Both the position numbers and the translations under genes were made by a program. This document shows positions 1 to 64,000 of a stretch of DNA of 64,000 nucleotides, one piece after another. Position 1 is the first letter of the stretch, and each line of letters opens with the position of its first letter. The notes beneath the pieces are model-generated. The model was not told where the DNA came from, made no database searches, and saw nothing but the letters and a program-made list of their open reading frames with translations. This DNA is from Candidatus Levybacteria bacterium RIFCSPHIGHO2_02_FULL_40_18. Its GTDB lineage: Bacteria; Patescibacteriota; Microgenomatia; Levybacterales; GWA1-39-11. Location of the stretch: the NCBI GenBank assembly GCA_001782235.1, contig MFOC01000007.1, positions 156,040-220,039 on the forward strand. Reading direction: 5' to 3'.

Positions 1-573
1 AGCGTAAAATCCTTGGCGGGAGGTTGTTTCCATCATAAGTTTAAGGTAATGTTCGAAAGATTCTTTTGAATTGTCTTCGCGAATGCGAACTTTGTGCTTT
101 TGCGCAACGTGAATATTGTAGCGAGTCTTTGAGTGCATGGCCGCGAGCAATTCTTGTTCGGTCTTTGTTAAATCGAGAACAAAGGTGTATTTGGTGAACA
201 AGGGATGTGCCGCAGGTTTTAGGTTAGATTTTAGATCATAGATCTTAGATCTTAGATCTGATTTGACGTTGGGTTCGAGTTGGATAAATATACAATTCTC
301 TTGGCGGCCAATTCGAGTTAGTTCTTCGACAATTTCTTCTGTTGGCAAATTACCTTTCGGGAGATAGCCGATGTAGAGTTTTGTTCGAGGAATTTTGTGA
401 AGAGTAAGAGTGAACCCTTCGGCAAGCTTTTTATTTCGAACAAGTCCGCGGCGAATAACTTTGACTCCGGTTTTTTTGCGGAATTCACCCCACTCACAAG
501 CCTGTAACGGATGGCTTACTACCTTATTGTAATCATCTTTCTTATCAGCGTCTATGTCTATAAAGTCTGTCAT
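1..573 (-). CDS. FemAB-family peptidoglycan aminoacyltransferase (FemX/MurM-like); N-terminal part, runs off window start
   Basis: Reverse-strand ORF from ATG at 573..571 reads MTDFIDIDADKKDDYNKVVSHPLQACEWGEFRKKTGVKVIRRG...HSKTRYNIHVAQKHKVRIRED. The HPLQxxEWGEF-type block and overall pattern are typical of the FemAB family. Missing from the ORF track because it runs off the window edge. Confidence 0.5.
   Translation of the reverse strand, partial: MTDFIDIDADKKDDYNKVVSHPLQACEWGEFRKKTGVKVIRRGLVRNKKLAEGFTLTLHKIPRTKLYIGYLPKGNLPTEEIVEELTRIGRQENCIFIQLEPNVKSDLRSKIYDLKSNLKPAAHPLFTKYTFVLDLTKTEQELLAAMHSKTRYNIHVAQKHKVRIREDNSKESFEHYLKLMMETTSRQGFYA
233..261. repeat. AGATCTT-type heptanucleotide tandem repeat (4 units) inside the FemAB-like CDS
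   Basis: agatcat agatctt agatctt agatctg; encodes DLRSKIYDLK in frame. The same AGATCTT x3 core is found again at 1464..1491. Confidence 0.8.
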
Positions 574-636
574 GGTTAGAATGGTTAAAATGGCTGCATG
601 GTTTTTGACCATGTGACCATTCAACTATGTAACTAT

Positions 637-2571
637 TCATAAATATGTTGGTTCGTCCGTATATCGTTCGATATAATTCTTTTTCAAAACGTCCTCCGGG
701 AGCTCGTAAATAAAGCGGGAAATTTGGTTTGAAACAATTTGTCCAAAATATAATCTTCTTTTTGCAAAAACCAGATACAGTTTTTCTTTTGCGCGCGTAA
801 TCCCTACATAACAAAGTCTTCTTTCCTCCTCAAGTTCATGTGCATCCATCAATGATTGACTGTGAGGAAAAAGCCCCTCCTCCATCCCCACAATAAAGAC
901 AATTTTAAATTCAAGTCCTTTTGCTGCATGCACAGTCATAAGTGTTATTGCATCCTTTTCATCCTTAATAATTTTATCTGGCATGCTTGCCCGAAGCGTT
1001 GAAGAGGAGTATTCTTGCTCAACCAATGCAACATTCTCAAGAAACTGCGTAAGACTAGGAAATTCAATGGCAACAGATCTAAGTTCCTTAATGTTTTCTA
1101 TACGCGACTTATCTTCGGAATCTTTTTCGTCATAGAGTGATGGATAGTCCGTTTTTTTCAAAACTTCATCGAGAATTTCGATTGTAGGGTTTTTATCTAA
1201 ATATCCTCCTGCTTTTGCTTCTTCGAAATAATTCATAAAATTCGAAAGTCTCTTTTTGCCAATTTTTGTTATTCTTTTTAGAGCTACTTTATTCTTGGGA
1301 TTCGCAAGATACGAAAGATATGCCAGAACGTCTTTTATTTCCTTTCGCTCGTAGAATCTTGTTCCGCCAATTAAGATGTATGGGATTGAATTATGTAAAA
1401 AAGTTTCTTCAAGCGCGCGTGATTGAGCATTAGTTCTATACAGGATCGCAATATCGGAAAATTGGATCTTAGATCTTAGATCTTGGATCTTTGTGATTTC
1501 TTGAATTATAAATTCTGCTTCGTTGTGCTCGCTTTCTGCCGGAAAAATTATTATATCTTCACCGCTCTGGTTTTGCGTCCATAGAGAAAGTACAGGGTGC
1601 AATGTGTTGTTCGAAATAACGCTTGTAGCGGCATCCAAAATCTTTTGGGTTGAGCGATAGTTTTGAGAAAGAGGAAAAGTTTTTGCTTCCGGGAAATCTC
1701 GTTTGAATTTCTCAAGATTACGAAAATCCGCGCCTCTGAAGGAATATATGCTCTGCGAAAAATCGCCGACAATGCAAATATTTTTAAATTTTCCACCCAA
1801 GAGTTTTGTCAATTGATATTGAGCTTCATTCGTATCTTGATATTCGTCAACCATAACGTATTGAAATTTGTTTTGGTAGGAAGCCAAGAGTTCAGGAACT
1901 TTTTTGAAAAGTTCGATAGTTTTTAAAAGTAGGTCATCGAAGTCAAGAGCATCTTGATCGCGGAGCAAGCCTTGATAGACGGGATAGACTTTTGCAACTA
2001 TTTCCTGAAAATATCCTCGCGCAATAGATTGATACGTTTCTTCATCAATCATCTGGTTTTTGGCTTGCGAAATCATGGAGAGAACTGCCTGGGGTCTTAC
2101 TTCCTTTGGATTTAAATCAAGAAACGAGAATGTTTCTTTCATCGCCTCAAGCTGATCTTGATCATCAAATATTTGAAAACCAATGGGAATTCCAATAGCT
2201 CTTCCGTCTCGTCGCAGAATCTTGGCGCAAAGGGAGTGGAAGGTTCCAACAATTGGCTGCTCGTGAATTTTATTTTGGGCAAATACTTTTGTAATCCGTT
2301 CAAGCATTTCTCCGGCGGCTTTATTCGTGAAAGTGGTCAATAGGATATTTGATGGTCTGACCTTCTTTTCGAGAACTAAATAAAGTACGCGATGCACAAG
2401 GACTCGGGTTTTTCCAGACCCTGCTCCGGCCAAAACGATCATCGGGCCATCTGTATGGACCACTGCCGCTATTTGTTGATCATTTAATTTATCATGCGGG
2501 TCCTGCCACTTCACAAGGCCGCTCGTGTACGTTTTTCTCAGACCCGCTTGGGTGGTTCGGTTGAGTATCAC
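637..2571 (-). CDS. UvrD/PcrA/Rep-type superfamily-1 ATP-dependent DNA helicase
   Basis: Walker A VLAGAGSGKTRVL and SF1 helicase motifs (TFHSLC, VDEYQDTN, LYRTNAQSRALEE, VHAAKGLEF). The track GTG start at 2571 lies inside a repeat element; an alternative GTG at 2514 would start the gene just outside it. Confidence 0.85.
   Translation of the reverse strand: MILNRTTQAGLRKTYTSGLVKWQDPHDKLNDQQIAAVVHTDGPMIVLAGAGSGKTRVLVHRVLYLVLEKKVRPSNILLTTFTNKAAGEMLERITKVFAQNKIHEQPIVGTFHSLCAKILRRDGRAIGIPIGFQIFDDQDQLEAMKETFSFLDLNPKEVRPQAVLSMISQAKNQMIDEETYQSIARGYFQEIVAKVYPVYQGLLRDQDALDFDDLLLKTIELFKKVPELLASYQNKFQYVMVDEYQDTNEAQYQLTKLLGGKFKNICIVGDFSQSIYSFRGADFRNLEKFKRDFPEAKTFPLSQNYRSTQKILDAATSVISNNTLHPVLSLWTQNQSGEDIIIFPAESEHNEAEFIIQEITKIQDLRSKIQFSDIAILYRTNAQSRALEETFLHNSIPYILIGGTRFYERKEIKDVLAYLSYLANPKNKVALKRITKIGKKRLSNFMNYFEEAKAGGYLDKNPTIEILDEVLKKTDYPSLYDEKDSEDKSRIENIKELRSVAIEFPSLTQFLENVALVEQEYSSSTLRASMPDKIIKDEKDAITLMTVHAAKGLEFKIVFIVGMEEGLFPHSQSLMDAHELEEERRLCYVGITRAKEKLYLVFAKRRLYFGQIVSNQISRFIYELPEDVLKKNYIERYTDEPTYL
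1464..1491. repeat. AGATCTT-type heptanucleotide tandem repeat (4 units) inside the helicase CDS
   Basis: ggatctt agatctt agatctt ggatctt; encodes KIQDLRSKIQ in frame. Shares the 21-nt core with the repeat at 233..261. Confidence 0.8.
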
Positions 2572-2676
2572 ACCTTTATTCCCCCTTCGCTAAATGAAAA
2601 TCGCATATTCACATTTATCTATAAAATAATATTTTTCTTGGGCGATTTTCAGTTGTCTTCGAAAAAGCACACTTCC
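2520..2676 (+). repeat. ~155-bp MITE-like / structured element with terminal inverted repeats, copy 1 (copy 2 at 23954..24106)
   Basis: Shared blocks cgctcgtgtacNtttttctcagacccgct and ccttcgctaaatgaaaatcgcatattcac...tttttcttgNgcgattttcagttgtcttcgaaaaa are about 85-90% identical between copies. The ends are inverted (gtgtacNtttttc / gaaaaaNNNacac). An inner stem gaaaatcgc / gcgattttc is also present. Confidence 0.8.
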
Positions 2677-2719
2677 CGGCCTGGAGTCACTTTCAATATG
2701 CAAATTCGCCTTTAATTTA

Positions 2720-2749
2720 TTGAGAATATCATTCATGTGTTGCTATAAT
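2720..2749 (+). promoter_or_regulatory. Candidate sigma70 promoter for tpiA (TTGAGA-18-TGcTATAAT, extended -10)
   Basis: ttgaga at 2720-2725 and tgcTATAAT at 2741-2749, 21 nt upstream of the tpiA ATG. Confidence 0.4.
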
Positions 2750-2770
2750 TGGAATAACTTATATTTTACC

Positions 2771-3430
2771 ATGAAAGATTTACTCATTGTTGCAAACTGG
2801 AAAGAAAACAAAACTTGGGAAGAAGCGCTTGATTTTCTTTCGGAGTTCTCGAAAATTTACGAGCCCAAACCCAATGTAAAAGTAGCGATTTGTCCTCCCT
2901 ATCTCTTGGTGCCGGAAGTTTCAAATTATGTTCGAACGAATAATCTTTCGATTGATGTTGGAGTTCAAAATTTATCAAAATTTGACGAGGGCGCGCACAC
3001 CGGTGAGGTTTCGGCACGCGAGGCGGCGGAATTCGCTCGGTTTGCAATAATTGGGCATTCCGAGAGAAGGGCGCTTGGAGAAACAGATAGTGATGTTAAG
3101 ATGAAAGTCGAAATGGCAATCAAATATAACATTGAACCTATCGTTTGTGTTGTGAACGAAAATGTCCCTATCCCTTCTGGCACAAAAATAGTAGCGTACG
3201 AACCAATCGAGGCAATTGGGACGGGAAATCCCGATACGCCGGAAAACGCCGATAGAGTAGCATCGGCTATAAAATCAAAATACCAAGGAATAATGCATGT
3301 TCTATATGGAGGAAGCGTTACATCTGAAAACGTTCGAAGATTCACACAAATGCAAAACATTGACGGAGTTTTAGTTGGAGGAGCAAGTCTTGATCCAAAA
3401 GAATTTTCCGCAATTGTAAAACAATGCTAA
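2771..3430 (+). CDS. tpiA: Triosephosphate isomerase
   Basis: IANWKEN, AICPP, IIGHSERR and AYEPIEAIGTGNPDTPE (the AYEPxWAIGTG signature). The internal Met MKDLLIV is preferred over the track start at 2720. Confidence 0.85.
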   Translation: MKDLLIVANWKENKTWEEALDFLSEFSKIYEPKPNVKVAICPPYLLVPEVSNYVRTNNLSIDVGVQNLSKFDEGAHTGEVSAREAAEFARFAIIGHSERRALGETDSDVKMKVEMAIKYNIEPIVCVVNENVPIPSGTKIVAYEPIEAIGTGNPDTPENADRVASAIKSKYQGIMHVLYGGSVTSENVRRFTQMQNIDGVLVGGASLDPKEFSAIVKQC

Positions 3431-4575
3431 ATAATTTTTCAAATAAGAAGAAACTCTTTTTGGTCCTACTTGTTCTGTTTATTTTTTCTCTCGGAGTATT
3501 TATTTTATATAAATTCTATTTCAAGCCCGATATTCAACTTAAAACCGAGAAAAAAACAGGCAATATTAATGTTTTGCTTCTTGGCAAAGCGGGCGGTCAG
3601 CATGAAGGCCCGGATTTAACAGACACCATAATTTTAGCAACTATAAATCCTCAAAAAAACGTAGTTAATCTTATCTCAATCCCAAGAGATCTCTGGATAC
3701 CGGACCTTCAAGCGAAAATCAATACAGCATATGCATATGGGCAAGAGAAAGATCGCCAGGGAAAGCTTTTAGCAAAAACGGCCGTAAGTCAGGTTACGGA
3801 AAAACAAATAGACTATGTTTTAGTTGTTGATTTCCAGGCATTCGTAGATTTGATTGATCATATCGGAGGAATTGACGTAGGTGTTAAAACAATTCTTGAT
3901 GATTATAAATACCCAATTGAAGGCCGCGAGGATGATCCTTGTGATCATACGGATGAAGAGATTATAGACCTTTCAGCCCAGATCGCCACCGGGAGCGCCT
4001 TACCAGAAGATGTATTCCCATGTAGATATAAACACATACATTTTGATGCCGGATTAGTTCATATGGACGGAGAACGAGCCCTAGAGTTTGTCCGGTCGCG
4101 CCACGGCACGAATGGTCAAGGGTCGGATTTTGCAAGAAGCATGCGACAGCAAGATGTTATTAATGCGGTAAGGGATAAGACTTTATCTTTGGGAACACTC
4201 CTTAATCCCATTAAGGTTTTAGGTGCTTTCAATATCATTCAAAACAATATTGATACGAATGCAGAGATCCGTGAGTTAGATGATTTCATAAATTTGGCAA
4301 GAAAAATTCAGGGCGCAAAAATAATAAGTACCGTAATAGACATTGGATCCGGGGAAGGACAAAGGCCAGGATTACTTATACATCCTCCCGTGTCAGAAGC
4401 GCAAAAACTTCAGTGGGTATTAATACCAAGAGTAGGAGACGGAAATTTTTCAGAAATTCATGAGTTTATAAAATGCATCGAAGAAGGATTCGAATGTAAA
4501 ATTGAAGAAGACGGCATTAGTAAGAATACCACGAGTATCAAGAGTACCAAAAGTACCAGAAATATAAAAGACTAA
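3424..4575 (+). CDS. LytR-CpsA-Psr (LCP) family cell-envelope phosphotransferase
   Basis: N-terminal TM, then NVLLLGKAGGQHEGPDLTDTIILATINP...ISIPRDLWIP...INTAYAYG...VVDFQAFVDLIDHIGGIDV, which matches LCP domain hallmarks. The last 15 codons lie in a GTATCA-type repeat. Confidence 0.8.
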   Translation: MLNNFSNKKKLFLVLLVLFIFSLGVFILYKFYFKPDIQLKTEKKTGNINVLLLGKAGGQHEGPDLTDTIILATINPQKNVVNLISIPRDLWIPDLQAKINTAYAYGQEKDRQGKLLAKTAVSQVTEKQIDYVLVVDFQAFVDLIDHIGGIDVGVKTILDDYKYPIEGREDDPCDHTDEEIIDLSAQIATGSALPEDVFPCRYKHIHFDAGLVHMDGERALEFVRSRHGTNGQGSDFARSMRQQDVINAVRDKTLSLGTLLNPIKVLGAFNIIQNNIDTNAEIRELDDFINLARKIQGAKIISTVIDIGSGEGQRPGLLIHPPVSEAQKLQWVLIPRVGDGNFSEIHEFIKCIEEGFECKIEEDGISKNTTSIKSTKSTRNIKD

Positions 4576-4587
4576 AGAAAATGGTTG

Positions 4588-4703
4588 TTGGAAATTAGAA
4601 AATAGTAATGGAGATAGGAAAATAGAAAATAGTTTAAAAACCAATTTCTAACATCTAATTTCCATTACCAATTTCTATTTTCTAATAACTAATTTCTAAC
4701 TCC
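4588..4703. repeat. Palindromic GAAATTAG/GAAAATAG/TAATGGA element, copy 1 (family also at 5866..6025 and 63908..64000)
   Basis: Left arm ggaaattagaaaatagtaatggagataggaaaatagaaaatag; right arm is its approximate reverse complement ...ctaatttccattaccaatttctattttctaat. It fills the convergent gap between the LCP gene and the 4713..6980 gene. Confidence 0.75.
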
Positions 4704-4712
4704 TGATACCTT

Positions 4713-6980
4713 TTAGTTGAGTTTATATATCTTTGTCTGCCCGACTTCAAAAACTACATCTCCGAGCTTTTCAAACTTTGCCTCGTTGATATTATTGTAT
4801 TTTTCGCGTTCAAGATTCCCGAGATAAACATATTTGATATTATGTTTTTTTAGAATCTTTTTCGTTTCGTCTAGATCGTTTGATTCGTAAATTAGTCTCA
4901 CTTCCTCAATTCGAGGTGCCGGAATATCATACGTTCCGCGCCAGAGCCATTCGTGAACTGTCCAACCAAGGACCGTCGGGAGTCCTGTGTTTGCCGATAT
5001 TCGGGCGTAATCCGTATAGGAGTCTCCCTGTGCCTCAACAATAACCGGCCTTCCCTCTATATTTTGGTTTAACCACATGATGGCTTTATAATCATCCGGG
5101 AGTCTGTCTTTCATGTAAGCGATTCCGTCAAGTCCGATAAATTTTCTTAAGTCTCCATAATAAGATTTGATTGCAAAGTAAGGATAGACGAAGACCAATA
5201 TTAAAAATAAAATAGCAAGTAGCAAATATACGTAGTAAACCCCGTTAGACCAATACCGTCTAACGGGGTAAATATTAAAAACTTTAAAACCTTTCGGTTT
5301 GAAACTTACGGCCAATCTCACAATAATATAGCCTGATGAGATTGAAAGCATGATGAAGCTTTGATAGACAAGTTTAAACATAGTGTTCGCGCGATAGTGG
5401 GCAGGATAAATGTCTTTCAAATAGATAAGTTCCGGAGTTATAATTAGTATCGAAGAAAGAAGGATCAAAAGAAAGATAAAAACATCCGAAACTTCAACTT
5501 TGAATTTCTTTTTTTGCCTCCTGATAAAAATGATAAAAGATAAAACGAAAAAGTAAAAAAATCCATAGAGCGTTAATAGTTGCCACCAGGTGCTTCTTTG
5601 GCAGTGGTCTTTTTCAAAAAGAAGTGGTCCAATTTGCCCTATATTTTCTAAAAATTTTGGGGGGCAAACCATGCCGATTCCCTGAGCAAACGGCTTAAAA
5701 TTTAAACTAAAAGGGAGCGTGAATAATACAAATAAAAAGAAGAGCGGTATTATTAACTTTGGTTTGCGAATATAAACAAAGACAAAACCGGCAAGAGCCA
5801 TATAAATTAGTCCGTCCCACGCATTAGTCATATACATAATTGCTAGCAAGAGTGCTAGCAATAAAATTCGAAATTCGAAATTCGAAGTTCTATTAAAAAG
5901 AAATTGGTTTATAGAAATTAGAAAATGGTAATAGAAATTAGATATTAGAAATTGGTATTTTTTGCTATTTTCTATTTTCCAGCTTCCATTACTAATTTCA
6001 ATTTTCTTAGAACTATTTTCCCTTCGTGGGGTTCCATGCCTTTGTATTAATAAGGCATAGAGTAGGGCGATTGTTAAGAGTACGAAAGGAATGTCGATTA
6101 CATGGCCGTGTAAATCCGATACGACAAAAGAATAAATGGGGAATTCGTGGATTGTGAAAGGTATAAATCTTGTCGCATTTGGGTACCAGTAACTATTGGG
6201 AAAAGTAGAAAATAAAAATTGTAAATTCCAAAATGGAACCGGCGCGTCAGTATTATATGAGGCAAAAAACGCATATATTGTATGAAGATTTCCAGCTAAA
6301 GCCACAATAAGGCCTGTTAGAAGTCCTCCTATAAAAGCTTTTCTCAGAGATACGACTTTAGACAAGATATTCGTCCCCAAAGAAAATGATAAGGTCAATG
6401 TAAAAGAAAATAAGGTTGCGATCATTAAGTTATATGAAACAGAGGAAGGCACAAAAGAGATTTCTGTCATAACCGCGGTCACAAGGTGTCCAAAGTAATA
6501 ATAATTTATCGGTAACGGCGGGAACCACATATCAACCGCTGGTTGCCACGTTGTTCGAAGAATCGAGTTCACAAATCCAAAATCCATGAACTTCTCAAGA
6601 CCATTAATACTTGGTTCATGCGCACGAATATAGCTCCAGAAGACAATTCCGGCAAAGAAAAGAAATTCTTCGAATAGAAAAATTTTTGCGAAGGGCTTGA
6701 GTTTATCAATCCTATGCTTTTTAAGAATAAAAATATTTCCGATAAGACAAATCCATAAAATTATTGCAAGAGAGAAAACGCCAAAAGGCAAAAGATGTAG
6801 ACTGTTGACCACAAGAATTATGTAGGAAATAATTCCAATTCCAAGAACCTTTGAGAAAAGAAATCCTCGATCCCAAAAATTCTTGAATATTAAAAAAGTT
6901 AATGGCGCAAATACTATTCCCACCAAAAAGAATGAGCCCCACCACTCTAGAATCCAAACAACTTCTTGAAAGCTAAACAT
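4713..6980 (-). CDS. Polytopic membrane protein with Chlor_Arch_YYY / DUF2298-like region (putative GT-C-like glycosyltransferase)
   Basis: Many TM helices; PINYYYFGHL motif; conserved C-terminal soluble domain (GRPVIVEAQGDSYTDYARISANTGLPTVLGWTVHEW). Contains an in-frame repeat-element-derived segment (see 5866..6025). Confidence 0.5.
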   Translation of the reverse strand: MFSFQEVVWILEWWGSFFLVGIVFAPLTFLIFKNFWDRGFLFSKVLGIGIISYIILVVNSLHLLPFGVFSLAIILWICLIGNIFILKKHRIDKLKPFAKIFLFEEFLFFAGIVFWSYIRAHEPSINGLEKFMDFGFVNSILRTTWQPAVDMWFPPLPINYYYFGHLVTAVMTEISFVPSSVSYNLMIATLFSFTLTLSFSLGTNILSKVVSLRKAFIGGLLTGLIVALAGNLHTIYAFFASYNTDAPVPFWNLQFLFSTFPNSYWYPNATRFIPFTIHEFPIYSFVVSDLHGHVIDIPFVLLTIALLYALLIQRHGTPRRENSSKKIEISNGSWKIENSKKYQFLISNFYYHFLISINQFLFNRTSNFEFRILLLALLLAIMYMTNAWDGLIYMALAGFVFVYIRKPKLIIPLFFLFVLFTLPFSLNFKPFAQGIGMVCPPKFLENIGQIGPLLFEKDHCQRSTWWQLLTLYGFFYFFVLSFIIFIRRQKKKFKVEVSDVFIFLLILLSSILIITPELIYLKDIYPAHYRANTMFKLVYQSFIMLSISSGYIIVRLAVSFKPKGFKVFNIYPVRRYWSNGVYYVYLLLAILFLILVFVYPYFAIKSYYGDLRKFIGLDGIAYMKDRLPDDYKAIMWLNQNIEGRPVIVEAQGDSYTDYARISANTGLPTVLGWTVHEWLWRGTYDIPAPRIEEVRLIYESNDLDETKKILKKHNIKYVYLGNLEREKYNNINEAKFEKLGDVVFEVGQTKIYKLN
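5866..6025. repeat. Palindromic GAAATTAG/GAAAATAG element copy embedded in-frame inside CDS 4713..6980
   Basis: aaattcgaaattcgaaattcgaag...gaaattagaaaatggtaatagaaattag...tttttgctattttctattttccag...ccattactaatttc. It shares a 22-nt exact block (ctggaaaatagaaaatagcaaaaa, reverse complement) with the 63908 copy. It is translated as ENSSKKIEISNGSWKIENSKKYQFLISNFYYHFLISINQFLFNRTSNFEFRI. Confidence 0.7.
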
Positions 6981-7566
6981 ATTTTGTAAAGAACTCGGCT
7001 AAATCCTTTATTTGCTTTATATTATTAGGTAAATTTCTTGTCCACCGCTGTCTCGTTCCACTCGCAGCCGGTTTCCCTCGCACTTCGCCGGAGCCGGTGC
7101 TCGGTCCAACCCAGTAAAATTCAATATTCGGATTTTCCTTTGAGAGAAAGAGGAGAAGATCTAAATCGTCATCTATATATTTTTTAATCTTTTCTTTTTT
7201 GATGATGCTATCCTTAAATTTATGAGGCTGTTCGTCCTTCTCATTAAAATAGCATTTTTTAAAATATCCAAAAAGATTATTCTTTTTATCCCAATCGGCT
7301 GTTCGTTGTTTTAAAAATGAAAATCTACTCGAGATTAGATACATATTAGAGAGGCGAGTCTTTTTAAAAAATAGCAGATTGTTTTTTATTGCCGGACGAA
7401 AAATAGGAATATGGGACAAAACTCTTATTTTCTGCTCTAATTTACCGGGGAATCTGTACAAAAGGCTGTTTCTTCTTTGTTTATAGAGCCACTCAATTAA
7501 AAATTTTGGTATGAAAGGAGGACCACTAATAAAGACGCCATCAAGATCAAAGCCTATTTTTGTCAT
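6973..7566 (-). CDS. Hypothetical protein, possibly HAD-superfamily-like (FDLDGV motif)
   Basis: The N-terminal IGFDLDGVF resembles HAD motif I; the rest is unassigned. Contains a GC-rich patch at 7040-7110 encoding WVGPSTGSGEVRGKPAASGTRQRW. Confidence 0.3.
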   Translation of the reverse strand: MTKIGFDLDGVFISGPPFIPKFLIEWLYKQRRNSLLYRFPGKLEQKIRVLSHIPIFRPAIKNNLLFFKKTRLSNMYLISSRFSFLKQRTADWDKKNNLFGYFKKCYFNEKDEQPHKFKDSIIKKEKIKKYIDDDLDLLLFLSKENPNIEFYWVGPSTGSGEVRGKPAASGTRQRWTRNLPNNIKQIKDLAEFFTKYV

Positions 7567-8723
7567 TTTTTCATTCTACCTATTTTCGTATAATACATCA
7601 AATGAGACAAAAAAGATTATTAATTTTTACGGATTTTTTTACTCCTCATTGGACAGGAGTGTCAAAATCTATTGACTATTTAACCAAAGGAATAGGTAAT
7701 CATTACAAAATTACTGTCCTGACAGTAAGATTTGATAAGTCTTTAAAAAAGAAAGAGAATCTTGGGAGAGTCCGAGTGTTGAGAGAGGATTTTGCCTTTG
7801 CACTAAGCAGAAGCAAATATTCTGTTAGGATCATATTTAGGTTTCTTGGGATTGTAAAAAATTTTGATGTCGTTGTTATCAATTCTCCTTCATCCAATAT
7901 ACTCCCAATAGCAATAATAACTAAGATTTTTGGCAAGAAATTAATTATTTTTCATCAAGGGGACTTGATATTGCCGAAAGGATTTATAAATAGAATAATA
8001 GAGAAGATTTTTGACATATCTTGCTATTTTTCTTTTTTAATCTCTGACAAAGTTTCAACATATACCGCAGACTACGGGAAGAACTCAAGGGTTATTAGGA
8101 ATTTTTTATCAAAATTTGAACCGATGCTTGTACCGATTTATTTAACTAAAACAACAGATAAAATCAGATTAATTCAGGATCTTAAAAAAGAAAAGTTATA
8201 TATATTTGGGTTTGCCGGAAGATTTGTTGAAGAGAAAGGGTTTGATATCTTACTTGATGCAATTCCGGCCGTTATAAAAGAAAGAAAAGATGTTAAATTT
8301 GTATTTGCTGGGGAGGCTAATATAACCTATGAAAATTTTTACCAAAAAAATCAAGATAAACTTTCAAGGATCAACGAGCACGTGATAATTTTGGGACTTT
8401 TAGGCGAATACGATATTGTGAAATTTTATAATTCGCTAGATTTTCTTATTGTGCCTTCTCGCTCGGATTGTTTTAATTTAGTTCAAGCAGAGGCAATGGT
8501 AAGAGGCATTCCATCAATAGTTTCTAATATACCCGGAGCGAGATTTTTAGTTGATGAAACTTCCTTTGGATTAAAATTTAAGCTAGAAGACTCAAGCGAT
8601 CTTGGGAAAGCGATATTAAGTGCGATAAAAAATAAAGATATGTTTAAAAAGAAGTGGATTAAAGTTAAGGAGATATTAAATAATAATCAAAATGTTAAAA
8701 AAATTGAAGATATTATTGGATAA
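7560..8723 (+). CDS. Glycosyltransferase family 4 (GT-B, Glycos_transf_1)
   Basis: FGFAGRFVEEKGFDILLDA...FVFAGE...LIVPSRSDCFNLVQAEAMVRGIPSIVSNIPG, i.e. the GT4 E-x7-E region. Confidence 0.8.
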   Translation: MSFFHSTYFRIIHQMRQKRLLIFTDFFTPHWTGVSKSIDYLTKGIGNHYKITVLTVRFDKSLKKKENLGRVRVLREDFAFALSRSKYSVRIIFRFLGIVKNFDVVVINSPSSNILPIAIITKIFGKKLIIFHQGDLILPKGFINRIIEKIFDISCYFSFLISDKVSTYTADYGKNSRVIRNFLSKFEPMLVPIYLTKTTDKIRLIQDLKKEKLYIFGFAGRFVEEKGFDILLDAIPAVIKERKDVKFVFAGEANITYENFYQKNQDKLSRINEHVIILGLLGEYDIVKFYNSLDFLIVPSRSDCFNLVQAEAMVRGIPSIVSNIPGARFLVDETSFGLKFKLEDSSDLGKAILSAIKNKDMFKKKWIKVKEILNNNQNVKKIEDIIG

Positions 8724-9492
8724 CGAGATAGATCCGGCATACGCAAAAAGAGCAGAGTTTATTTTTCAAACCGTCGAGCGCGAAAAACCAAAAAGGATTC
8801 TTGATGTTGGATGCGGAAGAGGATTTTACGTAAACGCACTATCGCTTTACGATTTTCCCAAAGAAATCATAGGACTAGATATAAATAAAGAGTACCTTGA
8901 GGAAGCAAGAAGATATGCGAGTGATATGCGAGCAAAATTTATTAGGAAATCTGTTTATTCCATTAATTACACCAATAACTATTTTGATTTAGTGATTTGC
9001 TCAGAGCTTCTTGAACATCTCTCGTATGATAAGAAAGCCCTATCAGAGATTTTTCGGGTTTTAAAAAAAGGAGGAACACTTATTGTAACGGTGCCAAGCG
9101 AGGACTTTCCACTGTTTTGGGATCCGGTGAACTGGGTTTTGATGCGTTTTTTTAACACCCATATAAACAAAGATGTATGGTTTTTGGCAGGAATATGGGC
9201 AGGACATGAAAGGCTTTATAACATGAAGAATCTTTCAAGAATTATTGAAGAAGCAGGATTTTCAATTCTTGAGATGAGCGGGGTAATTTCTTTCTCTTGG
9301 CCTTTCTCCCATTTTCTTTTATACGGTTTAGGTAAAAATATTGTAGAGAGATTAAATGTGAAAAGCCTAAACAGGTTTGAACTTAAAAAAAATAATATTA
9401 AGATTTTTTTGGCAAAATTATTTTCTTATCCAACCAAACTTAGCATAGGCGATTCTTCTGTGGACATTATTGTTCTTGCAAAAAAGAATTAA
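8692..9492 (+). CDS. Class I SAM-dependent methyltransferase
   Basis: ILDVGCGRGFY (motif I), LVICSELLEHL, VLKKGGTLIVTVP. Overlaps the GT4 gene by 32 nt. Confidence 0.8.
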   Translation: MLKKLKILLDNEIDPAYAKRAEFIFQTVEREKPKRILDVGCGRGFYVNALSLYDFPKEIIGLDINKEYLEEARRYASDMRAKFIRKSVYSINYTNNYFDLVICSELLEHLSYDKKALSEIFRVLKKGGTLIVTVPSEDFPLFWDPVNWVLMRFFNTHINKDVWFLAGIWAGHERLYNMKNLSRIIEEAGFSILEMSGVISFSWPFSHFLLYGLGKNIVERLNVKSLNRFELKKNNIKIFLAKLFSYPTKLSIGDSSVDIIVLAKKN

Positions 9493-11134
9493 TTATCGTT
9501 TTTTTAAAAATCATGACTTTTGGATGGTCAAAGACTGTGAAATTTTCTTCTGCAAAATCATCGGGGAAAGTGATTGGAATTCCAAGATATGATAATGACG
9601 GATAAGAAGTAAATTCTTTTATTTTTTTGTATTCAAGCTTCCCATAGAATAAGTCTTTATAAAATTTTGCTATCCTTGGGTATTTTTCCGGAGCACGAGA
9701 TATACTGCCCCAGGCGCGATTTGAGGAAAGTATATAATAATCTCCTTGCGAAAGCGAGTCCGTCATTTTCTTCCATTTTCCATCTGTATCTTGGTCAAAA
9801 ACAGGCAGTTGAATAACCTTATAATTCTGGTATCCCGTCAAAGGAAGAGAATCATCCCAATGTTCGGTGAGTAGAGTTGCCCCATATGGGATATTCTCAA
9901 GAATCCAATTTGTTGCGGAGGTTCTCGTGTGGGGTTTGGTATAAATCGATAAAAACATAAGCGGTGAGATAAACATAGCGATTAAAAGCAAGTAGAATGC
10001 TATCTTGTTGATTTTTCTTGTGAGTTGGTCAAGACCGATCCCAACGAAAATAGCGATGAACGGATAAATGATTAAGAAATATCTTAGTGTCATCACTGTT
10101 TGAGTACCTTGATAAATAAAAAAGATGACGATCCAAAAAGCAAATAGTGAGAAGATAATTCCTGCTCTTATTTTTGCCGTATTAACAAGGCCCGCAACAA
10201 ACAATATAAATGCGGGGATGCCTATACCAAATAAGATTAGATTTTTTAAAGGGAAAATTATCGGGATTTTATTTATCCATTGAATGTTCGGAGGGTAAAT
10301 GGAGGTTTTTTGAGAGAGTATTTTTAACGTGTTGATGTTTTTCAAAAAGTCGGGATTTAGTCTGGGGTCAAAAATATTTGAGGAATAATACATATAAGGG
10401 TAGGCAAGCTTTGAGATAAAAAATGAAATAATCCCGAACAAAAAAACATTTCCCACGAACCTTAATAGAGACTTTTTAAGCGATCCGGCCGGCGTTATAA
10501 GAAGAGAAAGTATTAAAGGTAAAAGATAGATGGCCGATATTTTTGTGGATATGGAAAGACCAAAAAAAATAGCGCTAATAATTAAATTCGCGGAGGATCG
10601 TTTTATAAAATAAGATAATGCAAAAAAGAAAGATGAGAATAAGAATAAATTAAGAAAAGTATCAGTTATAAAGAAATGAGAAAGCTGGATTGGCAATACA
10701 AAAGTTGCATAAGAAAAAGAAGCCAAATACTTGACATTAGAGTTCAATTTATATTTATCCTCAAGCAACTTTACGGATTTATAAATTAAAAGAATAACAA
10801 TTGTATCAGCTAAAGCAGAAAAAAATCTCCCCTGTAGTGTAAATGCATTATAATTATCATTATTTAACATTAAAGCTAATATTTTATTTAGAATGATTGG
10901 AAAAAGGCCATATACAAAAAATTCGAAGCCAATATTTGCCGGATTAAAAGTTGAATTCTTGGAGTCAAGGTATTGCATAAAATTATCTGGTAGAGTCATT
11001 GCATTGCCTACCATTGTTAGAAATCTTTCATCTGGATGAAGGTGAAAGTTTGCATCCCAATTGAGATTGTAGGTTCGAAAGAAAAATCCAATTACAACAA
11101 TCAATACCAATAATAATTTTTCTCTAATTTTCAT
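9467..11134 (-). CDS. GT-C fold membrane glycosyltransferase (ArnT/PMT_2, GT39/83-like)
   Basis: N-terminal TM followed by FRTYNLNWDANFHLHPDERF (conserved DE loop of PMT/ArnT-type transferases); about 11 TMs; C-terminal soluble domain. Confidence 0.55.
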   Translation of the reverse strand: MKIREKLLLVLIVVIGFFFRTYNLNWDANFHLHPDERFLTMVGNAMTLPDNFMQYLDSKNSTFNPANIGFEFFVYGLFPIILNKILALMLNNDNYNAFTLQGRFFSALADTIVILLIYKSVKLLEDKYKLNSNVKYLASFSYATFVLPIQLSHFFITDTFLNLFLFSSFFFALSYFIKRSSANLIISAIFFGLSISTKISAIYLLPLILSLLITPAGSLKKSLLRFVGNVFLFGIISFFISKLAYPYMYYSSNIFDPRLNPDFLKNINTLKILSQKTSIYPPNIQWINKIPIIFPLKNLILFGIGIPAFILFVAGLVNTAKIRAGIIFSLFAFWIVIFFIYQGTQTVMTLRYFLIIYPFIAIFVGIGLDQLTRKINKIAFYLLLIAMFISPLMFLSIYTKPHTRTSATNWILENIPYGATLLTEHWDDSLPLTGYQNYKVIQLPVFDQDTDGKWKKMTDSLSQGDYYILSSNRAWGSISRAPEKYPRIAKFYKDLFYGKLEYKKIKEFTSYPSLSYLGIPITFPDDFAEENFTVFDHPKVMIFKKTIINSFLQEQ

Positions 11135-12786
11135 AATTTATGGTCGGGGTCCTGCCGCTCCGCGTCACCCCTTACTCGTTTAAAAATATAGACTGTTGGT
11201 CTGTCGAATACGCTTGTAGTTTCTTCGAAATTGAATACAGGGTTTCCTAAATAAGTAATTTTGCAAAATATGTCGCATGGCGTTTCATAAATTTTTTTAA
11301 ATCCTAATTTTTCAGAAAGTAGATTTGAATAGAAATTAAAACCATTAGGAAATTTTTCTTTATTAGCGATTCGAGATTTTAATACCCTTTGGCTAGGAGT
11401 AATAAGATAGTCTGCATTTTTTAATTGTTTTTCAAGCTCGATTTTTTTACGGGCACTGCCGTCTAGGTCATAAAAATTAAAAAGAGTGATATTTGGGAGA
11501 TAAGGGTTGAATGGCGTAATTCCAAGGTCATAAACTTCACTTAAAATTTTGGTATCTTTTGGAATATTCCAAGATGCCCATTTGCTTGCGGCAATTCTTG
11601 TGTCCTCTTTTATAAAGACTTCCGATAAATAGGAAAATGCAGAGACCGCATTTGTTAGTACTAAAGCCGCTACAATAACTGTCGCTTGCGTCCTAAAGTT
11701 TCGCAAGATCGTATCCAAAAAATCAACAACACCTATTGAGATAATTAAATATATGAAGGGGAGTGTGGGCACAAGATATCTAGTCCACTTTGCAAATAAA
11801 AGAGCATTTGGAAGAAATAAAATAACAAAAAAGATGCAAGGCATAAGATAGGCAACATTCCTCTTTTTTATTCCGCGATACATTACATAAGGTAGTGCGA
11901 TAATAAACAACAGCGTGAGGATAGGGTTAATAAGAAAAGGCAAAATATCGGTAAATTGGTAAATTACCGGAATAGTTCCAAAGAATTCGCCAGTATAAAA
12001 AACCGGCAAAGAGCCTGTCAAAAGAGAAGCCTCATATGCGAACATATCCCTGAAGTTTCTCGTTAAATAATAAGGAGATGCAAAAAAGGTAAGAAGCAAA
12101 GGGGAGCTTATTAAAAGAAAAAGATATATTGATCCTTGGATTTTATTTATTTTTTTCTCGCGGAGATGCATTACGAATAGCAACACCGGAATTATTAGAA
12201 ATATAAAAGAGTTAATTTTTATCGCCGTTGCTAAACTTACGATTAATATCGACATAAATATGTAAATTAATTTTTTAGTTTTCAGATACATGATCCCTGA
12301 TAAGAGAAGCAGAGAATACATTAAAGTAAGAATGCTCTCATAGACTCCAAAATGTGCCGCTTGAATAAGTCCGACAGAAAACGTTGTAAAAAGAGTTGCG
12401 GCAAGCGTTTGTTGCCATTTCAATGTTTTGTGACCAATAAGAAAGACTATTAAAATCGTAAATATTGACGAAACGCTAGATACAATTCTCAATAATATAA
12501 TGCTTTGGCCAAATGGGTCATTAAGTCCCAAAATACGAAGTATTGGGTCTGTTAAATTTTTGATCACGAATACAATATTTGAGACAAGGGTACCATAGGC
12601 AAAAGTCCCTTTTAAAAGGAAACCTAAGTTACTCCCGTCAAGTGAAGTGATTAAGGAGGCAATATTTCTTTCATCCGGGTGAAAATAAAATGGAGCCCCC
12701 CAATTTAGGTTATAAAAACGAAGGAACCCTCCAACTATCAAGAGAACTATTAGAATTTTTAATTTTAAATTTTTAATTTTAAACAT
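11131..12786 (-). CDS. GT-C fold membrane glycosyltransferase (ArnT/PMT_2-like), paralog of 9467..11134
   Basis: FLRFYNLNWGAPFYFHPDERNIASL after the first TM; polytopic. Start placed at ATG 12786 (MFKIKNLKLKI), which overlaps the upstream gene by 8 nt; the track start at 12948 would overlap it by 170 nt. Confidence 0.5.
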   Translation of the reverse strand: MFKIKNLKLKILIVLLIVGGFLRFYNLNWGAPFYFHPDERNIASLITSLDGSNLGFLLKGTFAYGTLVSNIVFVIKNLTDPILRILGLNDPFGQSIILLRIVSSVSSIFTILIVFLIGHKTLKWQQTLAATLFTTFSVGLIQAAHFGVYESILTLMYSLLLLSGIMYLKTKKLIYIFMSILIVSLATAIKINSFIFLIIPVLLFVMHLREKKINKIQGSIYLFLLISSPLLLTFFASPYYLTRNFRDMFAYEASLLTGSLPVFYTGEFFGTIPVIYQFTDILPFLINPILTLLFIIALPYVMYRGIKKRNVAYLMPCIFFVILFLPNALLFAKWTRYLVPTLPFIYLIISIGVVDFLDTILRNFRTQATVIVAALVLTNAVSAFSYLSEVFIKEDTRIAASKWASWNIPKDTKILSEVYDLGITPFNPYLPNITLFNFYDLDGSARKKIELEKQLKNADYLITPSQRVLKSRIANKEKFPNGFNFYSNLLSEKLGFKKIYETPCDIFCKITYLGNPVFNFEETTSVFDRPTVYIFKRVRGDAERQDPDHKL

Positions 12787-14059
12787 TAAAAATGAACTCG
12801 GATATTTTTTGTCCAAGTTCGACCGCATAATTCGTACCCCTATCCCAGGGGTAGACCTGTTGAATGTTGGCAAGATAAACATTTGGGAGCGGAGTTTCAG
12901 GCGGCGGAATAATTTTTGAATAATTCGTGGGAATGATTGGTTGAGCAAAGGGGGCCTTAAACAATTTATAATTTATAATTGATAATTTATAATTTGGGTT
13001 AATCTTTCGGAGCCAGGGATCGTAGAGCTTGAGAAGTTCGTCTTCAGTCATTTTGAAGCGAGGATCATCTTGTTCGACATAATTCCCTAAATATATAATG
13101 TGTTCATTATTGTAATGTTCATTGTCAATAAAATTTGTGTGTTCAACAATTGCAAGAATTGGAGATTTAGCATCACAAACGCTCAGCCAATAAGTGCCGT
13201 CTGTTAAAAACTGTTTTTTTAAGCGAAGCATTAGATTTAAAGCGCCCAAAGATTTAAGCTTCAAAAGATTTTTTTTATAATCAGCAGGAAGTTGCGGGGC
13301 AATTTTTATAAAGAAAAAAGACGGTAAAGTTACAGTTACCGAATCGAACTCATGATCTTTAACTTTTGACTTTTGACTTATAATTTTGACTTTTGACTTT
13401 TGACTTTTGAGTTCTGTGACTTCGGTATTGTAGTAAAATTTTCCGCCCTTTTTTTCGACCTCTTTTTGTAAATGTTCGGCAAAGCTCAAGAATCCACCTT
13501 CAGGGTAGGCAAGACTTTCGGTTCGTTTATAAACTCGGGCCCAGAACCAAGCAAGCGAAACATCGCCAGCATATTTTCCTAACTTATTCTGCATCAAAGG
13601 TTTCCAGATTTTTAGGTATGCATCTTTCCCCATTGATAGTTCAAGATAGCTTTGCGCGCGAAATCGCTCAAGAGGGCGCCATACGGGATTGTAACGAAGA
13701 GCGGCAAGGGACGCCCCCATTCGAACTCTATCTAAAAAGCCAATTTTTGGGAATTTTAAAAGAGACGTAGGAGAGTCGAGTTGAAAAATTCCGCCATCAA
13801 CAAAGGAGGACGTTTTGGGACGTCGGATTATGACTTTATGGTTAATATCATTTGCCAGTTTTAAAACGCTTTTGTCATTTGTGAACCAATGATGATAATG
13901 TTTTTCCAAAGACCAGTCCCATTCCTTCTCGCGATATCCGACTGCCAAACCCCCTGGTTTTTCATCCTTCTCGAAAACTGTAACATCGTACCCTTTTTGT
14001 GCCAAATAATATGCCGCTGAAAGTCCCGTAAACCCCGCTCCAATAATTCCAATTTTCAT
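12779..14059 (-). CDS. FAD/NAD(P)-binding oxidoreductase (amine oxidase / protoporphyrinogen-oxidase-like fold)
   Basis: MKIGIIGAGFTGLSAAYYLAQKGYDVTVFEKDEKPGG, a Rossmann GxGxxG-x17-E dinucleotide motif. ATG 14059 is preferred over the track TTG at 14092. Contains two in-frame heptamer-repeat segments. Confidence 0.7.
   Translation of the reverse strand: MKIGIIGAGFTGLSAAYYLAQKGYDVTVFEKDEKPGGLAVGYREKEWDWSLEKHYHHWFTNDKSVLKLANDINHKVIIRRPKTSSFVDGGIFQLDSPTSLLKFPKIGFLDRVRMGASLAALRYNPVWRPLERFRAQSYLELSMGKDAYLKIWKPLMQNKLGKYAGDVSLAWFWARVYKRTESLAYPEGGFLSFAEHLQKEVEKKGGKFYYNTEVTELKSQKSKVKIISQKSKVKDHEFDSVTVTLPSFFFIKIAPQLPADYKKNLLKLKSLGALNLMLRLKKQFLTDGTYWLSVCDAKSPILAIVEHTNFIDNEHYNNEHIIYLGNYVEQDDPRFKMTEDELLKLYDPWLRKINPNYKLSIINYKLFKAPFAQPIIPTNYSKIIPPPETPLPNVYLANIQQVYPWDRGTNYAVELGQKISEFIFNV
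12963..12996. repeat. ATAATTT heptanucleotide tandem repeat inside the oxidoreductase CDS
   Basis: ataattt ataattg ataattt ataattt; encodes KLSIINYKL. Confidence 0.7.
13362..13417. repeat. TTTTGAC heptanucleotide tandem repeat (about 8 units) inside the oxidoreductase CDS
   Basis: acttttgacttttgacttataattttgacttttgacttttgacttttgag; encodes SQKSKVKIISQKSKVK. The same TTTTGAC unit recurs intergenically at 53417..53470. Confidence 0.8.
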
Positions 14060-14128
14060 ATAAAGGTATTTTAGATGTTCTCTAGAGGACAAACAAGCCC
14101 TTCGGCTGTGCTCAAGGTTATAGTCCTT

Positions 14129-15481
14129 CTAAAGTACAAAAAGGAGGGCGGAGCCGGCAAAAATTAAAAGGACCGATATCACTGTTAAGATTAGCGATGA
14201 TGTATTTCCTGGTGGGGCAGGAGTGATGACGGGTATCTTCGTCGGGGAGACTGTAATAGAGGGAAGACTTGTTAGTGTAGGCGTTGCGATGGGCGACAGA
14301 ACAGGAGCAACTGTCGGCGTCGCCGTTGGTTTAGGCGTTGTGGGAGTGGGTGTTTTAGTAGGAGTAGCAGATGGGGTTGCAGACTCTGCAACCTGAGACC
14401 CTTGGGCAAATACGGCAAAGTTTTGGGTCAGAATTTTTGAAACACCAAAGGAATCAATTGTTTCGATAGTTATTTTATGTTGGCCCGGGGGGATAGACAA
14501 TGGAGGCCTATAAGTCCAAACGCCATTACTGTCTGACGTTACCTCGTCAATTATTATCTCTGATTCAATTTTTATCCTCACTTTCTGATTTGGCAATGCA
14601 GTGCCGCGGAAAAGAGGTTTGGAATCTACAAAAGATTCATTTTCTCTTGGAGTTGAAATTCTGATTGTCCCGGGAATAATTTTAGGGGTTGGTGCACGAA
14701 GAATCGATGACTCTGTGGAAATTTCAACTTCGGTTACATCCGTAAAATCATAATCTTGAGATAGACTTGCAACTGCAAGAGTTTCTATATTCTTTAAAAG
14801 AGTCTGAATAGTAGAGGAGAGATCTTGTCTTCTGAGTGTTAAAGTTATAAGGGTCTCAGGTTCTAACTTGCTGTATCCACTTAAGTCCGCTTTTCTAATA
14901 GAATTGGTTTGGATGGTAAATTTCCCATCGTCAGATGTTAAGGCGACAATCTTTTGAGCCCCTTGAATTTGAAGTTCAACAATTGTATCAAGAGCCGCTT
15001 GTCCATCAGGGAGTAGTCCTCTGCCCACTATCGGTTTTTGGGAAGACGGGGCTTCATTTAACTTTGGTCCTGTCCTAACAAAATACTTTTGGTCACCGTT
15101 TTGATATGTTTCCCCATCGGCAATTATAGTGAAGTTATAGGAAGTTTGAGGAGAAAGATCTGAGACAGTAATATAGTGAGAATAAAATTCAGTTTGCCCT
15201 CCGGTTTCTTTGTCTCTATCATCGAGGACCAGATATGGATTTTTCCCTACCTCCTCAACAGATAATCCGCTTGATGCTTTTCCATTTGTAGTAAAAGCTA
15301 CAGTAAAAGAAGAGCCTGTTATATTCGCTATTCTAACATTCTGGGGGGTTTTATCGGGTGTGGCTTGTCCGGTAAATATCACCCCTGTTTGAATCAAATA
15401 AGACGTTACCCAAATGCTTATAAAAAGTAGAAGAAAAGCAAGTAAGGTGGGCATCCTCTTATTCCATAAGCCTCTTTTCAT
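14129..15481 (-). CDS. Membrane-anchored surface protein with Ig/FN3-like beta domains and a Thr/Pro-rich C-terminal stalk
   Basis: N-terminal TM/signal (LLAFLLLFISIWVTSYLI), an FN3-like segment (PQNVRIANITGSSFTVAFTTNGKAS), a TPTKTPTPTTPKPTATPT stalk, and a C-terminal TM. Confidence 0.45.
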   Translation of the reverse strand: MKRGLWNKRMPTLLAFLLLFISIWVTSYLIQTGVIFTGQATPDKTPQNVRIANITGSSFTVAFTTNGKASSGLSVEEVGKNPYLVLDDRDKETGGQTEFYSHYITVSDLSPQTSYNFTIIADGETYQNGDQKYFVRTGPKLNEAPSSQKPIVGRGLLPDGQAALDTIVELQIQGAQKIVALTSDDGKFTIQTNSIRKADLSGYSKLEPETLITLTLRRQDLSSTIQTLLKNIETLAVASLSQDYDFTDVTEVEISTESSILRAPTPKIIPGTIRISTPRENESFVDSKPLFRGTALPNQKVRIKIESEIIIDEVTSDSNGVWTYRPPLSIPPGQHKITIETIDSFGVSKILTQNFAVFAQGSQVAESATPSATPTKTPTPTTPKPTATPTVAPVLSPIATPTLTSLPSITVSPTKIPVITPAPPGNTSSLILTVISVLLIFAGSALLFVL

Positions 15482-15483
15482 AT

Positions 15484-15792
15484 TTAAAGTTGCTGTTGTG
15501 CAGAGCCCGTTCCCGGTTGTTGTTCTGCGCCTGTTGCTTCTTGTGCGGCTTCTGTTGCCTCATTTATTTCACTTATTTCCACAAGATTTTCGGTTAGGTC
15601 TGCCCTAATTACTTTTTTTGCCTTTATTTTTTCTATCGTTTCTCGATCAAAGCCCGACGGTATCGGAGTTATAATTATTCCCGTGTCAGACGAAATTGTC
15701 GACGTACTATAATTATGAAAGACGGAAAAACCAATCCATGATGCAGCTACCGCCGCTGTTAATAGTGCAAGATATAAAAGACCTTTAAACAT
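15484..15792 (-). CDS. Small membrane protein, hypothetical
   Basis: Single N-terminal TM; sits in the same operon as the PilN/PilO-like genes. Confidence 0.3.
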   Translation of the reverse strand: MFKGLLYLALLTAAVAASWIGFSVFHNYSTSTISSDTGIIITPIPSGFDRETIEKIKAKKVIRADLTENLVEISEINEATEAAQEATGAEQQPGTGSAQQQL

Positions 15793-15799
15793 AAAAATA

Positions 15800-16411
15800 T
15801 TACTTGTCTGAAAAATAGACTCTTCCTATTATTGATGCCTCATAGTTATTTTCTGCATTTTTACCCGTCGAGATTTTATCTATCCCAACAATTCTGTCAA
15901 AGCCAATAATATTTGAGATAAAAGCATTAACGCTTCGTTGATCTCCAATAATATCAACAGTAAAATTAAAAGAGTATATTGGTTCATTTTTAATATTAGG
16001 ATACAATTCAACAGTCCCAAAATTTAATTTTTTAATAGTAACACCCGAGTCTTTTGCAATATTCTCAAGCTGACGAGTTAAAAAGGGAATACGAGGAGTT
16101 TGCGGAATTGCCGAATAAATATTTTCCAAATCCTGCTGTATTTCTTTGTACTGAAAATCCAAAAGCGTTAGGCTCGAGAGTTTTTTATTCAAAGAATCAA
16201 GTATAAGCTTGTTGTCTTCATATTGTTTGTTGAGATTTGCGACTGTCGAAAGTGTAGGAGCAATAGCAAAAAATCCAAAAAATGAAAAGGCAAAGAGTGT
16301 CAAGATTATATAAAGATATGCCACAATCTTTTTCATTTGGTCCAGAGACAAAGCTTCAATATATCTTGAGTATATTTTCAGAAGATCTTGTATTATAGAT
16401 ATTCTTCTCAT
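15800..16411 (-). CDS. PilO-like pilus assembly protein (single TM + coiled coil + C-terminal domain)
   Basis: The topology and size match PilO. Directly downstream of the PilN-like gene. Confidence 0.35.
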   Translation of the reverse strand: MRRISIIQDLLKIYSRYIEALSLDQMKKIVAYLYIILTLFAFSFFGFFAIAPTLSTVANLNKQYEDNKLILDSLNKKLSSLTLLDFQYKEIQQDLENIYSAIPQTPRIPFLTRQLENIAKDSGVTIKKLNFGTVELYPNIKNEPIYSFNFTVDIIGDQRSVNAFISNIIGFDRIVGIDKISTGKNAENNYEASIIGRVYFSDK

Positions 16412-16412
16412 A

Positions 16413-16964
16413 TTAAATTTCTTTTAACCGCTGTTTTAATTCTATGGTTAGTTTAAATGAGACTCCGGAAGTTGCAGAAGATACATCGTCTAAAGCCAAT
16501 GAGACAACATTTGGATTTTCTTTAAGCGCTTCTAATAAGTTATTTATCGGGAATATTGAAAAAGCAACCCCATTAATACTAATTGAGCGTTGGCTTACGG
16601 TAAGGTTAGTTGATGAGAAATTACCTTTTGCTACAGAATCAAGAATTTGATTCATAATCTCAATTTTTGCTTGGGTGTCCTCTTCGGTATCTTTTATATT
16701 CAAAAGTCTCTCCTGAATGCTTCTGAAGTCTTTTTCTTTTGCGCTTTGCGCTTTTACAAACAATTCAGACTTTTTTATCTGATCATGCAGGTCTATAATT
16801 TTCCTGTCAATGGTAAATCTGTATATAAGAGCGGTAAGAGCTACTAATTCCGTTACGACAATTACGATTCTTCCAATATTTACAGTCCACTTTAAAAAAT
16901 TATCGGCCACTGAAATGCGAGCTTTACCAATAAGATTAATCTTCACATGAGGTGAATTCGCCAT
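16413..16964 (-). CDS. PilN-like fimbrial assembly protein
   Basis: N-terminal VKINLIG (compare the PilN INLLP motif), one TM, and a coiled-coil periplasmic part. In the printed sequence the ATG is at 16963-16965, and there is a 1-nt discrepancy with the track near 16920. Confidence 0.4.
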   Translation of the reverse strand: MANSPHVKINLIGKARISVADNFLKWTVNIGRIVIVVTELVALTALIYRFTIDRKIIDLHDQIKKSELFVKAQSAKEKDFRSIQERLLNIKDTEEDTQAKIEIMNQILDSVAKGNFSSTNLTVSQRSISINGVAFSIFPINNLLEALKENPNVVSLALDDVSSATSGVSFKLTIELKQRLKEI

Positions 16965-17021
16965 AATTTCCCTTTCTGTATGTTATCCTGAACCCCGCTT
17001 TATCGGGGTGAAGGATCTTTT

Positions 17022-17327
17022 CTAAAGCGTACCGGAATAAAACTCCAGCTTCTTTGAGAGATCCTCCCAATTAGGATTTTTAGATTCGATTAGTTTTATT
17101 TTCTTTGCCCTAGTCCAGCCTTTTATTTTCTTTTCTGCTTCGATAGCGTCTCTTACATATGAGAACTCTTCGAAAAAGACTAGTTTATTTACATTATATT
17201 TAGCTGTAAATCCTTTCATAAGTTTAACTTTATGCTGTCCTGTCCGAATTAATATATTATTTGTAACACCCGCGTAAAGAACTTTATCATTCCAATTAGT
17301 CATTATATAAACAAAATAGTGTTTCAT
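17022..17327 (-). CDS. Standalone GIY-YIG nuclease family protein (COG2827-like, ~100 aa)
   Basis: YFVYIMTNWNDKVLYAGVTNNILIRTGQHK matches the GIY-x10-YxG ... R ... H motif. Flanked by a 16-nt direct repeat (16950..16965 and 17376..17391). Confidence 0.8.
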   Translation of the reverse strand: MKHYFVYIMTNWNDKVLYAGVTNNILIRTGQHKVKLMKGFTAKYNVNKLVFFEEFSYVRDAIEAEKKIKGWTRAKKIKLIESKNPNWEDLSKKLEFYSGTL

Positions 17328-17428
17328 ATAAGGCTAAGATTCTTCGCCTATGGCTCAGAATGACAATACCACTTTGAGGTGAATTCGCCATGAATCCAGT
17401 TTAGGGAATTTCGGCTAGTTTGTAAAGC

Positions 17429-17761
17429 CTATTTTTTGGATGAGCTAACTTTTCTTTTAGGACTTTTTGCGGCTCTAAGTTTCGCGGTGGGCTTTCGAAT
17501 AGTCTTTGCTGGTTTAGCCCCTCGACTACGCTCGGGATGAACAAGTTTTGAGAGGGAAGATTTAAGCCGCGCAGCCTTATTTTGGTGGATTATGTGTCTC
17601 TTTACGGCACGATCAATAACAGAATATGCCTCGTTGGTCTTTGCGGGGGATTTTCTTGCCGTGCGAATCGCTCTTTCAAGCTTTGCACGAAGAGTATCAT
17701 TCTCTTTTTCTCTCTTTCTATCCTTTCTTAATTTTTTAATTGCTGATTTTATTACTGGCAT
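17429..17761 (-). CDS. rpsT: 30S ribosomal protein S20 with Lys-rich C-terminal extension
   Basis: MPVIKSAIKKLRKDRKREKENDTLRAKLERAIRTARK...IDRAVKRHIIHQNKAARLKSSLSKLV is a typical bS20. Confidence 0.8.
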   Translation of the reverse strand: MPVIKSAIKKLRKDRKREKENDTLRAKLERAIRTARKSPAKTNEAYSVIDRAVKRHIIHQNKAARLKSSLSKLVHPERSRGAKPAKTIRKPTAKLRAAKSPKRKVSSSKK

Positions 17762-17856
17762 TTTTCAAGTCTAGCGCATGGCCCGCCTAGACAGATATTA
17801 TCATCTATTTTTCTATCTGGGCAGGGCAATTTTAGCATGATATACTTGTAAATACA

Positions 17857-19509
17857 ATGGTAGCAAGTCTTGTAAAAAAAGGATTAACCGCTTTCGTATC
17901 AAAACAAACAAATATTTTTACTGCGGCATCGTTTATAATTTTAACAACAATTTTTTCTCAAATACTGGGAATCTTAAAATACAGATTGCTAGTGTCTCTT
18001 TTTGGAGCTTCACAAGAGCTCGGAGTCTTTTTTGCCGCGTTCAGAATTCCCGATTTTGTTTTCCAGGTAGTGATAGCAGGCGCTCTTTCCTCATCTTTTA
18101 TACCAATTTTTGCCGATTTTATTTCCCGCGATAAAAAGCAAGAAGGTTTTGAATTCTCTTCAACATTAATAACAATGGGATTGGTATTTTACATCTTTGT
18201 TTCGGCAGTAATTATTGTTTTTTCTTATCAACTGGCAAGTATTGTTGCGCCTGGGTTCTCTCAAAGTGAATTGCGGCTTATGGCAAATCTAATGATAATT
18301 ATTCAGCTCGCGCAAGTTTTTTTTATTTTAGGAACCATATTTACTGCCATGTTGCAATCTTTTCAGCATTTTGTCATCCCGGGTCTTGCCAGCGCATTCT
18401 ATAATTTTGGGATAATTTTGGGCTTAATAATTTTCTCCCATTTCTTAGGGGTTGGAATATACGGAGCTACTATAGGAGTTTTAATTGGAGCTATATTTTT
18501 TTCTCTTATTCAACTTCCACTACTTGCTGTTACCGGTTTTAGGTTTTCACCTTCTTTCGCTCTTACTCCGGGAATCGACAAGTTATTTCGACTTATGGTG
18601 CCCCGTTCTCTAACTGTTATCATTTCTCAAATCGCAGCAACAGCCAATGTTTTTTTTGCTTCATTTTTATCAGCAAGGTCGCTTGTAATCTTTGACCTGG
18701 CACATACACTTGCTATGGCCCCAGTTTTGCTACTAGGTCAATCAATTGCCCAAGCCTCTTTCCCGGCGCTCTCTTTAAAGTCGGGAGACAGACGTGAATT
18801 TCTTTCCATTTTAACATCTTCTTTTAATCAAATTCTATATTTAACTTTACCCATCAGCGCACTTTTAATAGTCTTGAGGATTCCATTAGTAAGGCTTTTT
18901 TATGGCGCGTCAAGATTTGACTGGGAGGCAACGGTAGAAACAGGATTAACACTTGCTTATTTTGCAATCGCAATTACTGCAAATGCATTAATTGCTCTTC
19001 TTTCGCGAGCTTTTTATGCTTTCAAAGATTCAAAAACACCGTTCATAATTACAAGTATTACTGTTGCCATTAATATTTTCTTGTCTTACCTCTTTATACT
19101 TACCTATCAATTGCCGATTTATTTCTTGGCATTTTCTTTTTCAACATCATCTATTGTTGGAGTGGTTCTAATGGCCTTTTTGTTAAATAAAAGAATTGAA
19201 CTGCCAAAAATAGAAATTATGGTTTCCTCTGCCAAAATTATTATTTCAACTATTGTTATGGGCGCCGCACTTTATATTCCTATCAAGCTCCTCGATCAAT
19301 TGGTATTTGATACCACAAGAACAGTCGGCTTATTGGCTTTGACAGGAATTGCCTCGGCGGCAGGATTTGCTTCCTATATTTTCTTCACGTGGCTTTTGGA
19401 TATAAAAGAAGCATATTACGTTATTCGCGTTCTTAAGAAATTCGGACAGAAGGATAAGATATTAAAGGGCCTAAACGAAATCATCGGCGGTCCCAAATTC
19501 AACGGCTGA
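17857..19509 (+). CDS. murJ: Lipid II flippase MurJ (MviN)
   Basis: About 14 TMs. The N-terminal FGASQELGVFFAAFRIPDFVFQVVIAGALSSSFIPIF matches the MurJ signature. Confidence 0.85.
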   Translation: MVASLVKKGLTAFVSKQTNIFTAASFIILTTIFSQILGILKYRLLVSLFGASQELGVFFAAFRIPDFVFQVVIAGALSSSFIPIFADFISRDKKQEGFEFSSTLITMGLVFYIFVSAVIIVFSYQLASIVAPGFSQSELRLMANLMIIIQLAQVFFILGTIFTAMLQSFQHFVIPGLASAFYNFGIILGLIIFSHFLGVGIYGATIGVLIGAIFFSLIQLPLLAVTGFRFSPSFALTPGIDKLFRLMVPRSLTVIISQIAATANVFFASFLSARSLVIFDLAHTLAMAPVLLLGQSIAQASFPALSLKSGDRREFLSILTSSFNQILYLTLPISALLIVLRIPLVRLFYGASRFDWEATVETGLTLAYFAIAITANALIALLSRAFYAFKDSKTPFIITSITVAINIFLSYLFILTYQLPIYFLAFSFSTSSIVGVVLMAFLLNKRIELPKIEIMVSSAKIIISTIVMGAALYIPIKLLDQLVFDTTRTVGLLALTGIASAAGFASYIFFTWLLDIKEAYYVIRVLKKFGQKDKILKGLNEIIGGPKFNG

Positions 19510-19557
19510 AGGAGATACTAGAAACTAGATAATAGTGACTAGGGAATAGTAATTAGG

Positions 19558-20664
19558 ATGGCAGACAGAAAAATAACATATTCCAAAGTTGGAGATAATT
19601 ACGATACAAAAGATCCAATAAAAAAACTCGCTCAGAATGCTGCTCGCTTAACCGCAAACAATCTTCGCAAGCATAATTTTGAAGAAATGCCGGATTCAAG
19701 AGGAGAGTCAGCTTACGTTTGGAAGCAAGGGGATGTCTATATGGCATCTGTTATTGAAGGTTTAGGCACTAAAAATTTAGTTGCTGACGGAACGCGAAAA
19801 ATAACAGGAAAAACCTACTACGACATTATTGCATACGATACCGTTGCCACAATTATCAATGATTTAGTAACAGTTGGAGCCACACCGCTTGTGCTCCACG
19901 CATATTGGGCGATTGAGAATAATGAGTGGCTCTACGATGAAGAACTAATGAAAAACTTAATTTCTGGATGGAAGAAAGCTTGTGACATTGCAGGTGTTTC
20001 GTGGGGAGGAGGAGAAACCGCAACTCTTAAACAAGTTGTGATTAAAGGTGCTTCTGAATTTGGTGGATCGGCTGTCGGAATAATTCGTTCAAAGAAACAC
20101 TTAATAACTGATAATAAATTAAGACCTGGAGATCGTATAGTTCTCATACAAAGTAACGGAATTAATGCGAATGGTATTTCGCTTGCACGAGCAGTTGCAA
20201 AAAAAATAAACGGCGGATACGGAACAAAACTTTCAAATGGGAAGATTTATGGCGAGGCGCTACTTACAAAATCTAATATTTACTCGAAATTAGTTCAAGA
20301 TTTGCAAGATACAAACGTAGATATCCACTATATTTCAAATATTACCGGTCACGGAGTTCGTAAAATAATGCGAGCAAGACCTGCATTTACCTATACTATT
20401 GAGAAAATATTTAAGCCTCAGGAAGTATTTGTTTTTATACAAAAACATGCGGGACTTTCAGATTATGAAATGTATGAAACATATAATATGGGACAGGACT
20501 ACGCAATTTTTGTCTCAAAAAAAGACGTCGAAAAAACCTTAAGACTTGTTCAAAAAAATAAATTCAAAGCAATCGATGCAGGTTACGTTGAACAAGGCAA
20601 GAGACAAGTTATCGTAAAACCCAAAAATATTGTTTATAGTTCTAAGACTCTAAACTTAAGATGA
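19558..20664 (+). CDS. purM: Phosphoribosylformylglycinamidine cyclo-ligase (AIR synthetase)
   Basis: IEGLGTKNLVA, IAYDTVATIINDLVTVGATPL, GGGETA, PGDRIVLIQSNGINANGISL, EMYETYNMG; all align with PurM blocks. Confidence 0.8.
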   Translation: MADRKITYSKVGDNYDTKDPIKKLAQNAARLTANNLRKHNFEEMPDSRGESAYVWKQGDVYMASVIEGLGTKNLVADGTRKITGKTYYDIIAYDTVATIINDLVTVGATPLVLHAYWAIENNEWLYDEELMKNLISGWKKACDIAGVSWGGGETATLKQVVIKGASEFGGSAVGIIRSKKHLITDNKLRPGDRIVLIQSNGINANGISLARAVAKKINGGYGTKLSNGKIYGEALLTKSNIYSKLVQDLQDTNVDIHYISNITGHGVRKIMRARPAFTYTIEKIFKPQEVFVFIQKHAGLSDYEMYETYNMGQDYAIFVSKKDVEKTLRLVQKNKFKAIDAGYVEQGKRQVIVKPKNIVYSSKTLNLR

Positions 20665-21368
20665 GAGAAAGAATGGCGAGTATGGTCGGCGAGAGCGGGA
20701 CGACAATGGAATTCCTGGGGCGAGAGATAATGGATGGTAAGCTTGAAGGTATCGGTCTCGAATTGGTTATTGCCGATCATTCAAACACCCCATCTACTTC
20801 TCGAGCAGAAATTCTAAGAATTCCTGTCGAAGTAATTGAAAAAGCCAAATTTAAAAATCGAAATTCATATGGTGAAGCACTTTTACGACTATTTGAAAGA
20901 TATCGAATCTCAGTAATTTCACTTAACGGAACTCTTAATATAATTCCTGAGAATGTTTTAAATGAGTTTGAGGATAGAATTTTCAATCAACATCCGGGTC
21001 CAAAAAAAGAAACTGAGAAAACCTGAGGAATAGGCCCGTATGCGATAATGCTTGAGTTTACAAAATTGACTGGGAGAAACGAAGGGACAAATGTAATTAT
21101 TCATCGCGTAACTAATCAAATCGATGAGGGGCCAACAGTTGCTATTTCTCATGTTCCAATTTTTGAAGAAGATACGGCCGAAACTTTACAGGAAAGAGGT
21201 AAAGAGAGAGAAAGGCAACTTCAACTTGAGTTTTGGAAAGGGTTTGTAAAAGGTGAGGTTCAAGAAATTCAAGACACAGTCTATATGAGACCTGGTGAAG
21301 AAGAAATTTTGGAATCCGCCCGCCAAAAAGCAAGAAAAGACTACCCCAACGGCTGGAGACGTACTTGA
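20661..21368 (+). pseudogene. purN: Phosphoribosylglycinamide formyltransferase (purN) interrupted by one in-frame TGA at 21024..21026
   Basis: ORFs 20661..21026 and 21048..21368 are in the same frame. Reading through the TGA restores a colinear PurN (…NQHPGP-KKETEKT-*-GIGPYAIMLEFTKLTG…VIIHRVTNQIDEGPTV; compare PurN NIHPSLLP…VHFVTEELDAGPII). An A7 run at 21002-21008 lies just upstream of the TGA. Confidence 0.6.
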
Positions 21369-21419
21369 TTTTGGTTTTTTATATAACAAAACGGAATTTT
21401 TGGGGTGATATAATAATCG

Positions 21420-21770
21420 TTGGTGATTATTACAAAAGGTGAGCCCTATACAAAAGAAGAAATAAAAAAGCTAAGTGAACAATTTGATGTTTATATAAAA
21501 ACAGTTATTGATGTAAGCAAAAAGATTTGTTCGGCAGGATGTGATCGTCATTTTGAGTCGGAGAGAGTTCTTTTAAATGAAGGATCAAGAGAGTCAGATT
21601 TGTGGGGAGGAGGAGTTGATCTTGAAACAGGTGAAGTTGATTGTAATTCGTTTATTAACATAAGGCCGGGAGATAATAATACTAGCAATGAAATTCAAAA
21701 TCCTGAAACAAGAAAGGTATTTGAGGATCTGACAAAATACTTTTTTAAAGAAATTTATGGACAAAAATAA
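21420..21770 (+). CDS. Hypothetical protein (116 aa, CSAGCDRH motif)
   Basis: No family recognised. A TGaTATAAT extended -10 lies at 21398-21406. Confidence 0.3.
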   Translation: MVIITKGEPYTKEEIKKLSEQFDVYIKTVIDVSKKICSAGCDRHFESERVLLNEGSRESDLWGGGVDLETGEVDCNSFINIRPGDNNTSNEIQNPETRKVFEDLTKYFFKEIYGQK

Positions 21771-22032
21771 AATTGCCCTTTCATCACTGGCACTTGATTT
21801 AAAGCGAGTAGCGCTTGGATACTTCCGTGGATCAAATAGCATGGCTGAGCGTTTTTTTGAAGAAGCTTTGAGGAGAAAGAAAGAAATTGACAGCAGGAAA
21901 GTTAAGCCCTATATTAGGAATCTTCTCTCAAATTTTGAGAAGATAATGTTTGATCACGATCAAAAGAAACAGGCAGAAGACGCATTGATGTATAGTACCC
22001 TATTCCAGAACGCCTCCCTCGCGAAGAAATAA
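21757..22032 (+). CDS. Hypothetical small helical protein (91 aa)
   Basis: Overlaps the previous ORF by 14 nt, so possibly a two-gene module; no family recognised. Confidence 0.3.
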   Translation: MDKNKIALSSLALDLKRVALGYFRGSNSMAERFFEEALRRKKEIDSRKVKPYIRNLLSNFEKIMFDHDQKKQAEDALMYSTLFQNASLAKK

Positions 22033-22052
22033 GTTTCTGATATAATTTCCAC

Positions 22053-23951
22053 ATGGTTCGACAAGACTCACCACAAGTGAATCAATCTAACATTCGGAAT
22101 TTTTGTATTATTGCGCATGTGGATCATGGGAAGTCTACGTTGGCGGATAGGCTGCTTGAGATAACGGGGACTGTTCGAAAAGAAGAACTAAAAGAACAGT
22201 TTCTCGATTCAAGTGAAATTTCAAGGGAACACGGAATAACAATTAAATTAGCACCAGTCAGGATGGAATACAAGGTTGGGGGAGAGGTTAAAAGTTTGGG
22301 CAGCCAGTATAGTGAGGGGGTTGGGTCATTGGGTAAAAAAAGCCCTACAACCACACCCATAAACCATACTAGTAGCCACAACCAAACCCAAAACCAAACC
22401 TTCGTTTTGAACCTGATTGACACTCCGGGGCATGTGGATTTTTCCTATGAAGTTGTTCGAACACTTTATGCGTGTGAAGGGGCGATACTTTTGGTCGATG
22501 CTACAAAAGGAGTACAGGCCCAAACAGTTGCAAATTATAATTTTGCAAAAAAACTTGGACTTACAATTATTCCTGTAATAAATAAAATCGATTTACCTAC
22601 TGCGAATATAGAAAAGGTCGAGAACGAAATTGTTTCGAGTTTTGGATTTGATAAAGATTCGATATTAAAAATTTCGGCCAAGACCGGTGAAGGGGTCCAA
22701 GAATTAATTCGAACAGTTGTCGAAAGAGTTCCTGCCCCAGGTGGTAGTTCGGATTCTCCAACGCAAGCACTTATTTTCGACTCAATCTACGATGAGCATC
22801 GAGGGATTGTTATTTATGTTCGTTTAAAAAATGGAAGAATCAAAAAAGGCGACAAAATTGCTTTTGCATCGGACGGTTCGAAAACTCTCGTAAACGAGGT
22901 TGGATACATGAGGCCATTATTTTCTTATTCGGTCGAACTTGTAAACGGTGAGGTTGGTTTTATTATTACAAATATTAAAGACATAACTCAAGCAAAAGTT
23001 GGGGACACGATTCTAAATGAAAAGGGCGAAGGGACTTCTCTTGGTAAATATATTGAGCAGAAACCTTTCGTTTATTTATCGATTTATCCTACATCGATCT
23101 CCGATTTCCAAAATTTGAGAAAAGCTTTGTATAGGCTAAAACTCAATGATGCGGCACTTTCGATTGCTCCCGAACAATCAAATATTTTTGGTCCCGGTTT
23201 TCGCTGCGGATTTTTAGGGCTTTTACATGCACAAATTTTAATTGAGCGGATTGAGCGCGAGGAGGGGGTTGAAGTGTTTGCTGCGCCGCCATCAATCGAA
23301 TATATTGTTGATGGCAAAAGCATTACAAATCCAAAAGATTTTGATCTCGCAAATCACGAAGTAAAAGAGCCATATGTTTTGGGTGAGATTTATACCCCGC
23401 AGGAATATCTTGGTTCGATTCTTGAGTTAATACATAAGAGGCGGGGAGAAAGTTCGAACGTAACATATTTTGGCACACAGACTAAAATAGAATTTACAAT
23501 GCCTTTGGCTAATGTTATTTATGATTTTTATGACAAATTAAAAACCTTATCATCAGGTTTTGCTTCTTTTGATTATGATGTAGCAGACTTTCGGGAATCG
23601 AATTTATCCCGAATCGATATTTCCGTAAACAATAAGACAATTCCAGAGTTGTCATTCGTAGTTCATAAAAACGAGACAGAAAGTTTCTCGCGAAGAATGG
23701 TTAAAGCTTTATCCTTGGAAATTCCAAGACACCAGTTTGAAGTTTTTGTCAGAGCCCAAATTGGTTCACGTGTTGTTGCGTCAGAAAGGATAATGCCATT
23801 TAAAAAAGATGTAACTGCTAAATTATACGGCGGAGATAGAACCCGCAAAGACAAGCTTTTAGAGGCACAAAAGAAGGGCAAGAAAAAAATGAAAAAAATA
23901 GGACAAGTCAATGTCCCCAAAGAAGCCTTTCTAGCAGTATTAAAAGCTTAG
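22053..23951 (+). CDS. lepA: Elongation factor 4 (LepA) with a ~40-aa low-complexity insertion in the G domain
   Basis: AHVDHGKSTLADRLL, DTPGHVDF, NKID and a LepA C-terminal domain. Insertion VGGEVKSLGSQYSEGVGSLGKKSPTTTPINHTSSHNQTQNQT lies between switch I and G3 and is encoded by 7-nt-periodic DNA at 22270-22400. Confidence 0.9.
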   Translation: MVRQDSPQVNQSNIRNFCIIAHVDHGKSTLADRLLEITGTVRKEELKEQFLDSSEISREHGITIKLAPVRMEYKVGGEVKSLGSQYSEGVGSLGKKSPTTTPINHTSSHNQTQNQTFVLNLIDTPGHVDFSYEVVRTLYACEGAILLVDATKGVQAQTVANYNFAKKLGLTIIPVINKIDLPTANIEKVENEIVSSFGFDKDSILKISAKTGEGVQELIRTVVERVPAPGGSSDSPTQALIFDSIYDEHRGIVIYVRLKNGRIKKGDKIAFASDGSKTLVNEVGYMRPLFSYSVELVNGEVGFIITNIKDITQAKVGDTILNEKGEGTSLGKYIEQKPFVYLSIYPTSISDFQNLRKALYRLKLNDAALSIAPEQSNIFGPGFRCGFLGLLHAQILIERIEREEGVEVFAAPPSIEYIVDGKSITNPKDFDLANHEVKEPYVLGEIYTPQEYLGSILELIHKRRGESSNVTYFGTQTKIEFTMPLANVIYDFYDKLKTLSSGFASFDYDVADFRESNLSRIDISVNNKTIPELSFVVHKNETESFSRRMVKALSLEIPRHQFEVFVRAQIGSRVVASERIMPFKKDVTAKLYGGDRTRKDKLLEAQKKGKKKMKKIGQVNVPKEAFLAVLKA

Positions 23952-23953
23952 AC

Positions 23954-24106
23954 GCTCGTGTACATTTTTCTCAGACCCGCTCGGTAAGTTATTAGTTTAT
24001 TAATGTTATCCTCCCTTCGCTAAATGAAAATCGCATATTCACTTTAGTCTATATGTAATATTTTTCTTGAGCGATTTTCAGTTGTCTTCGAAAAATGTAC
24101 ACTTTG
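23954..24106 (+). repeat. ~155-bp MITE-like / structured element, copy 2
   Basis: Terminal inverted repeats cgtgtacatttttc / gaaaaatgtacac (13 bp perfect), with inner stem gaaaatcgc / gcgattttc. Exactly fills the convergent gap between the lepA stop (23951) and the stop of gene 24110..25309. Confidence 0.8.
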
Positions 24107-24109
24107 CGC

Positions 24110-25309
24110 CTAAAGGGCTAGGAGGGCGAGTCCGGCGACTATTGTCAGGATTATTGCCCCGATTATGCCAATAGTTTTTGCTACCTCCCCGGGCGGCGGA
24201 ACAGTTGGAGCAGTTGTTGGAACAGCTGTAGGGGAGGATGTTAGCGTACTTGTTGGGGTGAGCTGGCCGGATGATGTGCCTGTTGGCGTTGGCGCCGCCC
24301 CGGTGGGGCTCTGCCCCGGAGGGGGCGCGGTCGTAGCAGATCCTGCCGCTGTTGCCGTTATTGTTTGAGTACATGCAGTTGAAATCTTACCTCCATTATC
24401 CGTAAATACCGCTGTTGCGCCAAATGTTCCCGCAGACTGATATGTATGATTAGTTTGAATAGTAGCGGATTTTTGTCCAAGACCCTCCGTTATATCCTGA
24501 ATACTTCCATCGCCAAAGTTAAAAGATGCTTTTGTTAAGGTTCCGGCTGCGTCTGGATCATTGCCTTTGGCGGTTAGGGAAACTGAGAAAGGGGCGCTGC
24601 CTGTGACAGAAGGACTTACAGATAATTCTGTACAGAGAGGTGCTTGATTTGCAGTGCCTGTTGGAACAGTAGTGGGTGCGCTTGTTGGTGAGATTGTGCC
24701 AGTTGGCTGGGTTCCTGTAGGTGTCACAGTAGGTGTGACGGTTCCGCCAGTTGTACAGGCGTCAGACCCTATAGTTACATTTGCCGTAGAGACTTGAAAC
24801 AATACATTTTCGGTTGGTTCATCAGCCGGCGCCAGAGAGAAAACACGAGATTTCTCCGAGTCAAATGATATCTGTGCGCTTCCTGCTGCTTTTGGACGGA
24901 AGGTAACCGTGGCAACCTTTGAGACTACTTGTACGGCCCGTGTGACATCTGCTCCAACAGAGACGGACATATTTGCTTCTCCGCTTGAGACGCTGACCGG
25001 TCTCACTACTGTTGAAAAACTATCACTTTCTTTAATTTGTAGGACATCAAGTTTGGTAGGATCATATTTAAGGTAAAAATCAACTATAGAAACAATATTA
25101 GAGCTGGGATCGAGCATGATATCAACATTGAAATTTTGACATTGAGTTGAAGTATTTACATTTTCAGGACTAAAGGTGAGTTTTGAAGAAGGAGCGGCAC
25201 GACTTCGCAGTTCTTGTTGTCTTTTAATAAAAAAGAGAGTGAGGGGAATGCTTATCAAAAGCAACAATAAATTCCCAAGTATAAAATACCTGTTGGTTAA
25301 AATTTTCAT
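24110..25309 (-). CDS. Membrane-anchored surface protein with PKD-like domain and Thr/Pro/Gly-rich linkers
   Basis: N-terminal TM; NFGDGSIQDITE...HTYQSAGTFGATAVFTDNGG (PKD-like); C-terminal TM anchor. Contains GC-rich 35-nt motif copy A at 24291..24325. Confidence 0.5.
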   Translation of the reverse strand: MKILTNRYFILGNLLLLLISIPLTLFFIKRQQELRSRAAPSSKLTFSPENVNTSTQCQNFNVDIMLDPSSNIVSIVDFYLKYDPTKLDVLQIKESDSFSTVVRPVSVSSGEANMSVSVGADVTRAVQVVSKVATVTFRPKAAGSAQISFDSEKSRVFSLAPADEPTENVLFQVSTANVTIGSDACTTGGTVTPTVTPTGTQPTGTISPTSAPTTVPTGTANQAPLCTELSVSPSVTGSAPFSVSLTAKGNDPDAAGTLTKASFNFGDGSIQDITEGLGQKSATIQTNHTYQSAGTFGATAVFTDNGGKISTACTQTITATAAGSATTAPPPGQSPTGAAPTPTGTSSGQLTPTSTLTSSPTAVPTTAPTVPPPGEVAKTIGIIGAIILTIVAGLALLAL

Positions 25310-25377
25310 TCAATGATGCCATTATAGCGTAGAAGATTTCATAGGATAAGTCAATAATTAGCAGTCAACAACGCCAC

Positions 25378-25406
25378 TTGACAAAATTAGGAGTTTTTTT
25401 TAAAAT
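25378..25406 (+). promoter_or_regulatory. Candidate groES promoter (TTGACA-17-TAAAAT) with overlapping GTCAA-N9-TTGAC inverted repeat
   Basis: ttgaca at 25378-25383 and taaaat at 25401-25406. Inverted repeat gtcaa caacgccac ttgac at 25364-25382. No canonical CIRCE is present. Confidence 0.4.
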
Positions 25407-25424
25407 ACTTAATTGATTTCTATT

Positions 25425-25730
25425 ATGGCAAAGACCTCTACAGTTAATATAAAGCCTTTATTTAATAATGTTTTGATAAGGCCGCTTGAGGCAGAAGAAA
25501 AAACTTCTGGCGGTATTTATTTGCCTGAAACCGCAAAAGAAAAACCCCAAATGGGACTCGTCATGGCAGTTGGTGAGGGCGAAGTTACTCCCAAAGGGGA
25601 AGTTCGTAAGATGACTGTCAAGGTTGGACAAAAAGTAATGTACAAAAAATGGGGCGGAAATGAAATCAAAGTAGGCAATGAAGAATGGACGATTGTTGAA
25701 GAGAAAGATATTCTTGCAATAGTTAGCTAA
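25425..25730 (+). CDS. groES: Co-chaperonin GroES
   Basis: NIKPLFNNVLIRPLEAEEKTSGGIYLPETAKEKPQMGLVMAVGEG is a typical Cpn10. Confidence 0.9.
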   Translation: MAKTSTVNIKPLFNNVLIRPLEAEEKTSGGIYLPETAKEKPQMGLVMAVGEGEVTPKGEVRKMTVKVGQKVMYKKWGGNEIKVGNEEWTIVEEKDILAIVS

Positions 25731-26015
25731 CAATTGCAATATAAAAAATAAAATATAAAATAGCAAAAATACATATCAAATATAAAAAATGAAAGGCAAA
25801 GAATCAGCTTCGAGAGCACCAAGGGTTAAACTGCAGACAGTTGGTAGTTTTTCGGAAGCAGCAGACATGCAGACAAAGAGAACAAGACCTACAGTAATTA
25901 CAGGTTTATCTATTGAAGGAAGTTGGGCAAAAGAAGCAAGAGAGGCAAAACAAAGAAGAGAATCGAAGCAAAATAGCTAAATATTTGATATTTGATTTGT
26001 ATATTTAATTTTTAA

Positions 26016-27677
<1,662 letters not shown>

Positions 27678-27714
27678 TCTTGCTCTTAGCTCTTGGCTGT
27701 TAGCTTTTGGCTTG
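27678..27714. repeat. 7-nt-periodic tandem repeat immediately downstream of the groEL stop
   Basis: tcttgct cttagct cttggct gttagct tttggct tg. Confidence 0.65.
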
Positions 27715-27737
27715 AATTCAAACTTTCCAATCTCCAA

Positions 27738-28043
27738 TTATTTTAGCGATTCTTCGAGCCATCTAAGATAAGACTTATTGACATTCCCGGCTTTTACCTC
27801 AATTATTTGGGGGATTTCGTAGGGAAAAATTTTTTCGAGAGCCGTTCGGACCTTATTAAAATATCCATCATCTGTTTTTATAATGCCCGAAAACTCCTGT
27901 GTGTTTATTTTTTCACCTTTCCAATAATAATGTGATTGAACCGGAAAGGTTTCAATGCACGCCGCGAGTTTGTTTTTGATCAAATAATCAGAAACCTTCT
28001 CTGCATCTTCACGGTTTTCAAAAGTCACAAATATCAAAATCAT
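27738..28043 (-). CDS. cutA: Divalent-cation tolerance protein CutA
   Basis: LAACIETFPVQSHYYWKGEKINTQEFSGIIKT...FPYEIPQII matches CutA1 family blocks. Confidence 0.7.
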   Translation of the reverse strand: MILIFVTFENREDAEKVSDYLIKNKLAACIETFPVQSHYYWKGEKINTQEFSGIIKTDDGYFNKVRTALEKIFPYEIPQIIEVKAGNVNKSYLRWLEESLK

Positions 28044-28077
28044 AGCCTTATTATACTACTTGAGATATAATTCTTTT

Positions 28078-28111
28078 AACTAGTTTCTAGTATCTAGTTA
28101 CTAGTTCCTAG
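28078..28111. repeat. CTAGTTN heptanucleotide tandem repeat in the cutA / tatD divergent region
   Basis: ctagttt ctagtat ctagtta ctagttc ctag. Confidence 0.7.
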
Positions 28112-28114
28112 ATT

Positions 28115-28954
28115 ATGGTAGATACCCATTGTCATTTGAATTTTCATGTGTTTGATAAGGATGTCGATGAGGTGGCCAAAAGGGCGTTTGATGCCGGGGT
28201 TCGAATAGTTGTTAATACCGGGACTAGTATCCCATCAAGCAGAAAAGCTGTTGAGCTTGCGCACAAGTTTGATTCGCCAGCTGGCGAAATGTATGCGATT
28301 GTAGGAGTGCACCCCCATAATGCTGACAAAGCGGATCGCGAATTTGAGGGTGAGATTCAGTCGAATTGGTTCGAGGAGATTACCAAACTTGCCCATGATG
28401 AAAAAGTGATTGGAATCGGCGAGACAGGGCTTGATTACCATTATTATGAATCTAATGGAATCGTTGACAAAAAACTTCAGAAAGATGCGTTTCGGAAGCA
28501 GATTGAGCTCTCGATCGAATTAAAACTTCCCCTCCAGATTCATAACAGGCAAGCAGGTGAAGATGTTGTTTCGATACTTTCCGAATATCGAACAAAATTT
28601 CAGGATCCGCCGGGGATGTTTCATTGTTTTGCGGGCACGTTTGACGTGCTGCAGGATGCTTTGGAAATGGGATTTTACATTGGGTTCGATGGGAATATAA
28701 CCTATAAAGGAATTGCAAAAGGTGAGACCGTAGAACTTTCCGAACTTGCAAAATCAACACCTCTCGATCGTCTTTTGGTTGAGACAGACGCGCCGTTCTT
28801 AACGCCAATGCCTTTTCGCGGCCGGCGAAATGAGCCTAAAAATGTTATAATCGTAGGGCAGTATTTAGCCAATTTAAAAAGCGTGAGTTTTTCTGAGTTT
28901 GCGACTATAGTCGATAATAATGTCAGGAGAGTCTTCAAAAAGATAAATGCATAG
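28115..28954 (+). CDS. tatD: TatD family metal-dependent hydrolase/DNase
   Basis: VDTHCHLNF, GVHPHNA, IGETGLDYHY, QIHNRQA, FHCFAGT, GFDGNITYK, LVETDAPFL. Confidence 0.85.
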   Translation: MVDTHCHLNFHVFDKDVDEVAKRAFDAGVRIVVNTGTSIPSSRKAVELAHKFDSPAGEMYAIVGVHPHNADKADREFEGEIQSNWFEEITKLAHDEKVIGIGETGLDYHYYESNGIVDKKLQKDAFRKQIELSIELKLPLQIHNRQAGEDVVSILSEYRTKFQDPPGMFHCFAGTFDVLQDALEMGFYIGFDGNITYKGIAKGETVELSELAKSTPLDRLLVETDAPFLTPMPFRGRRNEPKNVIIVGQYLANLKSVSFSEFATIVDNNVRRVFKKINA

Positions 28955-30440
28955 ACTAGCCACAAAATTTTTTGCAAGATATCCCAGAAAGTCTATAAGA
29001 CTTCTTGAGGTTATTCCGCCTTTGGCAGCAGTCTTTATGATAAGTATGCCTTTTTGGGGCGCAGTATTTTTCCCATTGTATCTTGCTTATTTCATTATCT
29101 TCTTCAATATGTACTGGCTTTATAAATCAGCCAATCTTGCAATCTGCGCATTAGTTTCCTCAAGAAAAATAAAAGAGGCAGAAAAAGTAGATTGGCTTGC
29201 GCGAGCAAAAGCTCTCCCAAATTTTAAAAAAATGGCACATGCTGTGATAATCCCTACATATCAGGAATCGCATCCCAAAATAAAAGAAACCATAGAAAGC
29301 ATAGGGGACCAGACTTTTCCAGTTAAAAATATTTTTGTTTTTGTTGCATTTGAAGAGAGAGAAAAAGAATCAGCTGAAAAAGCAAGTGCTCTGCTTTCAG
29401 AATATAAAAATAAATTTGGGGGAGTTTATTGTACCTTCCACCCGGATAACCCGGAAGAAGTAAAAGGAAAATCTTCGAACCAAGCATATGCTGCGCGATT
29501 TGCAAATGAGATTCTTGAAAAGAAAAATATCAGCATGAATTTCTTAACGGTTTCATCGGTTGATGCAGATTCTATATTCGACAAGCAATTTTTCTCCTAT
29601 TTATCCTATCAATTTTTAACATCCGCTGATCCTCATTATTCGTTCTGGCAATCGGCAAACGTTTATTACAATAATTTTTGGCAAATTCCTTCATTTATAA
29701 GGATCCTTTCTTTTTTTGGGAGTTTATGGAGAATCTCGCTTCTCGTACAGGGGATGCGGCTTATTCCGAATTCTGTTTATTCACTCTCATTTAAGTTACT
29801 CAAACAAATTGACTATTGGGATACAGATGTGATTCCTGAAGATTATAGAATCTTTTTCAAAGCATTCTTTGAGACAGGTGGAAAAGTTAATGTTGAGCCA
29901 ATATTTTTAAAAACTTCTATGGACTCTCCCAAAGCCGGGACATACATAAAATCGCTACTTAATAAATATCATCAAGAAAGACGGTGGTCATGGGGAATCT
30001 CAGACGATGCCATGTATTTAAAGTGGTGGCTCTTGGTTCATGAAGCGCCATTCCTTAAAAAAACATATTTAGTTTGGAATGTTTTACTTGATCATATCTT
30101 ATGGCCTGTCAACTGGTATATCATCACAATCTCAGCCAACTTAATAGTTTTCTTAAATCCTGTATTCACAAGAACAAGTCTTGGTTATAGTTTGCCAAGA
30201 ATGTCGGGATTTATCCTGACTTTATGTCTATTCGCTTTGTTTGTTTTAATCTATGTTGATTTTGATATGAGATCAAAGAAATATGCCAGTGCATCACGAT
30301 TTAGACAATTCCTGTTCCCTTTGGAATTTGTTCTCATGCCAATCTCAGGATTTTTTCTTTCCTCTTTACCTGCGCTAATTTCACATATACAATTAATAAT
30401 AGGCAAGCGACTTGAATATCGCGTGACTGAGAAGTCATGA
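28947..30440 (+). CDS. Membrane-embedded family 2 glycosyltransferase (GT-A, VDAD motif) with C-terminal TM bundle
   Basis: AVIIPTYQE...DQTFPVKNIFVFVAFEEREKESAEKASALL...SSVDADSIF; N- and C-terminal TMs. Confidence 0.5.
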   Translation: MHRLATKFFARYPRKSIRLLEVIPPLAAVFMISMPFWGAVFFPLYLAYFIIFFNMYWLYKSANLAICALVSSRKIKEAEKVDWLARAKALPNFKKMAHAVIIPTYQESHPKIKETIESIGDQTFPVKNIFVFVAFEEREKESAEKASALLSEYKNKFGGVYCTFHPDNPEEVKGKSSNQAYAARFANEILEKKNISMNFLTVSSVDADSIFDKQFFSYLSYQFLTSADPHYSFWQSANVYYNNFWQIPSFIRILSFFGSLWRISLLVQGMRLIPNSVYSLSFKLLKQIDYWDTDVIPEDYRIFFKAFFETGGKVNVEPIFLKTSMDSPKAGTYIKSLLNKYHQERRWSWGISDDAMYLKWWLLVHEAPFLKKTYLVWNVLLDHILWPVNWYIITISANLIVFLNPVFTRTSLGYSLPRMSGFILTLCLFALFVLIYVDFDMRSKKYASASRFRQFLFPLEFVLMPISGFFLSSLPALISHIQLIIGKRLEYRVTEKS

Positions 30441-31927
30441 AGAAACAGGCGGAGTTATTTTTAGGGGGGATAGTTACTTTTTTTGCTGCACTTCGCTTTC
30501 CCTCTCTCTTTGAACCTTATTGGTATGGAGATGAGGGGGTATATCAAGTGGTTGGTACTGCTATTCGCCAAGGAAGAATTCTATACAGTGAGATTTGGGA
30601 CAATAAACCTCCGATTCTTTATTTAATCTACGCCCTTTTTAATGGCGAACAATTTTATGTTAGGCTCGCGTCTCTAATAGTTGGAATCGGCACTATTGTC
30701 GTCTTCTATTATTTAGCAATAAAAATTTTTAAGAATCTGTACTCGATTTACTTTTCAACCGCTTTTTTTGCCTTGATGTTCTCTTTACCGGTTCTTGAAG
30801 GAAATATTGCCAATGCTGAGAATTTTATGCTGCTTCCGGTAATTGGAGCATTTTATTATGTAGTAGCATCTTCATCAACCCCGATTAAATCGGGGTCAAA
30901 AAATAGGTTCCTTTTTACGTTCATGGCGGGAGTTCTTATGTCTTTTGCATTCCTAACAAAAACAGTTGCGATTTTTGATATGGCAGCGCTTTTTATAGCC
31001 CTTTTTGTCCTAAGATTCTTTGAGGAGATGCATTTAACAGCAAAAAATATTCATCGCCACATAAGAGCTATTATTAACGGTTTAGAACAAGAAACGGTTT
31101 TAGTTATAGGATTTATAGCTCCCATAATTGTAACTATTTTATATTTTTTATTCGTTGAGGTATTAGTCGATTTTCTTCGCGCTACATTTTCTCAAAATGT
31201 GGGCTATGTTGGGTATGGAAACTTTTTCCTATTCCCCATGGGATTTTTATACCTTAAGCTTTTTCTACTACTTTTCTTGCTTCTTCTTGTCGTAAGATAC
31301 AGAGAACATCTTGGGAAGAATGGAATATTAATTTTTATTTGGCTTGCATTTTCAATCTTTAACGCATTTTTCTCTCAACGGCCTTACACGCACTATCTTC
31401 TTGTCGCGATCGCGCCCTTCTCGCTATTTATTGGCTATATGATAGAGAATAAAAAACTTTCAATGGTAACACTGCCGCTTTTAATCGTCATGCTATTATT
31501 AATATTAAGCGTTTTTAGGTTAAATTTTAGGAAGGCAATTCCTTACTATGAAAATTTTCTATCATTTATTTTTAATAATAAATCAGTTGAAGACTATCAA
31601 GCTTTTTTTGATAAAAAAACGCCGCGCGATTATGAAATTTCAAATTTTGTAAAGACAAAAACAAATACTTCCGAAGGAATATTTATATGGGGTGATAACC
31701 CTCAAGTTTATAAACTGTCAGAAAAACTTCCACCGGGAAGATATACCGTTTCTTATCATATTACATTCTACCCCGATGCAATAGATGAAACAAAAAGGGC
31801 GATTGAAAAACAAAAAGTAAAGTATATAATTCAAACAAAAGAAAGTCCCGAGATTTTTCAATTCCTTGATAATTATGAATTGAAATATAGAATTGCGGGA
31901 ACAAACATCTATGAGAGGAAATTTTAG
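30437..31927 (+). CDS. GT-C fold membrane glycosyltransferase (ArnT/PMT-like), third paralog
   Basis: FEPYWYGDEGVYQVVGTAI loop after TM1; about 11 TMs; C-terminal soluble domain. Confidence 0.5.
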   Translation: MKKQAELFLGGIVTFFAALRFPSLFEPYWYGDEGVYQVVGTAIRQGRILYSEIWDNKPPILYLIYALFNGEQFYVRLASLIVGIGTIVVFYYLAIKIFKNLYSIYFSTAFFALMFSLPVLEGNIANAENFMLLPVIGAFYYVVASSSTPIKSGSKNRFLFTFMAGVLMSFAFLTKTVAIFDMAALFIALFVLRFFEEMHLTAKNIHRHIRAIINGLEQETVLVIGFIAPIIVTILYFLFVEVLVDFLRATFSQNVGYVGYGNFFLFPMGFLYLKLFLLLFLLLLVVRYREHLGKNGILIFIWLAFSIFNAFFSQRPYTHYLLVAIAPFSLFIGYMIENKKLSMVTLPLLIVMLLLILSVFRLNFRKAIPYYENFLSFIFNNKSVEDYQAFFDKKTPRDYEISNFVKTKTNTSEGIFIWGDNPQVYKLSEKLPPGRYTVSYHITFYPDAIDETKRAIEKQKVKYIIQTKESPEIFQFLDNYELKYRIAGTNIYERKF

Positions 31928-32264
31928 CCTCATTCTTTCAGACAATATAATAAGAATTTCATTTTATTCCTCTCTTGCCATAATAATTCTTCAATGTATT
32001 TTACTTTCAGTAACTTTTAATAGACTTCCTCCTTTAATACCGTTTCTTAATAGTCAGCCCTGGGGGGTCGGGCGTCTTTACGAATCTTGGGTAGTTTTTA
32101 TTATCCCGCTGGTTCTTGCGATAGTTTTTGTTATTAATAATTTTCTTAGCTTAGTTTACTATAGAGCAAATACTCTGGCCTCAAGAATTCTTTCTTTCAA
32201 TGCATTTCTATTTATCCTTTTAGGATTTTTAGCGTATATCCAAATAGTGCTTTTAGTTTTTTAA
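31893..32264 (+). CDS. Small polytopic membrane protein, hypothetical
   Basis: Three to four TMs; sits between the GT-C and MraY/WecA-type genes. Confidence 0.3.
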   Translation: MREQTSMRGNFSLILSDNIIRISFYSSLAIIILQCILLSVTFNRLPPLIPFLNSQPWGVGRLYESWVVFIIPLVLAIVFVINNFLSLVYYRANTLASRILSFNAFLFILLGFLAYIQIVLLVF

Positions 32265-32265
32265 T

Positions 32266-33321
32266 ATGCTTGAGTTACTTCTTTTCCCATTTTCGATAGC
32301 CTTTGCCTTTTCAATGATCTTAACTCCCATAACAATTAGTTTCGCGAGAAAATTTAAATTAATAGATGATCCAAAAACTCACCAGCACCCGGCAATTATT
32401 CATAAAAAGCCTCTTCCTCGCGCAGGTGGAATCCCCATTTTCCTCTCAATAATCGCTGCCATGATCTTGTTTTTACCCGACGATAGAATCTTTTTATCAA
32501 TAATTGCGGCGGGAGCGCTTGTTGTTGCGATCGGAATTCTCGACGATAAATTTGATCTTTCGCCATATATCCGCTTTGCAGGAAACATATTTTGCGCAAG
32601 CATTATCGTTTTGGCAGGCGTTGAGGTTCCTTTTATAACAAACCCTTTGGGAGGAATTTTAGATTTTACAAATTTCTCTTATCAGTTCCTAGGTATTACT
32701 ATTACCGCCGGAAGTCTTCTTGCAATAATCTGGATTGTTTGGGTTATGAATATGCTTAACTGGAGTAAAGGAGTAGATGGACAGATGCCCGGAATCGCCG
32801 TAATCTCGGCAATTATTATAGGCATAGCATCCTTGAGGTTTCCAATAATCACCCAAAATAATATTTATACATCGCAATTGTCTTTTATTATAGGAGGAGC
32901 GGCCCTAGGTTTTCTTTTTTACAATTTCTACCCTGCAAAAATTTTTCCGGGATACAGCGCAACGATTCTTGGTTTTATGCTGGGCGTAGTTTCTATTATG
33001 TCAAGCGTAAAACTTGCCACTGCGATTCTTGTCATGGGGGTTCCTACTGCCGACGCGCTTTTTACGATAACAAGAAGAATCTTATCCCGCAAATCTCCGT
33101 TCTGGCATGACAAAGGACATCTTCATCATTTGCTTCTTGCACAAGGCGCGAGTCAACAGCTAATTGCGTTATTTTATTGGCTGATGTCGCTTCTCTTAGG
33201 ACTTTTTGCATTAACTCTCTCAAGCCGCGGAAAGCTTTTTGCTATAATTCTGGTAGTTGTTTTTGTTGGTGCTTTTATTTCATCTCTTAAACTTTTTGGA
33301 AAGATGAAAGAAGAACAATGA
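32266..33321 (+). CDS. Polyprenyl-phosphate sugar-1-phosphate transferase (GT4, MraY/WecA family)
   Basis: GILDDKFDLSPYIRF (DDxxD), VMNMLNWSKGVDGQMPGIAV (NxxNxxDGxDG), about 10 TMs. Confidence 0.8.
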   Translation: MLELLLFPFSIAFAFSMILTPITISFARKFKLIDDPKTHQHPAIIHKKPLPRAGGIPIFLSIIAAMILFLPDDRIFLSIIAAGALVVAIGILDDKFDLSPYIRFAGNIFCASIIVLAGVEVPFITNPLGGILDFTNFSYQFLGITITAGSLLAIIWIVWVMNMLNWSKGVDGQMPGIAVISAIIIGIASLRFPIITQNNIYTSQLSFIIGGAALGFLFYNFYPAKIFPGYSATILGFMLGVVSIMSSVKLATAILVMGVPTADALFTITRRILSRKSPFWHDKGHLHHLLLAQGASQQLIALFYWLMSLLLGLFALTLSSRGKLFAIILVVVFVGAFISSLKLFGKMKEEQ

Positions 33322-34256
33322 TCAAACATTACTATTATATCTTAAAATTGCTTAGGCCTAGGCAGTGGATCAAAAATTTCGCCCTTTTCACAGCGCTTGT
33401 TTTTGGAGGTCAACTGTTTGAAATAGGCCCATTGATACAAGTTTTTTTAGGGTTTATCTCCTTTTGTTTACTTGTATCATCAACGTACATTATAAACGAT
33501 ATCTTGGATTTAAAAAAAGACAGGCTTCATCCTTTTAAAAAAGCAAGACCTATTGCAAGCGATAAAGTAAGCGTTCGCGAGGCAACGATAATATTTATAG
33601 CAATACTTGCTTTAGCTCTTTTTATTGCAAGAGGGGTGGGCGATGGGTTTTTCTTAATTTCGCTTCTTTATCTTGCTCTTCAAATGTTATATTCTTTTGT
33701 CTTTAAGTCAATTGAGATATTTGACATTTTTTTCATTGCGGCTGGTTACATTTTGCGAGTTTATGCCGGGGAGATGATAACCGGATATCATCTTTCGGTT
33801 TGGCTACTCTTGACCACAATTTCGCTTTCCATGTTTTTGGCAATTGGAAAACGACGGTCTGAACTTACGCTTCTGGCAAACTATGCAGGCGTACGGGCAG
33901 CAGAAATTAGGCAAAGCCTTTCTCATTACTCTGAGCCTTTGCTCGCTGCCTTTATTATCATATTTGCTACATCAACTTTTATTTTCTATTCGTTCTTTAC
34001 GTTCCTTGAAAATCCTCAAGGTCCAAGATTAAGTATTGATTTTTTCCCAGATGTTCTACCATATTATCTTCAAAGAAAATGGCTAATGGTGACTATTATT
34101 CCCGTAGTTTATGGTCTGATGCGATATCTTCAGGATATTTATGAAAAACAGGAAGGGGAAAGCCCTGATCGCGTCCTTTTGTCGGATAGGTCTTTACTTG
34201 CCTCAGTTATAATTTGGGGACTTCTCGTAATAGTCATTATTTATTTTATTCCGTAG
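33318..34256 (+). CDS. UbiA-family prenyltransferase (decaprenyl-phosphate phosphoribosyltransferase-like)
   Basis: RPRQWIKNFALF...YIINDILDLKKDRLHPFKKARPIASDKVS carries the NDxxDxxxD motif; about 8 TMs. Confidence 0.75.
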   Translation: MIKHYYYILKLLRPRQWIKNFALFTALVFGGQLFEIGPLIQVFLGFISFCLLVSSTYIINDILDLKKDRLHPFKKARPIASDKVSVREATIIFIAILALALFIARGVGDGFFLISLLYLALQMLYSFVFKSIEIFDIFFIAAGYILRVYAGEMITGYHLSVWLLLTTISLSMFLAIGKRRSELTLLANYAGVRAAEIRQSLSHYSEPLLAAFIIIFATSTFIFYSFFTFLENPQGPRLSIDFFPDVLPYYLQRKWLMVTIIPVVYGLMRYLQDIYEKQEGESPDRVLLSDRSLLASVIIWGLLVIVIIYFIP

Positions 34257-35136
34257 CCTGTTCGAGGCTCGCATATTGTTTGCTCACCCAGCCGAGCGTT
34301 CCGTCCTCAAGTTCTATTTGAAACCAGCTTGCATTTTCATCAACAAAAAGATAAGATTCTCCGGGATTTACGCGACTAATCTCCTGTGATGCAGTTGAAG
34401 GGTTTTCTCTCACTCTTAAAAATCCTACGGGCGTATTTTTGATTGTTACTTGCGGTTGATTTGCTTCTGTTGGGGAGGGTATCGGGGCGCCGCCCCGGAG
34501 GGACTCTGCCCCGGAGGGTGTGGACGTAGGTTCTAAGGTTTCATCGGCTGTACCTTGCGTTCCCAATATCACATTAAGAACCAGCTTATAAGAGGGAACC
34601 GCTCTTACTCTTACTGTCTTTTTTGAAAAGCCCTGCTTTTGAATTTCTATTTCGTGTTCTGAAGGAGAAATAGAGTTTTGCGAAAGAGGCGTAATTCCTT
34701 CTTCCCTTCCATCAATTGAAACAAGCGCGCCATCAGGGATAGACGCAACAAAAAGTTGCGGGTCGCTCGAATTGGTTTTTTCAAGCGCCAAAATATATGA
34801 GGAGGCATATGCCCCTGGCAAAAAAGTTCGCTCAACTGCCGTTAATACTCCGGAATTTATTCTAACGCGCGACATAAACGGTTCAACATTTTTATCATCT
34901 GGCACTATTTTTAATTCGTATACTCCTGCATTTAGCGTATCGTGTTGCTCACAACGACATAAAGGAGTTTGTCCTAATGGTTTATTATCAAGAAAAACCT
35001 GCGCCTTTATATTCGATGTGACTTGAAGGGCTCCTTTTCCGGCAGGCACAAGCGTATTTGCCGCAATCCTAACCAAAAGAAACATTCCGGCAAGAATTAA
35101 AATAATCGCAACAACAAGAAGAATTCTTCTTTTCAT
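34246..35136 (-). CDS. PEGA-domain protein with C-terminal SH3b-like domain
   Basis: N-terminal TM; ALQVTSNIKAQVFLDNKPLGQTPL and SIPDGALVSIDGREEGITPL (PEGA-like); C-terminal WFQIELEDGTLGWVSKQYA (SH3b-like). Contains GC-rich motif copy B at 34486..34518. Confidence 0.5.
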   Translation of the reverse strand: MKRRILLVVAIILILAGMFLLVRIAANTLVPAGKGALQVTSNIKAQVFLDNKPLGQTPLCRCEQHDTLNAGVYELKIVPDDKNVEPFMSRVRINSGVLTAVERTFLPGAYASSYILALEKTNSSDPQLFVASIPDGALVSIDGREEGITPLSQNSISPSEHEIEIQKQGFSKKTVRVRAVPSYKLVLNVILGTQGTADETLEPTSTPSGAESLRGGAPIPSPTEANQPQVTIKNTPVGFLRVRENPSTASQEISRVNPGESYLFVDENASWFQIELEDGTLGWVSKQYASLEQATE

Positions 35137-35327
35137 TAACGTTAATAATAACAGAATATAATCAGTCTTTCAAAAAAATTTTGATCATGTCTTGCTCCGA
35201 GCTTTCGCAATATCGCTCGCTTATCGGGGGAAAACCTCCCCCTCCGCCAGTTCGGCGGGTCTCCCCCTGATGCGTTCGCTCATTGCTCATGCACTTCGCT
35301 TCGAAATGACAAATTTTTTGAAAGACT

Positions 35328-36749
35328 TTATTGGAGGCGGGGGAAGAGAGGGGGGGCGGACTTAATTTTTCCCGAGAATTGCGGAAGAATCTTTTCGGCG
35401 GTTTCGGGAAGAAACGGCCTAAGGTTGTATCCAATCTCTTGGACTCTTTTGACTAGATCTTTTAATACCTTCGAAAGTTCTTCGCCCGCCAGCTTCCAAG
35501 GTTCGCGAGCGTTTATTAATTGATCTGCCTCAGCAATTAATTGCCAAATTCCCCGTAAACCTTCATTGAATTTGAATTCTTCAAAAGATTTATCGACATC
35601 CGCGCACCAAACTTTATAAGTATCAGGCGCTTCAAAATTTTCCTTCTCGCAAAGCTTTGCAACTCTTGCCACCAAATTCCCTAACCCATTGGCAAGATCT
35701 GCGTTATAAACTTCGCGGAATTTATCTTCCGAAAAATCACCATCTTGGAAAGGCGAAAATTTGGCAAGAAAATAGTAGCGAAGCGGATCAGCCCCATATT
35801 TCTCAACAAGCGGCGTTGGATCAATAATATTCCCGAGCGTTTTTGACATCTTTTGTCCGTTGACAGTAAAGTACTCATGAACAAAAAGAGTTTTAGGCAA
35901 AGGGAGCCCAGCGGAAAGTAAGATTGCCGGCCAGTAAATAGCGTGAAATCGGATAATGCCCTTACCGATTACGTGAACATCCGCCGGCCACCACTTTTTG
36001 TATTTTTCATCGTCCCGGCCGAATCCTATACCGCTTTGATAAATGTTTAAAGCATCAAACCAAACATATATACGCTGTGAATCATCGCCCGGAACGGGTA
36101 CTCCCCAATTTTTGGCCCTCTCATTTGTTCGAGAAATGCTAAAGTCCGAAAGACCGGATTTTATTAAAGAGAGCATTTCGTTCTTTCTAAATTCAGGAAT
36201 TATTTTATATTCGTCCGACTCGATTAGTTTTAATAACTTATCCTGATAGGAAGAGAGTTTAAAAAAATAATTCTCCTCAGAAACCTCCTCAAGCTTTTTG
36301 CCAGGATGCTCGTAGCATTCGCCTTTTTTGTTTAATTCGTCTTTTGTATAAAATACCTCACATCCTACACAATAGAGACCTTTATATGGTTTTTTATAGA
36401 TATCGCCGGCCTTATCGCACAATTCCCAGAGTTTTTGGCTTGAGGGGTAGTGGGTTTTCTTATCACTTCCCTTTTGCCAGACATCAAATTGAACATTTAG
36501 CTTCTTTGAGAGATCATAAAAGGCTTGAGTATTACGATCGACAAATTCCTGAATAGGGACTCCGGCTTCCTCTGCGGCTTGTACATTTTTTAAGGCATTC
36601 TCGTCCCCGCCGCACAAAAGTAAAACATCCTCACCTTTTAATCTATGGTAGCGCGCGATAGCATCAGATTGGACAAATTCCAAAGCATGGCCCACGTGAG
36701 CGGCAGCATTCACGTAAGGGATCGCATTTGTGATATAGAACTTGTTCAT
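35328..36749 (-). CDS. metG: Methionyl-tRNA synthetase (short form lacking C-terminal tRNA-binding extension)
   Basis: AIPYVNAAAHVGHALEF (HIGH-type), Zn knuckle CVGCEVFY, KMSKTLGNIIDP (KMSKS). The last 10 codons are GC-rich. Confidence 0.9.
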   Translation of the reverse strand: MNKFYITNAIPYVNAAAHVGHALEFVQSDAIARYHRLKGEDVLLLCGGDENALKNVQAAEEAGVPIQEFVDRNTQAFYDLSKKLNVQFDVWQKGSDKKTHYPSSQKLWELCDKAGDIYKKPYKGLYCVGCEVFYTKDELNKKGECYEHPGKKLEEVSEENYFFKLSSYQDKLLKLIESDEYKIIPEFRKNEMLSLIKSGLSDFSISRTNERAKNWGVPVPGDDSQRIYVWFDALNIYQSGIGFGRDDEKYKKWWPADVHVIGKGIIRFHAIYWPAILLSAGLPLPKTLFVHEYFTVNGQKMSKTLGNIIDPTPLVEKYGADPLRYYFLAKFSPFQDGDFSEDKFREVYNADLANGLGNLVARVAKLCEKENFEAPDTYKVWCADVDKSFEEFKFNEGLRGIWQLIAEADQLINAREPWKLAGEELSKVLKDLVKRVQEIGYNLRPFLPETAEKILPQFSGKIKSAPPLFPRLQ

Positions 36750-36799
36750 ATATGAATTATACCCGAGCCTATGAGGCTAAACAAGCCTCATGGGAAGAG

Positions 36800-36880
36800 T
36801 ACCACGGGTATCAAGAGTACCAAAAGTATCAAGGGCTCTTACTTTTCGAATGTAGTCTAATGATCTAGATAATTAGATTA
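36800..36880. repeat. GTATCA-heptamer + TAGTCTAAT-palindrome intergenic element (family also at 4525..4570 and 58232..58296)
   Basis: agagtaccacgggtatcaagagtaccaaaagtatcaag ... gtagtctaatgatctagataattagattagaca. It is near-identical to accacgagtatcaagagtaccaaaagtacc at 4531-4562 and is related to gggtatcacgagtatcacgg...tagtctaataattcagatcattagact at 58232-58296. Confidence 0.6.
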
Positions 36881-36894
36881 GACATAATTCGTTT

Positions 36895-37230
36895 TTATTT
36901 GCGTTTGGAGTAGAGGAATTCTATTAGTAAAATTATGGTGAGAAGAACAAGCATGTGGAAGGCGCCTCGAATTTCAAAAAACCTCAAGATCAAAAGCCCT
37001 ATTATAAATATTGAGGCAAGAATTCCACGCCTTGTGTTTACAAACAGAAATGAAAAGAGAAAAAAAGAAGAGATAAATACTAAAGCCAATAAAAATATTA
37101 CTGGGTGAATGACAGAATTGAAAACTTCGAATTCTTGTTTGGGAGATACTAAAAGGATAAAGAAGCCAAGCGGCAAAAGCGACACTAAAAAAAGATACAA
37201 AAACGGCAAAAACTTCCTTTGCGACCGCAT
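36895..37230 (-). CDS. Small membrane protein (3 TMs), hypothetical
   Basis: Hydrophobic 111-aa ORF. Confidence 0.3.
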   Translation of the reverse strand: MRSQRKFLPFLYLFLVSLLPLGFFILLVSPKQEFEVFNSVIHPVIFLLALVFISSFFLFSFLFVNTRRGILASIFIIGLLILRFFEIRGAFHMLVLLTIILLIEFLYSKRK

Positions 37231-37386
37231 ACATTAAGAGTATCAGATTAAAAGGGTATGGTTAAAGGGTTAAGTTTGTGCTGCCAGTATGGTAATAGGG
37301 TGTGGTTTTTAGTAAATTTAAGCCTAAGACCCAAACCATAACCATACGAGCTGCCCCAACCCCAACGAAACCCTAAGCCCCATCTC

Positions 37387-37422
37387 TTGACATCCGTTAG
37401 CACTCGTGGTATCATCTTGCTA
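37387..37422 (+). promoter_or_regulatory. hrcA promoter (TTGACA-17-TATCAT) overlapping a CIRCE-like operator (TTAGCACTC-N9-TCTTGCTAA)
   Basis: ttgaca at 37387-37392 and tatcat at 37410-37415. The CIRCE left half ttagcactc is perfect; the right half matches 6 of 9 positions. Lies upstream of hrcA-grpE-dnaK. Confidence 0.5.
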
Positions 37423-37466
37423 ATTGCGAATCCTACGAATAATTGTTTGCATAATATTAGCATAAT

Positions 37467-38189
37467 ATGTACGATTTGACGCCAAGACAAATAGACATTC
37501 TTAAGAATATAATTCGAGAATATATTGATTCTGCAGAACCTGTGGGTTCTGAGACCCTTGAGAAAAAATATGATCTTGGGGTATCTCCTGCCACAATCCG
37601 TAATGAAATGGCCGAGATGACAAAAATTGGCTATCTTTCAAAACCGCATTCTTCTGCGGGCCGAATCCCCACAAGCAAGGCAATTAAATTCTACATCAAT
37701 GAATTAATGAAAGAAAAGGAGATGTCTGTGGCTGAAGAGGTCGAAGCAAAGGAAAAGATTTGGGACCTGCGGGAAGGAAGAGAAAGATTTTTGCGCGAGG
37801 CTACACATGAGCTTGCTCAAAAGACCCATTCCTTAGCAGTTGCAGCAACTGATGAGGGAGATATTTATTATTCCGGCTATTCGAATATTTTAGAAATGCC
37901 TGAATTTTATGACATTGATATAACTAAAAATCTCTTAAGTATTCTTGATAATGCCTCATACTTTGAAAGAATTCTTCAAAGACTAGAAGATGAATGTTCA
38001 GTTTTTCTTGAGGATGATTTTGAAGAGGCTCTTCTTAAGCCCTATGGTTTTGTTTTTACAAGATTTGAAACAAAAGGACATCACATAGGAACGATAGGCG
38101 TAGTTGGTCCTACAAGAATGCAATATGAATTGGTAATTCCGGTTGTCAGATATTTTGGTAATTTGGTCCGCGAAGTTGCCACATGGTAA
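37467..38189 (+). CDS. hrcA: Heat-inducible transcription repressor HrcA (short form)
   Basis: LTPRQIDILKNIIREYIDSAEPVGSETLEKKYDLGVSPATIRNEMAEMTKIGYLSKPHSSAGRIPT. Confidence 0.8.
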   Translation: MYDLTPRQIDILKNIIREYIDSAEPVGSETLEKKYDLGVSPATIRNEMAEMTKIGYLSKPHSSAGRIPTSKAIKFYINELMKEKEMSVAEEVEAKEKIWDLREGRERFLREATHELAQKTHSLAVAATDEGDIYYSGYSNILEMPEFYDIDITKNLLSILDNASYFERILQRLEDECSVFLEDDFEEALLKPYGFVFTRFETKGHHIGTIGVVGPTRMQYELVIPVVRYFGNLVREVATW

Positions 38190-38190
38190 G

Positions 38191-38658
38191 ATGGATGAGA
38201 CAAAAAAGGTAAAAAAAACAAAGAATAAAGAGGTTGAGCAACTTTTGCAGCGGATAGCAGATTTAGAAGAACAGTTGAAAAGGACGGTCGCAGATTACAG
38301 GAACCAAGAAAAGAGATTTGAAGACGAGAAACACGAGTTTGTCAAGTTTGCTAATCGGGAATTATTGATAAAACTTATCCCTTCTTTTGATACGCTATTT
38401 TTGGCAGAAAAACATGTAGCAGACGAAGGAATAAGGATTACCATTAAACATCTTCAGGACGCTTTCAAGGATGTGGGAGTAGAGAGAATTAATGCAGAAG
38501 GAGAAATGTTTAATCCGGAAAAAATGGAAGTAGTTACGACAATACATGGAGAAGAGAACAAAGTTTTGGAAGAATTAAGACCTGGGTACATGCTAAATGG
38601 TAAACTTTTAAGACCGGCCCAAGTGACAGTAGGCAAAAAAACGATTGTCACGGATTAA
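38191..38658 (+). CDS. grpE: Nucleotide exchange factor GrpE
   Basis: ADYRNQEKRFEDEKHEFVKFANRELLIKLIPSFDTL...GEMFNPEKMEVV. Internal Met preferred over the track start at 38143. Confidence 0.8.
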   Translation: MDETKKVKKTKNKEVEQLLQRIADLEEQLKRTVADYRNQEKRFEDEKHEFVKFANRELLIKLIPSFDTLFLAEKHVADEGIRITIKHLQDAFKDVGVERINAEGEMFNPEKMEVVTTIHGEENKVLEELRPGYMLNGKLLRPAQVTVGKKTIVTD

Positions 38659-38764
38659 TAGCGAGATTTCCGCGGATATAATAATCAGCGGAAATCAGTT
38701 ATAAATCAGCGAGAATCTTGGTGATAAACAAGAAAAAACATTAATATAATAAAAAGGAGATAAA

Positions 38765-40696
38765 ATGTCGAAGATAATAGGCATAGACCTGGGGACAACC
38801 AATTCATGTGTTGCGGTTATGGAGGGAGGATCGCCCAAAGTAATCTTTTCAGCTGAAGGTCGCAACGTTACCCCTTCGGTGGTAGATCCTGTGGACAGAG
38901 TGGTTGGGGATGTGGCAAAGCGTCAGATGGTTTTGAAGCCCAAAAAGATAATTTACTCGATTAAAAGGCTTATGGGGCGTCGCTTTAAAGATAAGTCCGT
39001 TGACGAAGATAAGAAATTCCTGCCTTACGAGATAAAGTCTGGCCGCGATGGAATGGCGGTTGTAGAGGTTGACGGAAAGACTTACACACCTCAGGAGATT
39101 TCATCAATGATACTTCAGAAAATGAAGAAAGACGCAGAAAATTATTTGGGAGATAAAGTAACTCAAGCAGTAATTACAGTTCCTGCTTATTTTGATGATG
39201 CGCAGCGTCAAGCAACAAAGCAAGCAGGGGAAATTGCCGGACTTGAGGTTTTACGAATCATTAACGAACCAACAGCAGCAGCCCTGGCCTACGGCTTAGA
39301 TAAAAAACACGCCCATACTATTGCAGTTTATGATCTTGGGGGAGGAACATTTGACATTTCGATTTTAGAGCTAGGAGAAGGCGTGTATGAAGTAAAAGCC
39401 ACTAATGGAGATACTCATCTTGGGGGAGACAATTTTGATCAGGTGGTAATCAATTATATTGCGGATGAATTCAAAAAAGAAAATAATATAGACCTGCGGT
39501 CCGATCCTCAGGCTCTTCAGCGACTTAAAGAAGCGGCAGAAAAGGCAAAAATCGAGCTTTCAACATCGAGCGAGGCTGAGATCAATCAACCGTTTATTAC
39601 ACAGGGCCCAGCAGGACCATTGCATTTAACCATGAAATTAACTCGCGCAAAACTTGAGAGCTTGGTAGATCCTCTTATTCAAAAGACGCTTAAACCCGTT
39701 GAAGCCGCATTAAAAGATGCGGGAATAGATAAGAATAAGATAGATGAAGTCATTCTGGTTGGCGGTATGACCAGAGTGCCAAAGATTGTTGATGAAGTAA
39801 CGAAGTTTTTTGGAAAAGAACCTAACAAAAGCGTTAATCCTGATGAAGTTGTTGCAGTTGGCGCAGCGGTACAGGCAGGAGTTTTAGGCGGAGAGGTAAA
39901 GGATGTATTACTTCTTGATGTTACTCCGCTAACTTTGGGTATAGAGACTCTTGGAGGAGTGGCGACGCCCTTAATTGAGCGAAACACAACAATTCCATCC
40001 AAGAAATCTCAGATTTTCTCAACTGCAGCCGGTAATCAAACACAGGTTGAAATCCATGTTGTTCAGGGAGAGCGACCAATGGCTGCCGACAATAAGTCTC
40101 TTGGTCGTTTTATTCTTGACGGAATTCCGCCTGCTCCTCGCGGTGTCCCTCAAATTGAGGTAACCTTTGATATCGACGCCTCCGGAATTCTTTCGGTCAC
40201 AGCACAAGACAAAGCAACAGGAAAGGAGCAAAGTATTAAGATTACAGGTTCGACAGGTTTATCAAAAGACGAGGTTGAGGAAATGACAAAACAGGCAGAA
40301 GCGCATAGTGAGGAGGATACTAAAAAGAAGGAGCTTGTGGATGCCAAAAATTCGGCCGATGCTCTTATATTTACTGCAGAAAAATCATTAAAAGACGCAG
40401 GCGACAAAGTTTCGGAAGATGCTAAAAAGGATATCGAAGAAAAGATAAAAGTTCTTCGAGAGGCAACATCAAAAGACGACAAAGAAGATATTGAATCAAA
40501 GACCCGCGAGCTTTCAGATGCGTTATCAAAGATAGGAGAAGCAATGTACAAAGGTTCGGAAACTGGCGAAAACTCAGCTAAGTCGGAAGGTTCGGATAAT
40601 TCAGAAGATCAGAAGGAAGAGGGTTCGGCAGAAGAAAAAAAGGAAGATTCGAAAGCTAAAAAAGGCGAGGCAGAAGAAGGCGAAGTCGTCAACTAG
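38765..40696 (+). CDS. dnaK: Molecular chaperone DnaK (Hsp70)
   Basis: [35 protein letters not shown]; SD aaaaggag located 8 nt upstream. Confidence 0.95.
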
Positions 40697-40740
40697 ATCC
40701 TCTTGTGTGATTCCACCTGATTTGCTAGGATAAAAAGTAG

Positions 40741-40763
40741 CCTGTTTTTTAACAGGAGATTTT
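40741..40763 (+). terminator. Hairpin + T-run after dnaK (cctgtt-tttt-aacagg agatttt), overlapping the SD of the next gene
   Basis: 6-bp stem plus U-tract. The aggag SD for the ORF at 40767 sits in the 3' arm, so the structure is either a terminator or an attenuator. Confidence 0.35.
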
Positions 40764-40766
40764 ACT

Positions 40767-41066
40767 ATGCCGACAGACTGTCCTACCGGTGAAATCCCGA
40801 CAGATTTAGGTTGTATTCCTACTGACCCAATCGGATTTGTAGAAAGATTCTATGGAATAGGACTCGGATTTATAGGGATGGTAGCACTGCTTTTTATGAT
40901 AATAGGGGGATATCACATAATGACATCAGCGGGTAATCCCGAGCGTCTCGCAACAGGCAAGTCTTTTATTTTCTATTCGCTTGCAGGGTTACTACTTGCC
41001 GTGCTTGGATTTGTATTTATTCAAATAGTAACAGGCGAAATATTAAGAATTCCGGGCTTTAGATAA
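40767..41066 (+). CDS. Small two-TM membrane protein, possibly TrbC/VirB2-like pilin of a Gram-positive/CPR-type T4SS
   Basis: 99 aa: a Cys-containing polar N-terminus followed by two hydrophobic helices separated by TSAGNPERLATGKS. The size and topology fit VirB2-like pilins, but homology cannot be verified here. Confidence 0.3.
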   Translation: MPTDCPTGEIPTDLGCIPTDPIGFVERFYGIGLGFIGMVALLFMIIGGYHIMTSAGNPERLATGKSFIFYSLAGLLLAVLGFVFIQIVTGEILRIPGFR

Positions 41067-41068
41067 AT

Positions 41069-43501
41069 ATGAAGTTATTCCTGCCCAAACTATTTGCCCC
41101 TATACTTTTCGGAATTGCACTTTTGTTCTTAAGTTTGTTTTATGCCCCTTTCGCATCTGCTCAAACCCCAACCCCTTCATCGATTGAAGGGAGATGGGTA
41201 AGTGACCAGGAAGTAACTTTTGTAGGTAAAACCGGTGCGCGTTCAGGACAATTTCTCGACTGGGCACTACAAAACTATCAATGGCTGACTTTGGTGAATG
41301 GCCAAAATCCCCTGATTCCGTTTTGGATAACGATTAGAAACATAGTATATGCCGTGCTCGCCTTATTTATTCTTGCAACCGCTTTTATTTTAATCATAAC
41401 TCGCGGGCAAAGTATTACTGTTATGCGCTTCATCCCAAGATTTGTTTTTATAGTGATTCTTATAACTCTCTCCTTTTCAATTGTCCAATTTATCTATCAA
41501 ATTAATGATATTATTCAGAACTTTTTCCTAAGAGTAGAAGATAGATTTATTTCCACCCAAGACCTTTTGTATATTGGATTTGATTATGAAACATTCACTG
41601 GATTCAGACGCGTAGGTCTTCAATTTGAAGAATCGGCGTTTATTTCTTTGCTGCTTGTTCGACTAACGGCAATTACTTATTATGTCATGACAGGTCTTCT
41701 TTTGGTAAGAAAAATAATTTTGTGGTTTTTTATTATACTTTCTCCTGTCTTTCCCCTTCTTATCTTCTACAGACCTATTCGCAACACGGCCAAAATTTGG
41801 GTTGGAGAATTTTTCAGATGGCTTTTTTATGCTCCGCTTTTCGCAGTCTTTTTAAAAGGTTTGGTTGTGATGTGGAGAACAGGAATTCCCCTGCCATTTG
41901 ATTTTTCACAAGTAGGCACAATTGTTTATCCAACGGCAATTAATATTCTCTTGGGAGGGCCGGGGCAAACAATAGGTATTAACAATTCCGTAAATCTTCG
42001 TGACACTTTTGCTTTATATGTTGTTGCGCTTCTTATGCTTTGGGTAGCAATATTACTTCCATTTTTGTTGCTTAAGATATTCCTTGATTATCTTGCGTCG
42101 CTCTCTTTTGATAACAGCATTTTTGTAAAACAGTTTATGAATAGAAACCTTAATTTCTTATCGCCATCAAAAGGAGGTCCTTCCGCTCCACCTCCGGCAC
42201 CTCCCGGATCGCTCGCGCCAACCGGAGTAGCAAGAGCTCTTCCTTTCCTCCGAAAAGGCGCTGGCGTGGCAGTTGAACCGGTAAAGTTTCATGCAACAAT
42301 TCAAGCCAGCGTCCAAGAAAGTGCTGACATTTTAAGACTTACAGATCTTTCGATACCCAGGATGCGCGATATTGCAAGATATGAGGTTTCAAGTATTTCA
42401 AGTGACATCTCAAAGAGAAGTGAGGTTTCAACCTTCCATACTACGCTTCAAAAAATTGCCAATCCGGCGAGCGTTTCAACAGTAACTGAACGCGAGAAAT
42501 TTACAACTGTCAGACAGAAACTTCTTGAGCAAAAACAGAAAGGAAATCCAATTGCAACATCTATTATTAATGCAACACAGGTAACAAGTTCAAGTGTTCA
42601 GAATCTTGCAACGAATATCCTTAACACTTCACAGATTTCAACGACAGGTATTCAATCAAGGCAAGAACAAATTAATAATATGAGTCACGCTCTTTCGATG
42701 GTTGCAAATCCTGAAAAAGCTACTTTACCCGCCGAGAAAGAGAAGTTCGTTAGCCTAAGAGAGCAACTAATACATGAAAAAGAAAAAGGAAATACTCTTG
42801 CCTCATCTATACTTGAAACAAGCGAGAAAATCAGTAAAGCAGAGATTGTAGGAGATCAGAGAGCAACTCGAGAGGCGGCACTTATTGAAGAGCTATTAAC
42901 CCGGGAAAAGAGAGAGAAAGCAGCAGGAGCGGGCACGCCTTTAGCTGGCCCGCATGGTGTCGTGAGACCTCATGAAGTTCTGCCTATTGTTAACAAAGTT
43001 CAGCAAGTAAGCGTTGAGGATTACGAAGAGGTAAGAAAGCTTTGGACAGAAAATTACCATCAACTTTCGCCGCCAAAAGATCTTTCAGGACAAGAAGCAG
43101 ACAGGGAAACCTGGATAAAAAACGATATAGATCGCGTAAATCAGGCAATAGTACTTCTTACATCCTCCGATCAAGCTAAAGTTAATGAGGGAATGGAAAT
43201 GGTCGCAAATATTTTGCCATTCCTTTTAATAGGAGGATTCTCAAAATCAGAAGTGACTGCATACCTTAAGGCAAAGATGCAAGCAGGTAAATCAGTACTT
43301 GAAGAGTTGTTGCGCAAACGCGAGGAGGAGGAGACAAAAATCAGTGCTGTTGCAAGGAAAAAAGAAGAAAAAAAAGAAATGGCAGAAGAAGCAAATGTTG
43401 AAGAACCAAAAGAAAATCCTGATAACACAAAAGAAGCAGGTGAAGCGTTTGATAAGGGAGAGGCAGACAAAGGCGCTGTTGATAAGAAAGGACAGATATG
43501 A
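41069..43501 (+). CDS. Large polytopic membrane protein, VirB6/TrbL-like candidate, with a long charged C-terminal domain containing internal ~40-aa repeats
   Basis: Signal peptide, about 6-7 TMs, then a hydrophilic tail with repeated ANP(A/E)..(E/T)(R/K)EKF..(R/L)..L..(Q/E)K.KGN... segments. Its pairing with the small 2-TM protein resembles VirB2 + VirB6 of CPR/Gram-positive T4SS-like loci. Confidence 0.3.
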   Translation: MKLFLPKLFAPILFGIALLFLSLFYAPFASAQTPTPSSIEGRWVSDQEVTFVGKTGARSGQFLDWALQNYQWLTLVNGQNPLIPFWITIRNIVYAVLALFILATAFILIITRGQSITVMRFIPRFVFIVILITLSFSIVQFIYQINDIIQNFFLRVEDRFISTQDLLYIGFDYETFTGFRRVGLQFEESAFISLLLVRLTAITYYVMTGLLLVRKIILWFFIILSPVFPLLIFYRPIRNTAKIWVGEFFRWLFYAPLFAVFLKGLVVMWRTGIPLPFDFSQVGTIVYPTAINILLGGPGQTIGINNSVNLRDTFALYVVALLMLWVAILLPFLLLKIFLDYLASLSFDNSIFVKQFMNRNLNFLSPSKGGPSAPPPAPPGSLAPTGVARALPFLRKGAGVAVEPVKFHATIQASVQESADILRLTDLSIPRMRDIARYEVSSISSDISKRSEVSTFHTTLQKIANPASVSTVTEREKFTTVRQKLLEQKQKGNPIATSIINATQVTSSSVQNLATNILNTSQISTTGIQSRQEQINNMSHALSMVANPEKATLPAEKEKFVSLREQLIHEKEKGNTLASSILETSEKISKAEIVGDQRATREAALIEELLTREKREKAAGAGTPLAGPHGVVRPHEVLPIVNKVQQVSVEDYEEVRKLWTENYHQLSPPKDLSGQEADRETWIKNDIDRVNQAIVLLTSSDQAKVNEGMEMVANILPFLLIGGFSKSEVTAYLKAKMQAGKSVLEELLRKREEEETKISAVARKKEEKKEMAEEANVEEPKENPDNTKEAGEAFDKGEADKGAVDKKGQI

Positions 43502-43515
43502 ATATAATTAAATAG

Positions 43516-43560
43516 TTTGTAAGGTTCGTAAAGTTTGTAAAGTTCTTAAAGTTGAACTTT
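43516..43560 (+). promoter_or_regulatory. 9-nt-periodic direct repeats (TTYGTAAAG x4) upstream of clpC; operator-like
   Basis: tttgtaaggttcgtaaagtttgtaaagttcttaaagttgaacttt, 14 nt upstream of the clpC ATG. Reminiscent of, but distinct from, CtsR heptad operators. Confidence 0.3.
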
Positions 43561-43573
43561 ATAAACTAAAATT

Positions 43574-46297
43574 ATGTTTGGAAATTTATTTAATTCAAGA
43601 AAAACAGTAAGATCAGAGGATGAGGCAACTGGCGAGACTCAAGTTACGGGCGCCGAGGTTAAAATAGAGCAAAACAGTGGCGGAGATTTGTTCGGTGATG
43701 CTACAAAAGTTTCAGAATCTATAAAAGTCGCGGCTCCAAATGTGCCTTCAGAACCTTCGGAACAAAGCAATAAAAGCATCGTAGCAAATCCCCAAAGTAG
43801 GGAAAATATTACAGCCTTATCGCGTCTTGATCCCCGCGCCACCCAAGTTTTAAATCAAGCACAGCAATTAGCCAAGAAAAACGGACAACAGCTTATCGAA
43901 CCCATGCATCTTCTTTATGGCCTCATTTATGATGGAGAAATATTTAAGGTTCTTGAGCAATTCGGAGTTGATGGGGCCAAAGTTTCGCAAGAAATTGAAG
44001 GTAGACAAGAAAAAGGAAATTTTTTCGGCCAGCCGACATTAAGTGACGGTTCAAAAGAAATTCTTGAAGAAGCATATGGGACAGCAAAACAGAGAGGCGC
44101 AAGCTTTATTAGCCCTGAGGATATATTACTTGCTGTCTTTCAAGCCACACAAACAGCGGACCTTCTGAAATCAAAAGGGATAGATAAAGCAGGCGTTGAA
44201 GAGAAATTATCAAAGAGTACAGGCTATGTACTCGCCCACAAATCAATGATTGAAAAATACAGCATTGATTTGACCGTCGAGGCGCACGAAGGAAGACTTG
44301 ATCCCGTGGCCGGCCGGGATCGCGAGATTGAAAGACTTATACATATACTTTTGAGAAGAACAAAGAACAACCCCATCATCATTGGAGAGGCGGGAGTTGG
44401 GAAGACGGCGATTGTTGAAGGACTTGCTCAAAAGATAGTTGATGAGAAGGTTCCCAAAGACCTTTCAGGACGCAAGATTATGCAGCTTGATATGGCCTCT
44501 TTAATCGCCGGTGCGGCTCATCGCGGTGAATTTGAAGAAAGATTCCGAGCGGTAATTAAAGAAGCGCAAGCGTCAAGCGGACAACTGATACTTTTTATTG
44601 ACGAAATTCATTCTTTAATTGGAGCAGGCGACACAGAGGGCTCAATGGACGCTTCGAATATAATAAAGCCATATCTTGCTCGCGGCCAGATTCAATTAAT
44701 CGGAACCACTACAACGGCAGAATACAGAAAGTATTTTGAAAAAGATAAAGCATTTGAAAGAAGATTTCAACCAATTCTGGCAGAGGAACCGTCTGAGGAA
44801 GCGGCAATCGAGATGCTCAAAGTACTTCAACCAAAATATGAAAAATTCCACAATGTCACTTTCTCAAAAGAAGCTCTTGAGTCGGCAGTTCACCTCTCAA
44901 AAAAATACGTTGGAGAAAGATTTCTTCCTGACAAGGCAGTAGATCTATTGGATGAGGCGGGAGCTGAAGTGAAGCTTACGCGCTCCGAGGGCAAAAGAGC
45001 GGATAATGAAGTTAAAAAAGAGGATATAGAAAAAGTAGTTTCCGCATGGACAGGCATACCCATAACAAAACTAACAGAAGATGAAAGTCAGAAGTTGATT
45101 CACCTTGAAGAGTTGATTCACAAAAGATTTATTAATCAAGAAGAAGCAGTGGTGGCAATTGCCGAGGCAATAAGGAGAGGGAGAATAGGGCTGTCTGCCG
45201 CCGGAAGGCCGATAGCCTCATTCATCTTTCTTGGGCCAACGGGAGTCGGAAAAACCGAACTTGCAAAAGCCATGGCAGAGATTTTGTTTGGTAAAGAAGA
45301 GGCAATGATCAGGCTTGATATGAGTGAATATATGGAAAAACATGAAGTGGCAAAATTAATAGGCGCGCCACCTGGATATGTTGGATATGAAGAAGGAGGG
45401 CAGCTCACGGAAGCTGTCCGGACAAAACCTTATTCTATAGTTTTGCTTGATGAGGTTGAGAAGGCGCATCCTGACGTTTTCAATATTCTTCTTCAGCTTC
45501 TTGAGGACGGAAGGCTGACAGATAACAAGGGGAACACTATATCGTTTAAAAACACAGTTATTATTGCAACATCAAATATAGGAAGCAAGATCATTCAGGA
45601 ACAATTAAGTCAAACTAGAGACGCCTCTCTACCGAATGGAGACTCGACAAATGCCAAAAATCCAAGCGGAGAGGATAAGTCCTTCGACGATGCTCAGGGT
45701 AAACAAGCTCAAGAATTTGAGAAAAAATTTGCGGAAGTAACCAAAATTCTCCTCGACGAACTGCATAAATTCTTCAGACCCGAACTTCTTAATCGATTTG
45801 ATGAATTGGTAGTATTTAAACCTTTGAACCCACGCGATATGATCTTGATCGCAAAACTTGGGATTGAGAAAACAAGAAAGCTCCTTCGAGATCAAAAATT
45901 TGATCTTGAAATTACTGAGAAGGCGTTGAATCAACTTGCTAAGGAAGGGTATGACCCAATTTATGGAGCAAGACCTTTGAGGCGCTTGATTCAAACCGTA
46001 ATTGAAAACCCAATCTCTCTTGAGATCATTGGGAAGAATTATGTTGCCGGAGACACAATCCTCATAGACTTTGATGAACAAAAAAACGAATTTATCTTCT
46101 CAAAAACTCAGGTTCAAAAAGTTACTAGCGAATCAAAAACTGAACAAGAAAGTCAAACCAATGGGAAAGAGCCTGTTTATGGCTTTGACAATGACGGCAT
46201 GATGCCGCCTGTTAAACCGCAAGAACCGCCTTCTTCTTCCCCGCCAGTCCCGCATGAACCTCCCGCAGACGGCACGCAGATGCAGAAGAACGTGTAA
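43574..46297 (+). CDS. clpC: ClpC/ClpA-type AAA+ chaperone ATPase (two NBDs, short middle domain) with N- and C-terminal low-complexity extensions
   Basis: Clp_N repeats; NBD1 GEAGVGKTAIVEGLA...LFIDEIHSLIGAG; NBD2 FLGPTGVGKTELAKA...LLDEVEKAHPDVFNILLQLLEDGRLTD. The short linker between the NBDs fits ClpC rather than ClpB. Pro-rich C-terminal tail. Confidence 0.85.
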   Translation: MFGNLFNSRKTVRSEDEATGETQVTGAEVKIEQNSGGDLFGDATKVSESIKVAAPNVPSEPSEQSNKSIVANPQSRENITALSRLDPRATQVLNQAQQLAKKNGQQLIEPMHLLYGLIYDGEIFKVLEQFGVDGAKVSQEIEGRQEKGNFFGQPTLSDGSKEILEEAYGTAKQRGASFISPEDILLAVFQATQTADLLKSKGIDKAGVEEKLSKSTGYVLAHKSMIEKYSIDLTVEAHEGRLDPVAGRDREIERLIHILLRRTKNNPIIIGEAGVGKTAIVEGLAQKIVDEKVPKDLSGRKIMQLDMASLIAGAAHRGEFEERFRAVIKEAQASSGQLILFIDEIHSLIGAGDTEGSMDASNIIKPYLARGQIQLIGTTTTAEYRKYFEKDKAFERRFQPILAEEPSEEAAIEMLKVLQPKYEKFHNVTFSKEALESAVHLSKKYVGERFLPDKAVDLLDEAGAEVKLTRSEGKRADNEVKKEDIEKVVSAWTGIPITKLTEDESQKLIHLEELIHKRFINQEEAVVAIAEAIRRGRIGLSAAGRPIASFIFLGPTGVGKTELAKAMAEILFGKEEAMIRLDMSEYMEKHEVAKLIGAPPGYVGYEEGGQLTEAVRTKPYSIVLLDEVEKAHPDVFNILLQLLEDGRLTDNKGNTISFKNTVIIATSNIGSKIIQEQLSQTRDASLPNGDSTNAKNPSGEDKSFDDAQGKQAQEFEKKFAEVTKILLDELHKFFRPELLNRFDELVVFKPLNPRDMILIAKLGIEKTRKLLRDQKFDLEITEKALNQLAKEGYDPIYGARPLRRLIQTVIENPISLEIIGKNYVAGDTILIDFDEQKNEFIFSKTQVQKVTSESKTEQESQTNGKEPVYGFDNDGMMPPVKPQEPPSSSPPVPHEPPADGTQMQKNV

Positions 46298-46304
46298 GAT
46301 AATT

Positions 46305-48257
46305 ATGGATTCGGTAAAGAAATATTTCGAGAATCTGTTTGGCAAAGTTATCTCGACAGATGACCCCGATTTTAAAAGGAAGAGACTACTTGTAATCACA
46401 GTAACGATTATTATCGTAATTATCCTTTTTATCCCCTTGGTTTTTTTTGCTATTTCCGCTCTGGGACTTAAGGAATCAATCAAAGATCTTGAGAAAACAA
46501 AGGGTCAAAAAACTTTTTCCCTCACGGCACCCTATGTTCCAGACGAATTGATTGTAAAGCTTAAAGCATCTTACACAGAGGAAGAGCTTGCGAGAATCGA
46601 AAAAAAGTTCAAAGAACTTGGAGTTGTCTCTCAGAAGAAAGCCTTTGAAAGTGAGGACCCCTTGCTTAGAAACTATTATTTACTTACGTTTAAAAAGGGG
46701 ACAGACATTAAAAAAGCAGGACAAGAGCTTACGGACTTGAGAGAGCTAGTAGGGGTTGAACCGAATTATCTTGTGGAAGTCCAAGCTAGTCCGAATGATC
46801 CCTTTCTCGGGCAGCTTTGGGGTCTTGAAAAAATTCAAATGCAGAAGGCTTGGGATATTTCTCAGGGGTCAAATTCAGTAATTGTTGCAGTTGTTGATAC
46901 GGGAATTGATTATAACCATCAAGATTTTGTTGGGAGAAACATCATAAAAGGAAAAGATTTTTCAACATGTGATCTTTATTCATCAAACGACAGCTGTTCA
47001 AGCCCAAAAGAAAGGGATTCGGATCCTATGGATGATCACGGGCATGGTACGCATGTTGCAGGGACAATAGGAGCTGCTACCGATAATAATATTGGAATTG
47101 CGGGAGTAAATTGGAACATAACTCTAATGGCCGTAAAGACAATAGGAAAAGATGGTAGAGGAACGACTCAGGATATAGTTGATGGAGTGGTTTACGCTTC
47201 GGACAATCGTGCAAATATAATAAATTTAAGTTTTGGCCAAAGCAGCTCTTGTTCTGGAAGTTATCAAAATGTTATCAACTATGCCATGTCACGGGGCTCT
47301 ATAATTGTTGTGGCTGCAGGAAACAATAATGTTAATGCCCAAAATTATAGCCCCGCATCTTGTAGCGGCGTTATAGCCGTTGGAGCTACGACCTCATCGG
47401 ATGGCAGAGCAAGTTTTTCTAATTGGGGAAGCGTTGTAGATATAGCAGCACCGGGGGTAGGAATCTACTCGCTCTCACCCGGTAACTCTTACAAATCAAG
47501 AAACGGAACATCAATGGCAGCGCCTCATGTCGCGGGAGTAGCGGCGCTGCTTCTTGCTGCCAACTCTTCGCTATCTAGCGCCCAGGTTGAGAGTTGTCTT
47601 GTGAGGGGAGCAGATCCCATTAATACGGATAAACCTATCGGGCCAAGGCTTAATGCTTACAAAGCATTGACAACGTGCCTAAATATCAGTCCAGTGCCTA
47701 CGGGCGCTTCTCCTACTGGAATGCCTACCATTACGCTTTCTCCCACCCCTTCCCAAGTTGTGCATGAAATATATGGGGGAGTGTTTATTGATGCAAACGG
47801 AAATAAGGCATGGGACGCGGGAGAAAGCGGGTATTCAGGCGCCCAAATCACAACTTCGGGCATGCAAGCACTTTCTACGTTAACAGATACATCCGGAATA
47901 TTTAGTTTTCCCAATGTTGCGGTGGGTAGTTATTCAGTGAATCTGATAATCGGCGGACAAATTCGTGCTACAGCCGGGGCTTTCACAATCACTAATAACA
48001 CGCGACAAATTCGGGTGTTTTTCTTTCTACCTCCATCCATACTCACTCCAACAACAATAGGAGAACAAGCTCCATCCCCAACTCCTATTCAAATAACACC
48101 GACCGTAATCCAGACAACCCCAACGCTATCTATCACACGGCAAACTAGTCCCTCACCGACACCTATTCAAACCTACACCTGCCGCGAATCAACACCTGCC
48201 AAAAAACCTCTCCCGGGAAGTATCAAAATAGGGAGTTTAGTATGCGAGCCAAACTAA
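46305..48257 (+). CDS. Subtilisin-like S8 serine peptidase, membrane-anchored, with Thr/Pro-rich C-terminal region
   Basis: VAVVDTGIDYNHQDF (Asp), HGHGTHVAGTIGA (His), GTSMAAPHVAGVAALL (Ser); N-terminal TM. Internal Met preferred over the track start at 46254. Confidence 0.85.
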   Translation: MDSVKKYFENLFGKVISTDDPDFKRKRLLVITVTIIIVIILFIPLVFFAISALGLKESIKDLEKTKGQKTFSLTAPYVPDELIVKLKASYTEEELARIEKKFKELGVVSQKKAFESEDPLLRNYYLLTFKKGTDIKKAGQELTDLRELVGVEPNYLVEVQASPNDPFLGQLWGLEKIQMQKAWDISQGSNSVIVAVVDTGIDYNHQDFVGRNIIKGKDFSTCDLYSSNDSCSSPKERDSDPMDDHGHGTHVAGTIGAATDNNIGIAGVNWNITLMAVKTIGKDGRGTTQDIVDGVVYASDNRANIINLSFGQSSSCSGSYQNVINYAMSRGSIIVVAAGNNNVNAQNYSPASCSGVIAVGATTSSDGRASFSNWGSVVDIAAPGVGIYSLSPGNSYKSRNGTSMAAPHVAGVAALLLAANSSLSSAQVESCLVRGADPINTDKPIGPRLNAYKALTTCLNISPVPTGASPTGMPTITLSPTPSQVVHEIYGGVFIDANGNKAWDAGESGYSGAQITTSGMQALSTLTDTSGIFSFPNVAVGSYSVNLIIGGQIRATAGAFTITNNTRQIRVFFFLPPSILTPTTIGEQAPSPTPIQITPTVIQTTPTLSITRQTSPSPTPIQTYTCRESTPAKKPLPGSIKIGSLVCEPN

Positions 48258-48258
48258 T

Positions 48259-48275
48259 CCGCCAGTGGCGGATTA
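48259..48275 (+). terminator. GC hairpin (ccgcc-agt-ggcgg) 2 nt after the S8 peptidase stop
   Basis: 5-bp GC stem followed by attat; opens a 120-nt GC-rich intergenic block at 48258-48380. Confidence 0.3.
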
Positions 48276-48383
48276 TCCCGAGTCTCGGTCTAAGAGGCGA
48301 GGGATCTCTGAACCCGCGTGTTGCGACCGAAGGATCCATTGCGTTCCACTAGCAAACGGCCTCAACTTTTGCTAAAATACCCT

Positions 48384-49274
48384 ATGACAGAAAAGGATTA
48401 TTACCAGATTTTGGGCGTTTCAAAATCGGCTAAACCCGATGAAATTAAGAAGGCATATCGAAAACTGGCTCTTCAATATCATCCGGATCGTAATAAAACA
48501 AAGGAAGCTGAAGAGAAATTCAAAGAAATAAATCACGCCTATGAAATTCTTTCGGACCTTTCGAAAAGGCAGCAGTATGATCAATTTGGACCGTCTGCTT
48601 TTGCGGGTGGCCCCTTCGGCTCCGCGAAGGCGCGGCAGGGACCGTTTGGCGGCGGATTCGGTGGATTTCGTCAACAGGGTCCATTCACATACACTTATTC
48701 AACCGGAGGTGGAGCTCAGGGTTTCGATTTCGGCGGGTTTACTGATCCTTTTGAGATATTCGAGCAGTTTTTTGGAGGGGCCTCGCCTTTTGGTCGGCGT
48801 AAACCCACTTATTCAATTTCAATTGATTTTATGGAGGGAATAAAAGGCATTCAAAAAGAAGTAAACATAAACGGTGCGGTAAAAAAGATTAAAATACCGG
48901 GAGGAATTGGTGATGGATCAAGGATTAGATTTGATGACTTTGATTTAATTGTTGATATAAGACCCCACGCAAAATTTGTGAGAGAGGGGCAAGATATAAT
49001 AACAGAAAAAGGAATCCCTATGGCTCAAGCAGCGCTTGGTGGCGTAGTCAATATTGAAACTATCGATGGGCAAATTAAGCTTAAAATCCCGGAAGGTACC
49101 CAGCCGGGAGCGCTTATTCGTTTGAGAGAACATGGAGTCCCAAATCTTGTCGGCAAAGGCCGCGGAGATCATTATGTGCGGGTAAAGGTTAATATTCCTA
49201 CTAAGCTTCGAGGAAAACAAAAACAGCTTTTAGAAGAGTTTGAAAAAGAAGAGAAAAAAAGTGGTTGGTTCTAA
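48384..49274 (+). CDS. DnaJ-family co-chaperone lacking the Cys-rich zinc-finger domain (CbpA/type II-like)
   Basis: J domain [34 protein letters not shown], a G/F-rich region, and a DnaJ C-terminal beta domain. Internal Met preferred over the track start at 48318. Confidence 0.75.
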
Positions 49275-49277
49275 AGT

Positions 49278-49793
49278 TTAGCGAGTCACTGAGATTGTAG
49301 CTCCAAGTTCTGCATCCGGGGCATTAACTGTAATTCTATTGTCGGTTGCGCTCTGAGAAATTGTATATCCTGTGTCATAAGCTGCCGCACATTCGCTCTG
49401 ATCAATAGGGTCACCGTTATTGGTCAGTGGATCAACAGGAAGCGCTGCGATATATTGGGGAACCAAATCATCACAAATGTTCACTCCGGTATCTGCAATT
49501 GCCGATGCTGTTGCCGTTATTCCCAGAGCAGTGAGATTCCCCTGGTTGTCTGCCGCATATTGGCCGACAGCGTTAAGAACTGCGTTAACATCGCTACTTC
49601 TTTTTGTGTTATTTGCTTGAGAGAATTGCCGTGCAGGGTTAATTGCTATAAGCGTGATTGCTAGAAGCACAGCAAGAATACCTATGACGACTAAGAGTTC
49701 GATTAGGGTGAACCCAGCACTATTTTTACAATATTCCACCCAACGACGAAAATGGTGCTGGGTGAATCCTTGAATGCGGCGGGCAGATTTCAT
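49278..49793 (-). CDS. Type IV pilin (prepilin N-terminal cleavage/methylation domain)
   Basis: NSAG|FTLIELLVVIGILAVLLAI. With the ATG start the leader is unusually long (26 aa); an in-frame GTG would give MEYCKNSAG. A 14-bp inverted repeat spans the leader coding region. Confidence 0.75.
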   Translation of the reverse strand: MKSARRIQGFTQHHFRRWVEYCKNSAGFTLIELLVVIGILAVLLAITLIAINPARQFSQANNTKRSSDVNAVLNAVGQYAADNQGNLTALGITATASAIADTGVNICDDLVPQYIAALPVDPLTNNGDPIDQSECAAAYDTGYTISQSATDNRITVNAPDAELGATISVTR

Positions 49794-49841
49794 TACATAC
49801 TAATCATAAGCATATTCCCAAGTACTTGTCAAGAGCCTATA

Positions 49842-50516
49842 CTATCTCCCGGTGAATATAAGGAAAATTAATATTAATAAAAGCAGGCCAAAAATACCCA
49901 ATATGATATAGAGCCTTAAGCTTTTGGGTTTATTTTTGCCTACTTGTGATTCAACTTGAGAGGCTGTTTTCTTTTCATTTCTCTCAAACTCAAAACTTGC
50001 CTCCTTTAAAGAATCAAATTGCTTGATAATGGTCTTTGAAGTCTCTGTAGTTACGGAATTTATTCCCGAAGAAAGTTCGCCAAGAAACTCATACGGCACC
50101 ATTCCCTCAATTGAAAAGCCAAACTCTTCAAAAGAGATCTTAAGCGCATCCAAAAGATTTTTATTTACAGCTATAGCTCTTACTCCTTGTTGGATTGGGA
50201 GAATCTTAGTGCTTATGGACTCAAAGGGAATTATATCCAGAAACTTCTGGACCTCCTGGGCTTGAGTATTTGGATCCTGAACTTGAATATCTTTTTCGAA
50301 TAAGACGTCTGCCAATAGAATAATCATTAAATCTGCCCGAGAAAGTTTGTTTGTTTCAACAAAAGTCTTAATTTGATTCTTTAGCTCTTTGAGGTTGATA
50401 ATCTCTAAAGAAAATACTACGCCTTGCGAAAAGGGGAAATTTAAAATTCGGCCATCGCGATCTTCATAAAAATCAAAGCCGTCTCTTCTAAGAAATATTA
50501 CTCCTTGCGATCTCAT
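49842..50516 (-). CDS. Hypothetical protein with C-terminal TM, embedded in the pilin cluster (pilus assembly accessory?)
   Basis: 224 aa with a single C-terminal TM (LYIILGIFGLLLLILIFLIF). The context between pilin genes suggests a pilus-biogenesis role; no motif confirms it. Confidence 0.3.
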   Translation of the reverse strand: MRSQGVIFLRRDGFDFYEDRDGRILNFPFSQGVVFSLEIINLKELKNQIKTFVETNKLSRADLMIILLADVLFEKDIQVQDPNTQAQEVQKFLDIIPFESISTKILPIQQGVRAIAVNKNLLDALKISFEEFGFSIEGMVPYEFLGELSSGINSVTTETSKTIIKQFDSLKEASFEFERNEKKTASQVESQVGKNKPKSLRLYIILGIFGLLLLILIFLIFTGR

Positions 50517-50529
50517 GTTGTTTTACTCG

Positions 50530-50907
50530 TTACTGTTCCTTCCAAGAGGAAATGGTTAATATATTATCATTATATGATGCTTGCGCTTGAATTGTTCTTT
50601 TAAAATTTCCATTCGTGGCTTGTGATGTAATAATATATGGAGCCCCACCCCCTCCCGATACCTGAATTTCCAAAGTGTAATCTTCCAAACTCAATGTTTC
50701 CCCCGTATAATTCGGGTCTCTTAAGAGTCTTATGATTGCATTTTCAATACCTATTTCTGCGGCATCATAAGAAACCATGCCCTGATATAGCTTACTCGTG
50801 GTCTTGCTGTTTATTATAATTACGGCTACAGCGGCTGTTATAATTATTATGGCTGTTACCATAAAAATCATAAGAGACACAAGAGTTTGCCCACTATTTT
50901 TTTTCAT
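50530..50907 (-). CDS. Pilin-like / pseudopilin (MKKNSG|QTLVSLMIF N-terminus)
   Basis: Short basic leader ending in G followed by a hydrophobic helix; 125 aa. Confidence 0.4.
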   Translation of the reverse strand: MKKNSGQTLVSLMIFMVTAIIIITAAVAVIIINSKTTSKLYQGMVSYDAAEIGIENAIIRLLRDPNYTGETLSLEDYTLEIQVSGGGGAPYIITSQATNGNFKRTIQAQASYNDNILTISSWKEQ

Positions 50908-51440
50908 CTTAATCCTGAAGTTGTTTGAACTGTTCTTGTTTCAGGCCCCGCTTCTCTTTGGGTAACGCTTGTTAGCGTTAAAGAGATAGTTACAGTATTT
51001 TTCCCGCCGACATTCCCAAGTTTCTTAAAGGAAAGGTTTGAGATCCTTGTCCCGAAACTGTTTAAGTTATCGGACCCTTGGCTATTCGTGATTAAAAGAT
51101 TTCCGGCAGAAAGAGAGTATATGTTTGATGTTCCATCAATGATGAGCTCAAGGGAATCGGTAACAGCCGAGGGAGTTGCGGGCACTGCGATATTTTCCGC
51201 ACGATTTATATCATAGATAAGCCGGGCCATAATAAATCGGGAATCTTGCGAAACTTGAGAGTTTGCTTCCGATTCAAGCCGTACCCCGAGAACTGATGTA
51301 AAAATTTGAGTTTGGACCAGGAGAAAAAGCGAGAGAATACCCATATATAGGAGGAGTTCGACAAGTGTAAATCCAGCACCATTTTTTGGTTTTGGAGAAC
51401 ATAGTTCAAGCTTAGATAAAAATGGTGCTGGATAAATCAT
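50904..51440 (-). CDS. Prepilin-type N-terminal domain protein (minor pilin / pseudopilin)
   Basis: KNGAG|FTLVELLLYMGILSLFLLV. 23-aa leader; a perfect 16-bp inverted repeat lies in codons 3-24. Confidence 0.7.
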   Translation of the reverse strand: MIYPAPFLSKLELCSPKPKNGAGFTLVELLLYMGILSLFLLVQTQIFTSVLGVRLESEANSQVSQDSRFIMARLIYDINRAENIAVPATPSAVTDSLELIIDGTSNIYSLSAGNLLITNSQGSDNLNSFGTRISNLSFKKLGNVGGKNTVTISLTLTSVTQREAGPETRTVQTTSGLR

Positions 51441-53452
51441 GGTGAATAGTTGACAGTAACGTCATTTAATACTGGTGCCGCATATACATCGGTGGTAGAA
51501 AAATATGCTTTATACTTAAAGCAGCGTCCTGGATTAACATACCCTTGCGCGTTTGTAAGAAGAGGAATAGCAGACGAGGTTGCAAAGAACGTGTTTGAAG
51601 TTCCGTCCGGCCCCACAAAATAATAAGAGGAATTAGTGCAGCTTCCACCAACATCGGAAGCCACAGCTACTTGAAGCTCCAAATTTGTTCCCAAAGGCTC
51701 AATGAAATTAGGAATAATTCTGTTGTAGGCAACACTTGATCCTGCGTCAAAAGGGCCTGAGACAAAAGTGCCTGAAGTTGTATATTCTCCTCCGGGTCCG
51801 CCTTCAATAACCTTGAGCTCCAAAGGAGCATCCCCGGTGACAATATATGAATAGGCGTCTCCATCTGCTTCAAGAACTGATGCGCTGTCATTAATGCCAA
51901 AGTTCATCTGCATTCCTCCGCATCTGACAGGACTTGCTTCTGTTGAGATATCAATAACCTGATATTCTTCGCCTCCCTGTCCAATAACAACTGCCCGATT
52001 CCCGGGTACAATTTCAACGGCTTTAAGATTAACAGAAGTCCCGGCATTATAAGTGCCTAAATCCGGACAATCACTGCAATTTTTGTTTGTAGTGTTAATT
52101 ATGAAAAATTCGGGCAGTGTGGATGAAGCATCTGTAACAAGATAGGCTCTTGTCGCATCGGAGTTCATGTAAACATCTCTTGCTGCCTCTCCATTTACAT
52201 CTGCCCATCCAACTCGAGTTATGCTGGCCGGGTTTGAGATATTGAAAATCTCAAGTTCTCTTACGTGTCCCGCAATCGAGACAAATGCATAATTTCCCGA
52301 AACCACAACAGACGTTCCGGTCGCAGAGATTGCCGCGCCATCCGGGTCAATTGCGGGACAAGAGCCAGTTCGATTTCCTCCGCTACAGGTGGCAAGATTG
52401 AAATTTCTAAGTCTATTCCCTTGTGTCATATAGCCGGTGTTGCCCACTATAAAAACACTATTTGTGTCGGTATTTCCGAACGCATCAAAGTATCCCGATT
52501 CGGAATATGGAAGGGTAGCCATGTTAATAATAACTATCTCCTTAGAATTCGTGTCTGTTCCTATATATCCATAATTACCTTCTATATAAACATCATTTGT
52601 TTTATAACCGTTAAATGTTCCCGAAATTGTAGCGACAGGTGGATCGGTATTTGTGACGGCAATATCGGCAAGGGATACTCCGGAAGAGTTTTCTCCTGTT
52701 CCTGCCAAGATGCGGCCTTCATATGCCGAGACGGCATTTGCTACTCCACTTTTGGGAAGATCAAGATCTTCGACAATGTACTGATTAGGATTACACCAGT
52801 CACCGCCTCCTCCCGCGCCTAGAGTGACCTCGCCTCCATTGGTGTTTGTAACTATGGTACCCGATAGAGTTCCCGAATTAAAATCGGACTCTGAAGTTTG
52901 CGTAAAAATAGTGTTGTTAAGATAACGAGTTAAATACATGGTCGAGGTGACCCCTGATGGGTATGGAGTATTCCAGGAAACAGTGATAACGCTCTTTTTA
53001 GTTGATGGATCAAGCGTTCCGCTTTCGACAAGATATCCATTAGAATCTCGGTAAGCATCACTTATCGTGATTTGACGCGCGTAGCCGTTAATTGTTTCGC
53101 TTCCTGAGATAAGCTGCCATGAAGGCCCGGATCCTTGAGGATGATAAGTTCCATTTGTTTCAACTTGCGACCAGCTTGTTTCGCGGATTACACGTAAAGC
53201 TTCCTGACCCTCACGCAAAAGCCCCGTTGCCTCAAGTCTCTGCGCATTTTGCGCTTTTCCCTCTCGTGATGCCACAAGCCCTGTTATGAGTCCTGGCAAA
53301 ACAAGCGAGGCAAAGGCCAGAGCCACCAGAAGTTCCACCAATGCCTGTCCATTGTGGCTTCGCCACAATTTTAAAGTTAAAAGTTTAAAGTTAAAAGTTT
53401 TTAAAGAGAAGCTATAATTTTGACTTTTGAATTGTAATTTTGAATTTTGCAT
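51437..53452 (-). CDS. Large (about 640-670 aa) pilin-like protein, candidate minor pilin / tip adhesin
   Basis: HNG|QALVELLVALAFASLVLPGL prepilin-like N-terminus followed by a large beta-rich domain. The true start is probably the in-frame TTG at 53369..53367 (leader MWRSHNG) rather than the track ATG at 53452, which would translate the upstream tandem repeats. Confidence 0.55.
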   Translation of the reverse strand: MQNSKLQFKSQNYSFSLKTFNFKLLTLKLWRSHNGQALVELLVALAFASLVLPGLITGLVASREGKAQNAQRLEATGLLREGQEALRVIRETSWSQVETNGTYHPQGSGPSWQLISGSETINGYARQITISDAYRDSNGYLVESGTLDPSTKKSVITVSWNTPYPSGVTSTMYLTRYLNNTIFTQTSESDFNSGTLSGTIVTNTNGGEVTLGAGGGGDWCNPNQYIVEDLDLPKSGVANAVSAYEGRILAGTGENSSGVSLADIAVTNTDPPVATISGTFNGYKTNDVYIEGNYGYIGTDTNSKEIVIINMATLPYSESGYFDAFGNTDTNSVFIVGNTGYMTQGNRLRNFNLATCSGGNRTGSCPAIDPDGAAISATGTSVVVSGNYAFVSIAGHVRELEIFNISNPASITRVGWADVNGEAARDVYMNSDATRAYLVTDASSTLPEFFIINTTNKNCSDCPDLGTYNAGTSVNLKAVEIVPGNRAVVIGQGGEEYQVIDISTEASPVRCGGMQMNFGINDSASVLEADGDAYSYIVTGDAPLELKVIEGGPGGEYTTSGTFVSGPFDAGSSVAYNRIIPNFIEPLGTNLELQVAVASDVGGSCTNSSYYFVGPDGTSNTFFATSSAIPLLTNAQGYVNPGRCFKYKAYFSTTDVYAAPVLNDVTVNYSP

Positions 53453-53470
53453 TATGAATTTTTAATTTAA
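53370..53470. repeat. Two adjacent 7-nt-periodic tandem repeat arrays (AAAGTTA/AAAGTTT and TTTTGAC/TTTTGAA) between pilin genes
   Basis: ttaaagttaaaagtttaaagttaaaagttttt ... aattttgacttttgaattgtaattttgaattttgcattatgaatttttaattt. Confidence 0.75.
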
Positions 53471-53935
53471 AGAGGTGACTACGCCATATCTATTTATATT
53501 TATGGTTTTTGAGTCCTGAGCAACAGTATCTTCTAAAGTTATAGAATTTTGTGTTTCCGAAAATGAGGTTACTTCCCCACTTTTAATTAAAAAAATAATC
53601 TGAGAGGACGGAAAAGTCGATTGGATTTGTAAATCCTCGTTCAAGTTTATAGTAAAGTTTGAAGGATCGTTTGGATCAAAATTGTCACCATGGAAGAGAG
53701 TGTAAGAATTAGTTCCAAAATAGATTCCATAATTATCGTTTGTAGAACGTCCTTCCGTGTCGCCTGCCATAACTTTAATCTGTTGAGAGGAGAGGTCTGA
53801 AATAAGGGTTGTTATAGCTGTACCTAAAATGGACCCACTTCTAAAAGGCACGAAGCTGATGCTTGCCATGCCAGCAAGCGTCATGAGTATTCCGATAACT
53901 ATGATTACTTCAATAAGAGTGATTCCGCGCTTCAT
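53462..53935 (-). CDS. Type IV pilin (MKRG|ITLIEVIIVIGIL)
   Basis: Canonical short leader and prepilin methylation domain; 157 aa. Confidence 0.7.
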   Translation of the reverse strand: MKRGITLIEVIIVIGILMTLAGMASISFVPFRSGSILGTAITTLISDLSSQQIKVMAGDTEGRSTNDNYGIYFGTNSYTLFHGDNFDPNDPSNFTINLNEDLQIQSTFPSSQIIFLIKSGEVTSFSETQNSITLEDTVAQDSKTININRYGVVTSLN

Positions 53936-54984
53936 CGTGGTCCAACCTGACCAATCAGGCCATAAATTGGCGAAATAATTGCCAACATCATTCCTCCTAC
54001 AATTATGCCCACAACAATCAGCATAATTGGTTCAAGAAGAGAGATTAGAGTCCTAAGAGTTGTTGACACCTGATAATCAAGATATTCCGATACATCCTGC
54101 ATGGATTTGTCTAAGGAACCGCTTTTTTCTCCCGCCTCGGTAATTTTTATCATTATACTCGGGAAAATATTTTTTGCTGCCTTAAGTCCTTCAGATAATT
54201 TATTACCTGATAGAACCATATCGCGAGACCTTATAATTGCCTGTGCTACTTCTTTCTTTAAAACAATCTCCTGTGTTAATTCTAGCGCCGTGGTAATAGG
54301 TATCCCGGCATTAAGAAGAATATAAAGATTTCGTGAAAAACGTGTAAGATCTATCTGCCTCGCAAGACTTCCTACAAGTGGAAAGGAAAAAAGAATGTTT
54401 AGGAACACATGTTTTTGATTTATATACATAAAAATAAATACTATAAGTAAAATTATTCCTCCCAAGACAAGAAAAATGGTTTGTTTAAGAATTAGATCGG
54501 ACAATAAAATCAAGATTTGAGTAGGCAAGGGGAGAGGAACGTTTAGACGCAAAAAAACTGTCGAAATTTTAGGGATAACCACGGTTAGGATCATGAGCAA
54601 AACGCCAATAAATACAAGAAGAATAAAGGCAGGGTAAGTTAATGCAGCCCTTATTTTATCCCTAAATTCTGTTTCCATTCTAATATTTTCTTTTAGATCC
54701 AAAAGAGTTACATCCAGAGTTCCTCCCTCCTCGGCCGCTTTTATAAGATTTACAGTGACTTTGTCAAAAATTTTAGGGAATTTTTCAAAAGAGGCCGAAA
54801 TATGGACGCCTTGCATGAGATCTTCCCGCAATACCTCAAGTAGTTTCTTTTGATTTCCTTTTGAGTCCTCAAGAAGGGAGTCTACGATCTCAAGGATTGA
54901 TAGACCTGCCTCAAGCATTGTTGCGAAGTTGCTAATCAAGCCTAATTTTTCAGAATTGGATATTGAAATAGATTTTATGTTCAT
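53932..54984 (-). CDS. pilC: Type IV pilus assembly platform protein PilC (GspF family)
   Basis: Two T2SSF repeats (…LIKAAEEGGTLD…, …ITEAGEKSGSLD…); three TMs per repeat. Confidence 0.85.
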   Translation of the reverse strand: MNIKSISISNSEKLGLISNFATMLEAGLSILEIVDSLLEDSKGNQKKLLEVLREDLMQGVHISASFEKFPKIFDKVTVNLIKAAEEGGTLDVTLLDLKENIRMETEFRDKIRAALTYPAFILLVFIGVLLMILTVVIPKISTVFLRLNVPLPLPTQILILLSDLILKQTIFLVLGGIILLIVFIFMYINQKHVFLNILFSFPLVGSLARQIDLTRFSRNLYILLNAGIPITTALELTQEIVLKKEVAQAIIRSRDMVLSGNKLSEGLKAAKNIFPSIMIKITEAGEKSGSLDKSMQDVSEYLDYQVSTTLRTLISLLEPIMLIVVGIIVGGMMLAIISPIYGLIGQVGPR

Positions 54985-55015
54985 TTTTTCACCCCGCCAC
55001 GGCGGGGAGAGCCCC

Positions 55016-56713
55016 TCATACTAATTCTACTTTGGTAACTCTTAGGACCTCTTCTATAGTTGTAACGCCTCGTGTTGTCTTGTCTAAGCCATCTTCAAGC
55101 ATTGTAACCATCCCCTCGCTGATTGCTTTTTGCTCAATTACATCAGAGTCGCTTTTCTCGGTAATTAATTTCCTTATGTCTTTTGTAACCTCTAATACTT
55201 CAAATATTCCAATTCTTCCGGAATAACCTGTTGAATGACAAATTTTACAGCCTTGTCCCTTAAAAAATTCAACCTCGATTTTTTCTCCAAAATGTTTAGT
55301 TACCATTTCTTTTGGAAGATTCTTGATTAATTCTGAAGTGGAAATTTTATATGGCGCTTTACACATTTCACAAATTTTTCGAACCAACCTTTGGGCAATA
55401 ATTACATTAACAGTTGATGCGACCAGGAACGGTTCAACGCCCATATCAATTAAGCGGGGAAGGGAAGTGGCCGCATCATTTGTGTGTAATGTAGACAAAA
55501 CTAAATGACCGGTTAGAGCAGCATTTACAGCAATTCCTGCAGTTTCATTGTCGCGAATTTCCCCAACAAAAACAACATTTGGGTCTTGTCTTAAAATAGA
55601 GCGCAGACCATTGGCAAAAGTTAGATTGGTTTTAGGGTTTGCCTGTATTTGATTTACTCCCATGATTCTATATTCAATAGGGTCTTCTATAGTGGTGATG
55701 TTTTTTTCCCTAGTATTTAAGATCTTTAAGATAGCGTAAATAGTGGTAGTTTTTCCCGATCCGGTAGGACCGGTTGATAGGACCATTCCGTATGATTTAT
55801 TGTATGCGGATGTTACTTTCTTGAGTTCCTCCTCATTCATTCCTAGATCAATAAGAGAAAATTGTCTGTATCTTGCGGCAAGAAGTCTTAACACAGCCTT
55901 CTCCCCATCCGTAATTGGCAAAATTGATACTCTAATATCTAGATCCTCCTCTTCAAGCTTAACTCTCATTTTTCCATCCTGCGCACTTAAATGCTCATCG
56001 GTTCGTAGCCTTGAAAGAATTTTTATTCTTGAGATTATTCTGTCATGAAAATTTTTTGGCAAGAGAAGCACGTCATGGAGTATTCCGTCAATTCTGAACC
56101 TGATTAAAGATTCTTTTTCCTGCGGCTCTATATGAATATCTGACGCTTTATCCTGATAGGCAAATTCTATAAGAAGCGTTACGATTTTCTCAATTGGGGC
56201 TTCATCTGATAATTTTGAGGGATCTGTCTCTCCCAGTTCTTTGTGCAATAGCTCTTCAAAGGTAACCTGAAGGGCTTTTTTATAAATTTTTAGAACGCTT
56301 TCGATATCTCTTTCCGTAGCAAGATATGGTATAACCCTAAAACCGGCTTTCTTGCCGATTACATTTTGTAACTCAACATTTGTTGGATCAACCATGGCAA
56401 GTCTTAATCCATCTTGGTCCAATGCAAACGGAATGACTTTATTTCTCCTCGCAGTTTTTTCAGGGATTATATGAAAGATGTTCTCAGGGATTGATAATTT
56501 TGATAAGACTATGAAAGGGATATGGAGAAAATTGGCAATAAGAATTCCTAAATTTTCATCAGAAATTATGTCCTTTTCAATTAAAGCATCATTAAGAGTT
56601 ACTTTAGAATTCTTAGCGAATTCATTAAGTTCCTCAAGCTTTTCTTGCGTAATAACTCCTGTTTTTAAAACTAATGCTTTTAACTCTTCCTCAGAAATCA
56701 GCATGGGCAGCAA
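55016..56713 (-). CDS. pilB: Type IV pilus assembly ATPase PilB (GspE family)
   Basis: Walker A LSTGPTGSGKTTT, Asp box, Walker B, His box, and a tetracysteine motif CEMCKAP...CKICHSTGYSGRIGIFE. Confidence 0.9.
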   Translation of the reverse strand: MLPMLISEEELKALVLKTGVITQEKLEELNEFAKNSKVTLNDALIEKDIISDENLGILIANFLHIPFIVLSKLSIPENIFHIIPEKTARRNKVIPFALDQDGLRLAMVDPTNVELQNVIGKKAGFRVIPYLATERDIESVLKIYKKALQVTFEELLHKELGETDPSKLSDEAPIEKIVTLLIEFAYQDKASDIHIEPQEKESLIRFRIDGILHDVLLLPKNFHDRIISRIKILSRLRTDEHLSAQDGKMRVKLEEEDLDIRVSILPITDGEKAVLRLLAARYRQFSLIDLGMNEEELKKVTSAYNKSYGMVLSTGPTGSGKTTTIYAILKILNTREKNITTIEDPIEYRIMGVNQIQANPKTNLTFANGLRSILRQDPNVVFVGEIRDNETAGIAVNAALTGHLVLSTLHTNDAATSLPRLIDMGVEPFLVASTVNVIIAQRLVRKICEMCKAPYKISTSELIKNLPKEMVTKHFGEKIEVEFFKGQGCKICHSTGYSGRIGIFEVLEVTKDIRKLITEKSDSDVIEQKAISEGMVTMLEDGLDKTTRGVTTIEEVLRVTKVELV

Positions 56714-56808
56714 AAGACAGACGCCTAATTAAACGCCTACATTTATCATACAATAGGTCGAATTTAGATGCTAGATCTTGGATGATAGATATTAGATAAT
56801 AATTAAAA

Positions 56809-57207
56809 GTGAAAAGGTTAATAAATAGTTTCGATAAGTTAAAAGCGTGGCAAGAGGCTCATAAATTAGTAGTTATGATCTATAAGGTAACAACTAGTTT
56901 TCCGAAACATGAAATGTATAGATTAACAGATCAGCTATGTCGATCAGCAAGTTCGATCGCGGCAATTTTGGTTGAGGGTAATTCGCGAGGTTCAAGAAAA
57001 GAGTATATTCATTTCGTTTTCCAAGCAAGAGCATCCTTAGAAGAACTTAAGTATCACCTTCTACTGGCAAAAGACCTAGGTTATTTAGATGAAAGCTTAT
57101 ATAATAAGTTAATGGCACAGGTAGATTTGGTTGGGAAACTAATTAATGGCCTACTTCGATACTTAAAATCTAGTAGAAATGTCCAATATCCAAAATCTAA
57201 TATCTAA
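56809..57207 (+). CDS. Four-helix-bundle protein (TIGR02436; 23S rRNA intervening-sequence protein / DGR Avd-like family), standalone
   Basis: FDKLKAWQEAHKLVVMIYKVTTSFPKHEMYRLTDQLCRSASSIAAILVEGNSRGSRKEYIHFVFQARASLEELKYHLLLAKDLGYL matches the family consensus. Confidence 0.8.
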   Translation: MKRLINSFDKLKAWQEAHKLVVMIYKVTTSFPKHEMYRLTDQLCRSASSIAAILVEGNSRGSRKEYIHFVFQARASLEELKYHLLLAKDLGYLDESLYNKLMAQVDLVGKLINGLLRYLKSSRNVQYPKSNI

Positions 57208-57224
57208 TATCTAATATCAAAATT
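57186..57224. repeat. CTAATAT heptanucleotide tandem repeat between the four-helix-bundle gene and the dehydrogenase gene
   Basis: atatccaaaat ctaatat ctaatat ctaatat caaaatt. Confidence 0.7.
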
Positions 57225-58226
57225 ATGAAGTTTGCGTGTTTTGAACTACAAGACTGGGAAGAGGATTATCTTAAAGAAAAATTCGGAAACACCGTTGACA
57301 TCTCGTTCCATTCGGAGGAATTAAATATTGAGAATGTTCCGGCCGTAAAAGATGCGGATGGAATTGTGGTGTTCATCTATTCGACTATCGATAAACAAGT
57401 TCTTGACCTGATGCCTAATCTGAAATTTATCGCAACTATGTCAACGGGATTTGACCATATTGATATTGAGGAGTGTAAAAGACGAAACATTATCGTATCA
57501 ACTGTTCCGACATACGGAGAGAATACCGTCGCAGAACACGCTTTTGCTCTAATTTTTGCCATATCACGAAGATTGATTGAGTCCCATAATAGAGTTTCCG
57601 AAGGAAATTTCTCACCAACAGGGCTTACGGGGTTCGATCTTTTTGGAAAAACTTTAGGGGTGATTGGGGTTGGAAATATTGGCTCGCATGTTATCCGAAT
57701 CGCCAAAGGGATTGGCATGGATGTTTTAGCTTATAAACGAACGCCGGATCCAAAACTTGCAGCTGATCTTGGGTTCCGTTTTGTATCTATGGACGAGTTG
57801 CTTTCTCAATCAGATATAATTTCAGTTCATGTTCCATACAATAAAGAAACACATCACATGCTAAATAGCGATGCATTTTCTAAAATGAAGGATGGCGTTG
57901 TGATTATAAACACTGCACGAGGGGCAATTATTGATACAACGGCATTAGTTTCAGCGCTTCAAAGCGGAAAAGTTGCGGCCGCAGGACTCGATGTTCTTGA
58001 AGAAGAATCAATTATTCGCGAGGAACATGAGCTTTTGCACAAAGAGTTTCCGATTGAAGATTTAAAAACAGTTCTTGAAAACCACATGCTCTTAAATAAT
58101 CCAAAAGTTGTGATTACTCCCCATAATGCCTTCAACAGCCGTGAGGCCCTGATGCGAATATTGCGGATCACCGAGGAGAACATCAACGGCTTCCTCGCGG
58201 GCCAACCTAAGAATTTGGCCTTCTAA
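57225..58226 (+). CDS. D-isomer-specific 2-hydroxyacid dehydrogenase (D-lactate dehydrogenase-like)
   Basis: NAD-binding GVIGVGNIGSHV; catalytic region VHVPYNKETHHML...INTARGAIIDTTALVSAL...GLDVLEEE. Confidence 0.85.
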   Translation: MKFACFELQDWEEDYLKEKFGNTVDISFHSEELNIENVPAVKDADGIVVFIYSTIDKQVLDLMPNLKFIATMSTGFDHIDIEECKRRNIIVSTVPTYGENTVAEHAFALIFAISRRLIESHNRVSEGNFSPTGLTGFDLFGKTLGVIGVGNIGSHVIRIAKGIGMDVLAYKRTPDPKLAADLGFRFVSMDELLSQSDIISVHVPYNKETHHMLNSDAFSKMKDGVVIINTARGAIIDTTALVSALQSGKVAAAGLDVLEEESIIREEHELLHKEFPIEDLKTVLENHMLLNNPKVVITPHNAFNSREALMRILRITEENINGFLAGQPKNLAF

Positions 58227-58231
58227 CAGAA

Positions 58232-58296
58232 GGGTATCACGAGTATCACGGGGAAGTTTTTGTGCCTAGTCTAATAATTCAGATCATTAGACTTGA
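58232..58296. repeat. GTATCA-heptamer + TAGTCTAAT-palindrome element at the left edge of the GC-rich island
   Basis: gggtatcacgagtatcacgg ... tagtctaataattcagatcattagact. Same family as 36800..36880. Confidence 0.55.
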
Positions 58297-58390
58297 GGTG
58301 AAGATGGAAGCGCTCTGTTTGTGAATTTGTTTCCGAATAAAATCGGAATTCGCCAAAAGGCGAAAGAGCGCTTCCGGATCGACACGGATG

Positions 58391-58915
58391 TTACCTTCTG
58401 ATGCCGTTGATGAGCATTTCGGGCGACGGGTCTTGCCAAGGGCTGTTGTCGAACGCGACAGTTGCGACGTATCCTGCGATGCACAGTACGCAGAACGTGA
58501 CTACCCATGGGTCGGAGTGGAACTTGGTGATGATGAGAATCCCGCTCCAGAGCACAAGGTAGAATAGCACGGCAAACATGGCAGTGTGCCAGATTTGGCT
58601 CGGAAGCCAAGAAATTGCCGCTTCGCGTCCAGGCGCCGATCTTGTCTCGATCGCAATCGAGATGACGAGTCCTACTATGAGTAGTGTGACGTGCCAGTAG
58701 AAGTTGCCTTGAAGCCCAGTAACATCTTTGTCCTGGATTAGTATTGCTGCACCCACACCGTAAAGAGCGAGTAGAATGTCGCCTACCTTGAATGACCACC
58801 AGCGTGTCCAGTAGAAATGCCCTTCCCAGATAACCCTGATGTAGAGGATTGCGCCCCATTGGATCGCGAGCATAAAAAGTCCGGCCTCGACAGGGCTGTT
58901 CCAGATTGGGAGCAT
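58391..58915 (-). CDS. Polytopic (about 5 TM) membrane protein of unknown function, encoded in a ~52% GC island
   Basis: A hydrophobic, sensible 174-aa ORF. The overlapping 277-aa Arg/Cys-rich ORF at 58287..59120 is judged a spurious frame of the same GC-rich DNA. Confidence 0.4.
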   Translation of the reverse strand: MLPIWNSPVEAGLFMLAIQWGAILYIRVIWEGHFYWTRWWSFKVGDILLALYGVGAAILIQDKDVTGLQGNFYWHVTLLIVGLVISIAIETRSAPGREAAISWLPSQIWHTAMFAVLFYLVLWSGILIITKFHSDPWVVTFCVLCIAGYVATVAFDNSPWQDPSPEMLINGIRR

Positions 58916-58975
58916 GAGTTCCCTCCTTGCAAGGTGGATTCATGGTTCGATCTTGCCTCACCATGCCTTGTACCG

Positions 58976-59335
58976 CTAGTCTTCGGCCTCCATTCCGGCA
59001 ATACCGAAGAGAACCAAAATTGCCAAGAGGATCAAGCCAAGTAATGCGGCCATCACCACTAGCACAGGCTCTCCTGTCAAGATGAAAGACGGTATTCCGA
59101 TCAGTGCTATAATCACCCATATCACTACAGTCGCTATGGTAAGAAGCGGATAGGACTTCAGCATTTTCTGCAAGCCATCCCTAACGAGATCGGTAACTCC
59201 CCAAACAAAGAAAATCAGGAAGCTGATAGCGTTGATCATGATTCTTCCTTTCTTTTGTCGCGATGCGACTGATACTTTGATCCGTGTCGATGTCAAAGAG
59301 CCAAGAGTCTCGATACCTCGCCATAGGCGGGCCAC
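58976..59335 (-). CDS. Small (3 TM) membrane protein of unknown function in the GC-rich island
   Basis: Likely starts at the internal Met (MINAISFLIFFVW…). A TTGCCC-17-TATAAT promoter candidate sits on the minus strand at 59350-59385. Confidence 0.3.
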   Translation of the reverse strand: MARLWRGIETLGSLTSTRIKVSVASRQKKGRIMINAISFLIFFVWGVTDLVRDGLQKMLKSYPLLTIATVVIWVIIALIGIPSFILTGEPVLVVMAALLGLILLAILVLFGIAGMEAED

Positions 59336-59439
59336 ACAGCTATTGTGTGTTTACGAGAAGCTTTCTCAAGGGCTGTATTATACTCTTCGACTTCGCTCAG
59401 GGCAAACCAAAACTATAAGGTGAGGGAGTTGGGGAAAGA

Positions 59440-59865
59440 CTATAGCTGTTTTACGTCGTCCTCGATGCCTTTAAGATCGGTCTCAGGGCTTCCAAGATCG
59501 ATTGTTTCTATATCTTCTTCAGAAAGCGGCGTGGGCGTTGGTGTTAGCGTGGGCGTTGGAACCTGTGTAGGGGCCGGAGTTACCTGTGCGTTGTTCTGAT
59601 TATTAAGCTGAGTTGCCAAGAAATAAGTTACCCCAAGAACTATAAGCAAAAGAATTCCAACTGCAATAAATAAAACCATTTTACTGTTCGGCGGCATGGC
59701 AGGCCCTCCTTGACTTGCGGGTGGTGTGAGGGGAGCAGTCGGTTGAGGAGGTGTTGGCGCCGCCCCGGAGGGGCTCTGCCCCGGAAGGGGTGGTGCGGGC
59801 GGAACGTTTCCCACAGGCACAGTGGGATTGTCAAGAGTTTGATTTTGTGGTTGATTTGGGTCCAT
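59440..59865 (-). CDS. Pro-rich single-TM protein, hypothetical
   Basis: PPAPPLPGQSPSGAAPTPPQPTAPLTPP ... TM ... TPAPTQVPTPTLTPTPTP. Contains GC-rich motif copy C at 59756..59790. Confidence 0.35.
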   Translation of the reverse strand: MDPNQPQNQTLDNPTVPVGNVPPAPPLPGQSPSGAAPTPPQPTAPLTPPASQGGPAMPPNSKMVLFIAVGILLLIVLGVTYFLATQLNNQNNAQVTPAPTQVPTPTLTPTPTPLSEEDIETIDLGSPETDLKGIEDDVKQL

Positions 59866-59866
59866 A

Positions 59867-60511
59867 TTATATGTTAGCTGAGCCTGTTGCCGTATTATCT
59901 TCGCCGCGAAGCTTTGCCGCTTCCATTATTGCTTTCATAACGGCTTGTTTTGCATCAACAATCAGCTTGTGCACTGCCTGAATGTCCAATCGGAACTGTG
60001 AAACCATTTGACCAATAGTATTTCGCAATGTTGATTCATCCGTAATATTTGCCGTATATTCTTTTGATTTTTGAGCATCAACTGCATTTTTCGCTGTCGT
60101 AATTGCGTTTGCCGCTGTCGTAATTGCCGCGTCGAGCGCCGTTGTGTCTTTCCCTTGTGCTTTGAAAGCTGCCGCCTTTTCCGTTACTCTATTAAGAATA
60201 TCTGTCAAATGATCCAATGCTTTATCCATTTTGTTAGTTAATCTTGCGTTTGCGCTTGCTACTTTATCAGCAATTCTCTCGGTAAGCAGCTGTTTTCTAG
60301 TATCTTTAATAGCTCTGATTTGGGATTTAAAAGCCTCCATTTTTTCTTTCATTTGTTCGCGTGTGTCCTGAACAAACTCTCGGCGATCCTCTTTTAAATT
60401 TATCAATCGATCGCGAGTTGTTTGGGGTGATGAGGTCGCGGTTTGAGCACCTATAGTTTTAGGATTAAATATTACGGCAATAAAGATTATTAGAACCAAG
60501 AATTTTCCCAC
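59867..60511 (-). CDS. Secreted alpha-helical / coiled-coil protein, hypothetical
   Basis: Signal peptide MGKFLVLIIFIAVIFNPKTIGAQT followed by heptad-rich helical sequence. Confidence 0.35.
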   Translation of the reverse strand: MGKFLVLIIFIAVIFNPKTIGAQTATSSPQTTRDRLINLKEDRREFVQDTREQMKEKMEAFKSQIRAIKDTRKQLLTERIADKVASANARLTNKMDKALDHLTDILNRVTEKAAAFKAQGKDTTALDAAITTAANAITTAKNAVDAQKSKEYTANITDESTLRNTIGQMVSQFRLDIQAVHKLIVDAKQAVMKAIMEAAKLRGEDNTATGSANI

Positions 60512-60551
60512 GTAAAATTATATTAGGGTATTTTTAAAATAATTTCAAGTT

Positions 60552-61202
60552 TTACTCCTCAATTCTTATGTTCCTATAATTACAGAAGGGGCAGGAAGGT
60601 GCGGGAGCAGGCATTTTTCCTTCAAGAATTCTTATTGCAGAGGCTATTTTTTTTGCAGTATTGGCAGGATTTCCGCGAAGCTTCTTAATATGAATGACCA
60701 TTGGAAATTTATCATGAAGCTCGGTTCCTTGATCTGGATAAACATACATAAGATATCCAAAATCTCCAACTTTTTTATTGTTTTGCGCGAGTAAGAAAAG
60801 GTAGGCGTCTATTTGGGATTGATAAGCAGCTAGCGTTTCTCGATCTCGAGGATCAGTGCTTGCAGTTTTAAAATCCAGAGGAATATGCTCCCCATTTTTC
60901 TCAACAATGCACTCATCAAGCTTCCCCTTGAATCCGTATCTATTATCAATTCGAATCCAATAAGTCTCCTGATATGGATTTTGAAGTTTTCCTTCAATTT
61001 TGCCTTGAATCATTGGGGGCAACTCACCGGTATTTCTATAGATGTTGAAGTAATTTTTGAGTACTTTATCAAACCTATTCGCAAGACGCGAAACTATTCC
61101 TTCAGGTTGATAAATGCCTTTAACATATTGAAGCCAAAAACATCTCGGGCAGCGCTCAAGTGCTTCAATTCCGGTATGCGACAGCCAAATAGTATTTGCC
61201 AT
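60552..61202 (-). CDS. Cas4/RecB-like PD-(D/E)XK nuclease family protein (DUF83-like) with paired CxxC motifs
   Basis: N-terminal ALERCPRCFWLQY (CPR-aromatic motif typical of Cas4/AddB-type nucleases), a central IPLDFKTAS block, and C-terminal CPFCNY. No cas neighbours. Confidence 0.4.
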   Translation of the reverse strand: MANTIWLSHTGIEALERCPRCFWLQYVKGIYQPEGIVSRLANRFDKVLKNYFNIYRNTGELPPMIQGKIEGKLQNPYQETYWIRIDNRYGFKGKLDECIVEKNGEHIPLDFKTASTDPRDRETLAAYQSQIDAYLFLLAQNNKKVGDFGYLMYVYPDQGTELHDKFPMVIHIKKLRGNPANTAKKIASAIRILEGKMPAPAPSCPFCNYRNIRIEE

Positions 61203-61258
61203 GTGACAAAATATTATAGAGATAAATCATATTAAAGTCGAGGGGCGTATTTTAGATA

Positions 61259-61879
61259 TTAAAATCCGAGGAAGTATTCGATTTTGGCCTTTTTACGAAG
61301 ATTTTCAACAAGAGATTGAATTTTTTGATTAATTTTATCCTGCTCAAGCTGTGCTTTTGCTTGCGATCTTAAATCTTCCGGTTTTGCATCTTGTGGCAGA
61401 GAAGCCTTATTTTGTTCAATAAAATCATCAATTTCTTTGTCTGAGACTTCGACTTTTCCCACAAGCTTTCTTAACAGAAGCTGGGTTTTTACCTCTTCTT
61501 TTAATTGTTGTTTTGTTAATCCTTGAAGAGCCAGTAGATCATCTAAATTTTGCCCCTGATCTTTTATGCTTTTTTCAATCTTTGAAATTTCATCATTAAT
61601 TTCATTATCAGAAACAATAATCTTCTTTTTCTTCGCTTCCTGAATTATTAATCTTTCATTTATAATTCCCTCAAGAGCATTTTTGCCTTCTTTTTTCTCA
61701 AGTGCCCGGATGAGCTCTATGCGGTTAATCTGTTCGCGATTTACACTTGCAACAACAAACTGATCCTTCAATAAACCGAGAGCTAATACAACGATTACAA
61801 TTGCAATCGGCAAAAGAAGACTTTTTATCTTGATACCAGTGAACCTATTGGATTTTTTAGCTTGAGAGCTTTTTGCCAT
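61259..61879 (-). CDS. SurA/PrsA N-terminal-domain-like chaperone protein, membrane anchored
   Basis: N-terminal TM then a helical domain (INERLIIQEAKKKKIIVSDNEINDEISKIE...) resembling the SurA_N fold. Confidence 0.35.
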   Translation of the reverse strand: MAKSSQAKKSNRFTGIKIKSLLLPIAIVIVVLALGLLKDQFVVASVNREQINRIELIRALEKKEGKNALEGIINERLIIQEAKKKKIIVSDNEINDEISKIEKSIKDQGQNLDDLLALQGLTKQQLKEEVKTQLLLRKLVGKVEVSDKEIDDFIEQNKASLPQDAKPEDLRSQAKAQLEQDKINQKIQSLVENLRKKAKIEYFLGF

Positions 61880-61891
61880 TCCGTGATTATA

Positions 61892-62638
61892 TCAGATATC
61901 TTCAATTTTTGTATCACTGACTTTTCCAAAACCACACCCGCCCGGATCAACCACTTCTGAACCACCTATTGCTTTTGCACTTTGGTGATTAAGGGCATGA
62001 TAATGCTCCACGGGTTTCTGATTTGTTTGGCATTCGGGACCAATTCCTGTTGTGAGCGCACTTATTGGAATCTTTTTTCCGTTAAAATCTATAACTTTTA
62101 CCCCGTTAGATAATTTTGATCTAACGGGGTTTATCTTTTGCGCAGGAGATGTGGGAAATGGGGCTGAAGCTTTTTCCGTTTGCGGACTCCGGAAATTTAT
62201 GACAATTCCGACAGCAACTATTATTGCTGCCGCAATTGTTATAATTCCCAAAGGGCCTTTGAATCCTGCAAGAATATTTTTTGTGCTGGTAAAAGCTTCT
62301 TGCGAATCGCCCTGCGTTTTCTCAAATTCACTTTTTACTCGTTTAACTTCTGATTTAAGCTGATTCCAGTTTCTTATGAAAAGCAAAAGCGCCTTTTTCC
62401 TATTTTTGTCCTCGCGGGTTTCCTCTGGCAAGTGCTCAACGCTTAGCCCAACAACATCACCCTCCTTAAATCGTAAAATTTGCGAATGCAGTTTAAATAA
62501 TCGGTTTAAGATTTCGTCTGCCTTTGGATTTATGCCGCGAAGTAAGGTTCGAATCGATTCTAATTTTTGAATTGTTGTTGAATCCTCTTGAAGTAAATCA
62601 TATGCGGCAAGAATTTTCTTTCTCGTCTCCTGATTCAT
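61892..62638 (-). CDS. Hypothetical protein with central TM
   Basis: 248 aa: N-terminal helical region, a TM (GIITIAAAIIVAVGIVI), and a C-terminal Cys/Gly-containing domain. Confidence 0.3.
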   Translation of the reverse strand: MNQETRKKILAAYDLLQEDSTTIQKLESIRTLLRGINPKADEILNRLFKLHSQILRFKEGDVVGLSVEHLPEETREDKNRKKALLLFIRNWNQLKSEVKRVKSEFEKTQGDSQEAFTSTKNILAGFKGPLGIITIAAAIIVAVGIVINFRSPQTEKASAPFPTSPAQKINPVRSKLSNGVKVIDFNGKKIPISALTTGIGPECQTNQKPVEHYHALNHQSAKAIGGSEVVDPGGCGFGKVSDTKIEDI

Positions 62639-62646
62639 AAATTTTC

Positions 62647-63315
62647 CTATATAAAATCAGATTCTCCCTCTTTTTTAGAACCATTTTTTGGTTCCTTTGT
62701 GGACTTAGAGTTATTTAAATCTTGGCCATTACCAGGTGTGCTTGTGATGATTGTTTTTGGGTGGGCAATTGGCTCAGGTAATTCTCCCAACATTTTCTTA
62801 ACTAAGGATTTATTTGCCCTTTCCATTTGTCCTAAGATAGCGCGCTCTATGTAGGCTGCGTCAATTCTCTCAAGCATTTTTTCAAGCTGAGGATCGGGTT
62901 TTTTAATTCCAAGCTCGCGCCTTATTTCTGCCAAAACCTCGAGAATTTTTGTTATCTCTTCTTCGGCTATCAAATTTATTCCCATGTGGACTTCATCGCG
63001 AATAGTTGAAATATATGCGCTTCTGTTTTGAGACACAAGTACAAATATTGCAAGGAATATTGCCTCAAGAGATACGACCATTGTAAGAAGACCAAAAGGG
63101 AAAGGGTCAAAAGGAACAATCCACGGAACATAATCAAGGTTTATAGTAACCCACCCAGTAAAAAATAGAACGTGAAATAATAAAAATGGGGTGGAGCCGC
63201 AAATTGCGGTTAGATCATCCGCAATTTGGGTAAGAAAGGAACGTCCGCGCAGGGATTTAGCCTCAAAAGATTTAAAGAATTGCCGCCGTGTTTCTGATCT
63301 CTTAAGAGATGCCAT
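62647..63315 (-). CDS. DUF1003-family membrane protein
   Basis: IADDLTAICGSTPFLLFHVLFFTGWVTINL...DPFPFGLLTMVVSLEAIFLAIFVLVSQNR matches the DUF1003 consensus. Confidence 0.6.
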   Translation of the reverse strand: MASLKRSETRRQFFKSFEAKSLRGRSFLTQIADDLTAICGSTPFLLFHVLFFTGWVTINLDYVPWIVPFDPFPFGLLTMVVSLEAIFLAIFVLVSQNRSAYISTIRDEVHMGINLIAEEEITKILEVLAEIRRELGIKKPDPQLEKMLERIDAAYIERAILGQMERANKSLVKKMLGELPEPIAHPKTIITSTPGNGQDLNNSKSTKEPKNGSKKEGESDFI

Positions 63316-63316
63316 A

Positions 63317-63412
63317 CTTAAAAAGTATCATACTTTTTAAGAAATTTCCAATTACCAATTGCCAGTTTCCAATGATTAACTGGCAAATGGAAACTGGAAA
63401 CTGGAGATTTCT
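63317..63412. repeat. Two consecutive palindromes: a perfect 12-bp hairpin abutting the DUF1003 start codon, and a 7-nt-periodic palindromic array (CCAATT / GGAAACT units)
   Basis: cttaaaaagtat-c-atactttttaag (63317-63342); ttccaattaccaattgccagtttccaatgattaactggcaaatggaaactggaaactgg (63345-63412). Confidence 0.6.
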
Positions 63413-63906
63413 CGGTAGTTTGCTCCGAGCGGAGAGAGTTTTGATTCGAATAAAGTTATTTTGCCAACAGTCATTTCCCAACTGATGTTCCGTTCGATTT
63501 GTTCATCCTTTAATTTCTCGAAATTTAGATGTTTGAACCGCGCTAAGGTTATATGGGTTTTGAATGGTCTTTTTTCAGGTTTTTTTTTAAGATGAACATT
63601 GATATTTTTCCTGAGTTCTAAAAGATCTCTTGGTGTTTGTGCTTCTGCCCAAAAAAGTCTTGGAGCAATGCTTGGACCCAAAGAGATACTATCGAATCTT
63701 ATCTCGAAATTCCGAATGAGAGATTTAAAAGAGGATAAATATTTAACCAAATCGTTAATTTTTGTTTCATACCATGGAGGGACTAAAGTGATATGGAGAT
63801 TTTCAGGCTTTATGAATCTAACAGGCAGATTTTTATGTTTTTCCTGCCACGCAAGAATTCGTTTTTGAATTTCTTCCGATGTTTTAATGCCGATAAAAAC
63901 CCTCAT
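63376..63906 (-). CDS. thpR: RNA 2',3'-cyclic phosphodiesterase / 2'-5' RNA ligase (LigT/ThpR, 2H family)
   Basis: Two H-x-T-x motifs (HITLV and HITLA) at the expected spacing. Confidence 0.7.
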   Translation of the reverse strand: MRVFIGIKTSEEIQKRILAWQEKHKNLPVRFIKPENLHITLVPPWYETKINDLVKYLSSFKSLIRNFEIRFDSISLGPSIAPRLFWAEAQTPRDLLELRKNINVHLKKKPEKRPFKTHITLARFKHLNFEKLKDEQIERNISWEMTVGKITLFESKLSPLGANYREISSFQFPFAS

Positions 63907-63907
63907 A

Positions 63908-64000
63908 ATTAGAAATTAGTTTTTGGAAAATAGAAATTAGTAATGGAAAGTGGAAAATAGAAAATAGCAAAAACAAAAACCAATTTCCAATTTCAAGTTT
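63908..64000. repeat. Palindromic GAAATTAG/GAAAATAG/TAATGGA element, copy 3 (truncated by window end)
   Basis: ttagaaattagtttttggaaaatagaaattagtaatggaaagtggaaaatagaaaatagcaaaaacaaaaaccaatttccaatttc. Shares extended identity with the copies at 4588 and 5866. Confidence 0.7.

Follow-up and report, generated by a model that had tools for sequence, protein, structure and literature searches.

A probably old GC-rich two-gene membrane-protein operon of Levybacteria whose atypical composition may be a trait of its gene family

Atypical GC content and codon usage are routinely read as proof of recent transfer, including in surveys of Patescibacteria, and genomic islands defined by composition are among the closest described counterparts of the locus considered here, a two-gene operon in a 64-kb stretch of Levybacteria DNA (hereafter the window). 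Like such islands, the operon shows an abrupt ~1.1-kb deviation in GC content and codon usage, carries non-core genes, and occupies a variable locus with a toxin-antitoxin module in a sister species; unlike them, it is devoid of an integrase, a tRNA and att-like direct repeats, its gene occupies the equivalent locus in another species and has diverged there like the flanks, and the deviation repeats in ~20 diverged homologues, which marks a family trait rather than one transfer. A second comparison is with type I toxins such as hok, whose mRNAs are controlled by a fold-back structure. The family of the larger gene, ORF174, resembles hok-type mRNAs in its hydrophobic membrane product, in the weak TTG or GTG starts of many members, in a sense-strand pairing with compensatory changes in sister clades, and in some predicted folds that join the start region to the 3' part of the gene. 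However, its proteins have 170-200 aa and five helices as against a peptide of <60 aa, neither an antisense RNA nor an antitoxin was identified, and the fold is specific to its clade; the window copy itself starts with ATG behind a strong ribosome-binding site and shows no excess structure. Holins such as Phage_holin_4_2 (PF04020) are likewise small polytopic membrane proteins, and in the sister species the second gene upstream of the ORF174 orthologue is of the PF04020 type; however, the window lacks that gene, which is AT-rich, and neither ORF174 nor its companion ORF87 matches a holin model in Pfam. Finally, GtrA-like proteins are small polytopic membrane proteins of envelope-polysaccharide and peptidoglycan loci. 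ORF174 shares with them a similar size, several helices, and glycosyltransferase, Wzy_C, Mur ligase, PAP2, DedA and MreBCD neighbors in its family, but has no profile or fold similarity to described families and bears five helices with an Asp/Ser/His signature of its own. By a modest balance of the evidence we favor the view that the locus is an old two-gene operon, the GC excess of which is a family trait that most likely derives from selection on the transcript and not from recent import.

The segment 58296-59440 has a GC content of 0.503, as against a window mean of 0.389 and flanks of 0.365 and 0.374, a level ranking at the top among all 1145-nt segments of the window (maximum 0.507 at 58344; sliding standard deviation 0.038). 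A previous, sequence-only reading of this DNA had described an island of ~52% versus ~36% GC between these coordinates, with a drop near 59440 and G/C-ending codon usage unlike that of the neighbors. The island is real, but the actual contrast is ~50% versus 37-39%, with 0.52 being reached only in the core 58300-59100, and raw GC holds at 0.45-0.58 past 59440 to ~59900. The latter extension is due to the neighboring Pro-rich gene (59440-59865), whose GC richness sits at the first two codon positions (0.65/0.49); its GC3 of 0.42 is the upper limit of the other genes, and its composition is that of its amino acids and lies outside the anomaly. With paralogues at two other sites in the window, it was excluded as a member of the island. 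Sliding-window and codon-position analyses confirmed the deviation in codon usage, which is foreign-looking: the GC excess is located at codon position 3 of the two minus-strand genes, ORF174 (GC1/2/3 = 0.53/0.42/0.65) and ORF87 (0.51/0.31/0.58), as against a GC3 of 0.20-0.42 in every other window ORF of at least 80 aa. The GC-rich zone matches a single transcription unit on the minus strand, the features of which are collected in Table 1.

Table 1. Features of the GC-rich unit and its low-coordinate border (window positions)
Feature	Coordinates	Strand	Basis and details
Promoter, sigma-70-like	59377..59405	-	Consensus scan; -35 TTGCCC 59405-59400, 17-nt spacer, -10 TATAAT 59382-59377
5' leader, ~130 nt	59240..59376	-	Alignment with the sister species (L001)
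ORF87, 87-aa hydrophobic protein	58976..59239	-	ORF list, translation, codon-position GC
Intercistronic spacer	58916..58975	-	GGAGG ribosome-binding site 58922-58926; GC 0.53
ORF174, 174-aa five-helix membrane protein	58391..58915	-	dN/dS, profile search, AlphaFold2
Branched (Y-shaped) 3' hairpin	58306..58375	-	11-bp outer stem GGAAGCGCUCU/AGAGCGCUUCC around two small hairpins
Dispersed repeat	58232..58296	.	Repeat families D3 and I8; 9-nt periodic GGTAYCAnG motif
2-hydroxyacid dehydrogenase, 3' end	58125..58226	+	Convergent neighbor, not part of the operon; GC3 by segment

As transcribed, the unit would run from the promoter through the leader, the 87-aa peptide and the 174-aa protein to the branched hairpin as terminator. 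The TTGCCC-17-TATAAT promoter, earlier placed at ~59350-59385, is present, with both hexamers identical in the sister species inside a block of only 72% identity, but its true position is 59405-59377; promoter-type sites in the region are at chance level (2 found vs 2.1 expected). Leader blocks kept in the sister species comprise a GTAAAyACACA..TGTGT hairpin, CTCTTTGACATCGACACGGA and GTCGCnTCGCGAC. The leader does not fold with significant stability (z of -1.7 for the window and +0.9 for the sister species) and was dropped as a structured element. Both genes possess Shine-Dalgarno sites, namely AGGAAG, held by the leader, for ORF87, and GGAGG for ORF174, the latter set 6 nt (58916-58921) ahead of the start codon. 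The nested 3' hairpins stand exactly as the sequence-only reading had them and fold at -39.9 kcal/mol (z -7.3), with the 3' region folding at -63.9 kcal/mol (z = -9.6). In the sister species the outer stem is identical, the inner two hairpins differ in sequence and keep their shape, and a U-run comes next; the structure is a probable terminator or mRNA 3' stabilizer. The dispersed repeat said to bound the island is also genuine (motif count 4 vs 0.13 expected): it sits between the two convergent genes, delimits the GC-rich unit on its low-coordinate side, contains a hairpin AGTCTAAT..ATTAGACT at 58260-58293, and is an intergenic element with partner copies at 4513-4567 and 36786-36887 in the window and an 88% identical copy at 9627-9669 in the sister species. 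The gene arrangement is repeated at 10 listed places among 20 independent contigs carrying the protein, and it is therefore not an assembly artefact.

ORF174 is indeed a 174-aa protein with about five transmembrane segments, as had been claimed: its AlphaFold2 model, built with a 66-sequence alignment, displays five long helices (pLDDT 95, pTM 0.89). Its two motifs, E31-x3-Y-x2-RWWSF-x2-GD46 and PS106-x3-H110-T, include three residues, D46, S106 and H110, that are nearly invariant across the 66 family sequences. In the predicted membrane topology, Asp46, Ser106, His110 and the RWWSF loop would cluster at one membrane face, probably the cytoplasmic one. We define the family, to which ORF174 conforms, by a length of ~170-200 aa, five helices, the RWWSF-GD motif at a loop and helix start, and PSxxxH at the start of helix 4. 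When 1.84 billion representatives were searched with a family profile, 78 clusters (at 50% identity) were recovered, 30 of them with E between 6e-101 and 1e-10, and conservation extends down to 25% identity. No Pfam or NCBIfam model (Pfam being run on 37 members) and no PDB fold matches the family. ORF174 belongs to a rare, undescribed family that is found almost only in Patescibacteria. Against its orthologues it shows a dN/dS of 0.07-0.13 with saturated synonymous sites.

These properties bear directly on the proposal that the segment is a gene for a non-coding structured RNA, in which both ORFs are fortuitous. A GC-rich island in an AT-rich genome is classically the mark of an RNA gene, the fold of the 3' region is very strong, and sister clades display conserved structure across the region. 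Nevertheless, the strength of purifying selection on the protein, the codon-position GC pattern together with the Shine-Dalgarno sites, the conservation of the protein and its invariant polar residues over great divergence, and the confident structural model refute it as the sole explanation, and we regard it as highly improbable. Rfam 15 likewise returned nothing at gathering score in the window, chance-level matches only in 57800-60000, and none with E<=1 in five related loci. A 277-aa ORF (58287-59120, minus strand) lying over ORF174 in another frame was also rejected: the window, L005 and L014 keep this frame open, but it is broken in L001, L013 and L015, and it arises incidentally from the C/G-ending codons of a hydrophobic protein.

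A holin-like, immunity or transporter-accessory role, as once suggested for the two proteins, receives no backing from profile libraries or genomic context. Neither ORF matches a holin family in Pfam, an NCBIfam model, or a PADLOC model of anti-phage defence; the best PHROGs match has an insignificant E of 0.012 to a family of unknown function; and 37 family members have no match in Pfam, the CPBP (Abi) membrane proteases and bacteriocin-immunity proteins of PF02517 included. No relatives of the family were found in 2.9 million viral contigs, and there is no endolysin, phage or bacteriocin gene near the operon, the neighbors of which code for the dehydrogenase and the Pro-rich membrane protein. 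A phage origin was rejected on these grounds. Across the family, the recurrent neighbors are genes for Mur ligase, Wzy_C, MreBCD, FemAB, GT2, GT4, PAP2, DedA, PBPs and WecG. An undescribed, well-folded family with an Asp/Ser/His signature recurs beside peptidoglycan, polysaccharide and lipid-carrier genes, and these neighborhoods suggest that ORF174 may act in cell-envelope biogenesis.

ORF87 corresponds to the ~90-aa, three-helix protein of the sequence-only reading, being hydrophobic with about three membrane helices, showing the coding pattern of codon-position GC, and being called as 87 aa on independent contigs. Its sole database match is itself, with no homologue outside this population. 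At its position there are small hydrophobic ORFs of 58, 39, 52 and 32+54 aa in L001, L005, L047 and L048, respectively. Accordingly, the notion of a gene pair has some truth in that, in five related lineages, the family gene is directly preceded by a small hydrophobic ORF, but this ORF is not conserved. The 174-aa protein would then be the conserved functional piece, working with a fast-evolving small hydrophobic partner.

Comparison with relatives speaks to the age of the operon. In the sister Levybacteria species the 174-aa gene occupies the same locus, with its promoter and 3' hairpin kept, and is 79% identical in nucleotides to the window copy, as against 77-79% for the flanking genes; its pS of 0.638 equals that of the flanking PilB gene (0.64; dehydrogenase 0.79), and its dN/dS is 0.07. 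In a third relative the gene adjoins the dehydrogenase gene, and it is present at all 10 places listed from 20 contigs of the window population. No presence/absence polymorphism was seen among the close relatives (the listed population contigs, the sister species and the third relative). Locus structure differs between species: that of the sister species has an extra 312-aa gene, a HigBA-like toxin-antitoxin pair and the Phage_holin_4_2 gene. The transcription unit in the window contains only the two membrane ORFs, with no flanking direct repeats at 58296-59440, no tRNA or tmRNA in the window, and no integrase. Of the recent horizontal acquisition previously envisaged, the foreign-looking composition, the non-core genes and the variable locus thus stand, but the recency does not; the GC-rich patch probably does not reflect a recent transfer, and the operon would have been at its present locus before the two Levybacteria species split. 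Neither AT-rich orthologues nor core-gene status, the two findings that the sequence-only reading would have taken as refuting a transfer, were seen in the close relatives, and therefore a transfer at some earlier time is possible.

The GC excess extends far beyond this locus. In ~20 independent Patescibacteria loci the family gene has a GC content almost always of 0.51-0.58 and a GC3 of 0.54-0.75 in hosts of 0.37-0.45, even as these homologues are 27-68% identical between clades. The averaged GC profile climbs at the start codon and drops within ~100 nt after the stop, and four-fold sites are near randomized, being 20-50% identical pairwise and least so in the most diverged pairs. The excess is therefore a property of the gene family, and atypical GC, which had been offered as evidence of transfer, loses that meaning here. 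In three lineages the family gene has a Wzy_C/TPR gene on one side and mreBCD on the other; their MreB proteins share only 62-78% identity, and the identity of the family protein, 57-68%, is comparable to that of the flanking proteins, with lineage pairs ranked broadly alike. Polarized synonymous changes summed over 12 lineages amount to 87 GC>AT vs 51 AT>GC, as against a neutral decay expectation of ~3.8:1. The lineage of the window shows 5-6 GC>AT vs 7 AT>GC, which is no net decay.

The main competing account is an old horizontal gain with incomplete amelioration, by which a small GC-rich cassette of promoter, small peptide, 174-aa gene and terminator came from a donor of ~55-60% GC into the ancestor of these Levybacteria and has since drifted slowly hostward. 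Other Patescibacteria would have gained cassettes of this kind on their own, in many cases at shared hotspots of integration. Such an ancient transfer with slow amelioration is possible, but in our estimation distinctly less probable than a heritable family trait. It accommodates the sharp GC3 contrast confined to one transcription unit, the rare and patchy family, and the variable locus with its toxin-antitoxin modules and dispersed repeats. Indeed, the family gene tends towards variable spots with toxin-antitoxin modules, and therefore the shared synteny could itself stem from shared integration hotspots. The lineage of the sister species, with 15 GC>AT vs 3 AT>GC changes and a GC3 of 0.54 vs 0.65 in the window, decays towards AT as this account would have it, and L005, a 72%-identical homologue, lies on a 1.5-kb contig of 51% GC throughout, the only uniformly GC-rich one. 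Distant subfamily members mismatch their hosts in both directions (e.g., 0.40 in a 0.58 host), though some match, and mismatch in the opposite direction speaks for transfer; among Patescibacteria, moreover, such transfer is reportedly common (PMC12455944). Moreover, GC-rich DNA often reaches adjacent small ORFs or non-coding stretches (ORF87; L015, L036, L035, L031), supplying several islands with GC-rich non-homologous companions, and such spill, which here extends to the 3' end of the dehydrogenase gene, resembles a regional or imported-segment effect more than selection on one coding sequence. Among nine islands compared by tblastx, the family gene alone was common to them, with no other shared cargo.

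Against an old transfer, integrase, tRNA and flanking direct repeats are all missing, and for the near subfamily no GC-matched long contig that could represent a donor emerged from scans of 185,579 species genomes and 241 million metagenome records, the reach of these scans being limited by the narrower family alignment that they used. Furthermore, divergent copies with saturated synonymous sites remain tightly grouped in GC content instead of being spread from donor to host values, the window lineage is without net decay, even at deep divergences the identity of the family protein is comparable to that of the core proteins beside it, and the conserved sense-strand RNA structure described below implies that the nucleotide sequence is under selection.

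The same spill also evokes regional GC-biased gene conversion, in which repair or recombination biased towards G/C, recurring at a recombination hotspot, lifts the GC content of a segment regardless of gene function; in bacteria, recombination and GC3 have been proposed to be linked (bioRxiv 10.1101/011023, also PMC4450053). The GC excess takes in the non-coding spacers (0.48-0.53), ORF87 and the last ~100 nt of the dehydrogenase gene, where GC3 is 0.76-0.79 and is raised in the sister species too (0.54), and the locus is structurally variable between species. However, conversion would have to track the family into many chromosomal contexts, the toxin-antitoxin genes that share these hotspots are AT-rich, with a GC content of 0.29-0.39, the averaged GC profile follows the boundaries of the coding sequence, and strand-specific compensatory pairing is not predicted by it. 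We accordingly deem it improbable.

It is this pairing that directs attention to the transcript. Single-sequence folding of family genes reaches z-scores down to -6.2 against synonymous shuffles. In a sister clade, the alignment energy is -75.8 vs -32.6 +/- 4.9 in codon-column shuffles (z -8.8), with 29 compensatory pairs vs 17.4 +/- 3.7 and, by the count of the tool, 25 double-change pairs vs 12.1 +/- 2.3; the reverse complement attains only -31.1. The three syntenic loci alone give z -11.0, as against +0.05 and +0.45 for the neighboring mreB as a control. Coding-region-wide, strand-specific RNA structure of this order (z ~-9 to -11 vs ~0 for neighbors) is unusual for a cellular, non-viral gene, and its conservation on the sense strand implies selection on the nucleotide sequence. 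Other sister clades are less extreme (z -3.9 and -3.0), an AT-rich clade shows none (z +0.4), and the window's own clade is weak (z -2.3 with three sequences, -3.2 with six), the window copy by itself having no excess structure (z +1.5). The attempt to place the sister-clade fold on the window gene was abandoned, as 42% of cells were paired vs 42% in slid controls. Likewise, RNA structure was excluded as the full cause of the GC excess: in the structured clade unpaired third positions have a GC content of 0.62 vs 0.69 in paired ones, and since unpaired positions are also GC-rich, structure by itself is insufficient to account for the composition.

Given the conserved, sense-strand-specific pairing in the coding region of sister clades, we favor selection on the transcript, for stability or for throttling of translation, as the likeliest source of the GC excess, and infer the same for the window's own copy. 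On the reading of an old operon with a family-wide composition, the GC-rich, C/G-ending codon usage would have been inherited with the gene family, outlasting synonymous saturation. We further advance, as a tentative proposal that we hold with less conviction, that this Patescibacteria-wide family is selected to stay GC-rich and, in several clades, mRNA-paired, thereby forming stable, transfer-like 'pseudo-islands'. If this were true, the transcript would be doubly constrained, by the protein code and by RNA structure, which might restrict a dose-sensitive membrane protein to very little translation or render the mRNA unusually long-lived, and the window operon would be a member with the composition kept and the fold relaxed. 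More generally, the compositional signal here appears heritable within one gene family, and composition-based island callers would err in many genomes.

The stretch at 58296-59440 has a GC content of 50.3%, against 36.5% and 37.4% in its flanks and 38.9% in the window overall, and is the most GC-rich stretch of its size within the window; the compositional island of the sequence-only reading is thus borne out, with minor coordinate corrections. The excess sits at the third codon position of two minus-strand ORFs, ORF174 and ORF87, with every other window ORF of at least 80 aa having a GC3 of 0.20-0.42. Raw GC remains high to about 59900, past the island edge, because the neighboring gene (GC1 0.65, GC3 0.42) codes for a protein rich in Pro, Ala and Gly; its GC is not part of the anomaly. 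That gene is one of three separate Pro-rich ORFs, each containing a copy of a 41-nt GC-rich stretch, GGCGCCGCCCCGGAGGGGCTCTGCCCCGGA (78-93% identical), which points to a small set of membrane-anchored, Pro-rich paralogues. These ORFs produce the remaining GC peaks of the window, with the excess confined to the first and second codon positions.

Features of the GC-rich unit and of the repeats and Pro-rich ORFs in the window
Feature	Position	Strand	Details
Promoter TTGCCC-17-TATAAT	59405-59377	minus	predicted from sequence
Leader			~130 nt, between promoter and ORF87
ORF87	58976-59239	minus	GC1/2/3 0.51/0.31/0.58
ORF174	58391-58915	minus	GC1/2/3 0.53/0.42/0.65
Branched hairpin	58375-58306		11-bp outer stem around two small hairpins
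Dispersed repeat	58232-58296		unit boundary
Further copies of dispersed repeat	4513-4567, 36786-36887
GGCGCCGCCCCGGAGGGGCTCTGCCCCGGA copies	24285-24325, 34480-34520, 59750-59790
Pro-rich ORFs	24110-25309, 34246-35136, 59440-59865
AT-rich short-period repeats	217-259, 1462-1490, 4576-4699, 5899-6020, 13330-13427, 53398-53467, 56764-56792, 57190-57219, 63909-63973
~150-nt duplicate	2520-2666, 23953-24095		90-98% identity

The GC-rich zone is one transcription unit. The promoter hexamers and spacing previously proposed for it stand, although they had been placed about 25 nt too low, and ribosome-binding sites precede ORF87 (AGGAAG) and ORF174 (GGAGG). At the other end, the 94-nt region with the branched hairpin (58297-58390) has a folding energy of -39.9 kcal/mol (z -7.3), and the entire 3' region of the unit gives a z of -9.6. 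ORF174 is identical to a hypothetical protein of a Rifle-aquifer Candidatus Levybacteria, which places the window in a Patescibacteria (Candidate Phyla Radiation) genome. The arrangement of the unit is the same at the 10 places listed among 20 independent contigs bearing the protein, which excludes an assembly artefact. The alternative frame of 277 aa lacks conservation and is spurious.

The window shares its gene order (SurA-like, PD-(D/E)XK nuclease, 214-220-aa protein, Pro-rich protein, 174-aa gene, dehydrogenase and PilB) with a separate Levybacteria species, GCA_964365755.1 (loci L001 and L012), and in a third relative the gene again adjoins the dehydrogenase. Between window and sister species the 174-aa gene is 83% identical in protein and 79% in DNA, with flanking genes at 77-79% in DNA; its synonymous divergence (pS 0.638, dN/dS 0.068) lies beside that of PilB (pS 0.64, dN/dS 0.045) and the dehydrogenase (pS 0.79, dN/dS not computable as dS is saturated). 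The sister species has the same promoter hexamers, conserved leader blocks, and a 3' hairpin whose outer stem is exact and whose inner two hairpins differ in sequence but not in shape, followed by a U-run; an unrelated 58-aa hydrophobic ORF stands in place of ORF87. The shared locus, features and divergence indicate that the operon is older than the split of these species. Hence, the recent horizontal acquisition proposed earlier is not supported, and the two genes form a resident membrane operon. Within the shared order the sister species has additional genes (L001 8636-10263; L003 547-1307), namely an AT-rich Phage_holin_4_2 gene, a 312-aa gene whose product is not assigned to any family, and a HigBA-like toxin-antitoxin pair (Gp49/HTH), making the locus a hotspot for gene-content change.

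The sister-species orthologue is still GC-rich (GC 0.51, GC3 0.54) in a 0.39-GC genome. At about 20 separate loci, GC of the family gene is 0.51-0.58 and its GC3 0.54-0.75, with far flanks at 0.37-0.45. The GC-rich copies form at least five clades, mutually only 27-40% identical, and four-fold sites are near random between diverged pairs. The exceptions are one clade as AT-rich as its host (L040 and L043, GC 0.34), an intermediate clade (GC 0.48), and distant-subfamily members that equal their hosts or are shifted the opposite way. In three lineages the gene lies between a Wzy_C/TPR gene and mreBCD; here MreB is only 62-78% identical, the family protein is 57-68% identical, of the same order as the flanking proteins, and both order the lineage pairs broadly alike. 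We therefore lean toward the view that the GC-rich composition is a lasting trait of the family and that selection acts on it at the nucleotide or RNA level. Old transfer followed by slow amelioration is less likely: the L001 lineage does decay (15 GC>AT against 3 AT>GC synonymous changes), but polarised changes summed over 12 lineages number 87 GC>AT against 51 AT>GC, where neutral decay would give about 3.8:1, and the window lineage has 5-6 against 7. The islands share nothing besides the family gene, and for the near subfamily the search for a donor contig of matching GC found none. In the averaged profile, GC climbs at the start codon, from 0.40-0.45 to 0.50-0.55, and is back at about 0.42 within 100-200 nt past the stop; in the window, the final ~34 codons of the convergent dehydrogenase gene (~100 nt, 58125-58226) also reach GC3 0.76-0.79, against 0.26-0.44 in the remainder. 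Regional GC-biased conversion is an improbable source of this pattern. The sister-species dehydrogenase has a milder 3' rise in GC3 (0.54), despite three genes between it and the GC-rich operon.

Judged against synonymous-codon shuffles, the single coding sequences of several members fold unusually well (z -6.2 in L036, -5.3 in L048, -4.3 in L032, -3.0 in L017, -2.5 in L005 and -2.1 in L001); the AT-rich L043 gives +0.4, and the window's own ORF174, at +1.5, shows no excess structure. In the Wzy/mreB clade (eight diverged sequences) the consensus fold is -75.8 kcal/mol against -32.6 +/- 4.9 in codon-column shuffles (z -8.8), with 29 compensatory pairs against 17.4 +/- 3.7; the pair-counting tool finds 25 double-change pairs where shuffles yield 12.1 +/- 2.3 and slid controls 6-10. 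The three syntenic loci on their own reach z -11.0; the adjoining mreB of the same genomes, as control, gives +0.05 and +0.45, and the reverse complement of the clade folds at only -31.1. Alignment-fold z is -3.9 for L017/L045/L046, -3.0 for L047/L048/L029, -2.3 and -3.2 for three and six sequences of the window clade, +0.4 for the AT-rich clade and -1.3 for the distant subfamily. The Wzy/mreB fold is specific to its clade and does not map onto the window's ORF174. Structure and GC excess co-occur across clades, but structure is not the full explanation of composition, since third positions outside pairs have a high GC too (0.62, with 0.69 in paired ones). A purely non-coding RNA, excluded as sole explanation, is highly improbable; the window has no match to Rfam families.

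ORF87 has no homologue beyond its own population. For ORF174, sequence search yielded four close clusters and a profile search of 1.84 billion representatives 78 clusters at E <=0.001, all of ~160-220 aa with the motifs E-x3-Y-x2-RWWSF-x2-GD and PS-x3-H-T. Asp46, Ser106 and His110 are nearly invariant and, with the conserved loop, would lie at the cytoplasmic face, judging from positive-charge distribution. The genomes in which the family occurs are those of Patescibacteria (Woykebacteria, Levyibacteriota and others). Some public labels look wrong: the contig L014 (DASVHF010000034.1) bears the title Candidatus Nanoarchaeia yet has the bacterial genes mreB, mreC and mreD, and two Patescibacteria-like MAGs (L012, L013) are titled 'uncultured Gammaproteobacteria'. 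The family has no match among Pfam, NCBIfam and PADLOC models or, by sequence, in PDB, only an insignificant one in PHROGs, and no member was found on viral contigs; this leaves the suggested holin or immunity role unsupported. Given recurrent neighbors coding for Mur ligase, Wzy_C/TPR, MreBCD, FemAB, GT2, GT4, WecG, PAP2, DedA, PBPs and histidine kinases, we propose that this undescribed Patescibacteria family, to which the main gene belongs, probably acts in the cell envelope.

A small hydrophobic ORF of non-conserved sequence lies immediately upstream of the family gene in the window, L001, L005, L047 and L048. Extra GC-rich small ORFs, not homologous across genomes, accompany it in several others (L035 1326-1781; L031 3358-3786; L036 3785-4797 and 5761-5994; L015 4420-5750), one coding for a sigma-70 region-4/HTH protein, with its start overlapping the stop of the family gene. 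Distant-subfamily members (L006 5001-5573; L008 5001-6023) directly follow the gene for a Mur ligase, and their composition is shifted toward AT in GC-rich hosts (0.40 in 0.58; 0.47 in 0.55); one has a fused ~140-aa soluble C-terminal extension, for a total of 340 aa.

The dispersed repeat at the unit boundary is intergenic or gene-terminal, combining a 9-nt periodic GGTAYCAnG motif (4 occurrences against 0.13 expected) with a following hairpin, AGTCTAAT..ATTAGACT. It is kept in the sister species (L001 9627-9669) and may be a terminator or protein-binding array. AT-rich short-period repeats of the types TTAGATCT, TTTTGAC and AGAAAATAG are spread over intergenic regions, some as long inverted pairs; the pair at 56764-56792 and 57190-57219 brackets a 23S-rRNA-IVP/bAvd-like four-helix-bundle gene (56809-57207), in place of which the sister species has a 785-aa AAA+/ClpB-like gene. 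Both copies of the ~150-nt duplicate are intergenic, adjoining a gene start or end, and may be regulatory sequence common to both sites, or else a small mobile element.
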